DNA from: an uncultured bacterium
GTDB taxonomy: Bacteria; Krumholzibacteriota; Krumholzibacteriia; JACNKJ01
Direction of reading: 5' to 3'
DNA: 64,000 nt
Assembly (NCBI GenBank): GCA_963695095.1
Contig: CAVOFT010000001.1
Coordinates: 1,440,001 to 1,504,000 of the forward strand
Shown: piece by piece, positions 1 through 64,000 of the stretch
How positions within the stretch are numbered: position 1 is the first letter of the stretch
Layout of the letters: each line of letters begins with the position of its first letter
Notes under the pieces: model-generated
Told to the model about the DNA's origin: nothing
The model's input: the letters and a program-made list of their open reading frames with translations, nothing else
Databases searched by the model: none
Position numbers and translations under genes: made by a program

Positions 1-1778
1 TGCGCGTGACGACCGACATCGGCCTGACCGACTCCTTCGCGCTCAACCTGCCGGGCACCCTCGAAGCCTACAAGCTGTTCGGCACGCTGCCCGCGCACGA
101 GCTGTGGGCCTACGTCAACGATGAGCCCGGCCTGATGACGACGGAGGCATCGCTCACGCTGACGCCGACGGCGCTGGGGGCCGTGCAGGGCGTCTATGCT
201 CAGCTGGGCTACAACATCGTCGTGCGCAACTTCCCGATCATCGAGGCCTTCGGCACCCTGACCGGCCACGTGGACGCGGCGGGCAACCCCGCAGCGGGTG
301 CGGTGGTGCAGGGCTGGGATGCCGGCGACGAGCTGGCCTTCACGGCCACCTGCAACGGCAGCGGCGACTACGACGTCGGCGAGGACATCCTCGTCGCCGA
401 CTACACGCTCACGGTGGACTACTTCGGCTATCTGCCGCACAGCGAGCCCTACTTCGTGAACTACGGCGCCAATGTCCACGATATCGACCTGGTCGCGGCG
501 CCCAGCGGGGTACTCTCGGGCACGGTGACGGAGGCGGGCAGCGGACAGCCGCTCGTGGCCACGATCTCGATCTTCCGCAGCGACACCGGCGCTCTCTACA
601 ACGAGGTGAGCAGCGCGGCGGGCACGGGCCTGTACACCAGCGGTCCGCTGCCCTACTTCGACTGGACCGTGACGGTGCGCTGCCCTGGCCACATCGCCCA
701 GACGCGCACGGAAACCGTGGACGCGCCCGTCGTCACCGCAGACTTCGTCCTCGAGGAGACGGTGGGCAATATCCTTGTCATCAACGACGGCGCCAAGGCC
801 GGCTGGAACGAGCCGAAACTGGCGGTGGACGGCAGCGTGATCGAGCCCGGTTACTACAGCGAGGCCAAGAGCATCGCCACCATCCAGGGCGACCTGGAGA
901 CACTGGGCTACACGGTCGTGGTTGAGACGATGACGAGCAATCCGGCCACCTGGCAGAACTACGATCTGCTGATGACCTGCAGCGGCCGCAACACCGCGAC
1001 TCTCGAGAACGCGGCCTTCCGCACCGCCCTGCAGAGTTACGTGCAGGCCGGCGGCAAGCTGCTCGTCGAGGGCGGCGAGGTCGGCTACGACTGGGACTAC
1101 CAGAACAGCACCTGGGCCCAGGCCGTGTTGCGCGTGGCGAACTGGAACCACGACTCGAGCGGCAGCGTCACCGTTTATGCGGCGGCGCACCCGGTGATGA
1201 GCTATCCCAATACCATCGTCGGGCCCATCACCGTGAGCTACGCCGGCTATGGCGACCAGGACGCCCTGGTGGCCACCGCCAGCGCCCAGCGCATTGGCGC
1301 CTGGACGAGCTATCCTTCGGATGCCAGCATCATCGTGCAGGATCTGGATAGCACGCCCGAGGACGGCGACTACGTGATGTTCGCCTGGTGCTACGAGTCG
1401 ATGGACGCGACCAAGCGCGTGCAGCTGCTCGAGAACGCCGTGCTCTGGCTGATCGGCGGCGGGCTGACCGCCGTGGAGGAGACGCCGACGGCCCTGCCGG
1501 CGGCGCTCACCCTGCGCGGCAACCACCCCAATCCGTTCAACCCGAAGACCGACATCCGCTTCGCGCTGCCGGCGGCCGCCTCGGTGGAGCTGGCCGTCTA
1601 TGACGTGAAGGGCCGCCGCGTGGCCAGCCTGCTCAGCGGCCGGCTCGAAGCCGGCGACCACGTGGTGACCTGGCTCGGCACCGATGATGCAGGCATCCCG
1701 CAGTCGAGCGGCGTGTACTTCGCTCGTCTGCGTGCGGAGGGCACGGCGCTCACGCACAAGATGCTTCTTCTCAAGTGA
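1..1778 (+). CDS. Secreted multidomain protein (carboxypeptidase-regulatory-like beta-sandwich repeats, C-terminal FlgD-Ig/T9SS-type tail); 5' end outside window
   Basis: Frame is open from the window edge. Repeats such as GTLTGHV..GAVV and GVLSGTVTEAGSGQPL. C-terminus GNHPNPFNPKT...YDVKGRRVA...SGVYFARL...KMLLLK is the typical FlgD-Ig/secretion tail. Confidence 0.75.
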   Translation, partial: RVTTDIGLTDSFALNLPGTLEAYKLFGTLPAHELWAYVNDEPGLMTTEASLTLTPTALGAVQGVYAQLGYNIVVRNFPIIEAFGTLTGHVDAAGNPAAGAVVQGWDAGDELAFTATCNGSGDYDVGEDILVADYTLTVDYFGYLPHSEPYFVNYGANVHDIDLVAAPSGVLSGTVTEAGSGQPLVATISIFRSDTGALYNEVSSAAGTGLYTSGPLPYFDWTVTVRCPGHIAQTRTETVDAPVVTADFVLEETVGNILVINDGAKAGWNEPKLAVDGSVIEPGYYSEAKSIATIQGDLETLGYTVVVETMTSNPATWQNYDLLMTCSGRNTATLENAAFRTALQSYVQAGGKLLVEGGEVGYDWDYQNSTWAQAVLRVANWNHDSSGSVTVYAAAHPVMSYPNTIVGPITVSYAGYGDQDALVATASAQRIGAWTSYPSDASIIVQDLDSTPEDGDYVMFAWCYESMDATKRVQLLENAVLWLIGGGLTAVEETPTALPAALTLRGNHPNPFNPKTDIRFALPAAASVELAVYDVKGRRVASLLSGRLEAGDHVVTWLGTDDAGIPQSSGVYFARLRAEGTALTHKMLLLK

Positions 1779-1840
1779 GCTCACTCGCCTCTGCCCGCGC
1801 CCGAAACAACGGGCGCGGCGCAGAGGCGAGATCGCTCACC
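1775..1840 (+). repeat. Conserved stem-loop element, copy 1 (starts at stop codon)
   Basis: GTGAGC/GCTCAC outer stem, CTCGCCTCTGC/GCAGAGGCGAG middle stem, CCGCGCCCG-AAACAA-CGGGCGCGG apex. 56/65 nt identical, ungapped, to 3665-3729. Confidence 0.85.
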
Positions 1841-1848
1841 GGAAAAGC

Positions 1849-1878
1849 AGCGCCCGGCACGCGAGTGTCGGGCGCTTT
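1849..1878 (+). terminator. Probable intrinsic terminator hairpin
   Basis: AGCGCCCGGCAC-GCGA(GNRA)-GTGTCGGGCGCT followed by a short T run. Confidence 0.55.
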
Positions 1879-1951
1879 CGCATAGGGCCCCGTGGTATAC
1901 TCGTACTCGTACGCGCGCGGCGGGGGGTCGCGCGGAAGGGGAGGAGTTCCC

Positions 1952-3667
1952 ATGCGTGCCATCCTTGCTCTCTTGCTGCTTGCGGTCCTGCCGGCCGCGG
2001 CGCTGGCCGTCTGGTCTGCGGATCCGCAGGTCAACCTGGCCATCGCCGATCGCGCGGGCGATCAGGTGGTGCCCAAGATCGCGGCGCGGGCGGACGGCGG
2101 CTGCTATGTCGGCTGGTTCGACCTCGCCGCGGGCAGCTACGACGTCTACCTGCAGCGCCTGGACGCGGCCGGCAACGAAGCGTGGCCGCACAACGGCATC
2201 CTCGTGAGCGACCACGCCCAGGACACCTGGATCACGGACTGGGATCTCCTCGCCGACAGCGAGGGCGGCGCCGTGCTCGTCTTCTCCGATATCCGCGCCG
2301 GGGGCGACCTGGACGTCTACGCCTATCGCGTCTCGGCTGCGGGCGACATGCTCTGGGGCGCGGACGGCATCGCCATCAGCGTCGACGCCGACTTCGATCC
2401 CTCGCCAAAGGTCACCGAGACCGCCGGCGGCGACTTCGTCGTCGTCTGGGGCAAGTCGCCCGACGCCGGCGACGGCAAGATCATGATGCAGCGCCTCGCC
2501 CCCGACGGCACCCTGCGCTTCGCCGCCGGCGCCCTCGCCGTGGCCGGTGAGGCGGGCGAGAGCCCCGGCTTCTGCGACCTCGTGCCCGCGGGCGCCGACG
2601 GCGTCATCGTCTGCTGGGTGCGCGACATCAGCACCTTCATGGCGCCCCGCCACCTGCGCGCCGAGCACTTCGACGCCGCGGGCGCCTCCACCTGGGGCGC
2701 GCCCACCGTCGTCTACGACGAGACCGCGCTGCCCATCGCCTATCAGCCGGAGATCCTGTCCGACGGCGCGGGCGGCGCCTTGCTGCTATGGCACCGCTAC
2801 CTCGGCGGCCTCTACAACAGCGCCGTGCAGCGTCTGGATGCGGCGGGCGCCGAGCTGTGGCCGCATCAGGGGCTCGTCGTCTCCACGCTCGGCGGCATGT
2901 ACCACATCTCGCCCACCTTCACCTTCGATGAGGCGAGCGGCGACACCTACGTCTTCTGGGACGAGCGCAACACGGCACAGAGCCAGTGGGGGATCGCCGG
3001 CCAGCGCTTCGATGCCGCGGGCAACCGCCTCTGGGGCGCCTCCGGCCGCAGCTTCCTGCCCACGAGCCCGCTCTACCTCTACGCGCTGCGCGCGCTGCCC
3101 GCCGCGGGCGGGGCGACGCTCTTCTGGATCGACGAGCCGGGCGGCTTCGGGAGCAACCGCGTGCGCGGCTTCCGCGCGGACAGTGCCGGCAACTGGCTCT
3201 GGGGCGCGGAGCCTCTGGGCGTGTCCACCCTGCTCAGCGGCAAGAGCCGCCTGCCCGTCGCCGCTGCCCCCGACGGTACGGCGCTTCTCATCTGGGAGGA
3301 CGACCGCGCGGGCACCGTGGACGTCTACGGCCAAAACGTGCGGCCGGACGGCACGCTGGGCGGCGACCTCACCGCCGCGCCGGCGCCGGCCGCGGTGGCG
3401 AGCCTCGCGGCCTGGCCGAATCCCTTCAACCCCAGCACGGCGATCGAGCTGACGCTGGCGACGCCGGGCCCGGCGCGCCTGAGCATCCACGATGCCCAGG
3501 GCCGCCTGCTCCGCATCCTCGTCGAGGGGAGTCTGCCCGCCGGCGAGACGACCCTGCACTGGGACGGCCGCGATGCCGCTGGCAAGGCCATGTCGAGTGG
3601 GCTGTACTTCGCCCGCGCGGAGCTGCCCGCGGGCTCGCTCGTGCGCAAGCTGATGTTGCTCAAATGA
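1952..3667 (+). CDS. Secreted repeat protein with C-terminal FlgD-Ig tail
   Basis: GGAGGAG RBS before ATG 1952; signal peptide MRAILALLLLAVLPAAALA; repeated DxxGG..W..D.Y.QRLDAAG..W units; tail WPNPFNPST...WDGRD..SGLYFAR...KLMLLK. Confidence 0.8.
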   Translation: MRAILALLLLAVLPAAALAVWSADPQVNLAIADRAGDQVVPKIAARADGGCYVGWFDLAAGSYDVYLQRLDAAGNEAWPHNGILVSDHAQDTWITDWDLLADSEGGAVLVFSDIRAGGDLDVYAYRVSAAGDMLWGADGIAISVDADFDPSPKVTETAGGDFVVVWGKSPDAGDGKIMMQRLAPDGTLRFAAGALAVAGEAGESPGFCDLVPAGADGVIVCWVRDISTFMAPRHLRAEHFDAAGASTWGAPTVVYDETALPIAYQPEILSDGAGGALLLWHRYLGGLYNSAVQRLDAAGAELWPHQGLVVSTLGGMYHISPTFTFDEASGDTYVFWDERNTAQSQWGIAGQRFDAAGNRLWGASGRSFLPTSPLYLYALRALPAAGGATLFWIDEPGGFGSNRVRGFRADSAGNWLWGAEPLGVSTLLSGKSRLPVAAAPDGTALLIWEDDRAGTVDVYGQNVRPDGTLGGDLTAAPAPAAVASLAAWPNPFNPSTAIELTLATPGPARLSIHDAQGRLLRILVEGSLPAGETTLHWDGRDAAGKAMSSGLYFARAELPAGSLVRKLMLLK

Positions 3668-3729
3668 GCGCCCCCGTCTCCGCCCGCGCCCGAAACAACG
3701 GGCGCGGCGCGGAGGCGGGCGCGCTCACC
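3665..3729 (+). repeat. Conserved stem-loop element, copy 2 (starts at stop codon)
   Basis: TGAGCGC/GCGCTCA, CCCGTCTCCGC/GCGGAGGCGGG and the same apex as copy 1; changes in the middle stem are compensatory or wobble. Confidence 0.85.
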
Positions 3730-3759
3730 TGCAAGCGTCTCGGCGTGCGCGAGCCCGCT

Positions 3760-4125
3760 TCAGTCTGCGGTGGGGTTATCCAGGTCGTTCAGGAGATCCT
3801 CGAGGTCGCGATCCTCGGCCGCGGCGTCCGCGATCGCGCGCGCCTGGGCGTAGTCCTCCCGTAGTTCCGTCTGGAAGCGCTCGGCGGTATCGCGAGCGAG
3901 GCTGCCAGAGGCCATGCGCCGCTGGCGCATCTGGCGCAGGAAGGAGCGGTAGGGGTCCTCGCAGGTATAGTCCCTCAGCGTATAGCGGGCGACGAAGGCG
4001 CTGCAGCGAGCGCACTCGGCGAAGATCGCCACGTCCTTGCCGGGTCGCATGAGCACCAGATTGTGCATGGCCGTGCCGTCGCAGACCGGGCAGCGTTCGC
4101 GCTTGGACCGCACGTCGAGTTCCAT
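3760..4125 (-). CDS. Small Zn-ribbon hypothetical protein (CPVC...CARC)
   Basis: GAGGAGG RBS, ATG 4125; two CxxC motifs; directly downstream of the DASS transporter. Confidence 0.65.
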   Translation of the reverse strand: MELDVRSKRERCPVCDGTAMHNLVLMRPGKDVAIFAECARCSAFVARYTLRDYTCEDPYRSFLRQMRQRRMASGSLARDTAERFQTELREDYAQARAIADAAAEDRDLEDLLNDLDNPTAD

Positions 4126-4138
4126 GAGCCCCTCCTCG

Positions 4139-5515
4139 CTAGCGCCCCGCGTCCGGGAAGAGTCCCGGCAACCAGGCGAATAGGGCACTCTCGTAGGCGA
4201 CTGTCAAGGCCAGCCCGATCACGGTGATCAGGGCGCCCGTCCTGGCCATGTCGCGCACGTCGATGCGCTCGGATCCGTAGGCGATGGCATTGGGCGGCGT
4301 GCTGATCGGCAGGGCCATGCCCAGGCTTGCGCACAGCCCGACCGCAAGCGCCATCCGCGTCGGGCTGGCGGCGGCGACGGTGAGCGCGAGGGGCAGCAGG
4401 ATGTTCGTGCTCGCGGTGTGGCTGATCACCGTGGCCAGGCCGGCGACGGCGGCGCCCATCACGAGCAGGGCAGCCAGGGGCGACAGGCGATCGAGGCCGA
4501 GAGCGCCGACCACGCCCGCGCCGAGCCCCGTTTGCTCGATGCCGACGCCGAGGGCGAGTCCGCCGCCGATGAGCAGCAGGATGTCCCAGCCGATCTCGCG
4601 CAATTGCTCCTTGTCGAAGAGGCCGGCGATGGCGAAGACGCTGACCGGCACCAGGGCGACCAGCGCCGAGGGGATGTGGTGCACGGCGTCGCTGAGCCAG
4701 AGCAGCACCGTGACCGCGAAGGTGCCGTAAACCAGGCCGCGATGGGCCGTCTGGCCGCCCGCGGGCAGGGCGAGGACGAGGTCGTCGTCGCGGAGGCGGA
4801 AAGCGCCGAGCAGCAGCCAGTAGGCGATGAAGAGCATGGCCAGCATCAGCGGGAAGGCGCCCGCCATCCAGGCCAGGAAGGAGAGGTGGATGCCGCGGTC
4901 GGCGAGCTGGCCGATCACGATGGCATTGGGCGGCGTGCCGATCGGCGTGCCCATGCCGCCGATGTTGGCGGCGAAGGGGACGCCGAGCAAGAACGCGCGG
5001 CTGAGCGGGCTCTCCCGCGGCAGTCCGCGCAGGAGCGGCAGCAGGCTGGCCACCATGATGGCGGTCGTCGCCGTGTTGGACATCCACATCGACATCGCGG
5101 CGGTGAGCAGCATCACGCCGAGCAGCACCCGCCGCGGCCGCTGCCCGAAGCGGGCGAGGCAGAAGCGTGCGAACTCGAGGTCGAGGTTCTGCCGGCTGAA
5201 GACGCGAGCCAGGACGAAGCCGCCGAACATGAGCACGACCACCGGGCTCGCGAAGGGGCTGAGGAAGTCGCGGTAGTCGAGGCTCGCCGCCCCGAAGACG
5301 GGGGCCAGCGGGCCGAGCAGCAGGGCGGAGAGGAAAGCGGCGACCACGGCCGTCACGTAGAGCGGCACCGGCTCGCTGATCCACCAGAGCACAGCGAGGA
5401 CGAAGATACCCGCCATGACGCGCTGGGCCGGGGCGAGACCGACGAGCAGCAGCGCCGTGAGCAGGGCGAGCAGGGGGGCGATCGCCAGGGCGAGGCGGCG
5501 GTGCTGGGCAGACAT
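4139..5515 (-). CDS. SLC13/DASS family di/tricarboxylate or sulfate:Na+ symporter
   Basis: Many hydrophobic segments; signature motifs SMWMSNTATT, GGMGTPIGTPPN, LPISTPPNAIAY. Confidence 0.9.
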   Translation of the reverse strand: MSAQHRRLALAIAPLLALLTALLLVGLAPAQRVMAGIFVLAVLWWISEPVPLYVTAVVAAFLSALLLGPLAPVFGAASLDYRDFLSPFASPVVVLMFGGFVLARVFSRQNLDLEFARFCLARFGQRPRRVLLGVMLLTAAMSMWMSNTATTAIMVASLLPLLRGLPRESPLSRAFLLGVPFAANIGGMGTPIGTPPNAIVIGQLADRGIHLSFLAWMAGAFPLMLAMLFIAYWLLLGAFRLRDDDLVLALPAGGQTAHRGLVYGTFAVTVLLWLSDAVHHIPSALVALVPVSVFAIAGLFDKEQLREIGWDILLLIGGGLALGVGIEQTGLGAGVVGALGLDRLSPLAALLVMGAAVAGLATVISHTASTNILLPLALTVAAASPTRMALAVGLCASLGMALPISTPPNAIAYGSERIDVRDMARTGALITVIGLALTVAYESALFAWLPGLFPDAGR

Positions 5516-5542
5516 GGGCCACCCCCGATTCGGGACCCGCCC

Positions 5543-5570
5543 AATATAGCTGTTGTGCCCCCGTGGGCAA
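5543..5570 (-). promoter_or_regulatory. Putative sigma70 promoter of the DASS gene
   Basis: Reverse strand TTGCCC-N16-TATATT. Confidence 0.45.
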
Positions 5571-5586
5571 GGGCTCGGCCTTGCTC

Positions 5587-5615
5587 TTGCCGAATGCCGC
5601 CATCCCGGCTAGTTT
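5587..5615 (+). promoter_or_regulatory. Putative sigma70 promoter of acnA
   Basis: TTGCCG-N17-TAGTTT. Confidence 0.45.
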
Positions 5616-5674
5616 CTGCTTTGTTGAGGGGAGCCGCCGCTTGCGGGCAGTGTCCCCGCACTGAAAGGAACTGC

Positions 5675-8356
<2,682 letters not shown>

Positions 8357-8433
8357 GGTCGAGGCCACGCACGAAGGCTCATCGTAACCAGGATCAACAT
8401 ACCTCTATATCTGATTTCTGGAGATCTCGGGGC

Positions 8434-8467
8434 AATCGGCGAATTGAATCTCTAGATTTCGCCGATT
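8434..8467. promoter_or_regulatory. 10-bp perfect inverted repeat in AT-rich intergenic DNA (operator-like)
   Basis: AATCGGCGAA-N14-TTCGCCGATT just upstream of a TG-c-TATCTT extended -10-like element. Confidence 0.45.
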
Positions 8468-8585
8468 CTGTGCTATCTTGGAACCTACGTCGGACCTGCG
8501 GCATCCCAGTGGCCGACGCCGGGAATGGGGGCCCGTCAGGGGGTCGCCGCAGCCAGAATCCGAATCACCAAACCAGGGAGTAATC

Positions 8586-9272
8586 ATGCGCAAGCACCTG
8601 CTTTTGCCCAGCCTTCTCGCCATCGGCCTGCTCGGCCTCGGTTCCAGCTTCGCGCTGGCCTGCAACGGCGCCAAGACCAAGACCACGAGCACGGCCAGCG
8701 CTGCGGGCAGCAGCTGCGCCGGCAAGACGGAGGCCAGCGCGGCCAGCGTCCCTGGCACGAGCAGCAGCGCCGCGGATTGCGCGGCGGCCTGCGCCGCGGC
8801 CAAGACGGCCAGCGCGGCGGGCGCCTGCGGCAGTGCAGCGAGTGTCCAGACCGCCGGTGCCGCCGGCCACTGCAACGGCGCGGCGACGAAGACCGCGAGC
8901 AGCGATGCCTGCGCGGCCAAGGCCGACTTCTTCATCAGCAGCTACCTCTGCCTGAGCAAGGCGGCCAGCGGCCACTGCAACGTGAGCATGCAGACCGCCG
9001 CGGCGACCTGGAACGAGGGCCTGCAGAAGCTCATCGCCAGCGCCGAGGCCGCCCAGCACCGCGAGGCGCTGCAGACCCTCGCCGGCCAGCTCGCCGATTG
9101 GCCCGCGGATGCCGCTGCCGCTGACGCCCGCTTCCGCGCGGTGTCCGAGTGGACGGCCGGCTACTGCGAGCGCTTTCCCGAGAAGACGGCCGGAGCCAAG
9201 GTCATGACCTGCCCCGAGACGGGCAAGCGCTGGGTCGAGATCGAGACGACCGCCGCCGACGGCCAGTCCTGA
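8586..9272 (+). CDS. Secreted Cys-rich protein with DUF3347-like C-terminal domain (possible metal binder)
   Basis: GGGAG RBS, signal peptide, 11 Cys, Ala/Ser-rich C..KT(A/E)S repeats; C-terminal YL.L.KA...RF..VSEW...CP..GKRW resembles DUF3347 proteins. Confidence 0.6.
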   Translation: MRKHLLLPSLLAIGLLGLGSSFALACNGAKTKTTSTASAAGSSCAGKTEASAASVPGTSSSAADCAAACAAAKTASAAGACGSAASVQTAGAAGHCNGAATKTASSDACAAKADFFISSYLCLSKAASGHCNVSMQTAAATWNEGLQKLIASAEAAQHREALQTLAGQLADWPADAAAADARFRAVSEWTAGYCERFPEKTAGAKVMTCPETGKRWVEIETTAADGQS

Positions 9273-9310
9273 TTCATGTAAGCACGGAGCCCCCTCAAGC
9301 ACCTCCGTTC

Positions 9311-9342
9311 AGCGCCCCTCCCCTGCGGGAGGGGCGCTTTTT
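9311..9342 (+). terminator. Intrinsic terminator
   Basis: AGCGCCCCTCCC-CTGC-GGGAGGGGCGCT-TTTT. Confidence 0.85.
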
Positions 9343-9386
9343 CACGGGCGATTGCGCCGGCCGCCCGGCCGCCCTATCCTGGCCGC

Positions 9387-10043
9387 ATGCCCCGTGAATC
9401 CCTCGCCGCCAAGCGCCGCCGCGCCGCCCGCCTCGAGGCCGCCCTCGCCCGGCTCTATCCGGACGCGCACTGCAGCCTGGGCTTCGCCGACCCCTACCAG
9501 CTCTGGGTGGCGACCGTGCTGAGCGCCCAGTGCACGGACGAGCGCGTGAACCAGGTGACGCCCGCCCTCTTTGCCGCGGCGCCGGACGTCGCGGCCCTCG
9601 CGGCGCTGCCCCCCGCGCGGCTGGAGGACTTGATCCGCAGCACGGGCTTCTTTCGCAGCAAGGCGCGCCACCTCCAGGCCGCGGCCCGGCAGCTGCTCGC
9701 CGAGCACGGCGGCTGCCTGCCCGCGGACATGAGGGCCCTCACCGCGCTGCCGGGCGTGGGCCGCAAGACCGCCAATGTCATCCTGGGCAATGCCTTCGGG
9801 GTGCCCGGCCTGCCGGTGGACACGCATGTCGGCCGCCTGGCGCGGCGCCTCGGCCTGACGCGGCAGGAGGATCCGGTGAAGGTCGAGACCGAGCTGATGG
9901 CGCTCTTTCCGGCAGCGGTCTGGACGGCGCTCAGCCACCGGCTCATCCAGCACGGGCGCAGCGTCTGCGCCAGCCGCAAGCCGCGCTGCGCCGCCTGCGC
10001 CCTGGCCGCGGACTGCCCGGCCGCCTCAGTCGACGGGCAGTAG
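9387..10043 (+). CDS. nth: Endonuclease III
   Basis: LSAQCTDERVN, HhH LPGVGRKTANV, VDTHV, [4Fe-4S] motif CxxxxPxCxxCxxxxxC. Confidence 0.95.
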   Translation: MPRESLAAKRRRAARLEAALARLYPDAHCSLGFADPYQLWVATVLSAQCTDERVNQVTPALFAAAPDVAALAALPPARLEDLIRSTGFFRSKARHLQAAARQLLAEHGGCLPADMRALTALPGVGRKTANVILGNAFGVPGLPVDTHVGRLARRLGLTRQEDPVKVETELMALFPAAVWTALSHRLIQHGRSVCASRKPRCAACALAADCPAASVDGQ

Positions 10044-12093
10044 GATGAGCTTGCTCGTCTCCATGCGCTCATCGAGACGGGCCCGCAGGAAGTAGACGCC
10101 GCCCGCCTGCGCCTTGCCGCTCTCATCGCGCCCGCGCCAGACCCAGTCCAGGGCGCCGGCCTCGTGGTGGCCGTCCCAGAGGCTGATCACCCGGCGCCCG
10201 GTCACGTCGTAGATGGCGAGCGAGAGCGTTCCCGCGCGACGCAGTGCAAGCTGGATGCTCGTGCCCTCGGCGGGGCGGAAGGGATTGGGATAGGGGGCGA
10301 GCAGGGCGAGCGCTGCGCTGAGATCGGGGCCCGGCAGGGCGCGGTGCAGCAGCCGGTGATCGGGGTCGAGCGCCACGCTCACGGGTTCGGTCGCCAGGCT
10401 CCACTGGAAGCTGTTCAGCGCGGCGGCGGGCACCACGCGCAGGGTGCTGTCCGGCGCGCCGCCGGCGAAGCTCACGCGCAGGTCCAGGGAGTCGGGGTAG
10501 AGATCCCCGCCCTGGGTCTGCCGGATCTCCACGCTGAGCTGCCAGTCGCCGCTTCCCGCCGGCCGCCGCCCAGGACCAGGCATAGACGGGCTGACCGACG
10601 CCGTAGACCCAGCGCGCGAAGAAGCCGTCGATCTCGGCCTCGCTCGCCCGCGTCGCATAGCGCTTCACGGCCGCGATGAAGTCGGCGGTGGTCGCCGTGC
10701 CCATCACGTGCGGCGAGTCCTGCGCCCAGTAGCGCAGCAGATCGAAGAAGTCATCGTCACCGAGGAGCTGCCGCAGCATGTGCAGCACCCAGCCGCCCTT
10801 CCAGTAGGCCGTGATGTTGAAGGTGTACTCGGGCGCGTAGACGCTGCCGGGGAAGGCCTCGCCATTGGGCAGCCGGCGGCGAACGTACATGTACTCGCCG
10901 GCGCTGTAGCGGCCCAGGTGCTCGTAGTAGAGCGCTTCGCCGTAGGTGGCGAAGCCCTCGTTGAGCCAGATGTCCTCCCAGGTGGCCGGGCCGACGGCGT
11001 CGCCGAACCACTGGTGGGCCAGCTCGTGCGGCTGGACGAAGTGGGCGCTGTCGCTGGAGGCGATCACCGTGGTGCCGATGCTGCTCAGGGTCTGGTGCTC
11101 CATGCCGCCGCCGAAGCTGTACTCGGCCACGCCGTACTTCTCGTCGGCGAAGGGGTACTCGCCGAAGCGCTCGCGGAAGGCGTCGAGCATGTCGCTGATC
11201 AGGGGCAGGTTCTGCTCGGCCTGCGCCACGTGGTGGGGCCGGATGAACCAGGTGAGCGGCAGGCTGTCGCCCCCGCCGAGATCGTAGCTCTCGGTCCAGG
11301 GCAGCCCGTCCGCCGTGGGCGAGTGGAAGGGGGCCACCGTGATCGCCACCAGGTAGGTGGCGATGGGGTGCCGCTCGCGCCAGCGGTAGGTGCGCGTGCC
11401 GTCGCCGGGCGCATCGATGCCCTCGAGCACGCCGTTGGCGGCGACGACCATCGTGTCGGGCACGGTGATGGCCAGGGCGAGGCTGTCGGGCTTGTGGCTG
11501 AGCCGATCGATGCAGGGCCACCAGCTGCCGGCGTTCTGCGTCTCGGTCATCGTCTGGCAGGTGCGGATGCGGCGATCCTGATCGTCCAGGTACTCGGGAA
11601 ACCAGAACGCGCCGAAGCCGATGCTGTTCTCCTCGGCGAGGTAGTCCACTTCGATCACGCGCTCGAGGCCGACGCTGCCGCCCGGCGTCTGGATGGAAAT
11701 CGTCTCGTCATCCAGGCGGCGCCAGCTCGCGGCGGCGCCGTCCACGCGCACGGCGCTGGGAGTGAGGCTCTCCAGGGCGTCGAGCACCAGGCTGTCGGCG
11801 ACGGCGATGGGGGTGAGGAAGGCGCGCACGCTGCCCGCAAAGTTCAGCGCCGCGAAGTCCAGGCTGCCGCTGATCTCGTAGTAGCGGGCCTCCCACTCGC
11901 TCTGGCCGGCCTGTCCTTCGCCGCTGCGTCCCAGCGCGCCCAGGTGGTGGCGGCAATAGGGGATGCTGCCGTCCTCGCGCAGCTTGTCGGTGGCGGGCTC
12001 GTCGGCGGCCGCCGGCGCGGCGGCGAGGGCCAGGCCCAGCAGGGCGAGCGCGGTCAGGCGAGGGAACTGGGATCGGCGCGGCGACAGGCTCAT
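10026..12093 (-). CDS. Secreted M1 family aminopeptidase with FlgD-Ig tail (one frameshift ~10560, probable sequencing error)
   Basis: Signal peptide; GGMEH, HELAHQWFG...WLNEGFATY, YWKG. C-terminal half continues in the 10026..10658 frame (PYPNPFRP...YDVTGRRV...GGVYFLR). Confidence 0.85.
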
Positions 12094-12166
12094 GGCGGGT
12101 CCTCCCGGGCGGCGTTGCCTCGACTCTAGCATGCTGCCGGCGTCGAGGCCAGGCCTTCGGCCGCGC

Positions 12167-13004
12167 TCAGATGCCGACCAGGATGCCGATCGACAGACGC
12201 ACGCCGCTGAGATCCATCGGGTAGGAGCCGCCGAGGATGTCGTTCTTGCCCCAGTCCTCGATTGCGCTCGGGTCCGTTTCCGGCCGGATGTGCTGCAGCG
12301 AGCCCGCGTAGTCGAAGGTCTGGCGGATGTCGCCCATCACTCCTTGCATCTCGGCGTTCAGGGCCACGCGGCTGCCGAAGCGATAGATGAGGCCGGCCAG
12401 GCCGATGTAGGCCATCGTCGTGTCGCGCGCGCCGATGTCGAAGTGCTTGTCCGGCAGCAGCGGAGAATCGGGGTCGTCGTCGTCCACCTGGACGCCGGAG
12501 CTGTTCAAGAGGTCGATCTGCAGGTGGCTGTCGGCCATCACCAGGCCGATTCCGAAGCCGACATAGGGCAGCAGCTTCTGGTTGCGGACGAAATCCAGGC
12601 CGTAGTGCACGGTCAGAGTCGAGCTCGTGCAGGTTCGTCGACAGCTCGCGCGGCGACGTCCATCCCGGGGGCAAGAAGGTCTCCGCACTGCTGTAGCTGG
12701 AGAAGCTGTAGGTGGCCGCCAGGCCCAGCGCCGGTCGATAGGCCCAGTAGGCGCGCAGTCCCGCGGGCGTGCCGGTCTCGAAATCCGTCAGGCGGATCCC
12801 GGGCTCGCTGCCCAGGAGGGGCATGATGTCGTTCGTCCGGAAGAGGAGATCGGCATGGCTGGGCCCGGCATAGGTGGCGACCAAAGGGCCCAGGCTCCAG
12901 CGCGGGCCGTGGAAGCCGGCTACCGGCGGCGCCGCCGAGGCGGTGGCCGCGCTGACGAGGAGGATGACCGTCAGCATCGCAAGCGCGGACAGGGGGCGGC
13001 GCAT
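12167..13004 (-). CDS. Outer-membrane beta-barrel protein (OmpW/OMP_b-brl-like), frameshift ~12620
   Basis: Signal peptide; PYVGFGIG and GLAGLIYRF strands and terminal strand LSGVRLSIGILVGI lie in the second frame. Confidence 0.65.
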
Positions 13005-13055
13005 GGGATCTCCTTCCGGGGGACGCCGAAAGGTAAGGCCGGAAACGACGCAGAA

Positions 13056-14350
13056 TCAAGCCCCTTCGCCGCTCCGCGGAGCCGCCAGCCGAGCGGCCAG
13101 GAACTCGAGGCTGCGCGGCAGGGCGCTCGCGCCGGCTTCGACGAAGGCCAGCGCCGCGGCGCCCGCGCGGGCGAGCTGTTCCGGCTCGTCGAGGCAGCGC
13201 CGCCAGCGCTCGAGCAGTTCGGCCGCATCGGCGACGACGAAGGCGCCGCCGCTCGGCCACCAATCGCCGGGCCTCGTCGGCGCGACCGAAGCGCGGGACC
13301 GCAGAGCACGGCGAGGCCGCGCGCCGCCGGCTCGAGCACGCTGTGCAGGCCGCGCCCGAAGCCGCCGCCCACGAGGGCGAGCTGCCCCGCCGCGTAGAGC
13401 TCGGGCAGGATGCCCACTCGGTCAGCAACGCAGACGCCGCCAGCGGCGAGATCGGCCCGCTCGCCGAGGGTCCACAGGGGCAGGCCCCGCGCCGCGGCGG
13501 CCTCGCGCAGGCGGGCGATCGCCGCGGCCGTGGGCTCGTGGGGCACGAGCAGCAGGCGCAGGTCGGCTCGCGTCGGCCTGAGCGCGGCGAAGGCGGCCAG
13601 CAGCATGTCCTCCTCGACCGGCCAGCTGCTGCCCGCGACGAGACAGAAACCCTCGCCCGCGCCGGCCAGCGGCAGCGGCCGCGCCTCCGCCCGGCGGGCG
13701 AGCACGCGATCGAAGCGCGTGTCGCCGGTGACGGCGAGCCGATCGGCCGCGACGCCGAGCGCCGCGAAGGCCCGCGCGTCGGCCTCGCTCGCGGCCCCGA
13801 TGCCGGTCAGCCGGCGATGGAGCGGCGCCGCGATCAGGCGGCCCGGCCAGCGGGCGCGTCCCGAGTCCGTCCCCAGCGCCGCGCCGAGCAGCAGCACGGG
13901 GACGCCGCGGCGCTCGGCCTCGAGCACGAGGTTGGGCCAGAGGTCCCACTTGACCGCGATCACCGCCCGCGGGCGGAAGGCGGCCAGGAGCCGAGCCATG
14001 GCCCGCGGCGTGTCCAGGGGCAGGGGGAGCACCAGGTCCGCCTCGCCGAGCCGCTCGCCGGCGGCCCGCGCCGAGATCGAGCTCAGGGTGACGAGCAGCC
14101 CCGCCTCGGGATCGCGGGCGCGCAGACCCGCGAGCAGGGGCCGCGCCTGCTCCAGCTCGCCGGCGCTGGCCGCGTGGAGCCAGTAGCGCGGGTTGCGCGC
14201 GGCGAGCCGGGCGAGCGCCGCCGGCGCGGGGGGACAGTCCCGACGCCAGCGGAGCCCGGCCCGCAGCTTGGGCGCCCAGGGCGAGGCCACCCTGGCCAGC
14301 GCCGGCAGGAGCGGCGAGAGGAATCGGTAGAGCCCCAGCCACGGGTTCAC
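13056..14350 (-). CDS. waaA: 3-deoxy-D-manno-octulosonic acid (Kdo) transferase, two frameshifts near 13250-13290
   Basis: WLHAASAGE, LPLDT, DLWPN, VTGDTRFD, VAGSSW, LVPHEP, VGGGF..GLHSVLEPAA; corrected frame ends at TGA 13056-13058. Confidence 0.85.
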
Positions 14351-15387
14351 TGCAGCGCCCCCATGTCCGCCAGGGCGGCGAGGACGGACTCGACGCCGAT
14401 CGCGGCCAGGCAGTTGCCGTGGCCGAAGCGACAGGGCTTCTCGCCGTGCAGGGAGCAGGGCCGGCAGGCGAGCGGCAGCTCGAGCAGGCGGCTGGCGCCG
14501 AGGCGCGGCGCGAAGCCGAAGGCGGGCACCGTGGGACCGTAGAGATCGATCACGGGCCGTCCCACGAGCTCGGCCAGGTGCACGAGGCCGCTATCGCCCG
14601 CCACGAGGGCGCGCGCGCGCGCGAGCGCCGCCGCCACGTGGGAGAGGGGTCGATCGCCGCTGTAGTCCACGGCGCCGAGGGCGGCCAGCGCAGCGCAGGC
14701 CTCGCGCTCGTCCGGCCCGCCGACGAGCAGCAGCGGCCAGCGCCCGGCCAGGCGCTCGACGAGGGCGGCGGCGTGCGGCCAGGTCTTGGCCGGCCAGGCC
14801 GCGCCCGGGGCCAGGGCGATGGGCCGGACCCCGGCGGGAAGGCCGAGGGCGGCCAGCTCGGCGTCCACGCCATCGCCGAGGGCAGCGGCGAGCGGGTAGG
14901 CGGCCGCTCGCCCGCCCGCGGGCCGGTAGGCCTCGCCGAGGGCGGCCGCGACCGTGGACCGATGGCGGATCCACACGGGCGTCAGCGGGGCGCGCGGCCG
15001 CAGGAGTGCCGGCCAGCCGGGACGGGCGATCATCAGTCGCCGGCGCAGGTCGTGCCGGGGGCTGGCCCACCAGCCCAGCCGGGGCGCGGCGAGCTGCCGC
15101 CGGAGCAGGCGGCTGCGCAGGTTGCCGTGGAAATCGAGAACGCGGTCGAAGCCCTCGCCGGCCAGGTTGCGGCCCAGCGCGGCGAGCTCCGCGCGGCCGG
15201 CCCCGCGGGGCAGGGTCCAGAGCCGATCGAGCTGCGGCAGCGGCTGCAGCAGCGAGGCCCAGGGCTCGAGCACGAGGAAGTGGCGCTCGCCGGCCGGCTC
15301 GCTGGCCGCCAGGTCCCAGAGGGCCGGCAGCGTGAGTGCCAGGTCGCCGAGCGAGCCGAAGCGGATGAGCAGTGTCTTCGTCGGCAT
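14347..15387 (-). CDS. Glycosyltransferase family 9 (LPS heptosyltransferase-like)
   Basis: LLIRFGSLGD, LAPGAAWPAKTWP, GDSGLVHLA, LYGPT, CRPCSLHG..PC. Confidence 0.9.
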   Translation of the reverse strand: MPTKTLLIRFGSLGDLALTLPALWDLAASEPAGERHFLVLEPWASLLQPLPQLDRLWTLPRGAGRAELAALGRNLAGEGFDRVLDFHGNLRSRLLRRQLAAPRLGWWASPRHDLRRRLMIARPGWPALLRPRAPLTPVWIRHRSTVAAALGEAYRPAGGRAAAYPLAAALGDGVDAELAALGLPAGVRPIALAPGAAWPAKTWPHAAALVERLAGRWPLLLVGGPDEREACAALAALGAVDYSGDRPLSHVAAALARARALVAGDSGLVHLAELVGRPVIDLYGPTVPAFGFAPRLGASRLLELPLACRPCSLHGEKPCRFGHGNCLAAIGVESVLAALADMGALQ

Positions 15388-15535
15388 CGGGCGCGCGCTC
15401 CCCGGCGCCTCCCGCGGCTGGCGGGAAGCGCGCCAGTCTAGGGCGGCCCACCGGAAGCGTCAAGCGAGGCCGGCTTCTTGTTGACAGGAGGGGGTGGCCC
15501 GGGGAAGCTGGCCGCGAGGATCGAGGATCGTCACC

Positions 15536-16558
15536 ATGGACCCAACTCGCGAGCCGGTCGGCATCGATGCGCACGACCTGCGCCACCTGCTCAGCCTGCT
15601 GGCTTGCGACCTCCGACTCACGCGGGGGCGCCTGGGCGGGGCGGCGGCTGAGCGCCTGCCCGCGCTCGGCGCGCTGCTGGCGCGCCTGGACGCGGGCCTC
15701 GACGGCATCGCCGGCTCCTTCGCGGTCGGTCTGCACGCGAGCGCCGATCTGCGGCCCGCGCCCGGCGGGCGACCGCTGGCGGACCGCGCCGACCTCGTGG
15801 CGGCGCTCTGGGAGCGCTTCGAGCGCGCGGGCCGCCTCCCGGCGGGCCGCGCGAGCCTGACCCTGGAGCGGCCCCTGCTGTGGCCCGGCCCGGGCCCGCT
15901 CTGGCAGAGCCTCCTGCTCAACCTGCTCACGAACGCTTGCGCGGCAGCTCCGGACGGACCGGTGGCCCTGATCGCCGATGCCGATGGCCTGCGCGTGCGC
16001 AATGGCGGCCGCCTGCCCGCGCCCAGCCTGGTGGCCGCGCTCGCCGCGGGCCAGTCGCCGCCTCCCGGCGCCGATGGTCACGGCCGCGGCCTGGGGCTCA
16101 TCGTCAGTGCTGCGCGCAGCCTGGGCCTGCATCTCGAGCCTCAGCTCGACGCGGAGGCGGGCAGCTTCGAAGTGGCCTGCCAGCGCGCGCCGCGCGGCGC
16201 GCCGGCCCTCCTGCTCGTCGAGGACGACGCCGATCTGCGCGAGATGCTCGCCGAACTGCTGCGCGCCGAGGGTTTCCGCGTGCAGGTCCGGGCCGGGGGC
16301 GAGGGCCCGGCCCCGGCGGCAGGGCGCTACGCCGCGATGGTCGCCGATCTCAATCTGCCCGGCACGGGCGGGGACCGCTTGCTCGCCGCCTGGCGCGAGG
16401 CCGATCCCGGCCTCTTCACCCTGCTGCTCACCGGCGACAGCGCGGCGGCCGACCGCCGCTGGCCCGGCGTCGATGCGGTGCTGGTCAAACCGGGGCTCGG
16501 CCGCCTGCGCGAGCTGCTTGCGCCTCTGCGCCGCCAGCGGCCGGGGAGCGGCGCATGA
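15536..16558 (+). CDS. Sensor-less hybrid histidine kinase-like/receiver protein
   Basis: H-box-like AHDLRH, N-box LLNLLTNA, G2 box GHGRGLG, then REC domain LLVEDD...ADLNLPG...LLTG...LVKP; TTGACA at 15481. Confidence 0.65.
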   Translation: MDPTREPVGIDAHDLRHLLSLLACDLRLTRGRLGGAAAERLPALGALLARLDAGLDGIAGSFAVGLHASADLRPAPGGRPLADRADLVAALWERFERAGRLPAGRASLTLERPLLWPGPGPLWQSLLLNLLTNACAAAPDGPVALIADADGLRVRNGGRLPAPSLVAALAAGQSPPPGADGHGRGLGLIVSAARSLGLHLEPQLDAEAGSFEVACQRAPRGAPALLLVEDDADLREMLAELLRAEGFRVQVRAGGEGPAPAAGRYAAMVADLNLPGTGGDRLLAAWREADPGLFTLLLTGDSAAADRRWPGVDAVLVKPGLGRLRELLAPLRRQRPGSGA

Positions 16559-17808
16559 GCCTGGATCTCGTGGTCGCGGGCCTGTGTCTCGGCCTGCTCG
16601 CCTGCTCGGCCTTCTTCTCGGGTGCGGAAACGGCGCTGTTCGCCCTCGGGCCTCAGCAGCGCCATGAGCTGGCTCAGCGCAGTGATCCGGCGGCCCGCCG
16701 GGTCACCCGCCTGCTGCACGACCTGGGCTCGGTGCTCATCACCATCCTGATCGGCAACACGCTCGTGAACATCACGCTGGCGGCGCTGGCCTCCCGGCTC
16801 ATCCTGGGTTACCTGGGCGAGACGAGCGGCCCCCTGGTGACGCTGGGTCTGGTGACGGGCCTGCTCGTGGTGTTCGGCGAGATCCTGCCCAAGAGCGTGG
16901 CCGTGGGTACGCCGATGCGGACCAGCCTGCGCGTGGCGGGGCCGCTCCTGCGCGTCCAGCAGCTGCTGGCCGGACCCACGGCCCTGCTGCGCCGGCTGAG
17001 CCGCAAGCTGCTCGGCGTGCTCGAGCGCCTGCTGCCGGGCGACAGCCTGGCGATACGCGGCGAGGAGATGCTGGCCCTGCTCAGCCTCGGCGAGGAGAGC
17101 GGCAGCTTCCGCGCGCGCGAACGGCAGCTCGTCGAAGGGGTCTTCCAGCTCGGCGACCTGCGCGCCGGAGCCCTGATGACCCCGCGCGTGGACCTCTTCC
17201 TGCTCGAAGCCGGCACCACGGTCGAGGCGGCAGCGGGGGCCATGCGCCGCGCCGGCCACAGTCTCGCCCCCGTCTACCGCGAGTCCAGCGACCACATCGT
17301 CGGCGTGGTGAGCGCGCTGGCGCTCTTGGCCGAAACGGATCTCGCGCGGCCCGTCGGCGAGTTGGCCGAACCAGTCGAGTTCTGCCCGGAGAGCCGCAAG
17401 GCGGATGCCCTGCTCGTCGAGCTGCTCGCGCAGGACGCTGCCCTGGCCATCGTGCTCGACGAGTACGGCGCCCTCGCCGGTCTCATCAGCGTGGACGACC
17501 TGTTCGGCCTCGTGGTCGGCCGGCTTCGCCAGCAGAGCAAGGACGAGCTGCACTATCGGCTTCTGGACGCCGGCACCCTGATCGCCTCCAGCCGCCTGCC
17601 CGTGATCCGCTTGCCGGAGATCCTGGGGCTGCGCCTGCCGCCGGCGGAGGCCGAGACCCTGGGCGGCTACCTGATGGAAAGGCTGGGAGAGGTGCCGGAG
17701 ATGGGCCACTCCTACCGCATCGATGGGCTGACCTGGACCGTGCTCTCCGCGCGCGGCCCGGCGCTGGGCGCCTTGCGCATCGAGCGGGCTGGGGAGCGCG
17801 CGCCATGA
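16555..17808 (+). CDS. CNNM/DUF21-CBS-CorC (hemolysin family) protein
   Basis: SAFFSGAETALF, ILIGNTLVN, FGEILPK, MTPRVD, LDEYG, ETLGGYL; ATG overlaps upstream TGA. Confidence 0.9.
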   Translation: MSLDLVVAGLCLGLLACSAFFSGAETALFALGPQQRHELAQRSDPAARRVTRLLHDLGSVLITILIGNTLVNITLAALASRLILGYLGETSGPLVTLGLVTGLLVVFGEILPKSVAVGTPMRTSLRVAGPLLRVQQLLAGPTALLRRLSRKLLGVLERLLPGDSLAIRGEEMLALLSLGEESGSFRARERQLVEGVFQLGDLRAGALMTPRVDLFLLEAGTTVEAAAGAMRRAGHSLAPVYRESSDHIVGVVSALALLAETDLARPVGELAEPVEFCPESRKADALLVELLAQDAALAIVLDEYGALAGLISVDDLFGLVVGRLRQQSKDELHYRLLDAGTLIASSRLPVIRLPEILGLRLPPAEAETLGGYLMERLGEVPEMGHSYRIDGLTWTVLSARGPALGALRIERAGERAP

Positions 17809-18842
17809 ACACCTGGCTGTTGATCTTCGCGCTGGCCACCCTGTCCTCGGCCTACTTCTCGGGCAGCGAGACGGCCGTGATCGCCGCCGGGCGCTTGCGC
17901 CACCGGGCAGATCGGGATCGGGGTCAGCGCCTCGCCGGTTTCGCCGATCGACTCTACCGCCACCCCGAGCGGACCCTGGCCGTGCTCCTCATCGGCACGA
18001 ACCTCAGCAACGTGCTCGCCTCCCTGGCTGGCCTATTCCTCACCGAGCGCTGGCTGGCCGCTGCCGGCGCGCATCTCGGTCCGCTCTGGAACGACCTGCT
18101 CTCCTCGCTCTGGGTGACAGCTCTCGTGCTCGTCTTCGGCGAGGTGCTGCCCAAGGGCATCGGCCATCACTACGCCTTCCGGATCTCCCGCCTGAGCGCG
18201 CCGCCCCTGTTGCTCTTCTCCATCCTGGCCCTGCCTCTCGTGCTGTGCCTGGACGGATTGATCTGGCTGCTGCGCCTCTTCCCCGGCCTCGGCGGGGGAA
18301 ACAGGGACGGAGTGTCCTGGGAGACCGTGCGCCAGCACGTCGAGGCGGGTCGGGCGGCCGGTGTCGTCGGGGCGGACCAGGAGCGCGCCATCGAGCAGAT
18401 CAGCCTGCTGGGCGAACTCGATGCCGCCCACCTGATGCGCCCCCTCAGCGCACTGACGCTCTTTCCGATCGACGGCGACGCCGAGGAACTCCGCCGGCTA
18501 CTCATCGCCAAGCACAGCTCGGCGGCCTTCCTCTACGAGGGTCGCCCCGGCCACCTGCTCGGCGTCCTGCCCGCTCGCCGGCTCCTGGGCGGCGACCTCT
18601 ATCCGACACTGCGCGCGCAGATGGAGCCGCTGCTGCAGGTAGACGGGGGCATCCCGGCCCTGGAGCTGCTGGATTCGCTGCAGCCTGCGGGCCACAGCCT
18701 GGCCCTCGTCACGGACGCCGCCGGCGAGGCCCGGGGGGTCGTCTACCTGGCGGACGTGTTGCGGGAACTCTTGCACCAGAAGGAGGCCGCCGGCTGGGGC
18801 GATCTTCCCGACCAGGGGGAGGCCTGTTTACCGGAATCTTGA
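17805..18842 (+). CDS. CNNM/DUF21 domain protein with degenerate CBS pair
   Basis: SAYFSGSETA, LLIGTNLSN, FGEVLPK; paralogue of the upstream gene. Confidence 0.85.
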   Translation: MNTWLLIFALATLSSAYFSGSETAVIAAGRLRHRADRDRGQRLAGFADRLYRHPERTLAVLLIGTNLSNVLASLAGLFLTERWLAAAGAHLGPLWNDLLSSLWVTALVLVFGEVLPKGIGHHYAFRISRLSAPPLLLFSILALPLVLCLDGLIWLLRLFPGLGGGNRDGVSWETVRQHVEAGRAAGVVGADQERAIEQISLLGELDAAHLMRPLSALTLFPIDGDAEELRRLLIAKHSSAAFLYEGRPGHLLGVLPARRLLGGDLYPTLRAQMEPLLQVDGGIPALELLDSLQPAGHSLALVTDAAGEARGVVYLADVLRELLHQKEAAGWGDLPDQGEACLPES

Positions 18843-18871
18843 GCCCTCTGATCTGGCATAGCGAATGAATC

Positions 18872-18900
18872 TTGACCTTAGAGCCACTTTTTCTTATTTT
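18872..18900 (+). promoter_or_regulatory. Putative sigma70 promoter of the XRE-cupin pair
   Basis: TTGACC-N17-TATTTT in an AT-rich patch. Confidence 0.55.
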
Positions 18901-18944
18901 TTCGCCAACTCGCTGCTTTCATTCCAATGCTGTTAAGGAGCGAC

Positions 18945-19511
18945 ATGCAAGCCCTGGGCAAGGCGGAGATCGGCGAGCGCCTCAAGCGCTACCGCCTGGA
19001 GAAGAAGTTGACGCTCAAGGAGATCGAGGCCCTGAGCGGCGTATCGGCCACGCATATCTCCGAGATCGAGCGCGGCAAGTCCAGTCCGACGGTCGGCGCG
19101 CTCACGCGCATCGCCAAGGCGATGGGTACCGAGGCCGCCTTCTTCGTCGAAGCGGAGGAACTGCCCCAGATCAACCAGCTCAGCGCCGGCAATCGCCGCC
19201 GCTACCGCTTCATGGAGCCGCCGGTATCGATCGAGTCGCTGTCGGGCAGCGTGCCGCACTCGCGCATGTCGGTGATGCTGATGACCTGGGACAAGGGCGC
19301 CGTCTCGACGGGCGAAGTGAACCGCCACGAGGGCGAGGAGTTCATCCTCGTGCGCAAGGGAATTCTCGAAGTCTATGTCGAAGAAGGCCGCCACATCCTC
19401 AAGGAAGGCGACAGCCTCCACTATCACGCCGCGAGCCCGCACCGCATCGAGAACATCGGCGATGCCGCCTGCGAAGCGCTCGTGGTCACCGTGCCCAGCT
19501 TCAAGATCTAG
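18945..19511 (+). CDS. XRE-family HTH + cupin transcriptional regulator
   Basis: AAGGAG RBS; IGERLKRYR..LTLKEI..SGVSATHISEIERGKSSPT; cupin HEGEEF...LKEGDSLHY...PH. Confidence 0.9.
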   Translation: MQALGKAEIGERLKRYRLEKKLTLKEIEALSGVSATHISEIERGKSSPTVGALTRIAKAMGTEAAFFVEAEELPQINQLSAGNRRRYRFMEPPVSIESLSGSVPHSRMSVMLMTWDKGAVSTGEVNRHEGEEFILVRKGILEVYVEEGRHILKEGDSLHYHAASPHRIENIGDAACEALVVTVPSFKI

Positions 19512-19522
19512 GAGGGGTGGCG

Positions 19523-20092
19523 ATGGAGATCCAGGAACTCGGTGGGCGCATCAAGCGGATCCGCAAGTCGAAGGGGATGACCCTCAAGGACATCGAGTCG
19601 CGCAGCCGCGTATCGGCCACGCACATCTCGGAGATCGAGCGGGGCAAGACGAGCCCCACGATCGGGGCGCTTTCGCGCATCGCCTCCGCGCTCGGCAAGG
19701 ATACGTCCTTCTTTCTCGAGACCCAGAATCTCGAGGACGTCAGCCACATCAAGTACGAGGAGCGGCAGAAGGAGGACTTCAAGTCCGCGTCCGGGTACTT
19801 CCAGCGGCTGACGCGCGGCATCCCCGGCGGCCGCCTGCAGGTCTATCGCCTGCATCTGGATGCGGGCGCCGAGCTGCGCTATGCCCAGGCCGGCCAGGAA
19901 GGCGAGGCGACCCTCGTGCTCGAGCAGGGCCGCCTCGAGTTCCGGGTGGACGAGGAGACCTACCAGATGAGCGCCGGCGACAGCATGCACTTCACGGAGA
20001 TCAACGTGCCGGCAATCCGCAACATCTCGACGCGGGACACGGCCGATCTGCTGTTGATCAGCATCCGCCGCCACAGCATCGACGGTTTCTAG
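19523..20092 (+). CDS. XRE-family HTH + cupin transcriptional regulator (paralogue)
   Basis: GGAGG RBS; LGGRIKRIRKSKGMTLKDI..VSATHISEIERGKTSPT; cupin EGEA...MSAGDSMHF. Confidence 0.9.
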   Translation: MEIQELGGRIKRIRKSKGMTLKDIESRSRVSATHISEIERGKTSPTIGALSRIASALGKDTSFFLETQNLEDVSHIKYEERQKEDFKSASGYFQRLTRGIPGGRLQVYRLHLDAGAELRYAQAGQEGEATLVLEQGRLEFRVDEETYQMSAGDSMHFTEINVPAIRNISTRDTADLLLISIRRHSIDGF

Positions 20093-20100
20093 GAGGCGCC

Positions 20101-20425
20101 ATGGCCGCCGACGAGCGCGACATCCAGTTCCTCAGCCTTATCTTCAGCCTCCAAGCTGCGGCCCTGCAGCAGCTGGGCAAGCTGGTGCATCCGATGAGCG
20201 GGGAGGTCGAGCGCGACCTCGCCGCCGCCCGCCAGAGCATCGACCTGCTCGAGTGCCTGGCGCGCAAGACCCAGGGCAACTTGAGCCGCGAGGAAGCCCG
20301 CGCGCTGCAGGACATGCTCACCACCCTGCGCCTGAACTACGTGGACGAGTTGAAGAAGGGCGAGCCGGCTGCAGATCCCGGTGCGGACGAGGCCGCCCCG
20401 GCGGAGGGCGACGAGAGAGCATCCG

Positions 20426-20442
<17 letters not shown>
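20101..20442 (+). CDS. DUF1844 domain protein
   Basis: FLSLIFSL..AALQQLG...DL..ARQSIDLL..L..KTQGNL..EE..L...L..LRLNYV. Confidence 0.8.
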
Positions 20443-21760
<1,318 letters not shown>

Positions 21761-21761
21761 G

Positions 21762-22706
21762 TCAGCGCCCGCTCCCCGCGAATCCGGCCGGACCGGGCTC
21801 GTCCTCCCGCTCGTCGGCTTTCACCGCCTGCCAGACGCGCTCCATGGTCGCCAGCGGCAGCTCGCCCAGGGGCTGACCAGCGCTCGCCAGCTGCCTTTCC
21901 ATGGCAGCGAAACGCCGGAGGAACTTCGCATTCGCGCCTTCGGCCACCGCCTCGGCGTCCAGGCCCAGCCAGCGCGCGAGATTGGCGAGCACGAAGAGGA
22001 CGTCGCCCAGCTCGTCCTGGACGCGGTCCAGGGCAGCCGCGTCCAGGGCCTGGCGATAGCGCGCCGAAGGCGCTCCGCCGCCCGCGGGCGGGGCCGCGGG
22101 CAGTTCCCTCAGCTCGCGGCGCAGTTCCTGGGTCTCTTCCTCGAGCTTGGCGAGCACGCCGTCCAGATCCGGCCAGTCGAAGCCGACGCCGGCCGCCCGC
22201 TCCTGGTAGCGATGGCTCCGGGCCAGGGCGCCCAGACTGCGGGGGAGGGGCTTGAGCAGGCCGCCGGGCTCGCCGCGCGCGGCGCGTTCCTCGCGTTTGA
22301 CGGCCTCCCAGACCCTGAGCTGGGCGGCGCTGTCGGCAGGAGGGGGCTGAGCCGATCCGGTCGGGTCACCGGCTGCAGCGGGGAATAGCTGAGGATGGCG
22401 TCGCCGCAACTTGGCGTCGATGGCGACCAGGGCCGCGGCGGCGGCTTCCGGCTCGGCGGCCGCAGCATCCCGCGTCAGCCGCTGCAGGGCGAACAGGAGC
22501 AGGTAGGCGAGGTCGCCGATCTCCTCGGCTTGGCCCACACTGTCATTCTGGTCGCAGGCCTCCAGCCACTCGTGGCCCTCCTCGATGAGATGGCGGGCGA
22601 GATCGGCGGGCTTCTGCTCAAGGTCCCAGGGACAACCATCGGGCGCGAGCAGGCGCTCGAGGGTGTTCCAGAGCTGCCGGAGCTCGCGATCGGGAAAGTT
22701 CGCCAT
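21762..22706 (-). CDS. mazG: Nucleoside triphosphate pyrophosphohydrolase MazG
   Basis: GCPWD, EEIGDL, KLRRRHP, WEAVK..E, AAGVGFDW, KLEEE, DELGDVLF, NAKFLRRF. Confidence 0.92.
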   Translation of the reverse strand: MANFPDRELRQLWNTLERLLAPDGCPWDLEQKPADLARHLIEEGHEWLEACDQNDSVGQAEEIGDLAYLLLFALQRLTRDAAAAEPEAAAAALVAIDAKLRRRHPQLFPAAAGDPTGSAQPPPADSAAQLRVWEAVKREERAARGEPGGLLKPLPRSLGALARSHRYQERAAGVGFDWPDLDGVLAKLEEETQELRRELRELPAAPPAGGGAPSARYRQALDAAALDRVQDELGDVLFVLANLARWLGLDAEAVAEGANAKFLRRFAAMERQLASAGQPLGELPLATMERVWQAVKADEREDEPGPAGFAGSGR

Positions 22707-22819
22707 GGCGGCCACCCTAGCACGGGGGCCGAGAGCGGACAAGCGGGGCCGATGGGCGTTGACGCCTCGCGCACGGGGCCGCTAAGCTGATCGATCACTC
22801 CGAAGGAAAGTTCGCGCGC

Positions 22820-25593
<2,774 letters not shown>

Positions 25594-25597
<4 letters not shown>

Positions 25598-26559
25598 GAA
25601 TCCTGGTCACCGGCGGCGCCGGCTACATCGGGGGCGCCTTCCTGCGCGCGGCCCTGGCGGCGGGCCACCAGCTGCAGGTGATCGACAACCTCAGCACCGG
25701 CCATGCGGACAGCCTGCCGCCGGGGCTGCCCTTCACGCAGGCCGATCTGCGCGAGCGGCGCTGGCTGGATTCCTTGCTGGCCGGGAGCGAGGCCGTCGTT
25801 CACTTCGCGGCCCGCAGCCTGGTCGCCGAGTCGATGGCCGATCCGGTCGGCTACTATCGCGACAACCTCGGCGCCTTCCTGGCGCTGCTCGCCGGCATGG
25901 AGAGCTGCGGCCCGCGCCTGCTCGTCGTCTCCTCCTCGGCGGCCGTCTATGGCCTCGGCGAGGGCCGGCCCTTCCGCGAGGAGGATCCCTGCCGGCCGGT
26001 GAATCCCTACGGCGGCACCAAGCTGGCAATGGAACAGGTGCTCGCCCACGCCGCGCCGCGCCTGGGCATCGCCTACTTCTGCCTGCGCTACTTCAATGCG
26101 GCGGGTGCCCTGGCCGACCACGGCGAGCGCCACGAACCGGAGACCCACCTGATCCCCTTGGTCCTGGCCGCCGCGGCGGGGGGCGCGCCGCTGACCCTCT
26201 TCGGCGAGGACTACCCGACGCCCGACGGCACTTGCATCCGCGACTATGTCCACGTGGCCGACCTCGCCGAGGCCCACCTGGCGGCCCTTGACGTGCTGGC
26301 CGGCGGCCATGCGGCCGGCGGACCGCTCAATCTCGGCACGGGCCGTGGCCATTCGGTGAAGGAGGTGCTGGCCAGCGCGGAGCGGGTGACGGGCAGACGT
26401 CCGCGGCTGGAGCGCGGCGCCCGCCGCCCGGGAGATCCGGCGCGCCTGGTGGCCGGGGTCGAGCGGGCCCGCGCGCTGCTCGGCTGGACGGCCCGGCAGC
26501 CCGAACTCGACGCGATCGTGGCCTCGGCCTGGGCCTGGATGGAGTCCCGGAACCCTTGA
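25594..26559 (+). CDS. galE: UDP-glucose 4-epimerase
   Basis: ILVTGGAGYIG, VHFAA, SSSAAVYG, PYGGTK, LRYFNAAGA, DGTCIRDYVHV. Confidence 0.92.
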
Positions 26560-26609
26560 AACCGGTGCAGTTGACAGGGCCCGGCGACTGTGCTTTTTTA
26601 GGCCGCGCC

Positions 26610-26682
<73 letters not shown>

Positions 26683-26752
26683 CCCAAGCTGCCGAGCCGG
26701 CTCCCACCAGGGCCGGCTCGCGCTGCTTCTTGTCCCAGCCCCCGCGCGGGGA

Positions 26753-26813
26753 TTGACAAACTCCCTGATTTGCGCTAAGTTTGGGGTTATCAGACTTTTA
26801 ACTCTGAATAACC
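26753..26813 (+). promoter_or_regulatory. sigma70 promoter plus downstream palindromic operator of the Rrf2 gene
   Basis: TTGACA-N17-TAAGTT (26753-26781), then GGTTATCAGA-N8-TCTGAATAACC inverted repeat. Confidence 0.65.
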
Positions 26814-26828
26814 TACCTGGGGGCTCCC

Positions 26829-27278
26829 ATGATTCTCTCGAGGGCGAGCGAGTACGCGATTCGGGCGATGGTGTACATGGCGGGGCGTGAGGAAAACGGA
26901 CCCGTTCAGCTCAAAGAGATCGCCGAGTCCGAGAACATTCCCTTCCATTTCCTGGCCAAGACGATGCAGGTGCTGACGCGCATTCGGCTCGTCAAGTCCT
27001 TCCGCGGCCCGCATGGCGGTTTCATGCTGATGAAGCCGGCCGGCGATATCTACCTCTATGAAATCGTCAACGCCTTCGATGCCATCAACCAGTGGGACAC
27101 GACCTGCGTGCTCGGCATCAATCCCTGCTCCGACGATGTGATCTGCCCTCTCCACGATGACTGGAAGCCCATCAAGGAGGGCATCTACGATCTATTCAAG
27201 ACCCGCAACCTCGAGAGCCTCGTGGGCAGGCTCGAGGAGAAGCGGCAGAAGCTCCGCGAGTTGGGTCTGACGGGCTGA
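26829..27278 (+). CDS. Rrf2 family transcriptional regulator (Fe-S type)
   Basis: SRASEYAIRAM, IAESENIP..FLAK, LVKSFRGPHGGF, CVLGINPCSDDVICPLH. Confidence 0.92.
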   Translation: MILSRASEYAIRAMVYMAGREENGPVQLKEIAESENIPFHFLAKTMQVLTRIRLVKSFRGPHGGFMLMKPAGDIYLYEIVNAFDAINQWDTTCVLGINPCSDDVICPLHDDWKPIKEGIYDLFKTRNLESLVGRLEEKRQKLRELGLTG

Positions 27279-27298
27279 CGGGCGGTGGCTCGCGATTC

Positions 27299-27331
27299 GG
27301 GCGGCTTCCTCAAGCGGGAGCCGCCCCTTTC
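27299..27331 (+). terminator. Terminator-like hairpin between convergent genes
   Basis: GGGCGGCTTCC...GGGAGCCGCCC followed by CTTT. Confidence 0.55.
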
Positions 27332-27351
27332 CTTGCGCCCGGCTGCTGCGC

Positions 27352-27930
27352 CTAGAAGAGCGATTCCCTCGCTTCGATGCGCAAATCCAGCCCGGTGACC
27401 AGGGCCTCGCCGTCGATGGCCCCGGTCCCGCCTCGATGCTCCAGTGCGAAACGCAGGCCGACATACACGGTCTCATGCTCCCTGAAGAGGGGCAGAAAGT
27501 CGCCGGCCGCGAAGCGTTCTTCGAGGAAGTCGATGTTGCCTCCCCTCAACTCCCCGCTCAGGACGGCCAGGCGGTGTTCGGCATCCCAGAAGTGAAGGGG
27601 ATCGTCGTCGGCGGCGACGAAGACCTCGAGCTGAACGCCCATCGTGATCTCGCCGAGCACAGCGCGGTTGTCGAGTCGGATCTGGAGGTCGGCCGTCATC
27701 CCCTCCAGGGTGGCGACGTCCCGCAGCCCAGCTGGGGTCTCGACGCTCTCGATGGGCGAGGTCGCCGTGTGGAGGCCGGCGGGCAGCACGAGGTAGGCGA
27801 AGCGCCGGTCCTCTTCCGCAATGAAGCTGTCCAGATCCACGTTGATGATCGCGCGGTTGTCCCCGCAGGCGAGCGGGAGCAGCAACCCGAGGGCGGCGAG
27901 AGTGCGGCGCGCGGCGCTGAGGGTCGGCAT
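27352..27930 (-). CDS. Hypothetical lipoprotein
   Basis: AGGAGG RBS, ATG 27930; lipobox LPLAC. Confidence 0.7.
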   Translation of the reverse strand: MPTLSAARRTLAALGLLLPLACGDNRAIINVDLDSFIAEEDRRFAYLVLPAGLHTATSPIESVETPAGLRDVATLEGMTADLQIRLDNRAVLGEITMGVQLEVFVAADDDPLHFWDAEHRLAVLSGELRGGNIDFLEERFAAGDFLPLFREHETVYVGLRFALEHRGGTGAIDGEALVTGLDLRIEARESLF

Positions 27931-27938
27931 GCTTCCTC

Positions 27939-29285
27939 CTAGAGGGAATGGCTGAGGCTGAGCCCGAGGGCGAGCCCGCGTTCGTCCTGGATAAAGCGGC
28001 CATGCGTCTCCAGGGCCAGATCGAGGCAGAGGCCGCCGAAGCAGCGACCGCCGCCGATCGCCGCCTGCCAATCGCCGCCGGCATCGCGCTGGCTGCCGGC
28101 TCGCAGGGCCCAGAGGCCGAGCCGGCGCTCGCCGCCGATGTGGACGCTGTCTCCCCAGGGCCGCAGGCGCCATTCGGCGCGCCAGAGCCAGGGGCCGGCG
28201 GCATAGCCGCCGTGGCAGGTCCACAGCGGGTCGAGGACATAGCGGTAGCTCTCGCCCTCGGCCAGCACCCGCCTGACGGTGCCGCCATTCCCGTCTGCGC
28301 CGTCCTCCAGTCGCTGCTCCTCGAGCCGGGTGTCGGGGAAGCGGATGCTGCCCGCGAGATCGCGCACGCCGATCCCGAGATCCCATGGCCCGCGTTGCAG
28401 GACGAGCCCGAGGTCGAGGGCAAAGCCGAGGCCGAGGCCGGCGCCGCTGCGCGTGAGGCTGCGCTGCTCGACCTCTAGCTCCTTGGAGGCGAAGAGGGAG
28501 TCACCGCTGGCCAGCGCGACGTCTAGTTCGCCGGCGGCCATGGCGAAGCCGGTGAGCAGCTTGGGCCGCAGGCCCCAGGAGAGTGCGGGAGCGCCGGCCG
28601 TCCCGCCGCGCCGCCCGCCCAGGCGGACGCTGAAGGCAAGGCCCGCCGCCGCCGCACCCTCGCCGGTCAGGGTGTAGCGCGCGTTGGGCGCGAGCGAGTC
28701 GCCTGCTGCGAGCAGACCGTAGAGGGCCTCGTCCACGGCGGTCTCGAGGCGCAGGTCGACGAAGGGATTCACCTGGGCGCGCCAGTGTGCGCGCGCGCCG
28801 AGCGGGCCGCCGAGCCCGAAGCCGAACCGGTCGCTGCGCCCGCCGAGGGCGACCGGCTCACGGGGCACGACGAGGTGCGCATCCTCCCAGAAGACGCGCA
28901 GGTTCTCTTGCCCGAGATCGATCACGAGATCGCCGTCCAAGGGGTCGGGCCGGCGCAACTCCACGTGCAGCGGAGGATTGGCGACCAGGTTGGCGAGGCG
29001 CAGGGGGTCGAAGTCCGGCGAGTCGGGATCGAAGCTGGGCCAGTCGGCGGCCAGGGGAAGCAGGCCGAGTGGCAGGGGCAGGCTGCCTGGCCAGGCCGGG
29101 CCCGGCGCTGCCGCGGCGTAGGCGGGGTTGTCGGCGGCGAGATCGCCCGGCCGCGGCGCCCGCACGCCGCCCATCGCCATCCGGCGCGCATCCATCAGCA
29201 GTCCCTGGGCCGGCGCAGCCGGCGCCAGCAGCAGCGCGGCGAGCCCGGCGAGCGCCATTCTGCACGAGCGGGTGGGTCGCAGCAT
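27939..29285 (-). CDS. Hypothetical outer-membrane beta-barrel protein
   Basis: AAGGAGG RBS; signal peptide ending APA-Q; DARRMAMGG plug-like motif; GLGFALDLG, LRAG and terminal GLALGLSLS strands. Confidence 0.6.
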   Translation of the reverse strand: MLRPTRSCRMALAGLAALLLAPAAPAQGLLMDARRMAMGGVRAPRPGDLAADNPAYAAAAPGPAWPGSLPLPLGLLPLAADWPSFDPDSPDFDPLRLANLVANPPLHVELRRPDPLDGDLVIDLGQENLRVFWEDAHLVVPREPVALGGRSDRFGFGLGGPLGARAHWRAQVNPFVDLRLETAVDEALYGLLAAGDSLAPNARYTLTGEGAAAAGLAFSVRLGGRRGGTAGAPALSWGLRPKLLTGFAMAAGELDVALASGDSLFASKELEVEQRSLTRSGAGLGLGFALDLGLVLQRGPWDLGIGVRDLAGSIRFPDTRLEEQRLEDGADGNGGTVRRVLAEGESYRYVLDPLWTCHGGYAAGPWLWRAEWRLRPWGDSVHIGGERRLGLWALRAGSQRDAGGDWQAAIGGGRCFGGLCLDLALETHGRFIQDERGLALGLSLSHSL

Positions 29286-29451
29286 GCAAGGGCCTCCTTG
29301 GCGAGAGCTTCCTCGGCGCGGCTGGGGATTACCGTTCCCGGCACCCTGCGTTGCCGCGCCCGGTCGCCGTCGACGCCCCCGCAAGAAGGCCGCCCAGGGC
29401 TTGACTTCGCGCATTTCGAATCGCAGTATACGCCCTCTTGGGAGCGAAACT

Positions 29452-29524
29452 GCTGGCGTAGCTCAGTTGGTAGAGCAGCGCACTCGTAATGCGCAGGTCC
29501 GCGGTTCGAATCCGCGCGCCAGCT
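29452..29524 (+). tRNA. tRNA-Thr(CGT)
   Basis: GCTGGCG/CGCCAGC acceptor, anticodon loop CTCGTAA, GGTTCGAATCC. Confidence 0.97.
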
Positions 29525-29629
29525 CCCGCATTCGCTCGCCGTGTACTGCGGGCCGTCCGCCGGGGGCCGTCCTTGCCATCGTCCGTTCGCTGCGCCCCGC
29601 GCGGCGACCCCAACCCGGGGAGGCTACGC

Positions 29630-31012
29630 GTGCCCGATAGCCAGCTCATGGTCAGCGTTTCGGGAATCCGCGGCATCGTCGGCAGCTCTCTCCATCCGGA
29701 AGCCATCCTCCGCTACAGTGCCGCCTACGCGACCTGGTGCCGCCGCCGCGGCGCGCCCATCGGCGCGCCCGTCGTCGTGGGGCGGGACGGCCGACCCAGC
29801 GGGCGCATGGTGCTGGACCTGGTCAAGGGCGTCCTGAGCGCGGCCGGGCTAGAGACCGTCGATCTGGGCGTCGCCACCACCCCCGGCACGGCGATGGCGG
29901 TGAGCGCCCAAGGCGCGGTGGGCGGCATCGTCATCACCGCGAGCCACAATCCGGCCCCCTGGAACGCGCTGAAGTTCCTGGACGCGGCGGGCGACTTCCT
30001 CGCGCCCGCCCTGGGCCTGGAAGTGCTGGCCATCGAGGCGGCGGGGGATTTCCACTGGGAGGGTCACGAGGGGCTCGGCGGCTTCCGCCGCTGGACCGCA
30101 GCGGCCCGCCACCATGTGGACGCCATCCTCGCCTTGCCCGGCGTGGATGCCGCGGCCATCGCCGCGCGCGGCTTCACGGCAGCCGTGGACGCCGTCAATG
30201 CCTCCGGCAGCGCCGCGATGCCGATGCTGCTCGAAGCGCTGGGCGTGCGCTGCCTGCCGATCTTCTGCGATGGCAGCGGCAACTTCCCGCACAATCCCGA
30301 GCCGACGCCCGCCCATCTGGGAGCGCTGGCGGCTGCGGTGCGCGCAGGCAAGGCGGACCTCGGCCTGGCGGTGGACCCGGACAGCGATCGCCTCGTGCTC
30401 GTGGACGAGAGCGGCCGCGTCCTCTCGGAGGAGTACACCCTGGCCCTGGCCGCGGACTACTGGCTCGGCCGCGAGCCCGGCCCGGTGGCGGCCAATCTCA
30501 GCACCAGCCGCATGATCGATGATGTGGCCGCCCGCCACGGACAGCCTTGCCACCGCAGCCCGGTGGGCGAGGCGCACGTGGTCGCCGCGATGCGGGCGCA
30601 GGGCGCGGTGATCGGCGGCGAGGGCAACGGCGGCGTCATCTTGCCGGCGCTGCACGCCGGCCGCGATGGGCTCGTGGGCAGCGCCCTCATCCTCGCCGCC
30701 ATGGCCGCGCAGGGCCGGCCGCTGTCGACCCTGGCCGCGGCGTTGCCGGCCTATCACATGGAGAAGCGGCGCCTGGAACTGGCCGCCAAGGGCGATCCCG
30801 CCGCAGTGGCCGCGCTGGCCCGGCAGCACTTCGCCGGCGCCGATCTCGACACCCGCGACGGGGTGAAGGCCAGCTACCCCGAGGGCTGGATCCACGTCCG
30901 CCCCTCGAATACGGAGGCCATCCTGCGTCTGATCGGCGAAGCCGCCGATGCCGATTGGCTGGCGGCCCGGCTGGATGCCGCTGAAGCCCACTTCAGGACG
31001 GCCTTGGCCTGA
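29630..31012 (+). CDS. glmM: Phosphoglucosamine mutase
   Basis: SVSGIRG, VGRDGR, ITASHNP, DPDSDR, GGEGNGG; directly upstream of glmS. Confidence 0.85.
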   Translation: MPDSQLMVSVSGIRGIVGSSLHPEAILRYSAAYATWCRRRGAPIGAPVVVGRDGRPSGRMVLDLVKGVLSAAGLETVDLGVATTPGTAMAVSAQGAVGGIVITASHNPAPWNALKFLDAAGDFLAPALGLEVLAIEAAGDFHWEGHEGLGGFRRWTAAARHHVDAILALPGVDAAAIAARGFTAAVDAVNASGSAAMPMLLEALGVRCLPIFCDGSGNFPHNPEPTPAHLGALAAAVRAGKADLGLAVDPDSDRLVLVDESGRVLSEEYTLALAADYWLGREPGPVAANLSTSRMIDDVAARHGQPCHRSPVGEAHVVAAMRAQGAVIGGEGNGGVILPALHAGRDGLVGSALILAAMAAQGRPLSTLAAALPAYHMEKRRLELAAKGDPAAVAALARQHFAGADLDTRDGVKASYPEGWIHVRPSNTEAILRLIGEAADADWLAARLDAAEAHFRTALA

Positions 31013-31102
31013 ACCCGGAGCGCCGGGATTTCTATTGAGGCTGCGCGAGAGAGGACCGATACTCAGGCGCAGCGTGACATCCCCTAGCGACGAGGCGAGA
31101 TC

Positions 31103-32933
31103 ATGTGCGGAATCATCGGCTATGTGGGGGAACGCCCCGCCCTCCCCATCCTGATCGCCGGCCTCAAGCGCATGGAGTACCGGGGCTACGACTCGGCCGG
31201 GGTGGCACTCCATGAGCCGCATGGCCTCACCGTCGTCAAGGCCGAGGGCAAGATCAGCAACCTGGAGGCGGTACTGCGCTCCGGCGCCTACGAGGCCACG
31301 CTGGGGATCGGCCACACGCGCTGGGCGACGCACGGCCCGCCGACCCAGGACAACGCGCATCCGCACACCGACGAATCGGGCGACCTGGCGCTCGTCCACA
31401 ACGGGATCATCGAGAACTTCCAGTTCCTCCGGCGCTATCTGAAGGAGCAGGGCATCGAGCCGCGCACGGAGACCGACACCGAAGTGCTCGCCCACCTCAT
31501 CGCCCACTACTACGAGGGCAGCGTGGAGCAGGCCGTTCGCCGCGCGCTGTCCATCGTCGAGGGCACCTACGGCATCGCGGTCATGCACCGCGATCATCCG
31601 CGCAAGCTGGTCGGCGCCCGCAACGGCAGCCCGATGGTGGTGGGCATCGGCGAGAACGAGTTCTTCCTCGCCAGCGACGTGGCCGCGATCCTCGCCCACA
31701 CGCGACAGGTCATCTACCTCGACGACCACGAGATGGTCGTGATCGAGGACGGCAAGTTCCACACCAAGACCATCCGCAACGAGATGGTGGAGAAGTCCGT
31801 CCACGAGGTGACCTGGGATCTCGAGAGCATCGAGAAGGGCGGCTACGAGCACTTCATGCTCAAGGAGATCTTCGAGCAGCCCAACACGATTCGCAACTCC
31901 TTCCGCGGCCGGCTGATCCTGGACGAGGGCAAGGCCAAGCTGGGCGGGCTCATCTACAACCTGGACGACCTGCGCGCGGCCGATCGCATCATCTTCCTGG
32001 CCTGCGGCACGAGCTGGCACGCCGCCCTGATCGGCGAGTACATGCATCGAGCGACCTGGCGCGCATCCCCGTGGAAGTCGAGTACGCCTCCGAGTTCCGC
32101 TACCGCAACCCCATCATCGCCCAGCAGAACATCGCCTGGTCGATCAGCCAGTCCGGCGAGACGGTGGACACCCTGGCCGCCATGCGCGAGGCGCGCACCA
32201 AGGGCGCCAAGGCGCTGGGCCTGGTCAACGTGGTGGGCAGCACCATCGCCCGCGAGAGCGACGGCGGCGTCTACATCCACGCGGGGCCGGAGATCGGCGT
32301 GGCCACCACCAAGGCCTTCACCAGCCAGGTGACGGTGCTCGCCATCCTCGCTCTCCTGCTGGGCCGCATGCGCGCCATGTCCAAGCGATCAGGGCCAGGA
32401 GCTGGTGCGCGAGCTGCAGGCCATCCCCGACAAGGTGGCGGAGATCTTGACGATGGACGCCAAGATCCGCAGCATCGCGCGAGATCTATGCGGGCGCGAA
32501 CAACTTCCTCTACCTCGGCCGGGGCATCAATTTCCCGGTCGCGCTGGAGGGCGCGCTCAAGCTCAAGGAGATCTCCTACATCCACGCCGAGGGCTACCCG
32601 GCGGCCGAGATGAAGCACGGGCCCATCGCGCTCATCGACGACAACATGCCCGTGGTCTTCGTCTGCCCCCGCGGCAACGCCTACGAGAAGATCCTCGGCA
32701 ACATGGAAGAGGTGCGGGCGCGCAAGGGCAAGATCATCGCCGTGGTCAACGAGGGCGACACGGCGGCCGCCAGCCTGGCCGACCACGTGATCTCGATTCC
32801 CGAGACGGTGGAGTACCTCTCGCCGCTGCTCACGGTGATCCCGCTGCAGCTGCTCGCCTACCACATTGCCGTCCTGCGCGGCTGCAACGTGGACCAGCCG
32901 CGCAATCTGGCCAAGAGCGTGACGGTGGAGTGA
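31103..32933 (+). CDS. glmS: Glutamine-fructose-6-phosphate aminotransferase (four apparent single-base insertions)
   Basis: [61 protein letters not shown] spread over four frames. Confidence 0.93.
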
Positions 32934-32943
32934 GGAGGAACCC

Positions 32944-33334
32944 ATGAGGCGCAAAGTGATCCAGACACCGGCCGCACCGGCGGCGGTCGGGCCCTACAGC
33001 CAGGCGGTCGCCAGCGGCGATCTCCTGTTGCACCGCCGGCCAGGTGCCGCTGGATCCGGCCACCGGCAAGCTCGTGCCCGGCGACATCGGCGCCCAGACC
33101 CACCAGGTGATGAAGAACCTGGCCGCCGTGCTGGCGGCGGCCGGCGCCGGCTGGCCCGACGTCGTCAAGACCACCTGCTTCCTGGCCGACATGGCGGACT
33201 TCGCCGCCTTCAATGCCGTCTACGCGGAGTACTTCGCCGGGCTGGCGCCGCCGGCCCGCTCGACGGTCGCCGTGGCCGGCCTGCCCCTGGGCGCCCGCGT
33301 CGAAGTGGAACTGCTCGCGCGGCTGCCGGAATAA
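32944..33334 (+). CDS. RidA/YjgF family enamine deaminase (frameshift ~33031)
   Basis: APAAVGPYSQAV then GQVPLDP...VVKTTCFL..M.DF..FN.VY..F...PARSTV.V..LP.GARVEVE. Confidence 0.88.
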
Positions 33335-33380
33335 GGGCCCGGCCGGCGCCGGCGCGCCGCTCCCGCCCCCGTCTGCGCAC

Positions 33381-33409
33381 TGGACGGCGCCGGAATTGCC
33401 CACTACACT
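33381..33409 (+). promoter_or_regulatory. Putative promoter of tRNA-Sec
   Basis: TGGACG-N17-TACACT. Confidence 0.5.
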
Positions 33410-33423
33410 GCCGCGATGCTTGA

Positions 33424-33521
33424 GGGAGTGGATGGGTCCTGGTGGATCCCGAGGACTTCAAATCCTTCTGCCGGGTGCTAATCCCATCCGGGGTGGGTTC
33501 GATTCCCACGCATTCCCGCCA
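33424..33521 (+). tRNA. selC: tRNA-Sec(UCA)
   Basis: 8-position acceptor (7 pairs + G-G), 6-bp D stem GGGTCC/GGATCC with TGGT loop, anticodon loop CTTCAAA, long variable arm CCGGGTG/CATCCGG, T arm GTGGG-TTCGATT-CCCAC, G discriminator + CCA. Confidence 0.93.
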
Positions 33522-33540
33522 TTTCAACCCTCGAGGTGCC

Positions 33541-34116
33541 ATGCGCCCGTCCTTGCGTTGCCTGCTCGCCGGCCTCTTCCTGCTGGTCGCCCTGCCGCTA
33601 GTGGCGCAGGCTCAGACCGAGCAGGAGATCGGGTCCGCCGGCCACGGCCGCCTGAGCGCCGAAGGCCTGCGCGAAGCGCCGCCTGCGAGCCGCAACGCGC
33701 GCCTGGCGATGGCGGCCAGCGTCGCCTTCCCCGGGCTCGGGCAACTCTACAATAGCGAGGGGATGCGGACGCTGGTCGTCTTCGGCTGGGAGGCCTACTA
33801 CCTCTCGGTAATCCTGCGCGAAGGCCAGCGCGCCGATCTCTACAAGCGCCATGCCGCGGCCCTCGCCGAGGGCGACACCTGGCTTGGCTTGAGTCGCGCC
33901 GAGCTGCGCGCCCGCTTCCACCAGCACGAGGAGCGGCAGACCGATTACGTCTGGTACACGGGCGCCCTGGTCCTGGCGAGCATCCTGGACGCCTACGTTT
34001 TCGCCCACCTGCACGGCTTCGAGACCGACGACATTCGCGGGCAGCGGGCGGCCCTGCTGCCCCGTCTCGATCCCGGCGAGCGCAGCGTGGGCCTCCAGCT
34101 GCGGCTCTCGTTCTAG
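33541..34116 (+). CDS. DUF5683-like membrane protein
   Basis: Signal peptide; S..FPGLGQLYN motif; SILDAYVFAHL..F. Confidence 0.7.
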   Translation: MRPSLRCLLAGLFLLVALPLVAQAQTEQEIGSAGHGRLSAEGLREAPPASRNARLAMAASVAFPGLGQLYNSEGMRTLVVFGWEAYYLSVILREGQRADLYKRHAAALAEGDTWLGLSRAELRARFHQHEERQTDYVWYTGALVLASILDAYVFAHLHGFETDDIRGQRAALLPRLDPGERSVGLQLRLSF

Positions 34117-34122
34117 GCGGCC

Positions 34123-35925
<1,803 letters not shown>

Positions 35926-35931
35926 GCAAGC

Positions 35932-36549
35932 ATGGCCAAGCGGGCTGTGGGCAAGAAGAAGTCGTCGTTCCGGGAAACCGTCGATGTCGTGGTCTGGGCC
36001 GTCGTCATGGCCTTCCTCGCGCGAAGCTTCCTGATCCAGGCCTTCCGCATTCCCAGCGGCAGCATGGAGGACACCTTGCTCGTGGGGGACTTCCTCTTCG
36101 TGAACAAGTTCCTCTACGGGCCGCAGATTCCCTTCACGGACGTGCGCCTGCCGGGCCTGCGCGAGCCGCGGCCCGGGGACATCATCGTCTTCCGCTTCTC
36201 GGGCGAGAAGGACGACTACATCAAGCGCTGCGTGGCCGTGGGCGGGCAGACGATCGAGGTGCGCAACGGCGTCATCTACCTGGACGGCCAGCCCCAGGAC
36301 GAGGACTACACCAAGTTCATCTACGGCGATCAGCCGGGGCGGGCGGCGCGCAACTTCGGGCCCTACAAGGTGCCGGAAGGCAAGATCTTCATGATGGGGG
36401 ACAACCGCGACAACAGCCGCGACAGCCGCGTGCTGGGGCCGGTGGACTGGCGGGATGCGGTGCGGGGCAAGGCCATTTTCATCTACTGGTCCTGGGATGG
36501 CGCGAAGAAGCTCCCGCGCCTGAGCCGCCTGGGCGACCTCATTCGATAG
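35932..36549 (+). CDS. lepB: Signal peptidase I
   Basis: IPSGSM, YIKRCVA, MGDNRDNSRDSR. Confidence 0.95.
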   Translation: MAKRAVGKKKSSFRETVDVVVWAVVMAFLARSFLIQAFRIPSGSMEDTLLVGDFLFVNKFLYGPQIPFTDVRLPGLREPRPGDIIVFRFSGEKDDYIKRCVAVGGQTIEVRNGVIYLDGQPQDEDYTKFIYGDQPGRAARNFGPYKVPEGKIFMMGDNRDNSRDSRVLGPVDWRDAVRGKAIFIYWSWDGAKKLPRLSRLGDLIR

Positions 36550-36560
36550 GGCCCTCGCCG

Positions 36561-37656
36561 ATGATCGGGCTCTACGTCCACGTGCCCTTCTGCGCCAGCC
36601 GCTGCAGCTACTGCGGCTTCTACACGGAGACGGCCGGCAGCCAGGAGCGCTACCTCGAGGCGCTGCTGGCCCAGCTCGAGCGGGAGGCGCTGCGCTTGGG
36701 GGGCGTGCCCGCGGCCAGCATCTACCTGGGCGGCGGCACGCCGAGCTGGCTGGCGCCGGCCGCGCTCGCCCGCCTGCTGGGCGCCCTCGCCGCGCGGCTC
36801 GCCCCGGCCGGTGAGTTCAGCATCGAGTGCAATCCCGAGGACGTCGACGCCGCCCTGCTCGAGCGGCTGGCGGCGGGCGGAATCACGCGGGTGAGCCTGG
36901 GCCTGCAGTCCACCGCCGACGCGGAGCTCGCCGCCGTGGGCCGCCGGCACGACGCCGCCCGCGGCCTGGCAGCCCTGGACCTCCTGGCCGCCTCTGCCTT
37001 CGCGCTCTCCGTGGACCTCATGCTCGGCCTGCCCGAGCAAACGGAGGCCAGCTTCGCCGCGAGCCTGGCAGCCGTGCTCGCGCGGCGGCCCGCGCATCTG
37101 TCCCTCTACTGCCTTGAACTGGAGGCCGACGCGCCCCTCAGGCGCCAGTTCGCGCTCCGTCCTCAGCTCGACCCCGGCGAGGACTTCCGCGCCGACCGCT
37201 ATCTCGATGCCCATGCGCGGCTGGCAGCGGCGGGCTACGAGGCCTACGAGGTCTCCAACTGGTGCCTGCCGGGCGGCGAGTGCCGTCACAACCTGGCCAT
37301 CTGGCAGGGCGGCGAGTTCCTCGGCCTGGGGCCCGGCGCGCACTCGCGCCTGGGCGGGCGGCGCTGGTCCTGGGCGCCGGATCTCGCCGCCTGGCAGGAG
37401 GCGCTGCTGGCGGGCCGCGTCGCTCCCAGCGAGGAGGACCTGCCCGATGCGCGAGGCGCTCGCCCTCGAGCGCCTCCTGCTGGGCCTGCGCACCCGCGAG
37501 GGGCTGCCGCTGGCCGAGCCCCTGCTCGCCGGCCATGCCAGCTTCCTCTCCCGCTGCGAGGCGGCCGGCTGGGCCCGGCGCGAGGCCGGCTGCTGGCGCC
37601 TCAATCCCAGCGGCTGGCTGCGCCTGGACGGCATCCTCGCCGCCCTGGCCACTTGA
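36561..37656 (+). CDS. hemW: Radical SAM heme chaperone HemW (frameshift ~37450)
   Basis: LYVHVPFCASRCSYCGF, IYLGGGTPS, YEVSNW, CRHN, GLGPGAHS; tail ERLLLGLRTREG in next frame. Confidence 0.88.
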
Positions 37657-37681
37657 CAGGGGCCCGGGCCTGCCCTAAATT
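37653..37681 (+). promoter_or_regulatory. sigma70 promoter of hrcA-grpE-dnaJ
   Basis: TTGACA-N17-TAAATT. Confidence 0.65.
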
Positions 37682-37711
37682 CTGACAACCCTCCCGAACA
37701 GGTTGATTTTC

Positions 37712-38503
37712 ATGGACTTCAGGTACTACGCCAGTCCCCAGGATCGTCAGCTGCGCATCCTGGACTCTGTCATCCGTCTCTATACGGAGCGGGCGGAGCC
37801 TGTCAGCTCGGCAGCTGTCGCGCGGGACCTGGAGCACAGCTGGTCCTCGGCGACGGTGCGCAATGTCTTCACCGAGCTGGACGAGCTGGGCTGGCTGGTG
37901 CAGCCGCACCGGGCGGCAGGGCGCATTCCCACCGACCTCGGCTACCGCGTCTACGTGGAGCGGGTCATCCGGCCGGCTCGATCGGCGAATCCCTGGCAGC
38001 CCCTGCTGGCCTCGGAACTCGGCGCCCGCGAGGACAGCTTGGCCGCTCAGCTCGAGCGGGCCGCGCGCCTCATCAGCCGCCTCAGCCATGCCCTGGGGAT
38101 CTCGCTGCTCGTCGTCTCCACGCCCGACGAAGCGCCGGACGCCGCCGGTGAGCGGCGGCGGCCGAGCATCACCGGCGTCGAGGGACTGCTCGGTCTACCC
38201 GAGTTCGCGGATCCCGGTCGCCTGCGAGTCCTCGTGCACTTGCTCGACGATGCGACCAGCGTGGGCGAATCCCTGCGCGTGCTCTCGGATCCGCCGGGGG
38301 AGGTCTGCGTGCGCATCGGCAGCGAGAACACCCTGAGCGAGCTGGGGCAGTTCAGTCTCGTGGGGGTGCGCATCCAGCGCTCGCAGGAGAGCGCGATCAT
38401 GGGCATGCTCGGTCCGGTGCGCATGGAGTATCCCCTGGTACTCGGCAGCATGGAGGGTCTGGTGAGCCTGCTCCACGATGGCGATGGCGAACACTGGTGC
38501 TGA
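37712..38503 (+). CDS. hrcA: Heat-inducible repressor HrcA (shortened)
   Basis: RQ..IL..VI..Y...AEPVSS, SSATVRN, L.QPH.AAGRIPTDLGYR.YV, LGPVRMEY. Confidence 0.85.
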   Translation: MDFRYYASPQDRQLRILDSVIRLYTERAEPVSSAAVARDLEHSWSSATVRNVFTELDELGWLVQPHRAAGRIPTDLGYRVYVERVIRPARSANPWQPLLASELGAREDSLAAQLERAARLISRLSHALGISLLVVSTPDEAPDAAGERRRPSITGVEGLLGLPEFADPGRLRVLVHLLDDATSVGESLRVLSDPPGEVCVRIGSENTLSELGQFSLVGVRIQRSQESAIMGMLGPVRMEYPLVLGSMEGLVSLLHDGDGEHWC

Positions 38504-38504
38504 G

Positions 38505-39107
38505 ATGAGCGCGAAGCGCCACCGCGATTCCAAGCCCAACGCGGTCCCCGAGAAGCCGCTGGAGCCGGCCGCCGAGGTGGCTTCTCCCGCTGACGCGGCG
38601 CCCGCTGCCGCCCTGCCTGAGGAACTCGCCGCGAGCGCCGAGGGAGCCTCGGCTGCCGGCGAGGCCGAGGCCGGCGCGGAGCTGGCCGCCCTGAGCCAGG
38701 ACCGCGAACGCCTCCTGCGCCTGCTCGCCGACCGGGACAACCAGGTCAAGCGCATGGAGCGCGAACAGGAGCGCGAGGCCCAGCGCCTGCGCGGGGATCT
38801 CGCCCTGCTGCTCCTGCCCGTTCTGGATGACCTCGAGCGCGCCCTGGCCCAGCTGCCCGCGGACGAGGACGCCGCCCACGGCGATGGCCTGCGCCTCATC
38901 GCCCGGCGCTTCCAGGAGCAGCTGGCGGCCTTCGGCCTCACGCCCATCGCCGCCCTCGGCGAGCGCTTCGATCCCCGCTGCCACGAGGCTCTGGTCCAGC
39001 TGCCGGCCACGGAGGCCGAGAAGGGCACCGTGATCCAGGAACTGCAGAAGGGCTATCGCCTGGGCGAGCTGCTCATCCGCCCGGCCAAGGTCGCCGTGGC
39101 GGGCTAG
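38505..39107 (+). CDS. grpE: Nucleotide exchange factor GrpE
   Basis: LLPVLDDLERAL, GERFDP..HEAL, ELQKGY.LG..LIRPAKVAV. Confidence 0.93.
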   Translation: MSAKRHRDSKPNAVPEKPLEPAAEVASPADAAPAAALPEELAASAEGASAAGEAEAGAELAALSQDRERLLRLLADRDNQVKRMEREQEREAQRLRGDLALLLLPVLDDLERALAQLPADEDAAHGDGLRLIARRFQEQLAAFGLTPIAALGERFDPRCHEALVQLPATEAEKGTVIQELQKGYRLGELLIRPAKVAVAG

Positions 39108-39114
39108 GAGGAGC

Positions 39115-40239
39115 ATGCCCCAGCGCGACTACTACGAGGTCCTCGGCCTCGCCCGCGAGGCCGACGAGGCGGCCATCCGCAAGGCCTACCGCAAGCTGGC
39201 CATGCAGTACCATCCGGACCGCAATCCCGACGACAAGAGCGCCGAGGAGAAGTTCAAGGAGGCCGCCGAGGCCTACGAGGTGCTCAAGGACCCCCAGAAG
39301 CGCCAGGCCTACGACCAGTTCGGCCACGCCGGGGTCTCGGGCCAGGGCTTCGGCGGCGCCGGCCCCTTCGCCGGCGGCCAGGGCATCGATCTCGAGGACG
39401 CGCTCCGGTCGTTCATGCGCGACTTCGGCTTCGAGTCCTTCTTCGGCGGCGGCGGCGGTCGCCGGCAGGCCGGGCCCGATCGCGGCGGCCGCGATCTGCG
39501 CGTGCGCGTTCGCCTCTCGCTCGAAGAGGTCGCCGCGGGGGTGGACAAGCAGATCCGCATCAAAAAGAAGCAAACCTGCGCGACCTGCGCCGGCAGCGGC
39601 CAGCGCCCCGGCAGTCGCTCCCAGCGCTGCAGCGAGTGCCAGGGCAGCGGACAGGTGCGCCGCGTGCAGCGGTCGATCCTCGGTCAGTTCGTGAGCGTCA
39701 GCCCCTGCCCGCGCTGCCACGGGGAAGGGATGCTGATCGGCGACCCCTGCGCGGATTGCCAGGGCGAGGGCCGCGTGGCCGGCGGCGAGACCATCGAGGT
39801 GAACATCCCGCCGGGGGTGTCGACCGGGGACTACATCCCGCTGCGCGGCCAGGGCGAGGCCGGCCTGCGCGGCGGACCGGCAGGCGACGTGATCGTGCTC
39901 GTCGAGGTGGACGAGCACCCGCTCTTCCAGCGCGTGCGCCAGGATCTCTTCCTCGAATTGCCGGTCGGCTTCGCCACGCTCGCCCAGGGCGGCAAGGTGG
40001 AAGTGCCCACCCTCGACGGCGCGGCCAAGCTGAGCGTGCCGGCCGGCACGCAGAGCCATCAGCTCTTCCGTCTGCGCGACAAGGGCCTGCCCCAGCTCAA
40101 CTCGCGGCGCCGCGGCGACCTCATCGTGCGCCTCGTCTGCTGGACCCCCGCGCGACTGGGCCGCGACGAGCAGAAGCTCCTCGCCGAACTGGAAAAGCTG
40201 CAGGCCGGCAAGCTGCCGGGCCCGCGGCGACCGGCCTGA
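39115..40239 (+). CDS. dnaJ: Chaperone DnaJ
   Basis: RDYYEVLG, HPDRN, four CxxCxGxG repeats. Confidence 0.97.
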   Translation: MPQRDYYEVLGLAREADEAAIRKAYRKLAMQYHPDRNPDDKSAEEKFKEAAEAYEVLKDPQKRQAYDQFGHAGVSGQGFGGAGPFAGGQGIDLEDALRSFMRDFGFESFFGGGGGRRQAGPDRGGRDLRVRVRLSLEEVAAGVDKQIRIKKKQTCATCAGSGQRPGSRSQRCSECQGSGQVRRVQRSILGQFVSVSPCPRCHGEGMLIGDPCADCQGEGRVAGGETIEVNIPPGVSTGDYIPLRGQGEAGLRGGPAGDVIVLVEVDEHPLFQRVRQDLFLELPVGFATLAQGGKVEVPTLDGAAKLSVPAGTQSHQLFRLRDKGLPQLNSRRRGDLIVRLVCWTPARLGRDEQKLLAELEKLQAGKLPGPRRPA

Positions 40240-40313
40240 GGTCCGCGTCTCCGGCCTCCGCGGAGCGCCAGACACCCCAACGCCCGCAGGGCGCCAGGCA
40301 CAGGTGAGCGCGC

Positions 40314-41057
40314 ATGAAGGAAGCCCCCGTCCTGCTCTGGCCCGGCCTCGATGCGCAGCAGGGCAGCCTGCGCCTGGAGGGCCAGGCTCTGCACCATCTC
40401 TGCCGGGTGCTGCGCCTGCGCGCGGGCGATGCGCTCGAACTGCGCGACGGCCGCGGGCTCTGCGCGCGGGGCGAGCTCAGGGCGGTCGCCAGGACCAGCG
40501 CGCAGGTCGCACTCAGCGACTTCGTGCGGCGAGAGCCGCCCGCGCAGCCCTGCGTGCACCTCGCCCTGCCCCTGCTCAAGGGCCGGCGTCTGGACTGGGC
40601 GCTCGAGAAGGGCACGGAGCTCGGGGTCGCCGCCTTCCACCTCTACCAGGGCCGCCACGGCGTCGTGCAGCGCGAGACGCGGCCGGAGCGCTATGACGAG
40701 ATTCTCGCCTCCGCCTTCGCTCAGAGCCGCAGGCTCATCCTGCCCAGCCTCGACGGCCCGGTGGACTTCGCCGCCCTGCTGGCGCGGGGGCAAGCCGAGG
40801 GCTGGCGGCAGTGCTGGGCGGATGAGCGCCGCGCGGGCAGCGGCCAGGCGGCCTTTGCGCCGGAGCCGGGGCGGCCTCTCCTCGCCTGGGTCGGACCGGA
40901 GGGCGGTTACGCCGCCGAGGAGCGGGAGGCGCTGGCGCTCGCCGCGGCGTTCGTGATCGATCTGGGCCCGCAGCGCCTGCGCGCGGAAACCGCGGCCCTG
41001 GCCGTGGCCTGCCGCCTCTTGCTGCCCGTGGCGGACGAGTCCCTGGGGTCGCGTTGA
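40314..41057 (+). CDS. rsmE: 16S rRNA m3U1498 methyltransferase
   Basis: HHL.RVLRL, EKGTELGV, QSRR, VGPEGG, LGPQRLRAETA. Confidence 0.9.
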   Translation: MKEAPVLLWPGLDAQQGSLRLEGQALHHLCRVLRLRAGDALELRDGRGLCARGELRAVARTSAQVALSDFVRREPPAQPCVHLALPLLKGRRLDWALEKGTELGVAAFHLYQGRHGVVQRETRPERYDEILASAFAQSRRLILPSLDGPVDFAALLARGQAEGWRQCWADERRAGSGQAAFAPEPGRPLLAWVGPEGGYAAEEREALALAAAFVIDLGPQRLRAETAALAVACRLLLPVADESLGSR

Positions 41058-41082
41058 CAGCGCGGAAATGCGCGTCTATAAT
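41054..41082 (+). promoter_or_regulatory. Perfect-consensus sigma70 promoter
   Basis: TTGACA-N17-TATAAT. Confidence 0.85.
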
Positions 41083-41141
41083 GGCTAAGTTTTTTACTTT
41101 CTATGCTTTTCTGCCAAGGGACCCTGCGGGTCGGGAGGGGC

Positions 41142-41588
41142 ATGAGTCTGCAAGCACGCCTCGATGAGGATCTGAAGACGGCGCTCAAGGCCGGCGAGAA
41201 GGCGCGCGTGAGCGTCATCCGCATGCTGCGGGGCGAACTGGCCAATGCGCGTATCGAGCAGAGGCAGGAGCTCGGCGAGCAGGAGGCGCTGGAGGTGCTG
41301 GCTCGCTATGCGCGCAAGCGGCGCGACGCGGCCGCCGAGTATGCCAAGGGCGGCCGCCAGGATCTCGTGGACAAGGAGCTGGCGGAGGCCGAGATCACGC
41401 AGGCCTATCTGCCCAGTGCGCTGACGGACGAGGCCCTGGCTGCGCTCGTCGAGGCCGTGGTGGGCGAGCTGGGGGCGACGAGCTTGAAGGACATGGGGCG
41501 CGTGATGAAGGAGGTCCTCCAGCGAGCGGCCGGGCGTGCCGACGGGGCGGCGGTCAGCGCCCTCGTCAAGTCCCGGCTCGCGAGCTGA
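41142..41588 (+). CDS. GatB/YqeY domain protein
   Basis: DLK.ALK, KRRDA...Y..GGR.DL..KE..E...YLP, DMGRVMK, GRADG..VS. Confidence 0.92.
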   Translation: MSLQARLDEDLKTALKAGEKARVSVIRMLRGELANARIEQRQELGEQEALEVLARYARKRRDAAAEYAKGGRQDLVDKELAEAEITQAYLPSALTDEALAALVEAVVGELGATSLKDMGRVMKEVLQRAAGRADGAAVSALVKSRLAS

Positions 41589-41594
41589 CCCGGC

Positions 41595-42122
41595 ATGAGC
41601 GCGATCCTGGGTACGCATCTCCTCGTCGGCGCGCTGGCGGCGGTTCTGGTCCTCGGCCTCTATCACGGCCTCCGCGGCGGGCTGATCCGCACGGCCTTCA
41701 AGCTGCTCGGCTTCCTCGCGGGCCTCTTGCTCGCGCGGCCCCTGGCCACGGCCATCCTGCCCCACCAGCCGGCTGGCTTCGACTTCCCGGGCAGCGGCAT
41801 CATTCTCCTCCTGCTCTGCTTCGCCGGCATCGCCGCCGCCTTCGCCCTGGTCGGCTGGCTGCTCGCCAAGAGCCTGAGCTGGACGCCGCTGGCCTGGCTC
41901 GACCGCGTGGGCGGCGGCCTGCTCGGCGTGTCGATCGGCGTCATCCTGGCGGGTCTGTTGCTCGGCATACTCGATCGCCTCGGCGCGGCAGGACCGCTGA
42001 TCGGCGCGGCTCGCGGCTGGGAGGCCGACTTCCTGCGCGGCCTCGCGGCCGTGTCGGCCGACCTCTTCGCGGCCGTCGAGCGGCTGGGCGGCGGCGGCCC
42101 GATCCCGCCGGGCGCGGTCTGA
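41595..42122 (+). CDS. CvpA family membrane protein
   Basis: G..GLRGGLI, four hydrophobic segments, WLDRVGGGLLG. Confidence 0.85.
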   Translation: MSAILGTHLLVGALAAVLVLGLYHGLRGGLIRTAFKLLGFLAGLLLARPLATAILPHQPAGFDFPGSGIILLLLCFAGIAAAFALVGWLLAKSLSWTPLAWLDRVGGGLLGVSIGVILAGLLLGILDRLGAAGPLIGAARGWEADFLRGLAAVSADLFAAVERLGGGGPIPPGAV

Positions 42123-44549
42123 TGCCCTGGCTCGTGCAGTCGCCGGGGCTGGTCTGCGGCGATGCCGCGCGGCGCCTGGAGTTCCCCGAACTGCTGGCGG
42201 AGCTCGCCGCGCGCGTGCGCTTCGCGCGCAGCGCGGCGGCCTTGACGGCCCTGACGCCGCTGGCGGAGCTGGGGGCCATCGAGGCCCGGCGCGCGCGCGT
42301 CGCCGCCTGGCAGCGCCTGCTCGAGGAAGGGCGCGAGCCCGAGCTGGAGGGACTCGTCGATCTCGGCGAGGGCATCGAGCGCTGCAAGACCCCGGGCGCC
42401 CAGCTGCCCGGCGAGGCCTTCTGGCAGCTCGCCCGCTGCCTGGGCGCCATCGCCCGCCTGGGCGACTTCCTCGCCGACGCCCGCCTGCTGGCGCCCGTCC
42501 TCCACGCGGACTGGGGCAATCCACCGGATCTGCGCGGCCTGGCCGGCGAGATCGAGCGCTGCGTCGACGAGGAGGGCCGCCTGCGGGACGGCGCGAGTCC
42601 CACCCTGGCCCGCCTGCGCGCGGCGATCCGCGAGAGCGAGTCGCGCGTGCGCGGGCGCCTGGACGCCCTCATCAAGGAGCGCCTGGCCGAAGGCGAGCGC
42701 GACCTGCGCCCACGCGTGCGCAGCGGTCGCCTCGTGCTGCCCGTGCGCCGCGAGCAGAAGAGCCAGCTGCCGGGCATCGTCCACGACGCCTCGGCCAGCG
42801 GCAAGACCCTCTTCGTCGAGCCGCTGGAGACCGTCGAGCTGAACAACGCGATCACGGCGCTGCTGGCCGAGGAGGCGCGCGAGTGCGCGCGCGTGCTCAG
42901 GGCGCTCACCGCCCGGGTCGGCGCCTGGGTGGATCCCATCCGCGCCTGCCTGGATGCCTTTCACCGGCTCGAACTGCCCCTGGCCGCCGCGCGCCTGGCC
43001 CGCGAGCGGGACTGGCAGTGGGCGGACTGGTCGCCGCCGGCCGAAGATCGCCTCGACCTGCGCGGGGCGCGGCATCCGCTGCTCGCGCGCTACTTGCCCG
43101 CCGGCGCGGCGCCCGTGCCGCTGGCGCTCGCGCTTGGCGCGGAGCAGCGCCTGCTGCTCGTCACCGGCCCCAACACGGGGGGCAAGACCGTCCTGCTCAA
43201 GACCCTCGGCCTGCTCGTGCTGATGAACCAGTGCGGGCTGCCCCTGCCCGTGGCCGAGGGCAGCCGCCTGCCGCTCTTCACGAGCCTCTTCGCGGATATC
43301 GGCGACGAGCAGTCCCTGCGCGATTCCCACTCCACCTTCAGCGCGCACCTCGCGCGGCTGGGGGAGATGGCGGCGGGCGCGGGACCGGGTGCGCTCATCC
43401 TCGTCGATGAGATCGGCGACGGCACCGATCCCGAGGAGGGGGCTGCGCTCGCGCAGGCCCTGATGGCCCACTGGATCGCCCGCGGGGCGCGGGCGGCCGT
43501 CACCACCCATTTCGGCGTGCTCAAGGGCTTCGCCCAGGGCGCGCCGGGGGCCGTCAATGCGGCGATGGACTTCGATCCCATCCAGCGGCGGCCCCTGTAC
43601 ACCCTCAGCCTCGGCGTGCCGGGGGCCAGCCGCGCGCTCGCCACCGCTCGCCGTCTGGGCATGGATGCCGACGTGCTCGCCGAGGCCGAGCGCCTGCTCG
43701 GCGCCGAGGCCATGCGACTCGAAAGCCTGCTCGAGCGTCTCGAGCGCGAGACGCAGGCGGCCGCCGCGGCCCGCGAGGCGGCCGAACAGCTGCGCGCCGA
43801 GCAGGAGGGCCTCGCCGCCGACTATCGCGATCGCCTCGCGCGGGTGCGCGCCCAGGAGCGCGCCATCCTCGCCGAAGCCCGCGAGCAGGCCGAGGGCTTC
43901 CTCGCGCAAGCTCGGCGTGACTTCGAGCAGGCCGTCCGCTCGCTGCGCGAGCGCGAGGCGGACCGGGAGAGCATCCGCGCCGGCCATGCCCTGCTCGAGA
44001 CCCTGGCGGCCCAGGCGCCCGCGCCGCCGCCGGCGGCTGAGCCGGGGCCTGTGCTCACCAGCTGGCGTGCCGGCGATCGCGTGCGCCTGCGCGCCACCGG
44101 TCAGACGGCGGAGATCCTCGAAGCGGCCGGCGGCGGCCGCCTGCGCGTCTCCCTGCGCGGGCTGCCCATGGTGCTGCCGCTCAGCGAGCTCAGCCCCCTG
44201 CCCGGCGGGAGCGAGGCGGAGGCGGCACGCCCGGCGGAGCGCTTCGCCGGCGTCAGCTACGAGGCCTCGGGTCCGGATTCCTACCGGCTCGACCTGCGCG
44301 GCATGCGCGCGGAGGAGGCGGCCGCGGCGATGGACGCCTTCCTCGACGCGGCCACGCTCGCGGGCTTCCACCTCGTGGAGATCCTCCACGGCAAGGGCGA
44401 GGGCATCCTGCGCGAGGAAGTGCGCCGGGCCCTGGCCCGGGATCCGCGCGTGGGGCGTTTCACGCTCGCCGATCAGAATCGCGGCGGCAGCGGCGTCACC
44501 GTGGCGCGCCTGGCGGGGGACCCGGAGCCCGCGGGGAGGCCGGCCGTGA
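42122..44549 (+). CDS. mutS2: Endonuclease MutS2 (reads in-frame into dnaG in this sequence)
   Basis: LEFPELL, GIVHDASASGKTLFVEP, TGPNTGGKT, DIGDEQS..STFSAH, DEIGDGTDP.EG, Smr LDLRG..ILHGKG.G.LR...GGSGVT; likely native stop TGA 44547-44549. Confidence 0.88.
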
Positions 44550-46387
44550 CTAGGCCCGATCCCGGCGCTGCCCAGAGCGATTTCAAGGAGAAGGTGCGCG
44601 CGGCCACCGACATCGTCGAGCTGATCGGCCAGTACCTGAAGCTGCGCCGGGCCGGGAGCAACTGGGTGGGCCTGTGCCCCTTCCATCACGAGAACAGCCC
44701 GAGCTTCAACGTGAACCAGGAGCGGCAGAACTTCTACTGCTTCGGCTGCGCGAAGGGCGGCGACGTCTTCAGCTTCGTCATGGAGCAGGAGGGCCTTGCC
44801 TTCCGCGAGGCGCTCGAGCACCTGGCGCGGCGGGCGGGGATCCCCATCGAGGCGGCCGGGGGCGGCAGCGGCGAGAGCAGCCGGGCCGAACTCTATCAGC
44901 GCATCAATGCCGCCAGCGCCGACTTCTATGGCCGCCAGCTGCGCGAATCGCCGGCCGCCGAGCGCGCGCGGGACTACCTGCGCCGGCGCGACGTGGGCGA
45001 GGAGGCCTGGCGCGACTGGGGCCTGGGCTACGCCGGGCAGTCCTGGCGCGACCTCCACCAGCAGCTCGCCCGGCAGGGCTTCCCGCCCGAGCGCTGCGAG
45101 GAACTGGGGCTCATCCGCCGCAAGGCCTCGAGTCCGGGCCACTACGACGCCTTTCGCAATCGTGTCATGTTTCCTGTCCGCTCGGTGGCCGGGCGGGTGC
45201 TGGGCTTCGGCGCCCGCGTGCTCGACGACAGCCTGCCCAAGTACATCAACTCGGCCGACAGCCCGGTCTACACGAAGAAGGCCATCCTCTACGGCCTGGA
45301 CCGCGCCTGGCGGGAAATCCGCCGCGCCAAGCTCGGCATTCTCGTGGAGGGCTACTTCGACGTGATCAGCCTGCATCTGGCGGGCGTCCCCCTGGCCGTC
45401 GCCGCCTGCGGCACCGCCTTCAGCAGCGATCAGGCCAAGCTCCTGGGCCGCTACACCGAGCGGGTCTGCGTCGTCACCGACGGCGACGCCGCCGGGCAGA
45501 AGGCGGCGGTGCGGGCGGCGGGCGTGCTGATCACCGTCGGCCTCAGGCCCAGCGTGCTCGCGCTGCCGGCCGGCGAGGATCCGGACAGCCTGATCCGCGC
45601 CGAGGGCGGCGAGGCCTTCCGCGAGCGGCTGCGCGGGGCGCCGGATTACTTCGACTACATGCGCGGCCTGGTCAGGGCCCGCGGCGACAAGCCGGCCGAG
45701 CGGGAGCGCGCCGTGCGCCGGATACTGGAGGACTTGACCGCTTTCTCCGAAGGCGACCTGCGCCTGGAGAGCCTGCTCGAGGAGCTCACGGCGGCCTTCG
45801 GGGTCGAGCGCACGGTGCTCGTGCACACCCTGCGCGAGACGCGGCGCCGCGCCGGCGACGGCAGGCGCGGGGCGCGGCGGCCGCCCGCGGCCGCCGGCGA
45901 GGCCGAAGCCGCCGTCGAGGCGGGCAGCCCCGAGCAGGAGCGCCTGGAGAAGCTGATGCTGGCCGTGCTGCTCGCTGCGGGTCCGGAGCGGGAGACGGTC
46001 TTCAGCCTGCTGCGGCCCGAGCACTTCGCCGACCCCTTGCGCGCCCGGCTCTACTCCGTGCTGGCGGCCCTGGGCCGGGCGCCGGACAGCCGGGAGCTGG
46101 GCGAGCTGTTTCCCGACCCGGCCGCGGCGCGGGCCGTCACCGAGCTGACCTTCCTGCGCCTGCCGGCAGGAAGCGCGCAAGATTGGGTGCGCACGAGCGC
46201 CCTGCGACTTAAATTGAAGCGGATGCTCGACCTCAACCGCGACTTCCAGGGCCGGGTACAGGCCCTGGAACTGGCGGGCGAGGAGGTCTCGGCGGATCTT
46301 CTCGCCGAGTGGCGACACGTGGGCGAAGCCATTCGCGGCCTGCGGGCCGAGATCGATCGCATTCTCGAAGCACAGAAGGGGTCCTGA
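44546..46387 (+). CDS. dnaG: DNA primase
   Basis: GGGGAGG RBS + GTG 44546; Zn finger CPFH.E.SPSF...YCFGC, FRNRVMFP, KYINS, Toprim VEGYFDV, DGD.AG, DPD. Confidence 0.92.
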   Translation: MTRPDPGAAQSDFKEKVRAATDIVELIGQYLKLRRAGSNWVGLCPFHHENSPSFNVNQERQNFYCFGCAKGGDVFSFVMEQEGLAFREALEHLARRAGIPIEAAGGGSGESSRAELYQRINAASADFYGRQLRESPAAERARDYLRRRDVGEEAWRDWGLGYAGQSWRDLHQQLARQGFPPERCEELGLIRRKASSPGHYDAFRNRVMFPVRSVAGRVLGFGARVLDDSLPKYINSADSPVYTKKAILYGLDRAWREIRRAKLGILVEGYFDVISLHLAGVPLAVAACGTAFSSDQAKLLGRYTERVCVVTDGDAAGQKAAVRAAGVLITVGLRPSVLALPAGEDPDSLIRAEGGEAFRERLRGAPDYFDYMRGLVRARGDKPAERERAVRRILEDLTAFSEGDLRLESLLEELTAAFGVERTVLVHTLRETRRRAGDGRRGARRPPAAAGEAEAAVEAGSPEQERLEKLMLAVLLAAGPERETVFSLLRPEHFADPLRARLYSVLAALGRAPDSRELGELFPDPAAARAVTELTFLRLPAGSAQDWVRTSALRLKLKRMLDLNRDFQGRVQALELAGEEVSADLLAEWRHVGEAIRGLRAEIDRILEAQKGS

Positions 46388-46389
46388 GC

Positions 46390-48150
46390 GTGAGCAAGTC
46401 CAAGACCAGCCGCATCATCGTCGCCCTCAAGAAGCTCGTCAGCAAGAAGAACTACATCCTCCACGACGACATCTACGAGCAGTTCTCGGAGGACTTCGAT
46501 ATCGATGCCGTGGACGTGGTCTACTCCCGCATCGCCGAGCTCGGCATCGAGGTCTTCGACAGCGAGGAGGAGGCCAAGACCAAGCTGCGCGCCCAGGAGG
46601 CGCGGGCCAAGAAGCTCAACGAGAAGATGAGCCAGGCCGCCGCCCAGAGCATGCGCTACGACGACCCCGTGCGCATGTACCTGCGCGAGATGGGCAAGGT
46701 GCCGCTCCTGGACCGCGAGGGCGAGATCGCCATCGCCAAGCGCATCGAGGCCGGCAAGCACCAGGTGCTCGAAGCGCTCTTCCGTTCGCCCTTCTCCGAG
46801 GCCCATGTCGATCAGTGGGTGGAGGCCCTCGCGAACGGCACGCTCAGCGTCGAGGACCTGATCCAGGTGGACACGGGCGGCTACCAGGAGCACCACACGC
46901 CCCAGAAGCGGGACAAGGCCACGGCCGTGCGCACGCTGCGCCGCCTGCGCAAGCTGGGCGAGGAGATCCTGGCCTGCGAGGAGAAGCTGGCCAGGGCCGA
47001 CACCGAGCGCAAGAAGCAGGCCGCCGAGAAGGCCCTGCAGACGCGGCGCGAATCCTGGCTGGAGTTGCTGCACGGGCTCAGCCTGCAGCCCAAGCGCGTG
47101 GACGAGCTGGTCCTCGCCCTGCGCGAGGTGCACGACGAGTTCCAGGCGGCGGCCAAGCAGGTGCACCACTACGAGAAGTTCCTCGGCATGGACTACGATG
47201 GCTTGCGCGAGACCATCGCCCGCATGAAGGACCGCGGCTGGAAGAACATCCAGCTGCGCGGCAAGGGGCGCTGGACGCTCACGGCGCTCGAGGACCTGCG
47301 CCGCAAGCAGTACGGCCTGCATCCGCAGCCTCAAGACCCTGGAGAAGGAGCGCGGCGTCACCCGCGAGCAACTCGAGGCGCTGCTCACCCGCGTCGAGCA
47401 GGGGGAGCGCCGCGGCGAGCAGGCCAAGAAGGAGATGATCGAGGCCAACGTGCGCCTGGTGATCTCCATCGCCAAGCGCTACACGAACCGCGGCCTCGAG
47501 TTCCTGGACCTGATCCAGGAGGGCAACGGCGGCCTGATGCGCGCCGTCGACAAGTTCGACTACCGCAAGGGCTACAAGTTCTCCACCTACGCGCACCTGG
47601 TGGATCCGGCAGGCGATCACGCGCGCCATCGCCGACCAGGCGCGCACCATCCGCGTGCCCGTGCACATGATCGAGGCCATCAACAAGGTGAGCCGGGCCA
47701 GCCGCAAGCTCATCCAGGAGTACGGCCGCGAGCCGACCCCGGAGGAGGTGGCCAAGTACCTCGCCTTCCCCGTGGAGAAGGTGAAGAGGGTCATGAAGGC
47801 CAGCATGGAGCCGATCAGCCTGGACCGGCCCATCGGCGAGGACGAGGACAGCAACCTCGGCGACTTCATCGAGGACACTGCACGCCGACAGCCCGGCCTC
47901 ACTCGGCCGCGCACTCGATGCTGCAGGATCAGACTCACCAAGGTGCTGTCCACGCTGACCCGGCGCGAGGAGAAGGTGATCCGCCTGCGCTTCGGCCTCG
48001 GCGACGGCACGCCCGCGCACCCTGGAGGAGGTGGGCACCATCTTCCAGGTCACCCGCGAGCGCGTGCGGCAGATCGAGGCCAAGGCGATTCGCAAGCTCC
48101 AGCACCCCAGCCGCGCCCGCAAGCTCAAGGGCTACGTGGAGAACTACTAG
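46390..48150 (+). CDS. rpoD: Primary sigma factor sigma70 (about six apparent single-base insertions)
   Basis: [83 protein letters not shown] across several frames. Confidence 0.93.
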
Positions 48151-48163
48151 GCGTCAGTCCGGG

Positions 48164-48188
48164 GGCGGGCCGGGCAAAGCGGCCCGCC
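48164..48188 (+). terminator. Hairpin after rpoD (possible terminator)
   Basis: GGCGGGCCG...CGGCCCGCC followed by AT-rich sequence. Confidence 0.5.
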
Positions 48189-48192
48189 AATC

Positions 48193-48233
48193 TTGATTAT
48201 TCGGTCGATTACTCGCTAATTATGGCCTATCCT
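48193..48233 (+). promoter_or_regulatory. AT-rich promoter region of the barrel-to-cytochrome operon
   Basis: TCGATT-N17-TATCCT (alternatively TTGATT-N18-TAATTA); contains TTCGGTCGAT, shared with 57322-57331. Confidence 0.45.
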
Positions 48234-48302
48234 TAGTGGGCTCGAACCCGGACTCCGCACCCGGCGCCGCCCTCCGGGCGGCCTCGCGCAGCAACGAAGG
48301 CC

Positions 48303-50495
48303 ATGGCCAGCCCCTCCCGCCAGCATCTTGCGCTCCCGTCCCGCCTCTGTGCGCAGGGGCTGCTCCTGGCCGCCCTCGCCCTCGCTTGGCCCGGCAGCGC
48401 CCGCGCCCTGGACGGCAAGCTCGGCTTCCGCCAGAGCCAGCAGGATGGCGGTTTCGGCGCTCAGGACTACAGCCTGCAGGTGATCACCCGCGATGCCTAC
48501 GCCCAGCAGCTGGTGGGCCTCTGGCCGGGCCTGTCCCTGCGCCTGGAGGCCCAGGTCCGGGATGAGGCCACGCAGAGCCGGGTCGGCGCGACGAGCTCGG
48601 CCTGGAATCAGCTCAATCGGCGCGCGGGCATGGCCCTGCGCTACGGGGACCCGCGCCTGCATCTCGAACTCCGAGCCAGCGGCCGCCGCCGGGAACAGGA
48701 GCCCGATCCCGGACCCCGTCTGAGCCAGGACCTCGGCCAGCTCGGCCTCTGGAGCCAGCTGCGGGCCGCTCGCTGGCTTCGCCTGCAGGGCAGCTGGCTC
48801 GAGACGCGGGCCTGGCGCGAGGAGGACGCCCTCGCCGACGTGGAGACCCGCGAATCCCTGCGCTCGGCCAGCGCCGAGAGTCCGCTGTCGATCGGCACCC
48901 TGCGCTACGGCTACTCCCGACAGGCCACCGAGAACCTCGCCCGCGGCAACCTGAGCGTCCACGCGAGCCACCTCGTCGGCTACGACGGCGGCTTCGGCTT
49001 CCAGGACCAGCGCGGCCGGGTGTCCCTGAGCGCCCGCGCCCGCCGCTTCCAGCAGACCCTGACCCAGAGCGAGCTGACGGGCCGCCTCCTGCTCGAACCC
49101 GCGACGGCGGGCCTGCGCATCGACGCCTCGCCGGAGGTGGACGATCCCCTCGAGGAGCCCCTGAGCCTGGTGCCGGCGCTCATCGATCTGGATCGCCGCA
49201 GCGCCACGGTGGTCGATCTGGGCGACGATGCGCCCGTCGGCCTGCAGCTCGGCGGCGACTACCGGAACCTGCAAATCGATCTCGGCGCGCCCACTGCCGT
49301 GGCGGCGGTGCTGCTCTACGTGGACCGCCGTCCCACCGCGCCCCAGCTCATGCAGTGGAGCCTCTACGTGGCCGAGGATCCCGAGGGCCGCCTCTGGACC
49401 CGCCACGAGGCAGCCAGCGCGAGCGCCCGCTATCGAGACTGGGACGAGGACCTTCAGGGCTGGGAGTTCACCTTGCCGGGCGAGCTCGTCCTGCGCCACT
49501 TCAAGCTCGTCAATGCGAAGCTGGGACCGGTGGAGCCCGAGCTGCGGGTCACCGAGATCGAGGCCTACACCGCGGAGACCTTGCCCGCCGGCGAGCGCCA
49601 GGAGACGAGCGACAGCCAGCGCCTGCAGGCGGGCCTCGACTACCGGCTCAGCCAGGACTGGCGCGTACGGGCGGACCTCGCGCTTCGTCTGCGCAACTAC
49701 GCGACGGGGCGGGCGGACCAGGACGATCGCAGCGAGGGCCTGGGTCTCTTCTGGGCCCGGGACGTTTGGTCCGCCGCCGGTCGGCTGGAATGGCGCCGTC
49801 TCGAGAGCGGCGGCCAGCTCGACAGCGACGTCGACACGCGCAGCCTTTCGCTGCGGCGGCGGCTGGCGGGCCGCCACGCCCTCAGCCTGCACCTCGATCA
49901 GCTGGCGGACCGGGGCCGCGGCGCCGATCGCCGGTCCCGGACGATCAGCCTGGGCAGCGAGTGGCAGTTCGCCCCCGGCCTGCGCCTGGATCAGCGGCTG
50001 AGCCACGGCTGGCTGCGCGACGAGGGGCAGAGCTTGAGCTCGCGCTCGCTCACCTCCTACACGGCCCTGCACAGCGTGCCCTTCAGCTGGCTCTTCCTGG
50101 AACTCAGCCGCGTGGATCGCTGGGTGGAGCGGGAGGCGGGCTACGGCTACTCGCGCTTCAACGACACGACGCTCACCCTCGGCTGGACGCCGGTGCCGCT
50201 GATCAGCCTGCGCAGCCACGTCGTCTACCAGGACCGCGGCAGCGGCGAGTGGCTGGTCAACCACAGCCTGGCGTGGACGCCCCTGCCGGGCGGGGACCTG
50301 TCTCTGCGTTTGAACGCCAGCCAGTTCTCTGATACTCGTGTAGATTCCCGCCAGAACGGCGCGGGCGCGACGCTGGCCTGGACGCCGCGCCCGCGGCTGC
50401 TCCTGGAGACCGGCGTGGACGCTCAGCGCTATCGGCGCCCGGAGGGCGTCAGCTCGCCGGTGAACGGCTTCGTGAAGGGCAGCCTCGCCTTCTGA
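48303..50495 (+). CDS. Large outer-membrane beta-barrel with internal discoidin-like insertion
   Basis: Signal peptide ending SARA; amphipathic Arg/Ser/Trp-rich strands; C-terminal Phe (GSLAF); internal IDLG..AV..V.LY...HFKLV...LRVTEIEAY. Confidence 0.7.
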   Translation: MASPSRQHLALPSRLCAQGLLLAALALAWPGSARALDGKLGFRQSQQDGGFGAQDYSLQVITRDAYAQQLVGLWPGLSLRLEAQVRDEATQSRVGATSSAWNQLNRRAGMALRYGDPRLHLELRASGRRREQEPDPGPRLSQDLGQLGLWSQLRAARWLRLQGSWLETRAWREEDALADVETRESLRSASAESPLSIGTLRYGYSRQATENLARGNLSVHASHLVGYDGGFGFQDQRGRVSLSARARRFQQTLTQSELTGRLLLEPATAGLRIDASPEVDDPLEEPLSLVPALIDLDRRSATVVDLGDDAPVGLQLGGDYRNLQIDLGAPTAVAAVLLYVDRRPTAPQLMQWSLYVAEDPEGRLWTRHEAASASARYRDWDEDLQGWEFTLPGELVLRHFKLVNAKLGPVEPELRVTEIEAYTAETLPAGERQETSDSQRLQAGLDYRLSQDWRVRADLALRLRNYATGRADQDDRSEGLGLFWARDVWSAAGRLEWRRLESGGQLDSDVDTRSLSLRRRLAGRHALSLHLDQLADRGRGADRRSRTISLGSEWQFAPGLRLDQRLSHGWLRDEGQSLSSRSLTSYTALHSVPFSWLFLELSRVDRWVEREAGYGYSRFNDTTLTLGWTPVPLISLRSHVVYQDRGSGEWLVNHSLAWTPLPGGDLSLRLNASQFSDTRVDSRQNGAGATLAWTPRPRLLLETGVDAQRYRRPEGVSSPVNGFVKGSLAF

Positions 50496-50521
50496 GGCGG
50501 GCCCCTGGCAAGGAGAGTCAG

Positions 50522-51154
50522 ATGATGGCATGTGAAGGGCGCGAGAAGGGCCGACCGGCCAGGGCAGGGCGCGCGCAGCCGGCAGGCGGCCGCCTGCTGC
50601 CGAGCCTGCTCCTGCTCGTGGGCCTCGCGTCGGCGCTGGGCGCCTGCGCGGCCTCCGTGACGAGCTACCAGCATCCCGGGGTGGATCTGAGCCACGTCCG
50701 GCGCGTGGCCGTGCTGCCCTTCGCCAACCTCAGCGGCGACGAGTTCGCCGATGAGCGGATCGCCTCGCTCTTCCTCACGCGCCTCTTGCGCGCCCAGGTG
50801 GTGGAAGTCGTGGAGGCGGGCGCCGTGCGCGAGGCGCTCATCGCCCAGCGCTTGAGCGCCGGCGCGATCGCCACGCCCGAGCAGCTGGTCGCCCTGGGCG
50901 CCGCCCTGGGCGTGGATGGGCTCTTCGGCGGCACCGTCGAGGAATGCGGCCTGCTGCGCAGCAACCGCGAGTCCCTCAGCCAGGTCACCCTGAGCTTCAC
51001 CCTGACGGAGACCCAGCACGGGGTGCTGGTCTGGCGCGCCCAGACCCACGCCTCGAGCGCCTCCTTCTGGCGCCGGCTCTTCGGCACCGAGGCGCGCTCC
51101 CTGCACGCGGTCAGCGCGGAGGCCGTGGACCGCGCCCTGGGCACCCTGTTTTGA
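50522..51154 (+). CDS. Lipoprotein, GNA1162/DUF799 (CsgG-like) family
   Basis: Lipobox LGAC; VRRVAVLPFANLS, LG..LGVDGL..GTV.E.G, G.LVW. Confidence 0.7.
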   Translation: MMACEGREKGRPARAGRAQPAGGRLLPSLLLLVGLASALGACAASVTSYQHPGVDLSHVRRVAVLPFANLSGDEFADERIASLFLTRLLRAQVVEVVEAGAVREALIAQRLSAGAIATPEQLVALGAALGVDGLFGGTVEECGLLRSNRESLSQVTLSFTLTETQHGVLVWRAQTHASSASFWRRLFGTEARSLHAVSAEAVDRALGTLF

Positions 51155-52260
51155 GCCTGCGCGCCGGCATCCTGCTCCTCGCGGCGCTGCTGATGGCGCC
51201 CGCCCTGACGGCGCCCGCTCCAGCGGCTGCCGAGACCGGCGGGCTGCCCGCAGCGGCGCTGGTTCTCTTCCTGGACGCGGAGAGCGACGCGGCCCTGCCG
51301 GCGGCGCCGGCTCTCCTGCGCGAAACGGCCCGACAGGCGCTGGTGGCGGCCCTGGCCGCCCCGGGCCGGCGCCTGTGCGCCGGTGACGAGGTGGAGGGCT
51401 TGCTTGCCGACGCGCGCGTGCGCTCGCGCCGCGGACTGAGCCGCGAGGTCGTGGCGGCACTCGGCGAGCGCTGCGGCGCCGAGCAGGTCATCATCGCGCG
51501 CCTGGCCTGCGGCCAGGGCAAGCTCTTCCTCGCCCTGCGCGGCCTCGCGGCCGCCGACGGCCGCCTGCTCCAGGTTGCCGTCGCCGAGCAGGACCTCGCC
51601 GGCGGCGAGGACTGGCGGCGGGCCATCGGCGATGCCAGCCTCGAGCTCGCGGCCCGCTGGCAGGAGCCGGCGCCGGATGCCGCCGCGGCCGGCCTCCTGG
51701 TGCTGCCCGCGCGGGGGCCGGGCGTCGATCCCCTGCTCCTGTCGCTCGTCGAGGAGAGCCTGCTCGCGGAACTCCTCGCCCAGGGGCGCTGGCGCATTCC
51801 CGATCCGGCCCTGCTGGTCAGCGCGCTGCGGCAGGCCGGCATCCATCCGGCCAGCATCGGTGCCGCGAGCCGGCGCGCCCTGGCCGCCGAGCTGGGCGCC
51901 GAGTCCCTGCTGCGTCTGAGCGTGAGCGAGTACGAGGCCGGCCTGCCCGGCGCCGGGCTGCGCGGCGCCGGCAGCGGGGACATCGCGGACGAGGACGGGC
52001 GGCGCGGTAGCGCTTCCCGGCGCCCGGGAGCCTCGCCGGCCGCGCGGCAGATCGGTCGGCCGCTCCTGGCGACCCTGGAGCTCGTGAGCGCGGAGAGCGG
52101 ACTGCTCGGCCTGGCCGCCGAGCAGTACCTGCCGGCGCTGTCGCTGCGCGGGAGCTTCGGCCGTGCGCGGCGGCTGCCCTGGGCCGCGCGCTGCGCGGAG
52201 TTGACTGCACCCCTGGCCGCCGCCTTCGCCGTCGCCAGCGCCCCCGGGGGGCAGCCATGA
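51151..52260 (+). CDS. Exported protein with two CsgG/TolB-N-like alpha/beta domains
   Basis: TTG overlapping upstream TGA; signal peptide; twice-repeated L...GAE pattern (LGERCGAEQVI, LAAELGAESLL). Confidence 0.5.
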   Translation: MSLRAGILLLAALLMAPALTAPAPAAAETGGLPAAALVLFLDAESDAALPAAPALLRETARQALVAALAAPGRRLCAGDEVEGLLADARVRSRRGLSREVVAALGERCGAEQVIIARLACGQGKLFLALRGLAAADGRLLQVAVAEQDLAGGEDWRRAIGDASLELAARWQEPAPDAAAAGLLVLPARGPGVDPLLLSLVEESLLAELLAQGRWRIPDPALLVSALRQAGIHPASIGAASRRALAAELGAESLLRLSVSEYEAGLPGAGLRGAGSGDIADEDGRRGSASRRPGASPAARQIGRPLLATLELVSAESGLLGLAAEQYLPALSLRGSFGRARRLPWAARCAELTAPLAAAFAVASAPGGQP

Positions 52261-52316
52261 AGCCGAGGCCCGCCCGCGGCCCCTGCCCGAAACTGCGCAC
52301 GAGAAAGGTAAGCGGC

Positions 52317-54036
52317 ATGCTCAAGCGCTCCCCGCCTGTCCCGCCTGCTGCCCGCAGCCTCCCTGCTGGCGCTGCTCCTGTCCCTGGCCGCGGCGCCCGC
52401 TCCGCAGGACGGCGACGAGCGGCTGCTCGCCTGGGTCAACGGCGAGGCGATCACCCTCGACGATCTCGAGGCGGAGCTGAAGCGGCTGCCGGCGCCGGAT
52501 AGCGCCGCCACGCCGCCCGCGGCCACCGCCGTGCTCCGGCGGCTCGTGCAGGATCGGCTGCTGGAGCAGGAGGGCTATCGCATCGGCGCCGATGGCGAGC
52601 CCGCCGTGCGCAACCAGGTGCAGGATCTCCTGCGCCTGCGCAGCGTGGTCGCGCTGCTGGACTCGATCTCCGCGCCGGGCGCCGAGGAGGGCGCTGCCGA
52701 ACTGGACAGCCTGATGAGCAAGGAGAGCCGGCTCATGCATCTGGCACACATCCTCGTGGCCGAGGAAGGCACCTCCCGCGCCTTGCTGGACAGCCTGGCC
52801 GCCGGCCTGCCCTTCGCGGACCTGGCGCGCCGTCACTCCACCGACGGCAATGCGGCCCGCGGCGGGGATCTCGGCTGGGCGGCCGCAGGCGCCTATGTCC
52901 CCGAGTTCGAAACCGCGCTGGCGCCGCTGGCGCCGGGCGAGGTGTCCGGTCCCGTGCGCACGGAGTTCGGCTGGCACCTGATCAAGCTGCTCGAGGTCCG
53001 CAGCGAGACGGTGGGCCAGTCGCCCGCCATGCGCGAGGCCATGCACAAGACCCTCGAGCGCGAGCAGCGCATGGCCGCCGTGCGCGACTACGTGGCCGGG
53101 CTCCGGGCGCGCTACGGCGTCGCCGTCGACGACTCGCTGCTGGCGAGCCTCGACTTCGGCAGCGAAGACCCGGCGGTTCAGGCCGGCCTGCGCGAGAGCG
53201 ACGCAACGCTGGCCGTGCTGCCCACGGGGCGGCTCACCGTGCAGGGCCTCTACCGGCAGCTCATCTTCAAGTACTTCCACGGGCTGGCCGGGCGCCCCGA
53301 GGCCGCCAGTCTGCGCGACAGGGTCTTCCGCGAGTGGGTGGACGAGGCGCTGCTCAGCCACGAGGCCCGCATCCTGGGCCTGCCCGAGCGGCCGGCGCTC
53401 CGCGCCGAGGCGAAGCGCCTGGAGCGCTCGCTGCTCCGCGAAGAAGTCCTGAAGACCCTGCTGCTCGGCCTCTCGACCGCGGCGCCCGCGGAGGCGGAGC
53501 TGACGGCCTTCTACGCCGCCGATCCCGGCCGCTTCGCCGCGCCGGCGCGCGTCAAGCTGCGCAGCTTGCGCTTCGCCGCGCCCGAGAGCGCCCAGGGCTT
53601 TCGCGCAAAGCTCGAACAGGGAGCCCAGTTCAGCTGGCTCGCCGCGCGCGACCCCGCCGTGCTGGCCGGGCCGCCGCCCTTCGGCGAGGACTGGCTGGAC
53701 CCGGCGACCCTCGACCTGCCGGCTGCAGAGCTCGTGGAGGGGGCCGTGCTGGGTCCGCTCGCCCTCGAGGAGGGCTGGGCGCTGATCCTGGTCCAGGCCC
53801 GCGAGCGGGTGGAGCCGCCGCCCTTCGCCAGCTGCCGCGCCGAGGTCCTGGCGGCCTATCAGCGGGAGCAGAAGCAGGAGGCCATCCGCCGCGCGCTGAA
53901 TCGGCTGGAGCAGGCGGCCACGATCACGATGCTGCCGGCGGCCGAAGCGCGCGTCGCCGCGCGCCTGGCGGCACTCGGCGGGGGCGGGGCGGGCGGCAGC
54001 GGGAACGGCAATCAGCCCAGCGGAGGTCAGCACTGA
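52317..54036 (+). CDS. SurA/PrsA-like peptidyl-prolyl isomerase foldase, two parvulin domains (frameshift ~52330)
   Basis: AAAGG RBS + ATG 52317; signal peptide; LAWVNGEAIT; AHILV...FADLARRHS.D...GGDLGW...EFE.A...GEVSGPVRTEFGWHLIK; second degenerate PpiC domain. Confidence 0.85.
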
Positions 54037-57000
54037 TGAAGACGCGTGCAATCCCGGCCCAGCCCAGCGCTCGCCGCGCGGGCTTGCTCGGACTCGGGGC
54101 CCTGATCCTGCTGCTTGCCGGCATCGGGCTGCCGCGGCCCGCGGCGGCGCCGGGCAAGGGTCTGGGCTCTCGCGACTGCCTGGACTGCCACGAGGAACTC
54201 AAGCGCGAGCTCGGGCGCAAGCATGCCCACGCGCCCTTCGCCGGCAAGGACTGCGAAGCCTGCCACAAGCCGCATGGCCTCATGGGGGGCCTGATCCTGA
54301 AGACCGAGATCAATACGCTCTGCCTGGAGTGCCACGCCGGCGTCAAGGACGCGCGCGAGGCGGCCGTGCTGCATGGTCCCTTCGCGAAGGGCAAGTGCAC
54401 GGACTGCCACGATCCCCATGGCTCGGGCGAGGCGGGGCTCCTGCCCGGCAAGGGCGCCGGGGCCTGCACCGGCTGCCACGACGGCGCCGCCTTCACGGGC
54501 GCCACCCTGCACGCGCCCCTGCGCGACGGGGATTGCGCGGCCTGCCACGCCGGCCATGGCGCGCCCGAACCGGGCCTGCTGCGCAAGCCGGCGACGGCGC
54601 TCTGCCTGGACTGCCACGCGGCCGACCAGGCCCTGCGCAGCCGCCATGGCGGCGTGGACGTGAGCGCGGCGGCCTGTGTCAGCTGCCACGATCCCCACAG
54701 TGCCGCGACGCCGGCCCTGCTCGCCCGCTCCATTCACCCGCCGGTGGCCGACCTCGACTGCGCGAGCTGCCACGAGCTGGATGCAGCCGGCCGCGTCTCG
54801 CCGAGCGGGGATCCCGCCGCCAGCTGCGCCGCCTGCCACGACGAGGGCGAGCGGCGACCGTCGGTACCGCACCCCGCCTTCGCCGACGGCGCCTGCACGG
54901 ACTGCCATTCGCCCCACGGCAGCAGTCAGCCGGCCCTGCTCAGGGATCGTGAGGATCGGCTCTGTCTCGATTGCCACGACGACCAGGGGCGGGACTTCGC
55001 CCGCGCGCACACGCACGCGCCGGCGGCCGCAGGCCGCTGCAGCGCCTGCCACGACGCCCATGGCGCCGAGCAGCCGGCGCTGCTGCGGCAGGAACTCGGC
55101 GCGCTCTGCCGGTCCTGCCATCAGGAAGCGAGCATCACCGCGGGCCCCGGCCAGCACGAGCACAGCGCCACGGCCAGGCGCGCCTGCACGACCTGCCATG
55201 AGCCCCATGGCTCCGAGCAGCCGCAGCTGCTCAACGCCCCGGCGGGCGATCTCTGCCTGTCCTGCCACCTCAAGATCAAGTTGCTCAACGCCTCCGCGCA
55301 TCCCCATGCCGTCGTGGCCAGCGGCGACTGCCTCGCCTGCCACGAAGCGCACGTGGGCACGACGAGCGCGCTGCTCAAGGCGGCGCCGGGCACGCTCTGC
55401 CTGAGCTGCCATGCCGACTTCGCCCAGGCGCCGGCGGGGGGCAGCGTGCATCCACCGGCGGCGGCGGGCGATTGCCTGGACTGCCATGAGCCCCACGGCG
55501 GCGAGCGGCCGGCCATGCTGAGCCAGGCGCCGGAGGCGCTCTGCCTCGCTTGCCACGACACCGGGGCCGGGCTGCCCGTGCCGCATGCGCCGGTGGCCGG
55601 CGGCCGCTGCACGGAATGCCACGATGCCCATCGGGCGCCCGGCCAGCACTTGCTGGCGGCGCCGCCGGCGCTGCTCTGCGCCGGCTGCCATGCGGAGACG
55701 GCGGCCAGCGAGGGCAAGGTCTCCCTGCACCCGCCGGCAGCGGCGGGCGATTGCCTGGACTGCCACCTGCCGCACGGCGGCGAGGCCAAGGGCCTGCTCA
55801 GCCAGGCGCAGCCGGCCCTCTGCTTCGATTGTCACGACGGCGGACGGCGCCGCCTTCCGCGGCGCCCACCTGGGCAGCGCGGACCCCGGCTCGCTGGACT
55901 GCATGGGCTGCCACGAGCCGCACACGGCCGCCGCGCCGGCGCTCATGCATGCCAAGGCGCACCCACCCTTCGCCGATCGCGACTGCCAGGCCTGCCACAA
56001 GGCCGGCGAGACGGCGGTGCCGCGGGGTGTCTGCCTGGACTGCCATGACGATCCCATTGCCGGCCGCAAGCACGTCCACGCACCCGTTGCCTCGGGCGAC
56101 TGCCAGGCCTGCCACAACCCCCATGCCGCCGCCGGTGAGCATCTCTTCGCAGGCAGCGTGGGGGAGAGCTGCTATGGCTGCCATGAGCCCCAGGCCCTCG
56201 CCCCGGTGCCGGCCCTCGCCCACGCGCCGCTGCGCGAGGGGCGCTGCGAGGCCTGTCACGACGGCCATGCCTCGAATCAGCCCGCGCTGCTGCGCCAGAG
56301 CGCGGGCACGCTCTGCCTGAGCTGCCATGCCGAGCTGGGGGACCCGGCTCAGGGCAAGGCCCATGCGCCCGTGGCCCGGGGCGATTGCAGCGTCTGCCAC
56401 GACGCCCACGGCAGCGCGGAGCCGGCCATGCTGAAGAGGGCGCTGCCCGGACTCTGCCTGGACTGCCATAAACTCGGCGCCGCGGGGATGTCCACCGCCC
56501 ATCGCGGCTTCGATCTCGCGGGTGCGGACTGCGCCGGTTGCCACGAGCCCCACCGCTCCCGGCTACCCGCCCTGGGCCGGCAGGGCTCCGTCCACACGCC
56601 CTACGCCGAGAGGCGCTGCGCCGACTGCCATGCCGGGAGCAAGGCGCCGGCGAAGCCCGAGCGGGAACTCTGCCTGGGTTGCCACCGCAGCCTCGGCGAG
56701 GAATTGAAGACGGGCCGCGTGCATCCGGCGCTCGAGCAGGGGGCGGCTTGCAGCAACTGCCATGTACCGCACGCTGCCGCCCAGCCCTGGCTGCTAGCCA
56801 AGGAGCAGGGCGCGCTCTGCGGCCGCTGCCATGCGGAGCAGCAGGACGCCCTGGCGAGCGCGGCTTTCGCGCACCCGCCCGGACCCCGGGGGCTCTGCGC
56901 AAGCTGTCACGACCCCCATGCCGAATCCACCGAGCAGCTGGGACCGACGCCCGAGCTCTGCAGCAAGTGCCACGATTTCAGCAAGCACGTGAGCCATCCG

Positions 57001-57156
57001 CTGGGCGCCGGCGTGCTCGACCCGCGCACTGGCGAGGAGCTGGGCTGTCTGAGCTGCCACGCCGCCCACGGCTCCGTCCAGAAGTACTTCCTCCTGGACG
57101 ACCCGCACGGACGGCTCTGCGTGCAGTGCCACACGGACAAGATCCGCAGCCGCTAG
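54036..57156 (+). CDS. Giant multiheme c-type cytochrome, 42 CxxCH (doubled-CxxCH repeats), ~1039 aa; one inserted base ~55840
   Basis: Signal peptide; 24 CxxCH counted before 55840 and 18 after in the +1 frame; repeat unit HxP..G.CxxCHxPH....LL.....LCxxCH. Confidence 0.9.
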
Positions 57157-57185
57157 GGCGGAAGCGTTCGAACGATCGTACCCAA

Positions 57186-57214
57186 AGGGCCGCCTCCATC
57201 CCGGGGGCGGCCCT
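57186..57214 (+). terminator. Hairpin after the giant cytochrome
   Basis: AGGGCCGCCTCC-ATCCC-GGGGGCGGCCCT; weak U tract. Confidence 0.5.
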
Positions 57215-57279
57215 CCCTATTAGCGCCGCAGCCCGGCTGCCTGGGGCCGGCGCGGGCACTTGCGCGGGTCTTCAGTGTC

Positions 57280-57400
57280 GTTTCATGATTCGTAAACTAT
57301 GTAATTTCAACGAACTGAATTATCGACCGAAGTGAGAGAATATGGATCCAAGATTAGATGATGTTCTTGACCGATATGATGTGAATTAGGTAACATACAT
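57280..57400 (+). promoter_or_regulatory. AT-rich regulatory region/promoter of the NHL-omcS-like unit
   Basis: Markedly AT-rich ~120 bp; TTGACC-N18-TAACAT at 57367-57396. Confidence 0.6.
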
Positions 57401-57450
57401 ACCGGTCAGCGACGCTAACCCGCGCTGGTCCGAGGCACCGAGTACCGCGC

Positions 57451-58583
57451 ATGGAGTCCAGGCCGATGTCCAGCCGATCCATTGCTCGCCTGCTGCTCGT
57501 CCTCATCCAGGTTCCGCTCATCGCGATGCCCGCGGCAGCCACCTGGGTGATGGACTACGCGGGACAACTGTCACCGAATTTTCACGAGCAGGCCTGCAAG
57601 CGGCCCGTCGGGGTGAGCTACGCGCCGACGGGCGATGAAGCTCTGCGTCACCGATGCCGGCGAGCGCAGCCTGCGCGTCTACTCGGGCGAGGGCATCTTC
57701 ACCTTCGCGACCGGGGGCGTGGCCGAACTCGCACAGCCCGGCGACGCCCTGCTCGACGCGATGGGCGGCTTCGTGCTTCTGGACAGCCACAGCGGGCTCG
57801 GCCGCACCCTGCGCCGGCTGGACTATCGCGGCGAGCCGCAGGCCTTCAGCGTCGAGCGCCCCCGCGCGGACTGGAGTCCCCAGCATCTTCTGCTCACTCG
57901 CGACGGCGGCCTGGTGACCGTGGACAACGCGCACCGGCTGCTGTGCAAGCACGACGGCGCCAGCGGCGCCCTGCTCTGGAGCCGCGAGAGTTGTCGGCGG
58001 CCCCGAGGACGTAGACCGCGATCTGGGCCTGGGTCGTCCCGCTGAGACAGCCGATGGCCGCCTCTATCTGCCCAGCGGACTCCTGCACCGCGTGCTCGTG
58101 CACGACGGCGAGGGTCAGCCGCAGGGCGCGTTCGGCCGCTTCGGCTCCGCCCGCGGGCAGTTCGTCTTCCCCGTCGGCGTGGCGATCGGTCCCGAGGGCA
58201 CCGTGCTCGTGCTGGACCGCCTGCGCCATGCGATCCTGCTCTTCGATGCCGAGCAGCATTTCCTGGCCGAGTACGGCAGCTTCGGCGGCCGTCCGGGCCA
58301 GTTCTACCACCCGAACGCCATCGCCGCGATGCCCGATGGCCGCGTCGTCGTGACCCAGGGTTACCTGGGCCGCGTCCAGAGCTTCCGGCTCTACGACGCG
58401 AGCGAGCGGGCCGAGGCCGCCCACTCTGGAGCGCCGGCCTGGCCCTTCGGTCGCGAGCAAACCGTCACTCGCCACGATGTACCAAGGGGGTGCAGCCTTT
58501 CGGTGCCGGCAGCCGGCGCCAACCAAACGCATGCTATCGACTTTTTCCCGCAGTGTCTCCTAGTCCTGAACCCAACATCATGA
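57451..58583 (+). CDS. Secreted NHL-repeat beta-propeller protein (frameshifts ~57640, ~57990, ~58015)
   Basis: Signal peptide; P.GV...LCVTD; FGRFGSARGQFVFPVGVAIGPEG.V.VLD; YGSFGGRPGQFYHPNAIA..DGRVVV.QGYLGRVQ. Confidence 0.8.
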
Positions 58584-58593
58584 GGTAACCGCA

Positions 58594-59697
58594 ATGAGAC
58601 TGTTCAAGCTCATGGGCCTCGCTGCCGCTCTGGTCCTCGCGTCCAGCGGCGCCGCGCTGGCCTTCCACGACGGCGGCGTCGCCGACTGCCAGGGCTGCCA
58701 CACCATGCACAACAGCATGGACGGCGAGCAGGTGGCCGACGTCGCAACCGGCAACGCGTACCTGCTCATCGACGGCAACTCCAGCGACACCTGCCTCAAC
58801 TGCCATGCGGCCTACGGCCAGTTCCTCGGCGGCACGGGCTACGGCCCGGGCGGCGACTTCTACTGGCTCACCAAGACCTACTCCTGGGATGCCCACGGCA
58901 GCACCGTGGAGAGCTCGGGCGACAGCCACGGCCACAACGTCATTTCGCCGGCCTATGGCCTGGCCGAGGACATGACCCTCAGCGAGGCCCCGGGTGGCGA
59001 CTTCCTGTCCACCTACCTGCGCTGCACGAGCTGCCACGATCCCCACGGCAACCAGAGCTTCCGTCTGCTCTACGGCACCGCCATGGGCCCGGTCTACAAC
59101 GGCGGCCGCTATGACTTCGACAGCGATGCGCCCGAGGCCAAGGGCAACAGCCGGCGCACCTACGTCGGCGGCGGCGGCAACGAGACCAACGCTCGCCACA
59201 CCGTCTACAAGTCGGGCATGAGCGAGTGGTGCGCGAACTGCCACACCACCTTCCACTCCGACAACACCAACAACTTCGTGCACCCCACGGGCGAGAACCT
59301 GGGCTCGACGATCGCGGCGGCCTACAACGCCTACATCAGCACGGACGAAGTGGTGGGCGGCGATCCGGCGACCTCCTACTGGGGCATCGTGCCCTTCGAG
59401 GCCGTCAACGTGGACCTGGAGACCGTCAGCACGACCAACAACACGCAGGGTCCGGGCGGCACCGATCAGGTGATGTGCCTGTCCTGCCACCGCGCGCACG
59501 CCTCGGCCTTCGGCGACGCGGGCCGCTGGGACTTCGGCGAGACCTTCATCGCGGAATCCCATCCCCAGCCCACGGACACCGGCTGGACGCAGGAAGACGC
59601 GGACAACATGTACTATGACTACACCTTCGTCCACAACCAGCGCTCGCTGTGCAACAAGTGCCATGTGAAGGACCTGGGTGATGCCCCTTTGGAGTAG
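58594..59697 (+). CDS. omcS-like: OmcS-family hexaheme cytochrome c (nanowire subunit homologue)
   Basis: Signal peptide then FHDGGVADCQGCHTMHNS; six CxxCH; PGGDF.W..KTY.W, GHNV, CTSCHDPHG, GMSEWCANCH, HP.G, PFE, CLSCHRAHAS, QRSLCNKCHVKD, all recalled hallmarks of G. sulfurreducens OmcS/OmcT. Confidence 0.9.
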   Translation: MRLFKLMGLAAALVLASSGAALAFHDGGVADCQGCHTMHNSMDGEQVADVATGNAYLLIDGNSSDTCLNCHAAYGQFLGGTGYGPGGDFYWLTKTYSWDAHGSTVESSGDSHGHNVISPAYGLAEDMTLSEAPGGDFLSTYLRCTSCHDPHGNQSFRLLYGTAMGPVYNGGRYDFDSDAPEAKGNSRRTYVGGGGNETNARHTVYKSGMSEWCANCHTTFHSDNTNNFVHPTGENLGSTIAAAYNAYISTDEVVGGDPATSYWGIVPFEAVNVDLETVSTTNNTQGPGGTDQVMCLSCHRAHASAFGDAGRWDFGETFIAESHPQPTDTGWTQEDADNMYYDYTFVHNQRSLCNKCHVKDLGDAPLE

Positions 59698-59771
59698 TGG
59701 TCACGGGAATTCCCCTCGGCTTCTAGCGAGGGGGCGGCCTTGAGGTCCCCGTGACCTCGATGGACATCTGG

Positions 59772-59801
59772 CGGGCGGCTCCGCGAGGAGCCGCCCGTTT
59801 T
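59772..59801 (+). terminator. Intrinsic terminator after omcS-like gene
   Basis: CGGGCGGCTCC-GCGA-GGAGCCGCCCG-TTTT. Confidence 0.88.
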
Positions 59802-59819
59802 CGTACCCACCCCTCGCGC

Positions 59820-59848
59820 TTGACGCCCGCGCGCGCAGCGCCTAGCCT
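59820..59848 (+). promoter_or_regulatory. sigma70 promoter of tRNA(CAT)
   Basis: TTGACG-N17-TAGCCT. Confidence 0.65.
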
Positions 59849-59856
59849 GGGCTGAC

Positions 59857-59929
59857 GGGCCCATAGCTCAGTGGTGAGAGCAGACGACTCATAATCGTTG
59901 GGTCGCAGGTTCAAATCCTGCTGGGCCCA
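59857..59929 (+). tRNA. tRNA with CAT anticodon, most likely tRNA-Ile2 (lysidine)
   Basis: GGGCCCA/TGGGCCC acceptor, anticodon arm GACGA-CTCATAA-TCGTT similar to Ile2 tRNAs; lacks initiator features. Confidence 0.88.
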
Positions 59930-59960
59930 CTGGCCGTTCACCCCCTTTGTCGCGGTGCGC

Positions 59961-60671
59961 ATGCAAAACAGCGAGCAGCTCCTGGCCCTCTATCACCTCG
60001 ACCGCCGCCTGGACTTCATCCTCCGCCGTCTCGCCGAGATTCCGGGCGCGCAGCGCGCACTGCAGAAGGAGCGCGCGGTGCGCGAGGCGAGGCAGCGGGG
60101 GCGCGAGCAGGCGGCCGCCGAGCTGGTGGAAGCGCTCCGGCGGCTCGAACGGGACAGCGCGAGCCTGGCCGCCGAGCGCCGTCGCCTCGAGACCCAGCAG
60201 AGCGCGGTGACCGACATGCAGGCCCTGGCCGCCAGCGAGCATCAGCTGGCGCGCTGTGACGAGCGCATTGCCGGCGTGGAGGCGACCATCCTGGTCAAGC
60301 TCGAGGCCCAGGAGATCCACGAGCGGGAGCTCAGCTTGCGCGCGGCGCGGGAGGCCGAGGAGGCGCGCGCCGCCGCCGCGGAGCTCGCTGCCCTGGCCGG
60401 CGAGGCGGCCGAGTGCGCAGCGGAGCGGGACCAGGCCCTCGCCGAGCGCGAGGCCACGCTCGCCGCCATGCCCGCCGCCGACGCCCGGCTCTACCGGCGC
60501 CTCTTCGGCAACCATGGCCATCGCAGCCTGGCCGGCCTGCGCGGGGACGCCTGCGGCGCCTGCGGCGCCGCGCTGCCGCCCCAGGAATTGCTCGAATTGC
60601 GCAAGGACAACCGCGTGCTCAGCTGCCAGGGCTGCGGACGCCTCGTGCTGCGCGCGGAAGGGGAGGCCTGA
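59961..60671 (+). CDS. Coiled-coil C4 zinc-ribbon protein (DUF164/zf-RING_7)
   Basis: LL.L..LD coiled coil; CGAC...LPPQ...CQGCGR. Confidence 0.85.
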   Translation: MQNSEQLLALYHLDRRLDFILRRLAEIPGAQRALQKERAVREARQRGREQAAAELVEALRRLERDSASLAAERRRLETQQSAVTDMQALAASEHQLARCDERIAGVEATILVKLEAQEIHERELSLRAAREAEEARAAAAELAALAGEAAECAAERDQALAEREATLAAMPAADARLYRRLFGNHGHRSLAGLRGDACGACGAALPPQELLELRKDNRVLSCQGCGRLVLRAEGEA

Positions 60672-61294
60672 TGCCCGCGCCTGCTGCCGAACTCCTGGAT
60701 GCCCTGCTGGAGTACCTCCGCGGCGAGACAGCGCCGGCTGGGCCTGCCCGCCGAGGCCCGCGCGCGCCTGGCCGCCTGGCTGCAGGCGGAGCTCGCCCCT
60801 GCCGCCCACTCGCCGGCGCCGGCGATGCCGGGCGCGACGGCGGCGCCGGCGGTTACTGCAGCACCGGGAGCCGGCAAGGGGCCCGCGGTGGCGCCGGGCT
60901 GGTTGCTCGTCTTCACGGATGGCGCGAGCCGCGGCAATCCCGGCCTCGCCGCCGCGGGGGTGCGTCATCTACGCCGCGACTGGCGAGCTGCACCGGGAGG
61001 GCAAGGCGCTCGGGCGTCCTCACCAACAACCAGGCGGAGTACCGCGCCCTGCTGCTCGGCCTCGCCGCGGCCCGGCAGCTGGGGGGCGAGCGGGTCGAGG
61101 TGGCCATGGACAGCGAGCTCATCGTGCGCCAGCTCGAGGGCCGCTACAAGGTGAAGCACCCGCAGCTCAAGCCGCTCTACGAGGAAGCGCGCCTCGCCCT
61201 GGCGGCTTTTCGAGCCTGGCGCGTGCGCCACGTGCCGCGGGCGGAGAATGCCCTGGCCGATGCCCTTGCGAATCAGGCGCTGGACTCCCTATAA
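60671..61294 (+). CDS. rnhA: Ribonuclease HI family protein (frameshifts ~60735, ~60958, ~61013)
   Basis: FTDGASRGNPG, TNNQAEY, DSELIVRQ, HVPRAEN..AD.LAN.ALD. Confidence 0.85.
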   Translation: MPAPAAELLDALLEYLRGETAPAGPARRGPRAPGRLAAGGARPCRPLAGAGDAGRDGGAGGYCSTGSRQGARGGAGLVARLHGWREPRQSRPRRRGGASSTPRLASCTGRARRSGVLTNNQAEYRALLLGLAAARQLGGERVEVAMDSELIVRQLEGRYKVKHPQLKPLYEEARLALAAFRAWRVRHVPRAENALADALANQALDSL

Positions 61295-61295
61295 T
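61266..61295 (+). promoter_or_regulatory. Promoter of rnpB, embedded in the RNase HI 3' end
   Basis: TTGCGA-N18-TATAAT ending 7 nt before P1. Confidence 0.7.
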
Positions 61296-61301
61296 CGCCG
61301 C

Positions 61302-61662
61302 GGAAGCGAACCGGATGGTCGCGGAGCTCGTCTCCGAGGAAAGTCCGGGCTCCACAGGGCAGGGTGCTGGGTAACTCCCAGGGGAAGCGATTCCACGGAA
61401 AGTGCCACAGAAAACAAACCGCCCGCTTCATCGCGAGATGGACGGGTAAGGGTGAAAAGGTGAGGTAAGAGCTCACCGGGCGTCCGGCGACGGCGGCCGC
61501 ACGGTAAACCCCACCCGGAGCAAGACCAAATAGGGGAAGAGAGGCGGCCCGCCTCGTTCGACTCCCGGGTAGGTCGCTCGAGGCCGTCGGTAACGGCGGT
61601 CCTAGATAAATGGCCATCCCTCCCCACGGGGAGGACAGAACCCGGCTTACAGGTTCGCTTCC
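61302..61662 (+). ncRNA. rnpB: RNase P RNA (type A)
   Basis: P1 GGAAGCGAACC/GGTTCGCTTCC; GAGGAAAGTCCGGGCT; GAAAGTGCCACAGAAA; GGTAAACCCC; GAGCAAG; ACAGAACCCGGCTTA. Confidence 0.98.
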
Positions 61663-61700
61663 ACTTTCTGCCCGCCTGGGCGCCGCGCCTGCCCGGAACG

Positions 61701-63506
61701 GTGACGAGCCTTGCCTCTAGCGGAGGAGCACCCTTGCAGCAGGCCCCAGCCCCGATCCTGCGCCTCCGCGAGCCGCCGCCGGCGGGCGAGGTCGAGTCCC
61801 TGGCCCTGGCGCTCGAGCTGCCTCGCGCCGTGGCCGCCCTCGCCTGGCAGCGCGGTCTGCGGGACGCGGCGGCCTGGCGCCTCTGGCGCGAGAGCGACCC
61901 CGGTCAGCAACACGATCCCTTCCTGCTGCCGGACATGGCGCCGGCCGTCGATCGCCTGCGCTTCGCGCGCGAGCACGATCAGAAGGTGCTCATCCACGGC
62001 GACTACGACGTGGACGGCCTCACCGGTGCCGCCCTCCTGCGCCGCGCGCTGCGCGGTCTGGGCCTGGCCGCCGAGGCCTTCGTTCCCCATCGCGAGCGCG
62101 ATGGCTACGGCCTTTCCCGCCGCGCCCTGGAGAACGCGGCCGGGGCCGGCTGCAGCCTTGTCGTCACCGTCGATTGCGGCTCCTCCGAAGGCGCGCTGAT
62201 CGAGGAGTTCGCCCTGCGCGGGGTGGACACCATCATCACCGACCATCACCTCAGCACGGAGCGGCCCGAGGCCCTGGCCTTCGTCAGTCCCAAGCGGGCG
62301 GCGAGTCGCTACCCCTACGCCGAGCTCTGCGGCAGCGCCCTGGCCTACAAGCTGGCCCGCGCCCTGCACGAGGCGCTGGGCCGGCCCCTGCCCGCCGAGA
62401 CCTGGCTGGATTTCGTGGCCCTGGGCACGGTGGCCGACGTCTCGCCGCTCACGGGCGAGAACCGCTTGCTGGTGATGGCCGGCCTGCGCGAGATGAGCCG
62501 CCGTCTCACGGCGCGCCCGGGCTCTCGCGCCGACCGCCATCCCGCCTGGCGAGCCCTGGCCCGCGTGGCCGGCCTGGAGGCCGGCGAGCTGAGCGCTCAG
62601 GATCTGGCCTACCGCTTGGCGCCGCGACTGAACGCGCCGGGGCGCCTCGGCTCCGCCCAGCTCGCCCTGCAGCTCCTGATCAGCGAGGACAGCGGCGAGG
62701 CCGCGGCCCTGGCCACCCGCATCGAGGCCCTCAATTCGCGGCGGCGCGAGCTGGAGGGCGAGATCACGGAGGCCGCCCGCGGGCAGGCCCGCGAGCGGAT
62801 GGCCAGGGCCACCGAGGCCGAGCAGGCGCTGGGCCTGCTCGCCCTGGCCGACACCGGCTGGCACCCCGGCGTGCTGGGGATCAGCGCCGCGCGACTCAGC
62901 GAGGAGTTCGGGCGGCCGGTGATCCTGGCCGGTCTGGACAGCGCGGGCGGCGCGCGCGGATCGGGCCGCGGACCCGAGAGCCAGACGCTCGACCTCAAGG
63001 CCCTGCTGGATGCCTGCGCCCGCCACCTCGAGCGCCACGGCGGCCACCGGCGCGCCGTGGGCTTCTCCGTGCGGCCGGGCGCCTGGGCGGACTTCGCCGC
63101 CGCCCTCGAGCGCGAAGCCCCGCCCTTGCCGGCGCCGGCGCCGCTGACCGCCGACCTCGTCATCGCGGCGGCCGAGCTGGACCGCCGCTTCCTCGACGGC
63201 CTCGAGCGGCTCGGCCCCTTCGGCGAGGGCAATCCCGAGCCGCTGCTGCTGCTGCGCGAGGCGGTGCCACTGGACAGCCGCGTCCTCAAGGGCCAGCACC
63301 TGCGTCTGGACGTCCAGGCGCCCGGCGGCGAGCGCTTCAAGGTGATGGCCTTCGGGCGCGCGGCCGCGCTGGAAGGGCGCCTGCATCGGGGCGTCGCCCT
63401 GGATCTGTGCCTGCGCGTGAGCCGGGACACCTTCCAGCGCGCGCCGGGCGAGCATGGGCTCGCCCTGCAGCTCGTCGACCTGGCTCCGGCGGGGACGGCG
63501 GCATGA
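61701..63506 (+). CDS. recJ: Single-stranded DNA exonuclease RecJ (start may be TTG ~61734)
   Basis: HGDYDVDG, PHR..DGYG, TVDCG, ITDHH, LGTVADV, APRLNA.GR, WHPGV.GI, GSGR, GGH, PFG.GNP. Confidence 0.93.
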   Translation: MTSLASSGGAPLQQAPAPILRLREPPPAGEVESLALALELPRAVAALAWQRGLRDAAAWRLWRESDPGQQHDPFLLPDMAPAVDRLRFAREHDQKVLIHGDYDVDGLTGAALLRRALRGLGLAAEAFVPHRERDGYGLSRRALENAAGAGCSLVVTVDCGSSEGALIEEFALRGVDTIITDHHLSTERPEALAFVSPKRAASRYPYAELCGSALAYKLARALHEALGRPLPAETWLDFVALGTVADVSPLTGENRLLVMAGLREMSRRLTARPGSRADRHPAWRALARVAGLEAGELSAQDLAYRLAPRLNAPGRLGSAQLALQLLISEDSGEAAALATRIEALNSRRRELEGEITEAARGQARERMARATEAEQALGLLALADTGWHPGVLGISAARLSEEFGRPVILAGLDSAGGARGSGRGPESQTLDLKALLDACARHLERHGGHRRAVGFSVRPGAWADFAAALEREAPPLPAPAPLTADLVIAAAELDRRFLDGLERLGPFGEGNPEPLLLLREAVPLDSRVLKGQHLRLDVQAPGGERFKVMAFGRAAALEGRLHRGVALDLCLRVSRDTFQRAPGEHGLALQLVDLAPAGTAA

Positions 63507-64000
63507 ACAGCGCAGGACCGCCTCCCATCGCCCGCGATCCGGACGGCGCCGCCGAGCTGGCGGAGCTGCTGGCCACGGCCCGCCGGCTATCGCCGCAGGT
63601 GAACGCGGAGATCGTCGAGAAGGCCTACCGGCGCGCGCATGCCGCGCATGCCGAGCAGCGGCGGGTCTCCGGCGAGCCCTACTTCGTCCACGTGCTCGCC
63701 GTCGCCCGCACCTGCGCCGAGCTGAACCTGGGCTCCAACGCCATCGCCGCCGCGCTCCTGCACGACACCGTCGAGGATGCCGGACTCAGCCCCGATCAGC
63801 TGCGCGAGGAGTTCAACCCGACGGTGGCCCTGCTCGTCGACGGCGTGAGCAAGATCGGCGCCCTGCGCTTCGAGAGCGCCGAGCGCGCCCAGGCGGAGAA
63901 CTTCCGCAAGCTGCTCCTGCACATGAGCCGCGACATCCGCATCCTGCTCATCAAGCTGGCGGACCGGCTGCACAACATGGCCACGCTCGAGCACCTGCCG
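63503..64000 (+). CDS. spoT: RelA/SpoT (p)ppGpp synthetase/hydrolase, N-terminal HD domain (runs off window)
   Basis: My translation: AH.EQRRVSGEPYFVH, AALLHDTVED, LVDGVSK, QAENFRKLLL.M..DIR..LIKLADRLHNM. Confidence 0.92.
   Translation, partial: MNSAGPPPIARDPDGAAELAELLATARRLSPQVNAEIVEKAYRRAHAAHAEQRRVSGEPYFVHVLAVARTCAELNLGSNAIAAALLHDTVEDAGLSPDQLREEFNPTVALLVDGVSKIGALRFESAERAQAENFRKLLLHMSRDIRILLIKLADRLHNMATLEHLP

Follow-up and report, generated by a model that had tools for sequence, protein, structure and literature searches.

The seven co-oriented genes on the + strand at 48303-59697 of the window, a 64,000-nucleotide stretch of DNA from an uncultured bacterium, are very probably the form that the omcS-companion (osc) system takes in Krumholzibacteria. 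In Geobacter sulfurreducens we take omcS to be GSU2504, with GSU2500-GSU2493 as its companions. The osc cluster invoked in the original prediction has been published (Shen et al. 2025, Cell Chem Biol 32:239, as cited in PMC13194489 and PMC12977616). A passage of PMC12977616 ties the eight-gene block GSU2500-GSU2493 to OmcS maturation and secretion and gives GSU2495 as a 26-haem protein, and passages of PMC13194489 name GSU2495 oscI and GSU2494 oscJ and assign folding to OscH, secretion to OscE, OscF and OscG, and morphology to OscD. Seven of the eight genes of this block are represented in the window, and Osc letters were given to them from gene order, sizes and these passages of the citing papers. 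Since a passage of PMC7914226 already describes OmcS genes from Krumholzibacteria in 2021, and the osc cluster followed in 2025, the cluster belongs to an already described kind and opens no new kind of system; the novelty first claimed for it was overstated, the osc cluster having been published as widespread according to the citing passages. The finding adds an uncultured phylum to the range of a nanowire assembly system described only recently; there the system is common in some families and not found in others. It supports the view of cytochrome filaments as a widespread route of electron exchange with minerals or partner cells.

Table 1 Features of the osc-type cluster and its borders, in positions of the window.
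Feature	Position	Strand	Remarks
Terminator-like hairpin 3' of rpoD	48164..48188	+	9 G-C pairs, then AATCTTGATT; upstream edge of cluster
Outer-membrane beta-barrel gene	48303..50495	+	GSU2499 (OscE) position
Lipoprotein gene, LpoB/GNA1162(DUF799)/PelC kind	50522..51154	+	GSU2498 (OscF) position
Third protein, secreted, two tandem PelC/GNA1162/TolB-N/LpoB-like domains	51151..52260	+	GSU2497 (OscG) position
Periplasmic parvulin-type PPIase chaperone	52317..54036	+	OscH position
42-CxxCH cytochrome	54036..57156	+	Fusion of OscI-like 26-haem and OscJ-like 16-haem proteins
G+C-rich hairpin 3' of cytochrome gene	57184..57217	+	Read from sequence
Sigma-70-type promoter-like site before NHL-omcS	57367..57396	+	TTGACC-18-TAACAT; promoter scan
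NHL-repeat beta-propeller gene	57451..58583	+	GSU2493 position
OmcS homologue	58594..59697	+	367 aa, six CxxCH; phmmer to PDB 6EF8/6NEF
G+C-rich hairpin then TTTT	59770..59801	+	Unit end; read from sequence
tRNA-Met	59857-59930		3' of end-of-unit hairpin

All seven genes of the original prediction are present in the expected orientation inside 48190-59801 (Table 1), and the two transcription units proposed with them are supported. The TTG start of the third-protein gene overlaps the lipoprotein stop by 2 nt and the cytochrome ATG overlaps the PPIase stop by 1 nt, while the remaining gaps between genes are 26, 56 and 10 nt, apart from a 294-nt spacer (57157-57450) between the cytochrome and NHL genes that contains a hairpin as well as a promoter-like site. 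Promoter-like sites of this kind were found twice in the scan, against 0.2 expected from shuffles, and inspection by eye located a TTGACN-16/18-TAnnnT site in the corresponding spacer of five out of five loci compared. A hairpin lies at the matching place in the cytochrome-NHL spacers of relatives. The terminator scan flagged neither the spacer hairpin nor the one at the end of the cluster, the latter because just four T follow it. The layout supports two transcription units, one for export and wiring (48303-57156) and one for the NHL protein and OmcS (57367-59801).

For comparison, the Geobacteraceae MAG locus L038 begins with genes for OmcS, a 4-haem protein, an OmcS-like protein and a 467-aa propeller, and continues with a 767-aa barrel, a 198-aa lipoprotein, a 431-aa protein, a 591-aa PPIase, 26-haem and 16-haem cytochromes, a 299-aa NHL protein and a hexahaem protein. 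The window genes correspond in order to the barrel-to-hexahaem part, and all seven have homologues there. Direct BLASTP matches to L038 were obtained for the lipoprotein (E 7.8e-28), the PPIase (E 8e-23), the N part of the cytochrome with the 26-haem protein (E 4e-112), its C part with the 16-haem protein (E 3e-71) and the OmcS homologue (E 6e-68), but not for the barrel (E 3.4) or the third protein (E 0.76), which are related to their counterparts via profiles only. Using hhalign, Krumholzibacteria sets were compared with Geobacter-type sets from omcS-adjacent loci of Geobacteraceae, Desulfuromonadales, Anaeromyxobacter, Nitrospirota and others. Probabilities were 96-100% for the companion genes versus 0.1-0.4% for three unrelated control pairings: 99.9% for the barrel (E 1.9e-32, 671 columns), 100% for the lipoprotein (E 1.7e-41), 96.1% for the third protein (E 3.1e-9), 99.9% for the PPIase (E 4.9e-37, 459 columns) and 99.9% for the intact NHL proteins of relatives (E 3.2e-34). 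The companion genes are thus homologous to, and in the same order as, the omcS-adjacent genes of Geobacteraceae and other lineages.

Like the osc cluster of G. sulfurreducens, the window encodes the barrel, lipoprotein, two-domain PelC-like protein, PPIase, both cytochromes, NHL protein and an OmcS-type hexahaem protein. It differs in its host phylum, Krumholzibacteriota, in having one fused 42-haem gene instead of separate 26- and 16-haem genes, and in a single 3' OmcS gene with its own promoter, whereas the Geobacter cluster has omcS, omcT and oscC at its 5' end. In addition, Geobacter has the OscD propeller (YncE/lactonase-like), and none was found in the window genome. The 467-aa protein at the OscD position of L038 carries Pfam YNCE-like/Lactonase matches; a tblastn search with it found no counterpart in the source genome at E<1e-5, a search of the whole genome scored seven candidates, none of them matching at E<=0.001 (genome 93.5% complete), and all six family-f2 genomes searched likewise yielded nothing. 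An OscD-position propeller was found beside OmcS in another genome, G021. The predicted NHL propeller of the window was confirmed by Pfam (NHL, E 3.3e-7), and its gene was traced by tblastn with intact orthologues from G002, a genome of the same genus, and G027. Among the L038 proteins, the window piece pairs best with the 299-aa NHL protein that follows the 16-haem gene (E 1.3e-7), whereas the OscD-position protein scores E 1.6. The NHL protein presumably has a role in the system.

The predicted OmcS-like hexahaem protein is confirmed as an OmcS homologue. A phmmer search against PDB returned 6ef8_A (E 2.3e-53) as the sole match at E<=1, aligned in two stretches over residues 24-360 of the query and 1-407 of the chain. 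The signal peptide ends at ALA|FH, and six CxxCH motifs start at C32, C67, C144, C213, C295 and C353, invariant in 14/14 sequences. The putative ligand histidines are the six of the motifs together with H25, H39, H114, H151, H230 and H302, and all 12 are present in the window protein; across the 14-sequence alignment ten are invariant (H25, H114, H151 and H230 included), and H39 and H302 occur in 13/14. H39 lies at mature position 16 and aligns with His16 of OmcS. We take His16 of mature OmcS to be the inter-subunit haem ligand. A passage of PMC12307469 describes an N-terminal OmcS histidine that binds the haem of the neighbouring subunit. With the OmcS filament subunit (PDB 6EF8, 6NEF), the window protein shares the six CxxCH, the six further conserved histidines including the His16 equivalent, the mature N-terminus FH.GG and the C-terminal CNKCH.KD. 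Geobacteraceae OmcS is about 35-39% identical to the window homologue. The window precursor is about 70 residues shorter than the aligned Geobacteraceae precursor (436 aa), and its mature form has ~343 residues versus 407 in 6EF8; in the alignment, three loops of the Geobacter protein are deleted.

The export genes encode one barrel and two different PelC-like proteins, each single-copy in the source genome. The AlphaFold2 model of the first (pLDDT 85.2, pTM 0.71) has an inserted beta-sandwich domain at about residues 259-410 and ~28-30 strands by a hand count of the DSSP line, and its 227 Foldseek matches at E<=0.001 are all generic large barrels, in keeping with the outer-membrane beta-barrel expected; it had no Pfam or NCBIfam match. 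The lipoprotein has an LGAC lipobox, with the cysteine invariant in 27/27 aligned homologues. Its initial label, DUF799-type, holds for homologues, which bear PF13036 or PF05643 (one is named PelC by JGI), but not for the window protein itself, whose sole Pfam match is LpoB at E 0.003, under the cut-off. The third protein, initially called CsgG-like, has no Pfam match, and a search for it yielded 103 representatives at E<=0.001. Its model (pLDDT 87.0, pTM 0.84) matches 4hrv (E 6e-6, TMt 0.59-0.67), PelBC 9h80_A (E 4e-5) and PelC 5t11 (TMt 0.66), whereas CsgG 4uv2_O ranks 43rd (E 1.8e-3, TMt 0.31), behind GNA1162, TolB-N, PelC and LpoB; the gene stands, and two tandem PelC/GNA1162/TolB-N/LpoB-like domains describe it better, CsgG being a weak structural match. 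As in the PelB-PelC exporter (PDB 9h80; PelC dodecamer 5t11), a PelC/GNA1162/LpoB-fold lipoprotein is encoded beside an outer-membrane barrel, with TMt of 0.57-0.66 in the structural comparison and no PDB match at sequence level. Unlike in PelB-PelC, one of the two PelC-like proteins has two domains, and the cargo here would be a haem protein, there a polysaccharide.

The PPIase carries the Pfam Rotamase (PPIC) domain (E 6.7e-20), in agreement with the predicted SurA/PpiC foldase. The cytochrome has the predicted 42 CxxCH, counted as 24+18 over two frame pieces, is a single ORF in four of four relatives and matches Pfam Paired_CXXCH_1 at E 1.5e-132. Its score for the DmsE/MtrA decahaem family TIGR03508 exceeds the cut-off (309.5 versus 192.2 bits), and MtrB (6r2q_B, E 7e-9) has the highest TM-score among the barrel's Foldseek matches. 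It could thus be speculated that part of the 42-haem cytochrome sits inside the barrel in an MtrB/MtrA-like manner, forming a porin-cytochrome conduit that lacks a filament, with the OmcS homologue a monomeric or surface-bound terminal reductase. MtrCAB and Pcc conduits likewise encode together a large barrel and two kinds of cytochrome, a multihaem one in the periplasm and an outer one; the missing loops of the window OmcS would fit, and a passage of PMC12977616 leaves room for an original role in secreting a non-OmcS hexahaem protein. Yet the TM-scores of the barrel are low (0.24-0.31), MtrB stands amid generic barrels and no similarity specific to it is apparent at TMq 0.31, and the TIGR03508 score arises from many repeated paired-CXXCH units. 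Moreover, the subunit-bridging histidine is kept, the outer cytochrome is OmcS-type rather than MtrC-type, and the window adds a PPIase and PelC-like proteins, the latter typical of polymer export. A conduit of this kind is accordingly improbable.

In the osc-type reading, the proteins would be exported by Sec, haem would be attached by a ResB/CcsA system whose genes lie in another part of the genome, and the PPIase may aid folding of the proline-rich, nearly structure-free OmcS. OmcS may then exit through the barrel, with a lipoprotein ring underneath, in the manner of PelB-PelC, and stack head to tail outside the cell, where the histidine at mature position 16 would bind the haem of the neighbouring subunit, and the 42-haem protein would take electrons across the periplasm to the filament base. 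A tentative extension, which we consider possible but doubtful, is a self-contained envelope wire in which the fused 42-haem protein (~1,040 residues, long enough for the periplasm) plugs into the barrel/PelC-like ring and the minimal OmcS polymerises through that ring with no OscD-type propeller. If true, the uncultured phylum would be electroactive in sediments and sludge, no OmcS-type nanowire subunit would be smaller, and no gene set would be simpler for rebuilding nanowires in another host. The compact form itself (one OmcS gene, fused 42-haem cytochrome, no OscD) offers a convenient minimal set for rebuilding the system in a heterologous host and for finding out which of the companions are indispensable. 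According to studies cited in a passage of PMC13194489, OmcS is dispensable for Geobacter growth on anodes or reduction of Fe(III) oxide, so that even in Geobacter the physiological importance of the system is under debate. It is also unlikely, though slightly less so than the conduit, that the machinery serves mainly electron uptake, by Fe(II) oxidation or from a partner cell or mineral, instead of disposal. Cytochrome chains conduct in both directions, and a passage of PMC7914226 records a Krumholzibacteria MAG, enriched in a methane- and iron-fed reactor, that has both OmcS and Cyc2 genes, and leaves the direction open; the content of the window itself carries no pointer to direction.

Read literally, the sequence leaves three of the seven genes broken, since four +1 frame breaks fall in the PPIase, cytochrome and NHL genes, a splitting over frames that the original seven-gene reading did not mention. 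In the PPIase, ATG 52317 is in frame 3 and the signal peptide and remainder are in frame 1, so the break lies inside the first few codons. The cytochrome changes from frame 3 to 1 at 55836-55849, where GACGGCG is tandemly doubled, and the NHL gene runs in frame 1 to ~57650, frame 2 to ~57985 and frame 3 from ~58002. These breaks are most likely consensus errors, because the sole primary rpoD, directly upstream, bears six single-base insertions when compared with the genome of the same genus. Real mutations in a decaying, non-functional cluster are very improbable: the number of breaks and the 7-nt tandem repeat at the cytochrome break, untypical of homopolymer error, would fit decay, but no second full-length primary sigma factor gene was found in the source genome, and a sole copy with six insertions is impossible in a living cell. 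Furthermore, every frame change is +1, a further large cytochrome (C1:1612491-1616440) is similarly split, and G002, G027, G032 and G012 have intact orthologues. Third-codon G+C is 0.80-0.92 in the composition-filtered pieces (PPIase body and two NHL pieces), like that of other genes.

Finally, NCBI names proteins of G002 'Candidatus Krumholzibacteriia bacterium' and 'Candidatus Latescibacteria bacterium', which places the host in Krumholzibacteriia, in line with the lineage first proposed, and not in Desulfobacterota; the FCB-group label is not upheld, as the NCBI lineage puts the phylum directly under Bacteria. The source genome holds a System II (ResB/CcsA) pair for cytochrome c maturation, with ResB at C1:1733622-1734935 and Cytochrom_C_asm at C1:1736198-1736815, and 25 ORF pieces with at least three CxxCH (234 motifs in total). 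OmcS homologues occur in 57 of 208 genomes of the phylum, restricted to three of nine families, and the barrel in 53, all within those 57. By a hand count from two tables, barrel and OmcS lie on one contig within ~11 kb in 46 of 52 genomes, the window genome excluded.

The seven-gene cluster is a member of the already described osc system, the omcS-companion genes of Geobacter sulfurreducens. The original prediction of an OmcS-type nanowire cluster was a real observation, correctly interpreted. The cluster combines OmcS homology with osc-type companions in order. Because G+C is 72% across the window, long spurious ORFs abound on both strands, and genes were chosen by codon-position G+C together with similarity.

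Features of the cluster and its edges
Feature	Position	Strand	Match or remark
Terminator-like hairpin after rpoD	48164-48188	+	Upstream cluster edge
Barrel protein, 730 aa	48303-50495	+	No Pfam or NCBIfam match
Lipoprotein, 210 aa	50522-51154	+	Weak LpoB match, E 0.003, under cut-off
Third protein, 369 aa	51151-52260	+	No family match
PPIC-rotamase protein (PPIase)	52317-54036	+	Pfam, E 6.7e-20
Very large cytochrome	54036-57156	+	Paired_CXXCH_1, E 1.5e-132 and 1.5e-75, two pieces
NHL-repeat protein	57451-58583	+	E 3.3e-7
Hexahaem cytochrome, 367 aa	58594-59697	+	OmcS homologue
Hairpin then TTTT	59770-59801	+	Downstream of OmcS gene
tRNA-Met	59857-59930	+	Downstream of cluster

By its alignment, the hexahaem cytochrome is an OmcS homologue: a phmmer search of all PDB chains returned OmcS (6EF8/6NEF) as the sole match (E 2.3e-53), extending from the first to the last residue of the mature chain. 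The alignment set numbered 14: besides the window protein it took in three relatives from Krumholzibacteria and ten sequences of Geobacteraceae, Desulfuromonadales/Desulfuromonadaceae, Deltaproteobacteria, a Nitrospira-labelled MAG and an Archangiaceae MAG. All 14 share the six CxxCH motifs together with His 25, 114, 151 and 230, His 39 and His 302 are each present in 13, and the window protein retains all twelve histidines. Its His 39 corresponds to mature position 16, the residue of OmcS that binds a haem of the next subunit. An inter-subunit His-haem bond in OmcS is described in passages of PMC12307469, where the residue number is not given. The cluster carries one OmcS gene, at its 3' end, and two distant paralogues (37% identity by tblastn, 40-42% in a second search) lie elsewhere in the genome. 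Three or more CxxCH motifs occur in 25 ORF pieces of this genome. Of the Ccm/Res maturation genes that the original prediction suggested looking for elsewhere in the genome, ResB and a Cytochrom_C_asm protein are present side by side, and no CcmE was found.

For comparison of the companions, a degenerate DNA pattern of the OmcS N-terminus was run against species-representative genomes and returned 23 stretches, labelled Geobacter/Geobacteraceae, Desulfuromonadaceae/-ales, Deltaproteobacteria, Anaeromyxobacter and other Myxococcota, Nitrospirota, and a Nitrospira-labelled MAG. Queried by tblastn with the window proteins, these stretches gave matches beside OmcS to the lipoprotein, PPIase, cytochrome and NHL protein, and in some loci to the barrel as well. 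G. sulfurreducens itself was not among the 23, and because a Geobacteraceae MAG (locus L038) served as a stand-in, GSU numbers are assigned by gene order and size, not identity. L038 encodes, in order, OmcS, a 4-haem protein, an OmcS-like protein, a 467-aa propeller, a 767-aa barrel, a 198-aa lipoprotein, a 431-aa protein, a 591-aa PPIase, 26-haem and 16-haem proteins, a 299-aa NHL protein and a hexahaem protein, and the window is collinear with its barrel-to-hexahaem part. Direct BLASTP against L038 was significant for five of the seven genes, the exceptions being the barrel (E 3.4) and the third protein (E 0.76). Profile-profile comparison of Krumholzibacteria with Geobacter-type sets gave 99.9% for the barrel, 96.1% for the third protein, 100% for the lipoprotein and 99.9% each for the PPIase and NHL protein, against 0.1-0.4% for three unrelated control pairings. 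The underlying word-based homologue searches yielded 10 relatives for the barrel and 13 for the lipoprotein, and alignments were filled out from the loci. A further match of the Krumholzibacteria lipoprotein profile is to the C-terminal domain of the Geobacter-type third protein (98.3%); the converse comparison was weak (9.9%). Passages of PMC12977616 tie an eight-gene block, GSU2500-GSU2493, to OmcS maturation and secretion, with GSU2495 as the 26-haem protein; those of PMC13194489 assign OscH to folding, OscE/F/G to secretion and OscD (about 473 aligned residues) to morphology, and name GSU2495 oscI and GSU2494 oscJ. The L038 gene order agrees with these portions of both papers. Judged from sequence comparison, the companion genes of the window are osc genes.

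The cluster is distinctive in its fused 42-haem cytochrome, the lack of a detected OscD, a short OmcS and a putative separate promoter for NHL-omcS. Compared with Geobacter, the very large cytochrome is a fusion of the 26-haem and 16-haem proteins, its first 601 residues resembling the former (E 4e-112) and its last 436 the latter (E 3e-71). The propeller at the OscD position, YncE/lactonase-like by Pfam, was not found in the window's genome by tblastn or by a whole-genome search, nor in any of six family-f2 genomes searched, and it adjoins OmcS in the relative G021; the window NHL gene is the counterpart of the Geobacter-type NHL gene that follows the 16-haem gene, not of OscD. The Krumholzibacteria OmcS is ~70 residues shorter than the Geobacter type, with three loops missing. 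Ahead of the NHL gene, a 294-nt spacer holds a hairpin (57184-57217) and a TTGACC-18-TAACAT site, and the same spacer in four relatives (G002, G027, G032 and G012) holds, by eye, a hairpin and TTGACT-16/18-TAnnnT. Because hairpin and promoter-like site recur in 5/5 loci, the OmcS subunit gene is probably driven separately from the machinery genes. In a search of the spacers for known RNAs and riboswitches the tRNA alone scored, besides a below-threshold antisense match on it and one chance-level hit. Just upstream of the barrel, G027 (L008 16545-17408, minus strand) and G012 (L010 15205-16182, minus strand) encode a 7-CxxCH cytochrome of ~290-330 aa, which in G027 matches MtrC/MtrF domain II/IV (E 4.9e-10); it is absent from the window, where rpoD abuts the cluster.

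Three of the seven cluster genes are discontinuous in the assembly, with four breaks among them. With intact orthologues of relatives as tblastn queries, the cytochrome is seen to leave frame 3 for frame 1 near 55838-55846, at a tandem GACGGCG GACGGCG (55836-55849), and the NHL gene from frame 1 to 2 to 3; the PPIase starts at an ATG (52317) in frame 3, but frame 1 encodes its signal peptide and body. The cytochrome break separates 24 from 18 of the 42 CxxCH motifs, which form one uninterrupted ORF in each of G002, G027, G032 and G012. Such breaks could mark pseudogenes, a reading rejected on the state of rpoD: this gene (46309-48150), directly upstream of the cluster, is read in three frames and, against G002 of the same genus, carries six one-base insertions (47320, 47592, 47878, 47901, 47933 and 48015), and no second full-length primary sigma factor was found in the genome, the next matches being partial and ~36% identical. 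All the insertions fall within 47320-48015, a sign of local errors in the assembly consensus. Elsewhere in the same genome, beyond the window, another very large cytochrome (G000:C1:1612491-1616440) is split into two overlapping frames with 20 and 16 CxxCH motifs. Because the state of rpoD is incompatible with a living cell, every frame change is +1, and this other large cytochrome is likewise split, the cluster breaks are best read as consensus errors of the two-contig, 3.64-Mb assembly, not as gene decay. Further upstream, a 1421-aa ORF (42122-46387) joins, with no stop between them, an N-terminal part resembling MutS2/Smr and a part resembling DnaG primase, both named by reading the translation; a lost stop codon (a further assembly error) or an in-frame junction arising by chance may explain it.

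The barrel protein was modelled (pLDDT 85.2, pTM 0.71) as a very large beta-barrel; by our count from the DSSP line, ~11 strands precede and ~18 follow a beta-sandwich inserted at roughly 259-410. Foldseek returned generic large barrels only, the best being MtrB (TMq 0.31). A conserved ...VTE(I/L)E.Y motif lies in the insert at residues about 330-440, and the lone PDB sequence-profile match, YeCBM32 (2jd9; profile positions 335-399), was not significant (E 0.47); the insert is possibly discoidin/CBM32-like and carbohydrate- or surface-binding. The third protein is modelled (pLDDT 87.0, pTM 0.84) as two tandem alpha/beta domains that match GNA1162 (E 6e-6), the TolB N-domain, PelC in the PelBC exporter (9h80_A, E 4e-5), the PelC dodecamer and LpoB, CsgG being a weak match; its PDB sequence-profile search returned nothing. 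A barrel with PelC-like proteins beneath it would, by analogy, fit a PelBC-type exporter of polymers. Complex prediction for the barrel (30-730) with the mature lipoprotein (43-210) scored 0.00 against a mark of 0.32, which says nothing either way.

By its title, Shen et al. 2025 reports the osc cluster to be widespread. Within the phylum, an OmcS homologue (E<=1e-20) occurs in 57/208 genomes, 39/125 high-quality genomes and 21/81 genera, and the barrel (E<=1e-10) in 53/208 genomes, all among those 57, with related genomes being non-independent samples in both counts; four genomes (G007, G046, G112 and G132) have OmcS without the barrel. By family, and excluding this genome, OmcS is found in 4/11 genomes of f1, 48/91 of f2, 4/10 of f6 and 0/95 of the other six. 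Two layouts are seen in the phylum: OmcS and barrel are 1-3 kb apart, the Geobacter arrangement, and OmcS is 47-53% identical to the window's (G009 and G011, from the host's own family; G021, G160, G146 and others), or they are 9-10 kb apart, OmcS standing behind the PPIase, 42-haem and NHL genes, and OmcS is 63-82% identical (G002 and family f2). In both layout and OmcS type the window's genome and G002 follow family f2 and not their own family, pointing to transfer within the phylum or to differential loss. At NCBI, proteins of G002 are labelled Candidatus Krumholzibacteriia and Candidatus Latescibacteria, and the lineage puts the phylum directly under Bacteria; the names Krumholzibacteria or Eisenbacteria go with other close OmcS relatives. 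Passages of PMC7914226 (2021), the only paper found to mention OmcS together with Krumholzibacter, report OmcS genes in a Krumholzibacteria MAG by FeGenie, and those of PMC11495043 many multihaem proteins in Krumholzibacteriota MAGs. Nitrospirota- and Myxococcota-labelled MAGs (L012 and L020, Nitrospira japonica MAG and Nitrospirota bacterium; L021, L023, L025 and L027, Anaeromyxobacter, Myxococcaceae and Archangiaceae) also hold OmcS genes whose N-terminal stretch fits the peptide pattern of Geobacter OmcS, and several of these loci have osc-type neighbours.

Follow-up and report, generated by a model that had tools for sequence, protein, structure and literature searches.

The closest described relatives of the locus reported here encode a 26-heme and a 16-heme cytochrome as two separate proteins. 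In the omcS-companion (osc) cluster of Geobacter sulfurreducens these are the products of oscI (GSU2495) and oscJ (GSU2494) (Shen et al. 2025, as cited in PMC13194489), and GSU2495 is described as a protein of about 70 kDa with 26 hemes (PMC12977616). The SEEP-SRB1 core operon of Skennerton 2017 (PMC5539420) and the OetABI system (Murali 2023, PMC10553843) share with our locus the 26+16 hemes, an isomerase, a propeller, a barrel and an OmcS-like cytochrome, but as presented there the two cytochromes are separate in Desulfobacterota, whereas our locus encodes a single chain. The words 'fused' and 'fusion' are absent from the main texts of both papers. The decaheme cytochrome MtrA/DmsE (PDB 6R2Q; TIGR03508) shows the same paired-CxxCH repeat, our chain having four times its number of hemes and no MtrC gene beside it. 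The literature searched contained no paper on a one-piece 42-heme or fused OscIJ protein, and PMC9213671, PMC13591261 and PMC12133095 add nothing further on this form; Shen 2025 or its supplements may already include a fused form. That multiheme proteins in general undergo fusion and fission has been described, and 42 hemes are no size record, since a cytochrome with 113 motifs is cited (PMC11492766).

The gene is located on the forward strand at 54036..57156 of the window, the 64,000-nucleotide stretch of DNA that was analysed, and encodes a cytochrome c with 42 CxxCH motifs that comprises OscI and OscJ in one piece. The frame starting at ATG 54036 contains 24 CxxCH motifs, the last at 55821, and the frame closing at TAG 57156 contains 18, the first at 55900. 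One +1 step between 55836 and 55900 joins them into 1039 residues with 42 motifs and no stop, just as the original prediction of a 42-heme cytochrome hidden by one frameshift had proposed. All 84 cysteines of the joined protein are part of CxxCH motifs, while shuffling its residues (n=2000) gave a mean of 0.57 motifs and a maximum of 5. The GC3 bias moves from one frame to the other at ~55820-55900, and matches to Pfam PF09699 and TIGR01905 were found along both halves of the protein, which has ~24 residues per heme. A GGAGG at 54022-54026 precedes the start codon, which overlaps the stop codon of the upstream gene (TGATG). The N-terminus is a predicted Sec-type signal peptide (54036..54149, forward strand) with a basic N-region, a hydrophobic core and an AAA end, in agreement with the signal regions of homologues; its cleavage site was placed by eye, and it contains no lipobox Cys. 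The only start codons of the second frame located 5´ of its first motif are ATG 55585, 55624 and 55690. All three lack a ribosome-binding site, and what they encode next is not a signal peptide, so that the earlier claim that both are missing at the junction is borne out.

Alignment of the DNA with the same-genus genome G002 places the extra base at 55842..55845 (forward strand), where four bases, GGAC, stand against one codon of the intact gene, between hemes 24 and 25; G002 reads H-D-G-Q-G-A-G-F across this site. A single extra base had been correctly predicted, but its exact spot (~55840, GAC-G-GCG) lies one codon too early. The G002 gene is intact with 42 motifs, and its product is 65% identical to the window protein. 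Most likely the extra base is an assembly or sequencing error and the gene is intact in the organism, since rpoD and glmS break likewise in the window (three frame switches each, both genes being intact in G002), the G002 gene is continuous and so are 15 of 20 relatives' loci. Compared to G002, the 42-heme gene has one frame switch and a downstream NHL gene has two, and the switches in these two genes and in rpoD are all +1. Contigs from public runs, which represent a near relative and other organisms, omit single bases of the window at, for example, 47594, 47878 and 52329. The contig pieces listed run to 55615 and restart at 56132, none of them spanning 55842-55845, and two read runs shared 5-7% of sequence words, with no RNA run among those listed. 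It might also be possible that the base is genuine, reflecting either a recent pseudogene with a truncated 24-heme product or a programmed frameshift. Broken copies indeed exist elsewhere, G016 having an in-frame TAA and the G474 record an oscJ with a frameshift, and no read over the site was among those seen; however, rpoD and glmS in the window are damaged in the same way, both frames around the site are undamaged apart from it and have every cysteine in a motif, the site has no homopolymer run and none of the 20 relatives' loci is broken at heme 24/25. We consider a genuine extra base very improbable.

The comparison with Geobacter proteins shows that the window protein corresponds to OscI plus OscJ in one chain, collinear and in register. 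OscI with its 26 hemes aligns to residues 20-658 (35% identity, blastp, 410 bits versus 336 for the next register), and intact OscJ with 16 hemes (from G508 and G496) aligns to residues 665-1032 (36-37%, 248-254 bits versus ~210). Both pieces of the frameshifted oscJ copy of G474 give the same placement. A stricter score based on the linkers only ranked the in-register shift first for five of seven proteins and second for the other two, because the internal duplication yields an overlap of eight linkers. The 26- and 16-heme Geobacter counterparts, named in the original prediction, thus correspond to our protein heme for heme in the alignment. In G474, the cluster sits at the coordinates published for the omcS region (PMC3495685), the OmcS can be aligned with PDB 6EF8 along its full 407 residues and the 660-aa protein with 26 motifs agrees with GSU2495. 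The junction of OscI and OscJ is at heme 26/27 and the frameshift at heme 24/25; the frameshift can therefore be dismissed as a natural gene boundary, since natural splits are found at heme 26/27.

The chain consists of two-heme repeats arranged in four modules of 9+17+9+7 hemes. The boundary between OscI and OscJ, hemes 26 and 27 (55984..56046, forward strand), has an 11-residue linker containing neither a stop nor a second signal peptide, and this junction is similar to the internal junctions 9/10 and 35/36. Across 98 homologues we found 42 conserved His columns outside the motifs, distributed as 9, 17, 9 and 7 over the modules; 39 of them are conserved at 99-100% and three are weaker (76-89%), one of these being offset by a residue in the window's clade. 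Since the His counts close within each module, all 42 hemes are probably bis-His ligated, and the chain probably carries electrons and performs no catalysis. For the same reason we rejected the idea that a heme borrows a His from a partner protein. The structure prediction that had been proposed was carried out with the G002 protein (pLDDT 86, and pTM 0.56, so that the model fixes neither overall shape nor length) and revealed an MtrA-like local fold. MtrA was its sole clear structural match (Z 11.1, 211 residues, rmsd 3.7), ten consecutive hemes of the model, residues 301-536, superposing on it. The distance from heme 1 to heme 10 of MtrA is 80 A (PMC7198977). Scaled from MtrA, the chain might be up to about 36 nm long if straight, which is an upper estimate.

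The one-piece form is common and not special to the genome of the window. The first half of the gene matched 39 of the 61 genomes searched. Among 20 loci from the best matches, 15 were continuous (14 with 42 motifs, one with 41), in agreement with the continuous reading frame of ~1040 codons expected in homologues; four were split into 26+16 and one was broken by a stop. In all four split loci the second gene has its own start and signal peptide. G016 was considered as a further split form and rejected, being a fused gene with an in-frame TAA stop. A profile search gave 649 matches, and 84 of the best 120 listed have exactly 42 motifs; a few of these 84 are identical to proteins of the 20 loci. 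Source names of the listed homologues include Latescibacterota, Krumholzibacteria, Zixibacteria, GN15, Gemmatimonadaceae and the FCB group. Within Krumholzibacteriota, the C-terminal module was found in 63 of 181 genomes; in 42 of the 63 it is part of an open frame of at least 1000 codons, and motifs were counted in 15 of these 42. The range of OmcS-type electron-transfer clusters thereby comes to include roughly one in three of the Krumholzibacteriota genomes that were searched. Thermodesulfobacteriota, the phylum of G061, gave matches in 61 of 401 genomes, and all 20 loci examined there were 26+16, the choice of these loci with a 26-heme query biasing the sample toward split forms. The order of G319 yielded matches in 37 of 201 genomes, and one of them, G598, has a fused gene with 42 motifs that groups with a Krumholzibacteriia sequence. 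Fused and split forms from several phyla have the same total of exactly 42 hemes. All fused loci with a listed gene order have barrel-sized, lipoprotein and multiheme neighbours.

On a tree of 62 rows, two changes between fused and split forms are needed, and a single split clade was rejected on 28 rows (p-AU 2e-71, a test chosen after the first tree had been seen and resting on a single protein, P0075, which is encoded on a contig of 3.5 kb and falls within the split forms). These trees suggest that the gene switched between fused and split at least twice. Midpoint rooting placed the fused forms at the base. Rooting with the paralogous modules (hemes 1-9 versus 27-35, 45 of the 62 rows) separated the modules (98) and did not fix the position of the root. 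The fusion that was originally proposed therefore stands as the one-piece state of the 26+16 pair, but not as a direction, the alternative being an ancestral single chain that was split later; we use the term 'fusion' for the state of the gene, with no direction implied.

The genes upstream of the cytochrome, all on the forward strand, follow the order of the Geobacter cluster, in which we assigned the names D to H by position relative to oscC and oscI. The oscE position is occupied by a predicted outer-membrane beta-barrel of 730 aa into which a CBM32/F5-8-like domain is inserted (48303..50495). It is related to the Geobacter protein (E 1e-192 with iterated profiles; pairwise 27% over 332 columns, E 1e-9) and its atlas neighbours are barrel clusters; the single-sequence fold was unusable (pLDDT 32), so that the barrel remains a predicted one. 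It is followed by an LpoB/GNA1162-like lipoprotein at the oscF position (50522..51154, E 3e-19), an OscG-like protein of lipoprotein type (51157..52260, start approximate, E 1e-12 against its Geobacter counterpart with the profile) and a PpiC/SurA-type peptidyl-prolyl isomerase at the oscH position (52308..54036, start approximate), whose gene probably has a further extra base in its 5´ end, near 52329. With iterated profiles built from 46 loci, genes of the window or of G002 reach their counterparts of oscE, F, G and H in G474. Compared to the Geobacter osc cluster, the window thus has the same 26+16 order with 34-37% identity, these four neighbours and an OmcS-family hexaheme. It differs in having one chain with one signal peptide where Geobacter has two genes, in its host class, the Krumholzibacteriia, and in lacking an adjacent OscD: the OscD beta-propeller gave no match with iterated profiles in loci L021-L026, the window's clade, and a partial match (E 3e-6) lies ~350 kb away in the same genome.

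The hexaheme cytochrome encoded downstream (58594..59697, forward strand, 367 aa) matches OmcS (PDB 6EF8) with E 2e-53. Geobacter has OmcS, OmcT and OscC, while the window has one hexaheme, with 38% identity to OscC, 36% to OmcT and 35% to OmcS. Judged by these values, it is an OmcS-family protein that is not assignable to OmcS over OscC or OmcT. It keeps His16, which we take to be the inter-subunit ligand in OmcS. One heme ligand of OmcS is supplied by the neighbouring subunit (PMC6584659). True OmcS is reported for only some of the Geobacter genomes with this block, and OscC-type hexahemes are candidate filament formers (PMC12977616).

What the analysis shows is the gene itself, its motif and His counts, its collinearity with OscI and OscJ, its neighbourhood and a local fold similar to MtrA. 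That the protein is loaded with heme, how the hemes are ligated, that it lies in the periplasm, which partners it has, which way electrons flow and how long it is are inferences, as are the spanning of the envelope and the feeding of a nanowire suggested in the original prediction. The reading we prefer, with somewhat more confidence than doubt, is a periplasmic MtrA-type bis-His wire docked at the co-encoded barrel and lipoproteins and serving the OmcS-family cytochrome, the extra base being an error. The product would be exported by Sec and then loaded with 42 c-type hemes; a gene for cytochrome c assembly is present in the genome. Its two-heme repeats, grouped in the 9+17+9+7 modules, would fold into a long chain of MtrA type, and the protein would sit in the periplasm at the outer-membrane assembly, where electrons could pass between periplasmic carriers and the OmcS-family cytochrome exported by the cluster. 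According to Skennerton 2017, both the 26-heme and the 16-heme protein are periplasmic and part of a core with isomerase and propeller, yet the same paper speaks against a role as a wire, since four cultured species did not express homologues while respiring metal and their function is given as not known (PMC5539420). Further points against the preferred reading are the low pTM of the model, the three weaker His columns, the occurrence of true OmcS in only some Geobacter genomes with the block and the lack of an adjacent OscD. A uniform periplasmic site is at odds with Murali 2023, in which one of the two cytochromes is an extracellular lipoprotein (PMC10553843). By a rough pattern, a lipobox-like Cys is found in 12 of 29 split 26-heme forms and in 8 of 100 42-heme rows, so the location of the protein may vary across the family.

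An alternative that we regard as unlikely is that the chain threads the outer membrane via the OscE barrel by stalled export, similar to MtrAB, or is secreted whole, one polypeptide then replacing the periplasmic and extracellular cytochromes of the OetABI model. In Murali 2023 the pair consists of a periplasmic OetA and an extracellular lipoprotein OetB on a porin (PMC10553843), and a single chain free of a lipobox keeps this topology only if it is threaded through the barrel. The MtrA-like fold would agree with threading, as MtrA is held in MtrB by stalled excretion (PMC7198977), and a barrel gene is nearby in the same cluster. However, domain and family searches found no MtrB match for this barrel, the chain lacks the lipobox of an OetB-like protein, and in Geobacter the barrel and lipoproteins are reported to be the secretion route of OmcS (Shen 2025, as cited in PMC13194489). 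In addition, any matching of OetA or OetB to the 26-heme protein is tentative. A complex prediction of the barrel with the last eight hemes, thus covering the C-terminal end only, scored 0.00, 'no answer', and is uninformative either way. We give somewhat less credence to a main role in storing electrons in the periplasm, or in redox assistance to the maturation and loading of the OmcS-type cytochrome, with no through-wire. Chaperone and secretion genes are co-encoded and homologues were not induced in metal respiration (PMC5539420), both of which would suit such a role, and the ~24 residues per heme leave scant room for other functions; a constant number of 42 hemes, on the other hand, seems to be more in line with a set distance or a docking geometry than with bulk storage. 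More doubtful again is the boldest picture, a single-chain wire of at most ~36 nm that spans the envelope through the OscE barrel, is ancestral, gave rise to 26+16 by fission and uses its heme number as a ruler from the inner membrane to the nanowire in several uncultured phyla.

The gene is a one-piece variant of the published 26+16 pair and a variant member of the osc/Oet system without an adjacent OscD; it is a variant because the layout with two genes and two signal peptides is absent. The one-piece form shows that the last heme of OscI and the first of OscJ can be joined by ~11 residues. From this natural join, OscI and OscJ probably act end to end as one chain, which constrains the OetABI picture, in which the outer membrane separates the two. 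The location of OscI and OscJ becomes testable by way of this join.

Downstream of the cytochrome, and different from the Geobacter cluster, the NHL and hexaheme genes follow behind a promoter-like site of their own. This sigma-70-like promoter (57367..57396, forward strand) is a consensus match only; a TTGAC box is located at its position in all six loci with the same gene order. The NHL-repeat beta-propeller gene (57451..58583, forward strand) contains its two +1 frame switches in the window and is intact in G002. A Rex-like box in the promoter was found only in the genome of the window and in G002 and gained no further support. In the comparison with G496, the NHL gene that precedes omcS is the nearer relative of the window's NHL gene (E 6e-10), the one that follows oscJ scoring 7e-4.

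Comparison of reading frames with G002, the genome of the same genus that carries an intact 42-motif cytochrome gene, revealed three frame switches each in rpoD (window 46309-48236) and glmS (window 31103-32947), both of which are unbroken in G002. The assembly is prone to indels, so any other split gene of the source genome has to be regarded with caution. Window positions 42122-46387 contain a single ORF of 1421 amino acids, which by eye we take to be mutS2 and dnaG look-alikes, and the counterpart in G002 consists of two ORFs in different frames. This apparent joining of mutS2 and dnaG is probably another indel rather than a fusion.

In the record of the Geobacter genome G474, oscJ, encoding the 16-heme member of the OscI/OscJ pair, is frameshifted as well (L119:4190-5494), with 10 and 5 motifs on the two sides of a break that cuts the sixteenth. 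An oscJ frameshift at position 868 is listed in PMC13194489. In the split forms of loci L099, L102, L103, L104 and L118, the last conserved distal His at the OscJ C-terminus is replaced by Met (CHxx-MG), suggesting from the sequence that the terminal heme may be His/Met-ligated in some split forms.

Among the best 120 of 649 profile matches, many of P0026-P0064 are about 1065 amino acids long, and the alignment consensus places approximately 24 additional residues between hemes 22 and 23. P0086, P0093, P0095, P0100 and P0102 form a distinct set with 38 motifs, about 980-1060 amino acids and different termini.

A second cluster type (L029-L035, L037, L039, L040 and L120) retains the 41-42-heme gene, together with two small lipoproteins, one or two upstream cytochromes of 5-9 hemes and a shorter barrel-like gene (about 540-640 amino acids in most); the adjacent isomerase is absent from these loci.

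Outside the cluster, the source genome (G000) encodes two more OmcS-family cytochromes, at C1:3043633-3045195 and, on a 29-kb contig, at C2:22997-24358. Several other ORFs of this genome contain 11-20 CxxCH motifs. RNA genes in the window include tRNA-Sec (33424-33517), a tRNA directly after the hexaheme gene (59857-59929) and RNase P RNA (61303-61665).
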